Source: Candidatus Thorarchaeota archaeon
Lineage (GTDB): Archaea; Asgardarchaeota; Thorarchaeia; Thorarchaeales; Thorarchaeaceae
Assembly (NCBI GenBank): GCA_016839445.1
Contig: JAEOUG010000027.1
Span: 25,075-45,074 of the forward strand
Direction: 5' to 3'
DNA length: 20,000 nucleotides
The translations under genes were made by a program, and so were the position numbers. This document shows positions 1 through 20,000 of this stretch, one piece after another (positions within the stretch are counted from its first letter, which is position 1; each line of letters begins with the position of its first letter). The notes below the pieces were generated by a model. That model made no database searches. It saw only the letters and a list, made by a program, of their open reading frames with translations, and was not told the DNA's origin.

Positions 1-75
1 CCTCGAGGAAGAGCGTTACCTCTGTTGCTCTTAGGAGTCTGTTAACCTACGTATTTACTACTATTCTCCGATATG

Positions 76-83
76 TTTAATAT
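76..83 (+). promoter_or_regulatory. TATA-box-like element (TTTAATAT) upstream of the ArsR-fusion gene
   Basis: This AT-rich octamer resembles the archaeal TTTAWATA consensus. It ends 37 nt before ATG 120, which would give a short leader. Sequence pattern only. Confidence 0.2.
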
Positions 84-119
84 CAGCGGCTCTGATAGGA
101 ATGGTGTGGGTAGGCACCT

Positions 120-1562
120 ATGGAGAAAAGCAGCAAAGGTCCCGAGGTCGCAAGTACCGTCTATCTGTACTCCGCCGATATGGCAGACGTTATTTCATCA
201 TTGGCCAGTGCAACGCGCCTCGAAATACTAGCCAAGCTCCTCACCGGACGAGCCGAGTTCCAAGCTCTTGTGGAGACCTCAGGTCTCAGCAAGGCCGCCC
301 TGGCAAAGCACTTGAGAATCCTTCAGAAGGCGGGGCTGGTCAGGAAAGTGGAGCGAGGTCTCTACGAGATTACAGAAGACGGCGAGCAGCTACTACACGG
401 CATCTCATCCATTTACAGGGACTCAGTGAAGAGACAGCAACAGGATCTGGCAAAGAGAGCGAGGCTCTACTCACGAACAGACATCAGGGAGAGTGAAGCA
501 ATGAGCAAGTTTGTACTAGATAACCAGGCTCTGTATCAACCAGCTTGGATTTCGTATCTCTCAATGGCGACGGGAATCCTGAAGTCATTGGGTCTTGAAG
601 TTGACACTGTGGATGTTGGCGGATACACAGGCTACGCATTCCATCTCAATACTGCGCGCAGCTCGACCTGCCCATCAGCCCCGACCGTAGCAGACTTCCC
701 TAGGTTCGCCGAGGGGCTGGAGTCCTTTGGTTGGAGAGTCGAACAAGAATGGGACGGCTTCGACTATGGATTCCCGATGAATGAGAGAGGAAAAGCGCGC
801 GCCAGAGCCCACTTGGGTCTGCTGAAACACACCCTGATTGAGAGCAATAGACCCATTGGAATCTGGGGTCCACACATTCCCGAGTTCGCCATCATGAATG
901 GCTACGATGGTGATAGCTACCTTATTAGCTCCTTCAGGAGGCTAGAGCAGCTCGATGACGTGCCCGTGAAGTACTCCGACTTCATGGCGCCTGGTGGGCT
1001 GTTCAAGCTCGTCTTCAAAGAGAAGACGAAGGCCCGAAGCAAGAGAGAGATAGACAGGAGTGCGCTTGAGAGAGGGCTCAGAATAGCCAGAGGGTTTGGA
1101 GAGTCAGAGGCTGAGACACACAAAGGCTACGCGTCGGGTTTGGAGATGTTCGACGTCCTAGCAGATATTCTAGAGAAGGGAATTGTCCCGGAATCCGAGA
1201 GCAGCATATCATCGGGAGCTGCTGTTGAAGGGCCATTGCTCATCTACCACGGCAACTCATACACTGCAGCATGCAACCAGGAAACACTAGCACTAGCAGG
1301 GGAGTTTCTCGAGAGACTGGCCAAGGCGTACAAGAAGGAGCCCTTCTACAAGGAACTACACAAGGCTGGAGAGGAGTACGAGAAGGCCGCCGCAATCATG
1401 CAGGATTTCACGAAGCTCTTCCCCTTCAGCACCCAGAAGGACTACGACCCCTCCGAGTTCCCTGAGGACAAGAAGGTGAAGGGAGCGGAACTCCTGCGAT
1501 CTGCAAAGCCTCATGTCCTCGCGGCCTTGGAGGGCATCGAGCAGGCTCTGAGGAAGTGGTAG
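120..1562 (+). CDS. ArsR/SmtB-type winged-HTH regulator fused to a ~370-aa uncharacterised C-terminal domain
   Basis: 480-aa ORF. The N-terminal ~95 aa carry an ArsR-like wHTH (ATRLEILAKLL...FQALVETSGLSKAALAKHLRILQKAGLVRKVERGLYEITEDG). I cannot assign the rest securely. The pattern WISYLSMATGILKSLG ... PIGIWGPHIPEFAIMNGYDGD faintly recalls papain-fold BtrH_N/DUF4872-type domains. There is an alternative in-frame ATG at 180. Confidence 0.75.
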   Translation: MEKSSKGPEVASTVYLYSADMADVISSLASATRLEILAKLLTGRAEFQALVETSGLSKAALAKHLRILQKAGLVRKVERGLYEITEDGEQLLHGISSIYRDSVKRQQQDLAKRARLYSRTDIRESEAMSKFVLDNQALYQPAWISYLSMATGILKSLGLEVDTVDVGGYTGYAFHLNTARSSTCPSAPTVADFPRFAEGLESFGWRVEQEWDGFDYGFPMNERGKARARAHLGLLKHTLIESNRPIGIWGPHIPEFAIMNGYDGDSYLISSFRRLEQLDDVPVKYSDFMAPGGLFKLVFKEKTKARSKREIDRSALERGLRIARGFGESEAETHKGYASGLEMFDVLADILEKGIVPESESSISSGAAVEGPLLIYHGNSYTAACNQETLALAGEFLERLAKAYKKEPFYKELHKAGEEYEKAAAIMQDFTKLFPFSTQKDYDPSEFPEDKKVKGAELLRSAKPHVLAALEGIEQALRKW

Positions 1563-1625
1563 CGCCACATCAGATTTCCAAAGGGTAAAATACCGCCCGT
1601 GTAGGGGTAACGCTCGAGGCGTCCA

Positions 1626-2195
1626 TTGGTGAAACTTGAGACTGAGCGGCTCATTATCCGAAGATTCGAAAGCGGGGATTGGGTGCGACTTCGTGAGATT
1701 GCTTTGGCCTACGAATCGAGCGGACTGGCCATCTATGACCATGGACCGTGGCCTGTAGTCCCGGCAGAATACGAGAAAATAGTGAAGCACTGGTCCGAGG
1801 GGGACAATTGCGTAGCAGTCCAGCTTAAAGACCAACCAGGATTGATAGGCTTCATATCCAGAGGAAAAGAGAGTGAGAAGGAGTATGAACTAGGATACAA
1901 CTTCCACCCAGATTCGAGAGGTCGAGGATATGCATTCGAGGCATGTCAGGCAGTGCTCTGCCACCTCTTCAACGATCTAGGTGCAGAGAGAGTCAAGGCG
2001 GGAACCGCTGAGGCAAACACACGGTCGAGAAACCTGCTGGAGAAGCTTGGCTTTAGATTTCTGAAGGAGAGCACGGTCTCGTTCAGAAAGGATCTGGAAG
2101 GGAATCCAATCGAATTCACGGGACTTGACTTCGAGTTGACACGCGATGAATGGAGAGGTCTCCAAGGGAGTCAATCGGGTTCGACCGGAGAGTGA
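1626..2195 (+). CDS. GNAT family N-acetyltransferase (RimJ/RimL-like)
   Basis: 189-aa ORF with a non-ATG start (TTG 1626 or GTG 1629). The N-terminus (KLETERLIIRRFESGDW) is typical of RimJ/RimL-like GNATs. The acetyl-CoA motif region reads RGRGYAFEACQAVLCHLFNDLGAERVKAGTAEANTRSRNLLEKLGFRF. Confidence 0.8.
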   Translation: MVKLETERLIIRRFESGDWVRLREIALAYESSGLAIYDHGPWPVVPAEYEKIVKHWSEGDNCVAVQLKDQPGLIGFISRGKESEKEYELGYNFHPDSRGRGYAFEACQAVLCHLFNDLGAERVKAGTAEANTRSRNLLEKLGFRFLKESTVSFRKDLEGNPIEFTGLDFELTRDEWRGLQGSQSGSTGE

Positions 2196-2205
2196 GGAAC
2201 CAGGG

Positions 2206-2892
2206 ATGAGTGAGACTGCGATAGTAGAGTCTATACACAGGAACCTGAAATCATCAAGCAACCCAGTCCGTAAAGAGAAGATTGGTGAGTATCTGAAGAC
2301 ATCCCGGCTCTCCTTCATCGGTGTTGAGTTGCCGGAGATTCATAGGATCGTGAAGGAGCATATCAAGTCACTCAGAATCGAAGAGCTCCCCCCGTTGATG
2401 CGTAGGCTATGGTCCATAGAGGCCTTCGAGACCCGGCTGTGCGCCATAGACATGATGAAGGTGTTCGCTAGGAAGGCTCCTGTGAAAGAGGCTCTGAGTC
2501 TCGTTGACGCTTGGATTGACGACCTCGACACATGGGGCCTCAGCGATCCTCTCTGCCAGCCATGCATCGGGATTCTCCTAGAGAGGGAACCCACCACAGA
2601 GAGCACTCTGAGGAGATGGCGAGACTCAGACAACTTCTGGAGAAGACGCTGCTCGGTCCTACCATACCTTTACCTCTGCCTTAAGGCGAACTACAAGACT
2701 GAATACGATGCGAAGATACTCGAAGCTGTAGAGTATCATATCGGTGACGAGGAGTTCTTTGTTGGAAAGGCAGCGGGGTGGGTGCTCAGAGAACTAAGCA
2801 AGAGGAATGCGAGTCTAGTGAGAACGTTCATCGAGAAGAAGAAGACTCGAATGACCAAGCTCGTGTTGCGAGAGAGCTCGAAGAAGATATAG
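2206..2892 (+). CDS. alkD: DNA alkylation repair glycosylase, AlkD family (HEAT-like repeats)
   Basis: The product aligns along its whole length with my recollection of Bacillus cereus AlkD: NPVRKEKIGEYLKTSRLSFIGVELPE, LWSIEAFETRLCAIDMM, DTWGLSD (Trp/Asp of the catalytic WxxxD), WRDSDNFWRRRCSVL, and EEFFVGKAAGWVLRELSKRN. The track ORF starts at 2146 and overlaps the GNAT gene. ATG 2206, preceded by GTGAGGAA, is the more likely start. Confidence 0.88.
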   Translation: MSETAIVESIHRNLKSSSNPVRKEKIGEYLKTSRLSFIGVELPEIHRIVKEHIKSLRIEELPPLMRRLWSIEAFETRLCAIDMMKVFARKAPVKEALSLVDAWIDDLDTWGLSDPLCQPCIGILLEREPTTESTLRRWRDSDNFWRRRCSVLPYLYLCLKANYKTEYDAKILEAVEYHIGDEEFFVGKAAGWVLRELSKRNASLVRTFIEKKKTRMTKLVLRESSKKI

Positions 2893-2910
2893 CTCATGGG
2901 ACTGCAATAT

Positions 2911-2931
2911 AGTGTGCATAATCACACTTTG
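2911..2931 (+). terminator. Small hairpin (AGTGTG-cataat-CACACT) followed by TTT, after the alkD stop
   Basis: Perfect 6-bp inverted repeat at 2911-2916 and 2923-2928, followed by TTT, 19 nt after the stop at 2892. The stem is weak and the T-run short. It could equally be an operator for the downstream gene. Confidence 0.25.
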
Positions 2932-3057
2932 AATAGTCTGAAATACTAGGGGATACTGAAATATGATTCAATTGAAGCGTGGCACGGGAGAGTTTCAAAA
3001 CCTAGCCTGAGACCTCGCCACTCTGCTCTCGCGTGGTTGCGGAGAGGAGATTGCATT

Positions 3058-6000
3058 ATGTTACTTCTGGGGAAGAACCAGGGCAGAGTTCTAGCCCTTC
3101 TTCTTGGGTGCCTGATGATGTTGGCGCCGGTTGCTGGACTGATTGGTTTGAGCTTCTCGCCGGAATCTGAAGGTATTACGAACGCAATTCCAGAGAGGGA
3201 GATGCCAACCCTAGCTCTGGATGACCCGCCATTGCGGATGACAGCATCCTTGGCTTATGATTCGGAATCAGACAGAATCATATTTTTCGGAGGGACAGTG
3301 CAGAATCTCGATGTCGGTCTCACTGACACCTGGAGCTACGATTATGGCACGAATACCTGGACAAACATGTCCCCCGCAAGCAACCCGCCAGCATGTGAGT
3401 TTTACTCCATTGCGTATCACTCTGGTGAAGACAAAGTGGTCCTCTTCGGAGGCCATGTCAGTGGCACCTCCGGGAATTGGCTGAACCACAACGAAACATG
3501 GGTTTACGACTATAACACAAACACGTGGACCGATATGGACCCGGTCTTGGCTCCCCCGGCTATGTCAGGCGGAGCAATGGACTATGACAGCGAGTCAGAT
3601 CTCATTGTACTGCATGGAGGCTGGCCAGATGGAGGCGTTACGGAAGTCCTGTCCGAGACTTGGACGTATGACCTGACAACTAACACCTGGACGAATGTTA
3701 CGACCTCCAACGAACCGTCGCCGCGTACGTGGGGTGCGATGGCTTACGACAGCGGCTCAGATCTCATGGTGTTCTTTGGGGGATTCCAGTATCAGCCAGA
3801 GTGGCTCACTCTGGACGACACCTGGACCTTCGACACCGACACAAACACATGGACTGAGATTGACACAGTAGGTCCTGAGATTGTAGGAGAACTAGTGTAT
3901 CACACCGCATCTGACAAGATCATCTTCTACGGTGGCGCTGCCGATGTAAGTGAACTCATCGAAGACCTTCGTTCTGAAACCTGGGTCTACGACACAGACA
4001 CTGAAGCCTGGGAGAAGATGACTCTCGATGTAGCGCCACCCGTTAGGGCTCGAGGTGAGTTGGCATATGACATCGAATCCAACAGAGTGATTCTCTTTTC
4101 GGGGGTGTGGGACGGAGGATGGGAAACAGAAGTTGTCCTCGGTGACTGCTGGTCCTACGACCTGGGAAACAACCTTTGGAACAATGTGGACTGGGACTGG
4201 CAAGAGGTAACGCCTGCCGAGTCTCCGGGATTGAGGTGTGGTTCACCGCTTGTATATGACATCGAATCAGACCGAATGGTGATCTTCAGCGGATGGCCGA
4301 ATCTTCACGCAGACGGAGCCAGATACAACGACACATGGACCTACGATGTCAACACCAACACTTGGACCAACATGTCACCTGAAGTTTTGCCAACTGGACG
4401 TGGAGGCCACGCCATGGCCTATCATGAAGCTGAGGATGTCATGGTTATGTTCGGCGGATCCATCGGTTACCAGGTAGACGATGAGAAGTACGTAGCCGAC
4501 ACGTGGACCTATGATTTGAACTCGAACACCTGGACGAACATGTCGCCTGCAAGTAGTCCAACTCGGCGCACCTTCACTACTATGGCCTACGACAATGATT
4601 CGGAAATCATCGTCCTGTTTGGAGGGTTCATGACAGACCATGGAGCGAGTCATGAAACGTGGGAGTACAACCTCACGGCGAATATTTGGACCAACACCAC
4701 TACATCTACGCACCCCGATAAGAGATTCTTCGGAAGCCTCTTCTATGATTACACAGACAATCGAATGCTTCTTGCTGGCGGTGTGAGCTGGGAGGGAATG
4801 CTGTACGACATATGGGAGTACGACGTAACGACTCACACTTGGTCGGAGATTGTCCCTGCGAATGACCCTCCAACCTTTGCCTTTGTGGCGACATACGACC
4901 TAGAATCAGAACTGGTCATTGCCTATGGTGGTCCAACGAACATGGAAGAAGACATCTTCGTTGAGGAAACATGGAGTTTCAACTTCACGTCGAACACATG
5001 GAACAACACATTCTCACCAAACAGCCCGAGTGGGCGCAGTAGACACTTCCTCGCGTATGACATTGAGTCTGATCTGACCGTGCTCTACGGCGGAGCACTT
5101 CCTGATGGGAGTGAGGGAGAAGCACTCGGAGACACCCGGATATACGACTACAGGGTCAATGAAGTAGTCCTGAAACCTCCGCCCCCGGAGGGGCTCGCAG
5201 TGACACAGGGCACGAATAGCCTCGCGCTGTCGTGGACCCCGCCGTCCGGCGCGGAGGGCTTTGAGATCACTGGGTACAGAATCTACAGAGGTGACGAGGT
5301 CGGTGAGTATGAAGTCATTGCCGAAGTCGGATCCGTCACAACATACACAGACTTGACGACAGGGTTCGATATCACGTACTACTACGTTGTCACAACACTG
5401 GCTTCGACAGGAGAATCTGAGTTCTCCGACCCTGACGAGGGTTCGCTCTCCTTTTCGCTATATGATGATGGCATCTACACGTTCATCGCATATGGAGACA
5501 CGAGAGCCAGTGACGAGACCGCCGTGGCCGCTATCCATGATGACTTGGTCAGCAGATACATTCAGCTCTCTGACCCAGAAATGGTGATACACAGTGGCGA
5601 CATGGTCCTTGCGGGCGGAGAGGAGTATCAGTGGACGCTCTTCGATGCCTCGATTCAGGCGTTGTGGGATTGGGATCCCGACCTCGAGTTCTTTGGTGCT
5701 GCGGGGAACCACGAGTTGTATACAGACGTCTATGGAGTGAATGACGAGGACCTCAGCACCTATCAGAACTTCTTTGATTTCTCATCTGTCGTCGATGAAC
5801 CTGGCGAAACTGAGCTATACTACTCCTTTGACCGACATGGAGTCCACTTCATCATATTGAACACAGTCATGGACTGGGACGATGACGCATACACCTGTCC
5901 CACAGCACAGATGGAGTGGCTCGAGGCAGACCTAGCCAAAGGCAGTGAGGTGATTGTGGTCGTCACTCACTACCCACCGTTCTCTGTCCTCGAGAACAGG

Positions 6001-6420
6001 CCGGACAGGCTTGATCAGGCAGAGAGCATAAGGGACACCTTCCATGACCTCTTCGTAGAGCATGGAGTGGACCTTGTCTTCACCGGACACAACCACTACT
6101 ACTATCACACATCCTTGGACGGAATCCAATACGTCACCTCAGCAGGGGGAGGCGCACCTCTCTACAGCATCCAGAAGTCAGGCACAGACTGGAAAGCCGG
6201 CGACGTTGGTTTCAGCGAGTACCACTACTGTGAATGTAAAATCAACCCTGCAATAGGCAGGCTGACTATCAATGTGGTTCTCATGAACGGGTCTATCGCC
6301 GAGTCGTTCTATCTGACCATTCCATCAGCCGGTTTCCCAATCGGTCTCACCCTCGTAGTTGTCGGAGGTGCTGTAGCTGCTGTCCTCGTTGTGATGGTAG
6401 TCTACAAACGGAGGAGATAG
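3058..6420 (+). CDS. Membrane-anchored surface protein: signal/TM, 12 Kelch-type blades, FN3 domain, purple-acid-phosphatase-like metallophosphoesterase, C-terminal TM anchor
   Basis: The track ORF starts at TTG 3037. ATG 3058 is preceded by GGAGAGGAG and gives MLLLGKNQGRVLALLLGCLMMLAPVAGLIG, a signal or TM segment. There are twelve repeats of (D/E)TW.YD...N.W(T/N). An FN3-like segment follows (LAVTQGTNSLALSWTPP...GYRIYRG...YYYVVT). The metallophosphoesterase motifs appear in order: YGDTR, HSGDMV, GNHE, VVTHYPP, GHNHYYYH. The C-terminus is GFPIGLTLVVVGGAVAAVLVVMVVYKRRR. Confidence 0.9.
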   Translation: MLLLGKNQGRVLALLLGCLMMLAPVAGLIGLSFSPESEGITNAIPEREMPTLALDDPPLRMTASLAYDSESDRIIFFGGTVQNLDVGLTDTWSYDYGTNTWTNMSPASNPPACEFYSIAYHSGEDKVVLFGGHVSGTSGNWLNHNETWVYDYNTNTWTDMDPVLAPPAMSGGAMDYDSESDLIVLHGGWPDGGVTEVLSETWTYDLTTNTWTNVTTSNEPSPRTWGAMAYDSGSDLMVFFGGFQYQPEWLTLDDTWTFDTDTNTWTEIDTVGPEIVGELVYHTASDKIIFYGGAADVSELIEDLRSETWVYDTDTEAWEKMTLDVAPPVRARGELAYDIESNRVILFSGVWDGGWETEVVLGDCWSYDLGNNLWNNVDWDWQEVTPAESPGLRCGSPLVYDIESDRMVIFSGWPNLHADGARYNDTWTYDVNTNTWTNMSPEVLPTGRGGHAMAYHEAEDVMVMFGGSIGYQVDDEKYVADTWTYDLNSNTWTNMSPASSPTRRTFTTMAYDNDSEIIVLFGGFMTDHGASHETWEYNLTANIWTNTTTSTHPDKRFFGSLFYDYTDNRMLLAGGVSWEGMLYDIWEYDVTTHTWSEIVPANDPPTFAFVATYDLESELVIAYGGPTNMEEDIFVEETWSFNFTSNTWNNTFSPNSPSGRSRHFLAYDIESDLTVLYGGALPDGSEGEALGDTRIYDYRVNEVVLKPPPPEGLAVTQGTNSLALSWTPPSGAEGFEITGYRIYRGDEVGEYEVIAEVGSVTTYTDLTTGFDITYYYVVTTLASTGESEFSDPDEGSLSFSLYDDGIYTFIAYGDTRASDETAVAAIHDDLVSRYIQLSDPEMVIHSGDMVLAGGEEYQWTLFDASIQALWDWDPDLEFFGAAGNHELYTDVYGVNDEDLSTYQNFFDFSSVVDEPGETELYYSFDRHGVHFIILNTVMDWDDDAYTCPTAQMEWLEADLAKGSEVIVVVTHYPPFSVLENRPDRLDQAESIRDTFHDLFVEHGVDLVFTGHNHYYYHTSLDGIQYVTSAGGGAPLYSIQKSGTDWKAGDVGFSEYHYCECKINPAIGRLTINVVLMNGSIAESFYLTIPSAGFPIGLTLVVVGGAVAAVLVVMVVYKRRR
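3232..5165 (+). repeat. Array of 12 Kelch-type beta-propeller blades (protein-level repeat, probably two 6-bladed propellers)
   Basis: The blade cores are DTWSYDYGTNTWTNMSP, ETWVYDYNTNTWTDMDP, ETWTYDLTTNTWTNVTT, DTWTFDTDTNTWTEIDT, ETWVYDTDTEAWEKMTL, DCWSYDLGNNLWNNVDW, DTWTYDVNTNTWTNMSP, DTWTYDLNSNTWTNMSP, ETWEYNLTANIWTNTTT, DIWEYDVTTHTWSEIVP, ETWSFNFTSNTWNNTFS and DTRIYDYRVNEV. The period is about 50-55 aa. Similarity at the DNA level is only partial. Confidence 0.85.
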
Positions 6421-6438
6421 TGCAGAACGCAGCGCGAA

Positions 6439-6780
6439 TCACTTCGGAGGTAAGTGCGAGGCATAGGTGACGGACAACGACAAGAGCCGACGCCGAACGT
6501 CTGCCTGAGAAAAGACTGAGTCAGGGACAGTGATGTACTCCCTCATCGCTCGTCCCTCCTTCGGTTCGAACTGGGAGACCTCGTCAAACTCAGTGAAGAC
6601 TCCCTCCTGATCCTCTGCAGGCAACCTCAGGAAGACTGTGTCCTCGAAGACACCAGCAAACATTTGGCCGTTAATGAAAAGCGCGTACTGTCCGAACATC
6701 TTCCGGCGCTCGAACTTGACACCCTTGAGCGACTCCTCAAGGAGATCCAGTAGATCCTGCGAGGGTTTGCTCCACTTCAT
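6439..6780 (-). CDS. TfoX N-terminal domain family protein
   Basis: 113-aa ORF. The core RKMFGQYALFINGQMFAGVFEDTVFLRL matches the TfoX_N pattern (MFGG.gly.nG.mFa...dd.LylK). It converges on the Kelch gene with an 18-nt gap. Confidence 0.65.
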   Translation of the reverse strand: MKWSKPSQDLLDLLEESLKGVKFERRKMFGQYALFINGQMFAGVFEDTVFLRLPAEDQEGVFTEFDEVSQFEPKEGRAMREYITVPDSVFSQADVRRRLLSLSVTYASHLPPK

Positions 6781-6849
6781 GAATTAGAAGGGGCCCGTGA
6801 TTCTGATAAGAGTTGCACTCGGGCAAACACACACTATAGGGGAGCCGAA

Positions 6850-7833
6850 TCACCGAAGCAAGTCCCCGTCGAACCCCTCCTCAACTGTGATGCCTTCGTC
6901 GTTGAGAAAATCCATAAGACGGTCGTAAGCAGGGGTCTGGACTTCTGACTCGACCAGCAGCTCCTGGAATTCGGTCGCCAGATGTTGCATTTCAGCCCTA
7001 GCAACTCCTGCGTGGCCACCAAGACTGATCTCACTCTCGCGAGTGCACATCATCTTTTCGAACATTCTCTTCAAGTACCAACTGGGCATCCTCGCAAGGA
7101 GACCGAATTTCCTCGGCTCAATGCGTATTCTCAGATTCCTCATGGCCTGGATTGTTTCCTTGAGGGCACGTATCGTAAGCTTGAGCAGGGCCGGTGTCCT
7201 CGCTAGTCTACAGGTGTCCGTGTTTGCTCCATATACCCCTCCAGCAAGTGGCAAGATGAGCGCAAGGTGGCATTTCAGCCAGCCATCGATGCTATTGGGG
7301 TGTATCACTTGGAATTCAGAGTGCTCAAGGAAAGCGGTCACCTCCTCCAAACGTGGACGGGCCCCATCAGTCAGTGCTCCAATCCATACCGGTGGTACTG
7401 CAGCCTTGCCGATTCGGATGTGATCTTTCTCACGGTATCCAGAAACACCAAAGAAACCGAGAAGCATCTGATCAGCGTTGATGTGCATCTCGTAGTCGCG
7501 GATACCCGTCCCGTTGTTCCCAAGAAAGACGACTGTCGCGTCACCGATTGATTTTCCGAGTATCTCAGAGAATGCCTTCGCCTGCTGCTTCTGCATGATT
7601 ACGATATAGAGATCGTAGCCCTCAATTGACGATGAGTCAGCAACCATCTGTACATGATGGATCCGTATCTCGTCAGACGGATGAACAGCGATGCGTGCGC
7701 CGTTTCGTATGTAGTCTTCTAGCCTTGCCCCACGAGCTAGGAGCGATACTTCTACTCCCCTCTCGTGAAGGTGACTCGCACAGTAGCTGCCTTGGATACC
7801 TGCGCCACAAACCAACACTCTCATTTGTATCAC
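6850..7833 (-). CDS. Ketopantoate reductase (ApbA/PanE) family NAD(P)-dependent oxidoreductase
   Basis: N-terminal Rossmann motif MRVLVCGAGIQGSYCASHLHERGVEVSLLARG. An FLGNNGTG segment sits where the family's LQNG motif normally lies. A C-terminal helical domain carries DGWLKCHLALILPLAGG. The start is either GTG 7833 or ATG 7824. The substrate cannot be inferred. Confidence 0.55.
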   Translation of the reverse strand: MIQMRVLVCGAGIQGSYCASHLHERGVEVSLLARGARLEDYIRNGARIAVHPSDEIRIHHVQMVADSSSIEGYDLYIVIMQKQQAKAFSEILGKSIGDATVVFLGNNGTGIRDYEMHINADQMLLGFFGVSGYREKDHIRIGKAAVPPVWIGALTDGARPRLEEVTAFLEHSEFQVIHPNSIDGWLKCHLALILPLAGGVYGANTDTCRLARTPALLKLTIRALKETIQAMRNLRIRIEPRKFGLLARMPSWYLKRMFEKMMCTRESEISLGGHAGVARAEMQHLATEFQELLVESEVQTPAYDRLMDFLNDEGITVEEGFDGDLLR

Positions 7834-7841
7834 CCACGGAA

Positions 7842-7880
7842 AAGTTAGATGAATCTAAATAAGTTAGATGAGTCTAACTT
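7842..7880 (-). promoter_or_regulatory. Tandem palindromic repeats bracketing a TATA-like box (candidate operator/promoter; possibly also the cofC terminator)
   Basis: AAGTTAGATGAATCTAA (7842-7858) and AAGTTAGATGAGTCTAA (7861-7877) match at 16 of 17 positions with a 19-bp period. Each repeat is internally palindromic: TTAGAT-ga-ATCTAA, and AAGTTAGA-tgag-TCTAACTT (7861-7880). Read on the minus strand, TTATTTAG lies between them at -29 to -22 relative to GTG 7833, the spacing expected for a leaderless archaeal promoter. Confidence 0.4.
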
Positions 7881-7883
7881 GAT

Positions 7884-8543
7884 TTAGGCTTTTGGGTCAC
7901 TCAGAACGCTAAGGAGATACTCCCAAGTGTGTGTCTTCATGCCCACTTCCCTGAATCGTGCTAGATCATCAGTAGTGTCAAGGTCAAGGAATGTGTCCGG
8001 GGAGGCCCACTCCCTGAACTGAAGTCCCCTCGAGTATGAAGCCTCCTGGTGCCGGGAGAAACTGCCGGGCCCAAAGGACGGATCTATCACATCGGAAGGT
8101 ACTCGAAGGAGAAGATTCGTGCCACCATTCCTGGACCGCGCGGCTACGACAACCTTTCCTCCGGATTCCTCAGCAGCCTCGATCACACCGGAGATCGATG
8201 ACTCTCTGAGAAGGGGCACATCGACTGGCAGAATCAGGACTGAGTGTGAATCATGTCGCTCAATCAGTGTTCTTGTAGCCAGCATAAGTGCGGCATTGAG
8301 CCCAGCAGGACTCTTTTCAAGAATGGTTTCAAGGCCTATCGAGGAAGCGAATCCCAGGACCTGTGGATCAGGCGAAACCACAGTTGCGGTCTCGACAGCG
8401 TCATGACTAAGAAGCACAGTCGAAACGTCATGTAGCATGCTAAGCACAAGCTGGGATATCTGGGACCGCAAGAGAGTGGACTCCAAACGCGACTTGGCAA
8501 CCTTCAGTGAGGCCACTGGAATAATAGCATGGGTCTCTAGCAT
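7884..8543 (-). CDS. cofC: 2-phospho-L-lactate/phosphoenolpyruvate guanylyltransferase (F420 biosynthesis, CofC/FbiD)
   Basis: The N-terminus HAIIPVASLKVAKSRL, followed by ILPVDVPLL, GGTNLLL, FGPGSFSRH and LDLDTTDDL, fits the CofC pattern. It lies 8 nt downstream of cofD. Confidence 0.85.
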   Translation of the reverse strand: MLETHAIIPVASLKVAKSRLESTLLRSQISQLVLSMLHDVSTVLLSHDAVETATVVSPDPQVLGFASSIGLETILEKSPAGLNAALMLATRTLIERHDSHSVLILPVDVPLLRESSISGVIEAAEESGGKVVVAARSRNGGTNLLLRVPSDVIDPSFGPGSFSRHQEASYSRGLQFREWASPDTFLDLDTTDDLARFREVGMKTHTWEYLLSVLSDPKA

Positions 8544-8551
8544 GGCTCTGC

Positions 8552-9502
8552 TTACCTACCATGGATTGAGAGGACAATCCTCGCAAGATCCATCTTGTCC
8601 TCCAAAGTCTTCATTATCGTATTAGTAACAACTGTCTTCAGACCTAGACCTTCAATCTGAGCTTCGAGGGCCCTGTCCTGAGCGTCCAGGACATAGTGCG
8701 ACAGGAACCGCCTGTAGTGGTGTGCTACTCCAAATGCAGTAGCCTCAAGGCCCAGGGATTTCATGAACTTGACCGTAGGACCCTTGATGGCCTCTCCCCC
8801 AACTAGGGGTGAAACCGCCACAACAGGGCACTTCACGTCCTCAAGGGCACTGGCAATTTGCTTCACACTCAATATTGGACCAATTGAGGCGATGGGATTA
8901 CTGGGGCATACGACTACGAGGTCGGCAGAGGAAATCGCGTCCAATACGCCGTCGGCAGGACTGGCGGTATCTGCTCCAACGTACATGACTTCCTTGATTT
9001 CAGCTTCACATCTCATCCGCACAAAGAACTCCTCGAAATGTACCAGAGAACCGGTTCCCAATCTCACATGGGTGCGGACTGAGTCATCAGTCATGGGTAT
9101 GAGCTGAACATCGTTAAGCCCAACGTACTCACAGAGCTCTGAGGTCACCTCAGAGAGCTTCTTGCCCTCCCTCAGACGGCTCGTTCTCAGGACATGCGTG
9201 GCTAGGTCCTGATCTCCAAGACTGAACCACCTGTCCTGCCTGTAGAATCTGCCCAGTGCCTCTAGGAACCTGAACGTGTCATCTGCGATGCCCCAGCCCT
9301 TCTCAGTGTCTACCAGTCCAGCAAGGGTATACATCACTATGTCTACATCAGGTGATATGTGCAGGCCAAAGAGGTCTATGTCATCCCCCGTGTTGCACAC
9401 GACAGTGAGTTCATGGTCGCCAAGAACCCTGTGTAGTCCTAGGGCAAGCTTTGCGCCGCCAATGCCTCCACAGAGTGCAACAACCTTCACCTCTGCAATC
9501 AC
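8552..9502 (-). CDS. cofD: 2-phospho-L-lactate transferase (LPPG:FO transferase, F420 biosynthesis)
   Basis: GTG start. VVALCGGIGGAKLALGL, VVCNTGDDIDLFGLHISPDVDIVMYTLAGL and GWGIADDTF are the characteristic CofD N-terminal motifs. Confidence 0.9.
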   Translation of the reverse strand: MIAEVKVVALCGGIGGAKLALGLHRVLGDHELTVVCNTGDDIDLFGLHISPDVDIVMYTLAGLVDTEKGWGIADDTFRFLEALGRFYRQDRWFSLGDQDLATHVLRTSRLREGKKLSEVTSELCEYVGLNDVQLIPMTDDSVRTHVRLGTGSLVHFEEFFVRMRCEAEIKEVMYVGADTASPADGVLDAISSADLVVVCPSNPIASIGPILSVKQIASALEDVKCPVVAVSPLVGGEAIKGPTVKFMKSLGLEATAFGVAHHYRRFLSHYVLDAQDRALEAQIEGLGLKTVVTNTIMKTLEDKMDLARIVLSIHGR

Positions 9503-9526
9503 CCTGTACTCAGCAGCATGGCTCTC

Positions 9527-10138
9527 TTATAACATCTGCACAATCTCTTCGAGCGGTTTCCTTTGTGGCATCTCAGGAGGGACTGATGTGTGGCCCAACA
9601 GAATGAAGGCCTGTGGTTCAACATCATCCCCAAGCTCTAGAGTCTCAACAATGGCCCTCTTAGTGAACAGGGGCGCACAGAGCCAGCACGATGCTAGGCC
9701 CTCTGCACAGGCAGCCAGTAGAGCATTCTGAATCGCCGCCGCAGTACTTTGAACTGCCATTGTGTGTTCGTGGAGATTGCGTTCATCATCACTGTACTTC
9801 CACATGTCCTTCATTGTCAACGCGGCAAGAATCAGAACTGGAGCCGACATCAGTAGCTTCCGAGAACGAGAGACCGTTTCCTCTGCCGGTTCCTGAGCCC
9901 CACCGTCGTCAAGCAGGTCTCGAAGATACTCCTCTGACATCCTGTTCACCATCTGCGTCCTCACATCACCCTTCGGTATTACGAAGAACCTGGCAGGCTG
10001 CGAGTTGTGAGCCGAAGGTGCCAGCGTCGCGACCTCCAGAACCTTCCTTATGGACGCAAGGTCAACCGGTTTCTCCTCAAAGACCCTTACGCTACGCCGT
10101 GATGACACTACATCATAGAAATCGCGCATCATAGTCAC
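9527..10138 (-). CDS. Nitroreductase-fold flavoprotein resembling the C-terminal domain of bacterial FbiB
   Basis: SRRSVRVFEEKPV...ATLAPSAHNSQPARFFVI is the nitroreductase N-terminal signature. The C-terminal segment GLASCWLCAPLFTKRAIVETLELGDDVEPQAFILLGH resembles my recollection of the FbiB C-domain. It lies 24 nt upstream of cofD on the same strand. Confidence 0.7.
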   Translation of the reverse strand: MTMMRDFYDVVSSRRSVRVFEEKPVDLASIRKVLEVATLAPSAHNSQPARFFVIPKGDVRTQMVNRMSEEYLRDLLDDGGAQEPAEETVSRSRKLLMSAPVLILAALTMKDMWKYSDDERNLHEHTMAVQSTAAAIQNALLAACAEGLASCWLCAPLFTKRAIVETLELGDDVEPQAFILLGHTSVPPEMPQRKPLEEIVQML

Positions 10139-10156
10139 TTCTCCTGCTGGATACTG

Positions 10157-10993
10157 CTAGAGCTTCTGACAGCTGGGGCAGTAGTATATCGCACCGCCCA
10201 GATAGCTCTCCTTCACTATCTTTGTGTTGCAGACATCACAGGGTGTTCCTGCGGTCTTGCTGTGTAGTGCTCTCCGGTAACCTCCAGATGCACCATACAG
10301 ATCCACTTCACAGTCACGTCCGCCGAGATCAATCATCTTCTGTAGCTCGCGACAAGACACCTCGTAGAGCTTCTTAATCTGAGTTTCAGAGAGTTCTGAC
10401 ATCTCCTGCTTGGGATGGATACCTGAGTGGTAGAAGATGTCTTGGATGACTCCGTTGCCGACTCCATTCAGTCCCGGCTCGCTGACAAAGAACTTCTTGG
10501 CACTGAACTTCTGTCCTTCGGGCAAACCCGTGATCAGATCCCTGAAGGCCTCCAGTGTGAAGTCCTTTGAGAGAGGTGTCAGCTTGTCCTTCGAGATGTG
10601 GGGGTGCTCTCCGAGGTTCTTCCGCTCCAGAAGTCTTGTCTCACCCCACCCAGATATGGTGACAGATAGGTAGTCATCATCCTCGAACCTGAGGAGTAGC
10701 TGGTGTTTCTTTGGCAGACTAGTCGAATCCTTGTGGTAGAGAATCCTCTCTCCTCCACATCCCAAGCTCAGTACATAATCCGGTAAGATCTCAGTCAGGA
10801 TGATATTCCCGTTAGACCAGCTCTTGCCTATCTTCCGGCCAGACACGATTCTGCTGAACTCCTTGTCAGAGTGCTTCCCTACAAAGGCGAATTTGTGGGG
10901 GCTCTCGTTTCTCACGGCAGTCCGGATCGTTTTCCCTTTGAGGGCCTTGTTCATCTGCTCGGCAAACACAACGGCCTCTGGCAGTTCTATCAT
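10157..10993 (-). CDS. Fpg/Nei (formamidopyrimidine-DNA glycosylase / endonuclease VIII) family protein with a non-canonical N-terminus
   Basis: The N-terminus is MIELPEAVVF, where the canonical form is MPELPEVE. The H2TH region reads GLNGVGNGVIQDIFYHSGIHP. The C-terminal zinc finger is CDVCNTKIVKESYLGGAIYYCPSC (C-x2-C-x16-C-x2-C). The start codon is ATG at 10993. Confidence 0.85.
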   Translation of the reverse strand: MIELPEAVVFAEQMNKALKGKTIRTAVRNESPHKFAFVGKHSDKEFSRIVSGRKIGKSWSNGNIILTEILPDYVLSLGCGGERILYHKDSTSLPKKHQLLLRFEDDDYLSVTISGWGETRLLERKNLGEHPHISKDKLTPLSKDFTLEAFRDLITGLPEGQKFSAKKFFVSEPGLNGVGNGVIQDIFYHSGIHPKQEMSELSETQIKKLYEVSCRELQKMIDLGGRDCEVDLYGASGGYRRALHSKTAGTPCDVCNTKIVKESYLGGAIYYCPSCQKL

Positions 10994-11115
10994 CTTTCAG
11001 CACACTCGTTTCTATATTGCGCCTTTGAAACAGGTCGACTTCCTGATAAAATCGATGCACCGCTTGAGCAAATGTCGTGTGAAACGAACATGACATCACG
11101 GATATGAGCAACATG

Positions 11116-11152
11116 AAAAAGAGAGGGAAGAAGCCCGCAAGAACGGGCTTCT
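11116..11152 (-). terminator. GC-rich hairpin plus T5 tract downstream of the 824-aa surface protein gene
   Basis: Read on the minus strand: TAG-aaatagacg-AGAAGCCCG-ttcttg-CGGGCTTCT-tccctctc-TTTTT. The 9-bp stem spans 11129-11137 and 11144-11152. The T5 tract corresponds to plus-strand AAAAA at 11116-11120. Confidence 0.55.
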
Positions 11153-11161
11153 CGTCTATTT

Positions 11162-13636
11162 CTAGGACTTGGGCCTTCGCTGCTTGTAGAACAAGAGCCC
11201 AACAATGAGGATGACAGCAGCTGCGGCTCCAGCAACAACCAGCAACAGCGGGAACTGGCTGGGGGGTGGAAGCACATGGACCGTCACCTCATCCATCGCA
11301 GAGTAGCCGTTGTTGTCGTACACCACGATCTGGAAGACATATGTTCCACGGGTCAAACCGTCGAGGTCATAGACTACCAGCTCTCCGGACCAGGCTATGT
11401 TGACTACCTCGGAGGCATCCTGGTAGATAACGTACCTGACCGGGAGCGGGCTCTCTGGATTCCAGGCTATCTCGAACCCAGTTTCGCCTTCCACGAACTC
11501 GATGTCAGCAGGCTGATCGATGGTCGGCCTTATCATGAAGGCAATCTCGTTGATGAACAACTCGTAGTTGTCAGCATAGGTTGAGTTGTCGGTGTCATCG
11601 AGATACTCAGAGATGGCAAACAGATTGCACAGTGCGTTCCCACCGACGCTCAGGACTATGCCGGCCTGACTGCTGTTGTAGGTGGACGTTGCTCCTGCCA
11701 AGGCTGTGGCATTGTCCAGAAGGTCTACATTTACGAAGTCCGTCGTGAATAGGTCATGACTGGACTCGATTGTAGCTGCACCGTATTCAACAGGCACATT
11801 GAACACTGAGTGCCCCTCATCCCACAGATATATGTCCATAGGACCACTGGTGACATAGCTGTCGGTGCTGTTCCATCCAAGGTAGTTCCACATCGTGTTG
11901 TAGGAGCTCGACCTGAAGTACCAGTCCCTCCAAATCAGCTTGCCGCCTCCCTCCAAGTGACTTCTGATTAGAGTATGTGAGCCAGTAGGTGTGTAGTAGT
12001 TTGCATCGATGACCACCAGGCTCCATGACTGCATTGACAGACACTCGTTGAACACGGCCAGATTATTGGTCATGAAGTAATCAAGGCCAAGCTCGTTGAG
12101 AGCCAGAGCCGCTGGTGACCTGTAGAAGGTGTAGTCGATTCCAAGTGAACCAGGACCGTCGGTGTAGAGGAGGATATCGGAGCCTCCTGAACAGAGCCAG
12201 TTGGCGATACTCTCGGCTAGATCAACATTGTCCTCATAGTCAATGTAGTTGCCGATGAAGTTGATGTCTCCCGCGAGAATCACTCGCCCTTGTCCGACTT
12301 CTTGTGCCACTAGCAACTCTTCGTCGGGTGCATCTAGCCAAATCAGAGTGAAGGCATCGCCCCAAGACTCGACTAAGGATCCTCCACTGAATTCTGCAGA
12401 TGCCACACCCTCAGTTGCTGGATGAAGAGTCACGTTTGTGGTGACCTGTTCTAGACTGAAGTCAGTCGTGGTTATGTTCATGTCATAGCCTGCAAGAATC
12501 TGCCGGACGTTCTGATTCTGATCTGCAAATGACTGCCACTCGCCAGCCAGCAGCAGACCACCGCCCTCAGAAACCCACTGGTGAATTGCATTGATTTCGG
12601 TAGATGTGTACGCTTCATCAGGAGCATTGATGTACAGCATGTCGTATTGCCTGAGGAAAGCCAGTGTCAATGGTCCATCATCAGGATACGCCTTGTCGCA
12701 GGTGAATCTGTTTCTCACCCAGTAATCCCGCAGCGCAAAGTAGCGTCCTTCACCCGAGTAGCCGGTCGGGTCACCTGCATCAACCGCGTAATACGGGGTG
12801 TGTGTCAGGTCAAACAGGACTCGGCCCTTGGGTCGCATCGCCAGCCAGTCAACCGCTTTAGTCAGCAAATCTGCATCAGGATTGCGGTCGGGATTGTCAT
12901 CGCCGAATATCTGGACCACTCGTCCACCCTGATACTCAGGATCTCGGGCCACGCCGTTCGCCCAATACGTGCCGTCCTGTGCAAGTGTCAAGGTCGTGTA
13001 CTCAGACGCAGTGGAACATGTCAGCAGCAAGCTTGTGTTGTAGGCAGCCCAATCGAAGGTGTTTGTGATGGTGGCCCCGACCTCATAGTCCTTAGTCACA
13101 GGGTGGCGGTTCGCGATAGTCTGGTACGTTGCCCAGACATAGTTCCAATCCTCGCCGTAGTCGTTGGTCCCTTCAGTGTCAGGAACCATGATTCCGAAGT
13201 AGTTGATGTAGTTGATTGCCCCATCTATGCTTAGTATGCCGCCTCCCCCCAGCCAGTACTGCTTCACGAGCGACGTGATGTTCTCACGAGGGCTGTTGTC
13301 AAACATGACGAAGACATCATAGTCAGCCACCTTCAGGTCGTGGTTCAGAATGTCCTGAAAGGTGAGCGTCACCACTTCATAACCAGCAGCCTCAAGCATC
13401 AGCGCAATAGCAGTGATGTTTGTGCTAGGCATTCCGCCGTGTCCGTAGGCAGGCAGGGTACCATTCGGCTCATCATATATGGCCACACGGATGTCCCGAG
13501 GAACTTGTCCTGCGAGTAGGGAGTCAACCTGAACCGATTCTGATTGCCCCTCGTTGACATCGCTTGTGGTCACTGGAACGAAGAAAGTCCCAGCAATGAG
13601 GAGCACAAGCAATGGTAGGATGTAAGTCCTTTTCAT
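11162..13636 (-). CDS. Surface protein with three tandem alpha/beta (flavodoxin/GATase1-like, DUF4350/GldG-like) modules, an Ig-like domain and a C-terminal TM anchor
   Basis: The track ORF starts at GTG 13669. ATG 13636 is preceded by GGGAGAT and gives MKRTYILPLLVLLIAGTFFVPV, a signal or TM segment. There are three ~215-aa modules. An Ig-like segment follows (IEFVEGETGFEIAWNPES...YVFQIVVYDNNG). The C-terminus is QFPLLLVVAGAAAAVILIVGLLFYKQRRPKS. Function is unknown. Confidence 0.85.
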   Translation of the reverse strand: MKRTYILPLLVLLIAGTFFVPVTTSDVNEGQSESVQVDSLLAGQVPRDIRVAIYDEPNGTLPAYGHGGMPSTNITAIALMLEAAGYEVVTLTFQDILNHDLKVADYDVFVMFDNSPRENITSLVKQYWLGGGGILSIDGAINYINYFGIMVPDTEGTNDYGEDWNYVWATYQTIANRHPVTKDYEVGATITNTFDWAAYNTSLLLTCSTASEYTTLTLAQDGTYWANGVARDPEYQGGRVVQIFGDDNPDRNPDADLLTKAVDWLAMRPKGRVLFDLTHTPYYAVDAGDPTGYSGEGRYFALRDYWVRNRFTCDKAYPDDGPLTLAFLRQYDMLYINAPDEAYTSTEINAIHQWVSEGGGLLLAGEWQSFADQNQNVRQILAGYDMNITTTDFSLEQVTTNVTLHPATEGVASAEFSGGSLVESWGDAFTLIWLDAPDEELLVAQEVGQGRVILAGDINFIGNYIDYEDNVDLAESIANWLCSGGSDILLYTDGPGSLGIDYTFYRSPAALALNELGLDYFMTNNLAVFNECLSMQSWSLVVIDANYYTPTGSHTLIRSHLEGGGKLIWRDWYFRSSSYNTMWNYLGWNSTDSYVTSGPMDIYLWDEGHSVFNVPVEYGAATIESSHDLFTTDFVNVDLLDNATALAGATSTYNSSQAGIVLSVGGNALCNLFAISEYLDDTDNSTYADNYELFINEIAFMIRPTIDQPADIEFVEGETGFEIAWNPESPLPVRYVIYQDASEVVNIAWSGELVVYDLDGLTRGTYVFQIVVYDNNGYSAMDEVTVHVLPPPSQFPLLLVVAGAAAAVILIVGLLFYKQRRPKS
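11525..13498 (-). repeat. Internal triplication of a ~215-aa alpha/beta module (protein-level)
   Basis: The modules span roughly aa 58-280, 281-495 and 496-715, counted from GTG 13669. Each has the same landmarks in the same order. The entry strands are RVAIYD / RVLFDLTH / DILLYTDG. The second strands are YDVFVMFD / YDMLYINAP / WSLVVIDAN. The glycine motifs are GGGGILSIDG / EGGGLLLAGEW / EGGGKLIWRDW. Next come HPVTKDYEVGATI / HPATEGVASAEF / HSVFNVPVEYGAATI. The late strands are GGRVVQIFGDD / GQGRVILAGDIN / AGIVLSVGGN. Confidence 0.6.
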
Positions 13637-13822
13637 TCTCTTATCTCCCGAGCGATTCACAGCATGCACTGAATTCCGTCAAGAAGAGTATGGCGCGCGT
13701 GTAGAACCGCATCAATTGTACTGACTGCGTCAGAGCAGGCGCATATAATACTTCTACGTAGTCTCTCCGCCTCGGTCCCGCTCGACCAAAAGGGATATGA
13801 CAACTTCTATGGCACTTCGCCT

Positions 13823-14491
13823 ATGGCAAGCTCCGCAGTCAGAAAGGCAATCTACGTTATCGCATTCTATGGGGTCTATTTCAACATCTTTCTGCTTCTG
13901 CTCGTACCTTCTATTTACAGCACCATCCTGTACGTTTCGTTTCTGGTGGTCTACTACGGAGTTGGCATAATCGACACTGCCGTCAGGCCAGTAACAGAGG
14001 AAGACAAGGGGGTCGACAAGTACACTCGGTACCTTCTCATCTTCTGGCTTCTGCACCCGTTCATATTCACCCTGATGTTCTACGAGAACGCCTACTTCAC
14101 ACAGCTGTATCTTGCTCCGCAGACGGCCTCAATACTAGCCTGGACGGGACTACTCGTCTATGCGGCTGGAGGACTGATTTCAATAGCCAGTAGGATTCAG
14201 CTAGGGAGGCATGGGAGCGGTAGGCTTGTGCTCCAACAGAATCACGGCTTGGTCACATCTGGCCTCTACACGCGCGTGCGCCACCCCATGTACACAGGAG
14301 GATTGATTGGCAGTATCGCCTTCGGCATGGTGTTCCGTAGCCTCTTCGTGATGGTTCTAGACGTCGCTGTCTACTTCGTGATATTCCGCCAGCGAATGCA
14401 GAGAGAGGAGGAACTCATGGAACAGGAGTTCGGAGAGGAGTACTTGGACTACAAGAGAAAGACAAGACGTCTTCTTCCGGGCGTCTATTAG
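13823..14491 (+). CDS. Isoprenylcysteine carboxyl methyltransferase (ICMT/Ste14-like) family membrane methyltransferase
   Basis: Multi-TM 222-aa ORF with the family's C-terminal signature: GLVTSGLYTRVRHPMYTGGLIGSIAFGMVF...RQRMQREEELMEQEFGEEYLDYKRKTRRLLPGVY. Confidence 0.85.
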   Translation: MASSAVRKAIYVIAFYGVYFNIFLLLLVPSIYSTILYVSFLVVYYGVGIIDTAVRPVTEEDKGVDKYTRYLLIFWLLHPFIFTLMFYENAYFTQLYLAPQTASILAWTGLLVYAAGGLISIASRIQLGRHGSGRLVLQQNHGLVTSGLYTRVRHPMYTGGLIGSIAFGMVFRSLFVMVLDVAVYFVIFRQRMQREEELMEQEFGEEYLDYKRKTRRLLPGVY

Positions 14492-14520
14492 CTTGATGTC
14501 AGCATAGAACATAGGAGTGC

Positions 14521-14799
14521 ATGGTCGTAATGGCAGCATATCCAGAGAATCGAAAGGAGTGGGAGGCGTGGCTGGAAACACAGCTTGGCGTGCGGCAAAG
14601 TGATGGGAGGAGGCTGTTCCTGAGCGGCAGATTCCCGATTACAGATCTTGTCGAGTCTTGGCGTCGTGAGTTCACTCCAGAGAGAGGATACAGCCCTGAT
14701 TTCGTACCGGCACTAATTCGCAACCAGAAAGGGTTTCTAAAATGGGTCCTTGGGAACGGCCCAGAGCCCAACTGGGCCCGTGATGATAACACTCAGTAG
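14521..14799 (+). CDS. Hypothetical small protein (92 aa, Trp-rich), no recognisable family
   Basis: AGGAG lies at 14513-14517, just upstream of ATG 14521, with a second ATG at 14530. The amino-acid composition looks natural (YPENRKEWEAWLETQLG...), unlike the Ser/Arg-rich antisense ORF at 14499..14792. I recognise no homology. Confidence 0.35.
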   Translation: MVVMAAYPENRKEWEAWLETQLGVRQSDGRRLFLSGRFPITDLVESWRREFTPERGYSPDFVPALIRNQKGFLKWVLGNGPEPNWARDDNTQ

Positions 14800-14845
14800 A
14801 GTCATCTCATGAGAAGCAGCAAGAGCGCACCAATCGCTGTCGGTC

Positions 14846-15454
14846 TCAGAGCGTGATCTCAGTTCCCGCGGTGTATGCTGCATCCAAGGCGCCAGTGGCC
14901 CACAGCTGGTATCGGTACGTGCCGTGAACTACACCGTTCGCTGCGACAGTGGCATTACCAAAGACATAGATTGAGGGGATTCCGTTTCCTCCCGAGGTCA
15001 GAATCAGAGCAACAGGCTTGCCCTGGAAGTCGACGCGCTCCAGGTAGCCTAGCATGGCCACATGGGGTTGTCCTCCGTTGGTGGGACTTCCGAGCACAAT
15101 CAAGTCATAACCCGTTACATTGGTGGGAGTCTGGGACGAAGTTGTGGTGATGTTGACACGCCAGTCTGAGTCCACTAGGCCTCGGACGAAGGCATTCACG
15201 ATGTCCTCGTTCCAGCTTGTGACTCCTGGTCTGAACACGACAAAGACAGTGCCTGTGGCTCCTGCGGGGTTCAGAGTCTGCACATCTCGTATAGTCGCAC
15301 GGCCGTTGTAAGCAACAACCGCGACGCTAGTGACAACGAGAGATGCGACAATCACGACGAGCACAATGCTGCAGAGACGTCTCCTCCTCATGGGCTCATC
15401 TGGTTTCACCATGACTAATGAATCTTCAGTCCTTCTTCCATGATCCATAGACAT
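14846..15454 (-). CDS. Membrane-anchored flavodoxin-like fold protein (domain predicted to lie outside the cell)
   Basis: The N-terminal basic cluster MRRRR is followed by the TM segment LCSIVLVVIVASLVVTSVAVVAY. Next comes a flavodoxin-like pattern: TVFVVFRPG...NAFVRGL...GYDLIVLGSPTNGGQPHVAMLGYLERVDFQGKPVALILTSGGNG. Later in-frame ATG codons are possible starts. The 5' end overlaps the upstream gene by 29 nt. Confidence 0.55.
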   Translation of the reverse strand: MSMDHGRRTEDSLVMVKPDEPMRRRRLCSIVLVVIVASLVVTSVAVVAYNGRATIRDVQTLNPAGATGTVFVVFRPGVTSWNEDIVNAFVRGLVDSDWRVNITTTSSQTPTNVTGYDLIVLGSPTNGGQPHVAMLGYLERVDFQGKPVALILTSGGNGIPSIYVFGNATVAANGVVHGTYRYQLWATGALDAAYTAGTEITL

Positions 15455-15953
15455 ACCAAGTGCGGAACCCGAGGAGTATCACCGTATAGACAAGAACGAT
15501 GAGGAGGACTCCGCCGTACACAATCTCCAATGGGAAGAGAAGGGTTACTCCGACCGCGCCAATGAGGAAAATGCCATAGTATTTCCCCACGGGGTCATAG
15601 GTCGGTTCTTCTGAAGTGGACGTCGCAAGGAACAAGGTGAACATGAGAAGGAAGAGAGCCAAGATCCAGATGGGGTAGATATGCGTCAGCACAAAAGCTG
15701 CGAAGGAGAACATCACAAGCACGAAGTCAGCCAGAGGGTCCAGATACGCCTCTATCTTTGATGAAGCAGTGGTGCCCAGCCTTCGTGCGAGCATGCCATC
15801 CACTAAGTCTGAGCCAAAGGCAACCGTGTACAGAATAACAGAAGCCTCGAAGTAGTCTGAAAGGAGTGTGTAGAAGAAGGCAGGTGCAATGCAGAGTCGA
15901 ACTAGGACTACCACGTACGGGAGCTTCTGCACTCTGCTCTGATCTTGGCCCAA
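15426..15953 (-). CDS. CDP-alcohol phosphatidyltransferase family protein (small, 175 aa)
   Basis: Multi-TM protein with SDLVDGMLARRLGTTASSKIEAYLDPLAD. This matches the D-x2-D-G-x2-A-R...D-x3-D signature, although Glu occupies the usual Gly position. The start is non-ATG (TTG 15953 or GTG 15932). Confidence 0.75.
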   Translation of the reverse strand: MGQDQSRVQKLPYVVVLVRLCIAPAFFYTLLSDYFEASVILYTVAFGSDLVDGMLARRLGTTASSKIEAYLDPLADFVLVMFSFAAFVLTHIYPIWILALFLLMFTLFLATSTSEEPTYDPVGKYYGIFLIGAVGVTLLFPLEIVYGGVLLIVLVYTVILLGFRTWYVYGSWKKD

Positions 15954-16083
15954 TTCGCCAGCTCCAGATTGACTACGGTCATGTCATCCTTAAGAATCAG
16001 TCACCTATCATGGCTCGCAACTCGTGGTCTCCGAGAAACGCAAATATGGCTGTGCTTCTTCATGCTACCGCAGACGTGAGTCA

Positions 16084-19000
16084 ATGGAAATCAAGGTCAG
16101 AGGAGCAAAGGAGCACAATCTGAAGTCTGTGGACGTCGACATAGGTGACGGACTGACAGTAGTCACTGGGATATCAGGTTCAGGCAAAACATCGCTTGTC
16201 TTTGATACCATGTACCACGAGGCAAGACGGAGGTTCTTGGACGTCTTCAGGTCAGGTAGCTCGACAGTCCGTATGCCCCCAGCAGATGTGAAATCGGTGA
16301 GTGGCATAGGACCTACAATCGCAATCGAGCAGAATGTCCTCAACCTCAATCCTATGTCAAGCTTGGCAACAGCTTCCGGACTACATCCATTCCTCAGGCT
16401 TCTCTACTCAAGATTCGGCACAAGGCTCTGTCTTGGGTGCGGTAACAAGCTAAGTGTGCTTCGGGAGGATGAGGTTGTGTCGCTCCTGAGGCAGGACGCA
16501 GAAGACAGGGACCTTGAGGTATTTGCGCCACTCGTAACAGCTGTGAAGGGAAGTCATCGGACGCTGCTGGACCTTCTCGAGAATCAGTTTGGCCGCTCGG
16601 CCCTCATCGTAGATGGAAAGCCATATGACAGCTCTCCTCTCGACCCGAAGAAGGCCCATGATATCAGAGTGAGAATAGGCGCGCTCGGCCCCAGGTCCAG
16701 GATTGCGGATTTCAGAGAGGCAATAGAAATCTCATCTGTGCTGGGGGCGAACGCGGTGTCGCTCAAGTCAGGAAGCGAAACGAGGGAGTATGCCCTCAGC
16801 AACCTCTGTGTGCATTGCGGGAAGTGGGCTCGAGAAGTCGAACCAAAACACTTCAGGATGGACTGTCCCTACTGCAGGGGCAAGGGCTGCGAGCGATGCT
16901 CAGACACTGGGGTTCATCCTCTGGCTGCATCTGTCAGGTGGGAGGGCAAGACACTCAAGGAACTCCTCGCCCTGACGGTCGAAGAAGCAAGAGACCTCCT
17001 CGATGCGTCTCATTTGCCCCCAACTGCGGCGCGTCTTGTATCAGAGATCGCCAAGAGGCTTCATGCTCTCAGCACAGTGGGTTTAGGCTACCTCCAGCTC
17101 GATAGATCCTCTCCCAGTCTTTCGCGCGGTGAATCGCAGCGAGTCCGACTTGCCGTCTCTCTGACCAGTCGGCTCGAAGACATTGTGCACGTCTTGGACG
17201 AACCGACAATTGGCCAGCATCCACATGATGTGGCGAACCTGATGCCGTCATTTAGGAGACTGCTTGGACCAGTGGTCTTCGTAGAGCACGATAGACTGGC
17301 TGCTTCCTATGCAGACACCGCAGTTGACCTCGGGCCGGGAGCGGGACACGCAGGCGGAGAGGTTACGTTTCAAGGGACCCCTGCTGAGCTATGGCGAAGC
17401 GACACAACGACTGGACGATACTTCAGCCTGAGAGAGCGTGTTCCCAGATTCGAGCAACGCGATTACCCGGATGAGTTCATCACCATCAGGTCAGCCTCCC
17501 GACACAATCTGAAGGGGATTGATGTGCGAATCCCCCTGAAACGTCTGACTGTGATTACGGGAACGAGCGGGTCAGGCAAGAGCACCCTGGTTGAGCATGT
17601 CCTGGTTCCCTCTCTGCAGAAGAGCAAGCCGATAGGATGCAAGGCACTAGAAGGCAGAAAGGTCAAGCCAATCATGGTGGACCAGAAACCCGTGGGGAAA
17701 AATCCCAGGTCGAACCCAGGAACCTACACAAAGCTCTCCGACATGGTTCGAGACCTCTATTCGTCTGAGACTGGCCTATCGGCGTCACACTTCTCATTTA
17801 ACCGACCTGAAGGGGCATGCACTGGCTGCAAGGGCATGGGCTCAGTTGAGGTGAAGATGCGGTACCTTCCATCCATCTGGATAACGTGCTCCGACTGCAA
17901 TGGTCGTAGGTTCAAGGACGAGGTCCTCGAGTCGCGGGTCAAGTTCGGAGACCACGAGCTGAGTATTGCGGACTTCTATGACCTCTCCATAGGTGAGGTC
18001 CGGGATCTACTACGGGACGACAAACGGCTTCCCGAAGGCAAGAGGAAGGCATCCACGAACATCTTGGATGCACTGAGCACGATTGGACTTGGCTACCTGA
18101 AACTGGGCCAGAAATCCCCAAGTCTCTCGGGAGGAGAATCTCAGAGGATCAAGCTGGCCAAGTTCCTCGGCAAGAAGTCGCTGTCGTCAAGAGTGATAGT
18201 ACTCGATGAGCCAAGTTCCGGTCTCCACGCCGCTGACTTGAGCGGCCTCCTGAAGGTCCTCCACAAGTTGGTTGAGCAAGGAGCGACAGTAGTGGTTGTG
18301 GAACACAATACAGACGTGATTCGGTCTGCGGATTGGGTCGTGGACCTCGGGCCACAGGGAGGGCCAAACGGCGGAGAGGTCCTATACTGTGGCCCAGCCT
18401 CTGGTCTTGCTGATGTTGAGGAGTCTCTAACCGCTCAGGCTCTGGCAGAGGAGGAGAAGCTCAGACCAAGAGGCAGGCCCAAGAGGTCTAACGCCCTCGC
18501 TGATGTGATCCGTATCAAGAATGCCACCGCGAACAATCTGAAGTCGGTGAGCGTAGACATCAAGAAAGGAAAGATGACAGTGGTCACTGGCCCGTCGGGA
18601 TCAGGGAAGTCATCATTGATTCGCGACGTTCTCCAAGCAGAGGCGGACAGACGCTTTCTGGAGTCGCTGTCGATCTATGAACGACAGGGCATGTCAGAGG
18701 GGCCAGAAGCACCCGTTGACACCATAACCGGGCTGGGGGTCTCTCTGGCGGTCTCAACCCGAAGAAGAAGAGGAGCTGGATGGTGGGCAGTCTACGAAAG
18801 GCGAGCGACTGTAGGAACGGTATCGGAGGTCTCTAATCAGATAGACGTCCTGTTTGCTGCTCTGGCCAAGAGGGCGTGTCTAGAGTGCGGCGCCGAGATG
18901 AAACGGAAGGACAAATGGATTTGTGAGAAGTGCGGAAGCACTGACACCCTCGATACACCACGAGCCTTCTCCCCTTCAACGTACTATGCCGCCTGCAACG

Positions 19001-20000
19001 AGTGCAGCGGAGTTGGTTCCAAGAACCAGCCAGTCGTCGAGAAGCTCATCATTGCCCCCGAGAAGCCAATCTGCAAGGGCGCGATGTACTCTCCAGGATA
19101 CTTCCCGGCGAAGTACTTCTGTGAGCCAACGAGTGCGGCCTCAGGAAGACTGATTGCTTTGGGGCACAAGTTTGGGTTCGACCCTCAGACGACTCCCTGG
19201 CGTGAGATCAGTGAGGAGGGGAAGAGAGCCTTTCTCTTTGGGGATGATGAGAAGCTTGAGTACACGTACCTTGGTACTCATCGAGGGAAGAGAGCAGAAG
19301 TCACAGCAAGGAGTCGCTGGTCGGGCTTCTTCCGACTGGTAGGCGACTGGGACGTTGGCCAGACCTTCACGGACCGCGTAGCATGCGAAGTATGTGGAGG
19401 GACCGGCCTCAAACCGAAGTACCTCAGTTATAGGATTGCAGGACATGATGTCCACCGTTTGAAGAACAAGACAGTGTCGGCGCTTCTCCAGATTCTAAGA
19501 GAGGTAAGGGCCCCTGAAGATGACGTCTTCTTCGCAGCCGAGAATCTGAGGAGGGCCCTCACGAAGCTGGAGTTTCTCGAGCAGGTCGGTCTCGGATACA
19601 TCCACCTGAACCAACCGTCTCTATCACTCTCTGCAGGAGAAGCTCAGAGAGTGATTCTTGCAGGAATCCTCGGCAGCGGCTTGACCGCTCTGACCGTACT
19701 CCTAGACGAGCCTTCTAGAGGCATGCACCCATCCGAGGTCGGTGGTCTGGTAAGGGCTCTTGAAGCACTCAGAGACGAAGGCAACACACCCATAGTGGTT
19801 GAGCACGACCCTGTGGTGATCCGCGCGGCCGACGAGCTTATAGACATGGGGCCGGGAGCAGGTGCGGGAGGCGGAAGGGTTGTGGCAATGGGAAGCCCTG
19901 AGAGCGTTGCCAAGGCGGCCACGGTCACCGGGAGGTGGCTTCGAGGGGAGCGTACCATAGACTACTCGACTGCTATACGAAAACCGGACTTATGGATGAC
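16084..20000 (+). CDS. uvrA: Tandem-duplicated UvrA-like ABC ATPase (UvrA-UvrA fusion), 3' end outside the window
   Basis: I translated frame +1 by hand from ATG 16084 to base 20000. That gives 1305 codons with no stop, which is why the ORF is absent from the track. The N-terminus is MEIKVRGAKEHNLKSVDVDI. Walker A motifs lie at 16168-16191 (GISGSGKT), 17560-17583 (GTSGSGKS) and 18589-18612 (GPSGSGKS). ABC signatures lie at 17119-17139 (LSRGESQ), 18124-18144 (LSGGESQ) and 19627-19647 (LSAGEAQ). Walker B motifs are VLDEPT, VLDEPS and LLDEPS. UvrA-type CxxC zinc modules occur throughout. Confidence 0.9.
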   Translation, partial: MEIKVRGAKEHNLKSVDVDIGDGLTVVTGISGSGKTSLVFDTMYHEARRRFLDVFRSGSSTVRMPPADVKSVSGIGPTIAIEQNVLNLNPMSSLATASGLHPFLRLLYSRFGTRLCLGCGNKLSVLREDEVVSLLRQDAEDRDLEVFAPLVTAVKGSHRTLLDLLENQFGRSALIVDGKPYDSSPLDPKKAHDIRVRIGALGPRSRIADFREAIEISSVLGANAVSLKSGSETREYALSNLCVHCGKWAREVEPKHFRMDCPYCRGKGCERCSDTGVHPLAASVRWEGKTLKELLALTVEEARDLLDASHLPPTAARLVSEIAKRLHALSTVGLGYLQLDRSSPSLSRGESQRVRLAVSLTSRLEDIVHVLDEPTIGQHPHDVANLMPSFRRLLGPVVFVEHDRLAASYADTAVDLGPGAGHAGGEVTFQGTPAELWRSDTTTGRYFSLRERVPRFEQRDYPDEFITIRSASRHNLKGIDVRIPLKRLTVITGTSGSGKSTLVEHVLVPSLQKSKPIGCKALEGRKVKPIMVDQKPVGKNPRSNPGTYTKLSDMVRDLYSSETGLSASHFSFNRPEGACTGCKGMGSVEVKMRYLPSIWITCSDCNGRRFKDEVLESRVKFGDHELSIADFYDLSIGEVRDLLRDDKRLPEGKRKASTNILDALSTIGLGYLKLGQKSPSLSGGESQRIKLAKFLGKKSLSSRVIVLDEPSSGLHAADLSGLLKVLHKLVEQGATVVVVEHNTDVIRSADWVVDLGPQGGPNGGEVLYCGPASGLADVEESLTAQALAEEEKLRPRGRPKRSNALADVIRIKNATANNLKSVSVDIKKGKMTVVTGPSGSGKSSLIRDVLQAEADRRFLESLSIYERQGMSEGPEAPVDTITGLGVSLAVSTRRRRGAGWWAVYERRATVGTVSEVSNQIDVLFAALAKRACLECGAEMKRKDKWICEKCGSTDTLDTPRAFSPSTYYAACNECSGVGSKNQPVVEKLIIAPEKPICKGAMYSPGYFPAKYFCEPTSAASGRLIALGHKFGFDPQTTPWREISEEGKRAFLFGDDEKLEYTYLGTHRGKRAEVTARSRWSGFFRLVGDWDVGQTFTDRVACEVCGGTGLKPKYLSYRIAGHDVHRLKNKTVSALLQILREVRAPEDDVFFAAENLRRALTKLEFLEQVGLGYIHLNQPSLSLSAGEAQRVILAGILGSGLTALTVLLDEPSRGMHPSEVGGLVRALEALRDEGNTPIVVEHDPVVIRAADELIDMGPGAGAGGGRVVAMGSPESVAKAATVTGRWLRGERTIDYSTAIRKPDLWM

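Follow-up and report, generated by a model that had tools for sequence, protein, structure and literature searches.

Does the long reading frame that runs off the edge of this Thorarchaeota locus encode one genuine UvrA-like protein, and if so, what kind of UvrA is it? In the window (the whole 20,000-nucleotide stretch of DNA that was analysed), frame +1 was open from an ATG at 16084 to the last base, a run of 1305 codons ending in AIRKPDLWM, as an earlier reading of the letters alone (the sequence-only reading) had reported. These are the first 1305 of 1629 codons of a long UvrA gene on the + strand (16084..20000, with residue n at 16084+3(n-1)), whose end is expected at ~20973 on the source contig. 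That reading had also predicted a fourth ABC module and a total length of about 1600-1700 aa, and the complete protein (P0001) indeed has 1629 aa and four ABC modules arranged in two UvrA-like units; its C-terminus was also recovered in L009, a separate read assembly. The evidence for UvrA homology is overwhelming. The 1305-aa fragment scored 984 bits against TIGR00630 (UvrA), passing the curated cutoff of 729.8, and matched PDB 2r6f with an E value of 5e-185. Scored singly, unit 1 reached 643 bits and the incomplete unit 2 reached 313 bits, both below the cutoff.

Is the double length real? An error in sequencing or assembly might have merged two neighbouring uvrA-like genes, and frameshifts in some MAG copies could be taken to point that way. 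However, the frameshifts were scattered along the gene, concentrated in long-read MAGs, and did not sit at the junction, which was read through in 117 independent full-length relatives (54-100% identity) from different samples and phyla. Moreover, the inter-unit segment was 38-39 residues long in 109 of these 117 proteins, and no stand-alone unit occurred among the closest 150 cluster representatives, where short matches proved to be fragments of the fusion. We therefore rule out an artefact, including the misassembly or masked stop at the junction that the sequence-only reading had raised as a concern. The linker itself (aa 781-808; 18424..18507, + strand, as are all features below) is basic. 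Its sequence varies (mean pairwise identity 35%) apart from a near-invariant Pro795, whereas its length hardly changes within the family. Purifying selection and this fixed length count in favour of the single-chain model proposed below.

Unit 1 (aa 1-780; 16084..18423) contains two ABC modules, retains the UvrB-binding domain (UBD), has lost the insertion domain (ID), and shares 41.3% identity with E. coli UvrA across their common core. Its first ATP-binding domain has a GISGSGKTS Walker A motif (16168..16194) with K35 as the lysine, which is present in 117 of 117 family members. In zinc module 1 (16429..16818), the CLGC pair (aa 116-119; 16429-16440) and the CVHC pair (aa 242-245; 16807-16818) are separated by 122 residues, and the module encloses a UBD fold. 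Zinc module 2 has collapsed to CPYC-x4-CERC (CPYCRGKGCERC; aa 261-272; 16864..16899), a CxxC-x4-CxxC knuckle that stands in for the ~115-aa insertion domain and whose four cysteines and two glycines are invariant or nearly so in the family; as had been supposed, no insertion domain was present elsewhere in unit 1 either. Farther along lie signature I (LSRGE, distal ATP site; 17119..17133; Arg in 117/117), the Walker A motif of ATP-binding domain II (GTSGSGKST; 17560..17586) with the second Walker A lysine at K499, the C-terminal zinc finger of signature domain II (CTGC...CSDC; 17818..17898; Cys invariant), and a canonical LSGGE signature II (18124..18138).

Unit 2 (aa 809-1629; 18508..20000 in the window and continuing past it) shows the reciprocal pattern, with the UBD lost and the ID kept; its sequence identity is 37.6% with E. 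coli UvrA and 35.8% with unit 1. The Walker A motif of its ATP-binding domain I is GPSGSGKSS (K842; 18589..18615). Here zinc module 1 is the collapsed one (CLEC-x11-CEKC; aa 932-950; 18877..18933; Cys invariant) and holds no UBD, and zinc module 2 (18994..19395) encloses the insertion domain, with 126 residues between CNEC (aa 971-974; 18994-19005) and CEVC (aa 1101-1104; 19384-19395) and conserved patches at GAMYSPGYFP, FLFGD, and DWDVG. Signature I reads LSAGE (distal ATP site; 19627..19641), with Ala in 116 of 117 relatives. The cysteine pairs and the second Walker A lysine thus lie exactly where the sequence-only reading had placed them, the signatures are those it had described, with LSRGE and LSAGE as the two deviating ones and LSGGE as the third, and the reciprocal loss of accessory domains it described proved to be family-wide across the 117 relatives. 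Accessory inserts total ~160 aa in unit 1 (UBD only) and ~184 aa in unit 2 (ID only), compared with 296 aa in E. coli UvrA.

What remains of the ATP- and DNA-binding machinery? In UvrA, the proximal site is built from ATP-binding domain I and signature II, the distal site from ATP-binding domain II and signature I, and the Q-loops adjoin the DNA backbone (PMC12796330). Walker A, Walker B, and H-loop motifs were intact and invariant in all four modules of the family alignment, but signature I was off-consensus in both units and the proximal Q-loop of unit 2 was degenerate (18739..18792), its glutamine missing in all family members and its place taken by an Arg-rich loop (VSLAVSTRRRRGAGWWAV in this protein). 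Just one of the four ATP sites, the proximal site of unit 1, is fully canonical. The zinc cysteine pairs were invariant in both units, each of which has one zinc module shrunk to a knuckle and keeps the C-terminal zinc finger. Counterparts of the E. coli DNA-binding arginines R722, R724, and R730 were absent from both units, and R712 was kept in unit 1 only; DNA binding is therefore expected to differ in detail from that of canonical UvrA.

Could the protein nevertheless load UvrB? The 122-aa insert of unit 1, previously noted as UBD-like, was modelled by AlphaFold with a pLDDT of 90.9; its best structural matches in the PDB were UvrA UBDs (3uwx_A, TM 0.82; 3fpn_A, 0.74/0.82; 4dfc_B, 0.74/0.80), as was every PDB match by sequence. 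E. coli UvrA contacts UvrB through R216 and E222, and the double mutant breaks the interface (PMC3025350). Within our family, the position of R216 is occupied by E, Q, K, or D and that of E222 by Q in 67/117 and E in 11/117 sequences, which agrees with a phmmer alignment, although placements in this domain may be off by a few residues. Two positions from the R216-equivalent site lies a near-invariant arginine, R211. The UBD also varies more than any other globular domain of the family, with a mean pairwise identity of 41% and 6% of columns near-invariant. Such weak constraint sits poorly both with a UvrB contact under strong conservation and with tight contact to a highly conserved partner. 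Judged from these alignments, UvrB docking by the unit 1 UBD is not established. No uvrB or uvrC gene was found within +-10 kb of the module loci, but uvrA, uvrB, and uvrC are usually unlinked, and this absence therefore says little.

The gene immediately 3' of the long UvrA encodes a conserved 345-aa alpha/alpha-toroid protein. Its start is expected at ~20970, past the window end and so out of view of the sequence-only reading, where the long UvrA stop and the partner start share a 4-base ATGA overlap. The same overlap occurs in Thorarchaeota, Bathyarchaeota, Anaerolineae, and one further lineage, as well as in the organism of the window, and the two genes are translationally coupled. A collinear long UvrA lies immediately upstream of the partner at 73 of 76 assessable loci, with the UBD-only + ID-only architecture in 48 of 49 intact ORFs, and the two proteins co-diverge (Mantel r 0.90, a value matched by 0 of 2000 permutations). 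Strict ATGA coupling and co-divergence across archaea and bacteria speak for an integral partner. The module was present in 128 of ~185,579 species genomes, distributed patchily over phyla, as expected of an accessory unit that moves laterally and not of a core repair gene.

These results weigh on the idea that the long protein is a working NER UvrA, which would load one UvrB through the unit 1 UBD and then give way to UvrC, with uvrB and uvrC lying elsewhere in the genome and the toroid protein an accessory or unrelated product of the same transcript. Such a role is consistent with the score above the TIGR00630 cutoff, the kept UBD fold, the usual lack of linkage among uvr genes, and the presence of Fpg/Nei, AlkD, AlkZ-like, DNA ligase, and XPB genes near some loci; some archaea are known to have UvrABC of the bacterial type, and UvrA2UvrB1 complexes are known in the canonical system (PMC11985968). 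The non-conserved R216 and E222 positions, the coupling to and co-divergence with the partner across archaea and bacteria, and the rare, patchy occurrence of the module argue against it, and we regard this reading as unlikely. Chloroflexota, in addition, would be expected to carry a canonical uvrA besides the module, which also counts against this role.

What the partner itself might do was addressed by domain and structure searches. Its fold loosely resembles the terpene-cyclase/thioester-domain type of toroid (best TM 0.48, ~17% identity), and it has invariant polar clusters. Assignment as a class II terpene cyclase was rejected, with NCBIfam cyclase models giving 38-42 bits against cutoffs of 323-851 and the DxDD motif occurring in only 2 of 42 partner sequences. 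These searches recognised no DNA-related domain and turned up neither a nuclease nor any other toxic effector domain, and the partner had no PADLOC match. Toroids of this type typically enclose hydrophobic ligands, which, with the polar clusters, raises the possibility of a UvrB/UvrC-independent, class II-like module in which the ATPase would detect a genotoxin or bulky adduct on DNA and evict it, and the toroid would either capture or process the evicted compound or work on the lesion itself. Ecm16 offers a precedent, conferring echinomycin resistance without UvrA, UvrB, UvrC, or UvrD but requiring its own ATPase, and the self-contained, laterally spread two-gene unit and the loss of canonical UvrB-contact residues fit the same picture. 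However, the UBD fold has been kept, implying selection on at least its core, whereas class II proteins have no UBD; no biosynthetic gene cluster or efflux pump was present in the neighbourhoods seen; and a partner of this sort, lacking the DxDD catalytic motif and an assignable activity, is without experimental precedent. We consider this role decidedly improbable.

Patchy lateral spread and a compact two-gene layout are also features of anti-phage or anti-plasmid systems of the 'ABC ATPase plus effector' kind, and the UvrA part matches PADLOC mad3 and mad8. Those matches reflect generic UvrA/ABC-fold similarity, however, and without a PADLOC match for the partner the components do not jointly fit one system. 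The partner supplies no detectable nuclease or toxic effector, the neighbours of the module are housekeeping or repair genes rather than defence islands, and the module was not found in plasmid, phage, or viral-contig collections. A role in defence is thus very hard to credit.

We favour, with moderate confidence, a model in which the long UvrA is a single-chain, hard-wired asymmetric UvrA pseudo-dimer and serves as the DNA-sensing ATPase in a module of two genes that has spread laterally. In canonical UvrA, the dimer interface is built from the ATP-binding I domains (PMC12796330). UBD-UvrB and ID-DNA binding are mutually exclusive within one protomer. The first UvrB binds the protomer with the released ID and the 'recognition-ID' of the other protomer holds the lesion; a UvrA2UvrB1-DNA complex has been observed (PMC11985968). 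By analogy, units 1 and 2 would meet at their ATP-binding I domains, as the protomers do in a UvrA dimer, with the fixed-length linker bridging the end of unit 1 and the start of unit 2 and DNA running across both. The single ID of unit 2 would serve as the lesion-holding recognition-ID, the Arg-rich loop at its proximal Q-loop position would probably touch DNA, and the single UBD of unit 1 would recruit one effector, for which host UvrB, the toroid protein, or both are candidates. One chain might thereby lock permanently the asymmetric state of the UvrA2-UvrB1-DNA intermediate. Several observations sit less easily with the model. First, the current model has UvrA split into monomers for hand-off to UvrB (PMC11985968), and a covalent chain cannot come apart in this way. 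Second, the R216/E222 equivalents are not conserved, the UBD is weakly constrained, and DNA arginines have been lost. Third, the partner has no recognised DNA-related domain. If the model is right, the protein is a natural, fixed form of an asymmetry that is transient in the normal UvrA dimer.

How does this architecture compare with known UvrAs? Class I enzymes (E. coli, G. stearothermophilus, M. tuberculosis, C. thermocellum) are collinear with both units at 38-41% core identity and share the ABC module pair, the zinc modules, the C-terminal zinc finger, and the UBD and ID folds. They carry both accessory domains in the same protomer, which neither of our units does, ruling out a class I assignment; here, two units form one chain, each accessory domain occurs once per chain rather than twice per dimer, distal signatures are LSRGE and LSAGE, the unit 2 proximal Q-loop Gln is lost, UvrB-contact residues and most DNA-contact arginines are not conserved, and a partner gene is near-constant downstream. 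Class II enzymes (D. radiodurans UvrA2, Ecm16, DrrC) are ~840-aa, UvrB-independent homodimers that resemble unit 2 in having an ID and no UBD. Unit 1 has the opposite layout, and the retained UBD and the fused chain set the protein apart from class II.

Double-length UvrAs are common, accounting for almost all of the best 150 cluster representatives (1550-2340 aa), and novelty therefore lies in the UBD-only + ID-only combination and its partner, not in fusion itself. Other double proteins have the same four ABC modules in a single chain and are of the complete+complete, complete+UBD-only, ID-only+ID-only, or chlamydial (PRK00635) type. The last can be set aside (616 bits against a cutoff of 3054 for NF001885/PRK00635). 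So can the duplicated class II form, which we take to be the one named 'class III': it is ID-only + ID-only (23 of the best 150) and exists separately from the mixed architecture, as the sequence-only reading had proposed. Each accessory domain occurs exactly once in only 9 of the best 150 representatives, so the mixed class is not a common one; the R-G-A-G signature pattern is nearly confined to it, and the partner gene is tied to it. A purely functional likeness comes from another family, in which the symmetric MutS homodimer, an ABC-family DNA-lesion sensor that works asymmetrically, has a derived eukaryotic form, MSH2-MSH6, with sequence-fixed asymmetry. MSH2-MSH6 achieves this as a heterodimer of two gene products, whereas in the long UvrA the asymmetry would be fixed in one fused chain.

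The long UvrA reading frame, which begins at ATG 16084 on the forward strand, was open in frame +1 to the end of the window (1305 codons), and the landmarks named in the sequence-only reading were all found exactly where that reading had placed them: the zinc-module cysteine pairs, the inserts of 122 and 126 residues, the CxxC-x4-CxxC and CxxC-x11-CxxC knuckles, Lys499, and the LSRGE, LSGGE, and LSAGE signatures. The long UvrA belongs to the UvrA family, as had been proposed, matching TIGR00630 with 984 bits and PDB entry 2r6f with an E-value of 5e-185. When its two fused UvrA-like halves were aligned pairwise with UvrA from G. stearothermophilus, the alignment of unit 1 jumped over the insertion domain (ID) and that of unit 2 started only past the UvrB-binding domain (UBD), reproducing the gaps inferred earlier. 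A public protein collection contained the full-length product (P0001, 1629 aa), which is identical across all 1305 residues, is encoded on a 99,112-bp NCBI contig, and includes the predicted fourth ABC module.

The fusion is not an assembly artefact. First, 117 full-length relatives (1600–1700 aa, 54–100% identity), with named sources in Thorarchaeota, Promethearchaeota, Bathyarchaeota, Chloroflexota, and Desulfatiglandales, have the same architecture. Across this long-UvrA family, the Walker A, Walker B, and H-loop motifs of all four modules and every zinc-module cysteine are invariant. Second, the segment joining the units is 38–39 residues long in 109 of the 117 relatives, and its sequence varies freely. 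Third, frameshifts in metagenome-assembled genomes (MAGs), mostly in long-read assemblies, were scattered over collinear copies of the gene, and none fell at the unit junction. Short upstream ORFs in 11 loci, considered as unfused versions of the gene, proved to be scattered frameshifts of this kind. Finally, no stand-alone unit was present among the 150 closest cluster representatives, where short matches were fragments running into unit 2. Over 654 core columns present in both, units 1 and 2 are 35.8% identical, and their cores are 41.3% and 37.6% identical, respectively, to E. coli UvrA. Because the units are no nearer to each other than to the E. coli enzyme, either the fusion is old or it joined paralogues that had already diverged.

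Aligning both units together with E. coli UvrA showed that unit 1 keeps residues ~118–256 and is missing residues ~283–404, with the reverse pattern in unit 2. The sequence-only reading had named a failure of the unit 1 insert to resemble a UBD as grounds for its own refutation. By sequence alone, this assignment was borderline (Pfam UvrA_inter, 23.5 bits versus a cutoff of 23.3), and the isolated 133-residue segment matched only UvrA UBDs among PDB sequences. Modeling of the insert from the family alignment (pLDDT 90.9, pTM 0.82) and structural comparison confirmed the UBD fold. The best matches to the model were all UvrA UBDs, including those of UvrA in the UvrA-UvrB complex (3uwx_A, TM 0.82), the isolated UvrA interaction domain (3fpn_A, TM 0.74/0.82), and the interaction domain bound to Mfd (4dfc_B, TM 0.74/0.80), with an rmsd of ~2.5 Å to the isolated fragments. 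No ID was detectable elsewhere in unit 1. Among the globular domains of the long-UvrA family, the UBD is under the weakest constraint: its mean pairwise identity is 41% and 6% of its columns are near-invariant. Mean pairwise identity is 57% for the ID, with 18% near-invariant columns, and 66–75% for the ATPase cores.

In UvrA, ATP-binding domain I and signature domain II form the proximal ATP site, and ATP-binding domain II and signature domain I form the distal site (PMC12796330). Applied to the long-UvrA family, this composition places both deviant signatures, LSRGE of unit 1 (Arg in 117/117) and LSAGE of unit 2 (Ala in 116/117), in distal sites, which are those bearing the UBD and the ID. 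The first Q-loop of unit 2, in its proximal site (window 18739–18792, aa 886–903), is missing the glutamine in all 117 relatives and instead contains an arginine-rich insertion, here VSTRRRRGAGWW, with tryptophan in some members. Only one of the four ATP sites, the proximal site of unit 1, is fully canonical. As the Q-loops of C. thermocellum UvrA adjoin the DNA backbone (PMC12796330), the arginine-rich loop of unit 2 is plausibly a new DNA contact. Experiments with E. coli UvrA have validated roles for R216 and E222 in the UvrB interface and for R712, R722, R724, and R730 in DNA binding (PMC3025350). In the long-UvrA family, the position of R216 is variable (E/Q/K/D) and that of E222 is mostly Gln, in a UBD register taken from phmmer and profile-guided MAFFT that is itself uncertain; R712 is kept in unit 1 only, and R722, R724, and R730 are kept in neither unit. 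An initial three-sequence MAFFT alignment had set R216 opposite a family arginine; this register was dropped, as phmmer and profile-guided MAFFT agreed on the other.

Cryo-EM work on M. tuberculosis UvrA provides a framework for this arrangement. On damaged DNA, the homodimer is reported to turn asymmetric: a single "recognition-ID" grips the lesion, which is flipped out, and the other protomer releases its ID and takes up the first UvrB on its UBD; a UvrA2UvrB1-DNA complex is observed (PMC11985968). Within one protomer, UvrB binding by the UBD and DNA binding by the ID are sterically exclusive (PMC11985968). The long UvrA keeps exactly the domains engaged in the asymmetric UvrA2UvrB1-DNA state, and for this reason we interpret it as a pseudo-dimer whose asymmetry is permanent. 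ATP-binding I domains form the canonical UvrA dimer interface (PMC12796330); units 1 and 2 would pack through these domains, with the linker of fixed length reaching from where unit 1 ends to where unit 2 begins, and the four non-equivalent ATP sites may mirror the same division of labour. The current model invokes dissociation of UvrA into monomers for hand-off (PMC11985968). This step is impossible for the covalent long-UvrA chain, which thus tests the need for dimer dissociation in hand-off.

Only one neighbour of the long UvrA gene was conserved in Thorarchaeota, Bathyarchaeota, Anaerolineae, and one further lineage, a 345-aa gene whose start overlaps the UvrA stop by 4 bases. In the organism of the window, this partner gene lies beyond the window end (expected start ~20970). 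Its product, P0154, is encoded on the same 99,112-bp contig as P0001, and an independent short Logan read assembly (L009) contains the last 52 residues of P0001, the ATGA stop/start overlap, and then P0154 (158–1192). Other copies were located at L002 14896–15933, L003 14887–15924, L004 14866–15903, and L006 14857–15894, and the encoded proteins are 344–345 aa long with the same ATGA overlap. A scan with the partner alignment detected the gene in 128 of 185,579 species genomes, all uncultured MAGs, from Asgard archaea, Bathyarchaeia, Theionarchaea, and many Chloroflexota, with scattered carriers in Zixibacteria, Proteobacteria, and Clostridia. A collinear long UvrA was directly upstream at 73 of 76 assessable loci, and 48 of 49 intact upstream ORFs had a UBD-only unit followed by an ID-only unit. 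The two genes co-diverge at nearly equal rates (Mantel r 0.90, 0/2000 permutations). Three loci depart from this linkage, with an SGNH/GDSL-hydrolase gene inserted between long UvrA and partner in L053 (2752–11044), a partner gene without UvrA upstream in L054 (9986–11032), and a partner preceded by only the last ~548 UvrA residues in L069 (8352–11014).

The partner was modeled with confidence as an alpha/alpha toroid (pLDDT 85, pTM 0.88), and its likeness to class II terpene cyclases and complement thioester domains is only loose (best TM 0.48, ~17% identity). Its Pfam matches were weak and confined to squalene-hopene cyclase repeat domains (SQHop_cyclase). Three to four QW repeats are present, together with the invariant polar clusters GYRR, CRTNTT, and RET and a basic C-terminal tail ending in KRF, and the DxDD motif is missing from all but 2 of 42 partner sequences. 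The partner had no PADLOC match and no NCBIfam model scored above its cutoff.

Searches of 80 loci by tblastn with the E. coli proteins gave no uvrB or uvrC match near the two-gene module, no other gene recurred with the long UvrA-partner pair, and the plasmid, phage, and viral-contig collections contained no copy of the module. The retained UBD fold argues for recruitment of UvrB or a UvrB/Mfd-like domain, and the loss of UvrB-contact residues together with the obligatory partner argues for some other recruit. A UBD this weakly conserved is not what a canonical UvrB contact would predict, nor what would be expected of a tight, conserved contact with the partner, which is itself highly conserved. 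We consider it rather unlikely that the long UvrA and the toroid constitute a self-sufficient, UvrB/UvrC-free DNA-surveillance system, with the UBD re-targeted to the toroid as a new lesion- or adduct-processing effector. If this were true, the toroid would be a fold so far not linked with DNA repair, and anaerobic sediment archaea and Chloroflexota would gain a repair or detoxification route of their own.

Several other genes in the window encode repair-related or otherwise identifiable proteins. An Fpg/Nei-type DNA glycosylase (10157–10993, −) lies ~5 kb upstream of the long UvrA, and an Fpg/Nei gene is directly upstream in one Thorarchaeota chromosome, with copies in L002 (9061–9909), L024, L051, and L072. 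Recurrence in three scattered lineages (Thorarchaeota, Anaerolineales, and Bathyarchaeota) makes this linkage weak; UvrA is reported to modulate Fpg activity in D. radiodurans (2026 preprint). An AlkD-like DNA alkylation repair enzyme (2146–2892, +; PF08713, E 3e-47) has a counterpart beside an AlkZ-like gene in a related Thorarchaeota locus (L003 18980–20896), and the loci with AlkD near the module number just six, all closely related and from Thorarchaeota. F420-related genes are grouped at 7884–10138 (−) and encode a CofC-like guanylyltransferase (7884–8543, −), the 2-phospho-L-lactate transferase CofD (8552–9502, −), and a nitroreductase-family protein (9527–10138, −); their presence agrees with the window being of archaeal origin. 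Larger products are a 1127-aa protein (3037–6420, +) with a long Kelch beta-propeller, fibronectin type III, and calcineurin-like metallophosphoesterase domains and an 835-aa protein (11162–13669, −) with DUF4350/ABC_transp_aux-like and PKD-like domains. The genes for a 480-aa protein with an N-terminal ArsR-type winged helix (120–1562, +), a TfoX_N-domain protein (6439–6780, −), a PEMT/ICMT-type membrane methyltransferase (13823–14491, +), and a CDP-alcohol phosphatidyltransferase (15426–15953, −) did not recur near the module in other genomes. Against PADLOC, P0001 matched the MADS models mad3 (E 2e-112, six stretches) and mad8 (E 1e-54), indicating that these MADS components are UvrA-like ABC ATPases.

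Bacterial excision repair has two questions of long standing: does the sensor operate as UvrA2UvrB2 or as UvrA2UvrB1, and how can a symmetric UvrA dimer handle a lesion on one strand? With one UBD and one ID, the long-UvrA family appears to have fixed in sequence the transient division of labour proposed for UvrA. Each site and domain can be mutated singly, which is impossible in a homodimer, and the excision-repair field thus gains a natural, dissectable asymmetric UvrA. The toroid partner, a candidate repair factor in Asgard archaea, Bathyarchaeia, and Chloroflexota, is a separate lead and could prove more novel than the fusion.

The fusion had seemed special in itself, but single-chain double UvrAs are common. 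We searched 1.84 billion cluster representatives exhaustively by phmmer with unit 1 as the query and classified the units of the top 150 matches (P0241–P0390) using domain HMMs together with insert length in signature domain I. Nearly all were double-length (1550–2343 aa). The architectures, in a list that leans toward relatives of the query and whose counts are not frequencies in nature, were complete + complete (35), complete + UBD-only (32), ID-only + ID-only (23), UBD-only + ID-only (9, the family of the window), rarer combinations (24), and incomplete or fragmentary sequences (27). Other combinations included UBD-only + complete and complete + none. The 23 ID-only + ID-only proteins show that the duplicated class II UvrAs mentioned in the sequence-only reading do exist; this is probably the form named "class III". 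Single-chain double UvrAs are thus a large, combinatorially diverse, and essentially unstudied group. Public annotation calls them only "excinuclease ABC subunit A" or "ATP-binding cassette domain-containing protein", and none of the classes tested reached the cutoff of PRK00635, the only curated long-UvrA model. Full-text literature searches returned no description of the architecture, a duplicated-UvrA class, the partner, or the two-gene module, and prior mention is possible. The long-UvrA family stands out as the class with a single copy of each accessory domain, and among the top 150 matches the R-G-A-G signature pattern is almost confined to it. Judged by the features that define each of them, class I, class II, duplicated-class-II, and chlamydial-type UvrAs do not include the long UvrA.
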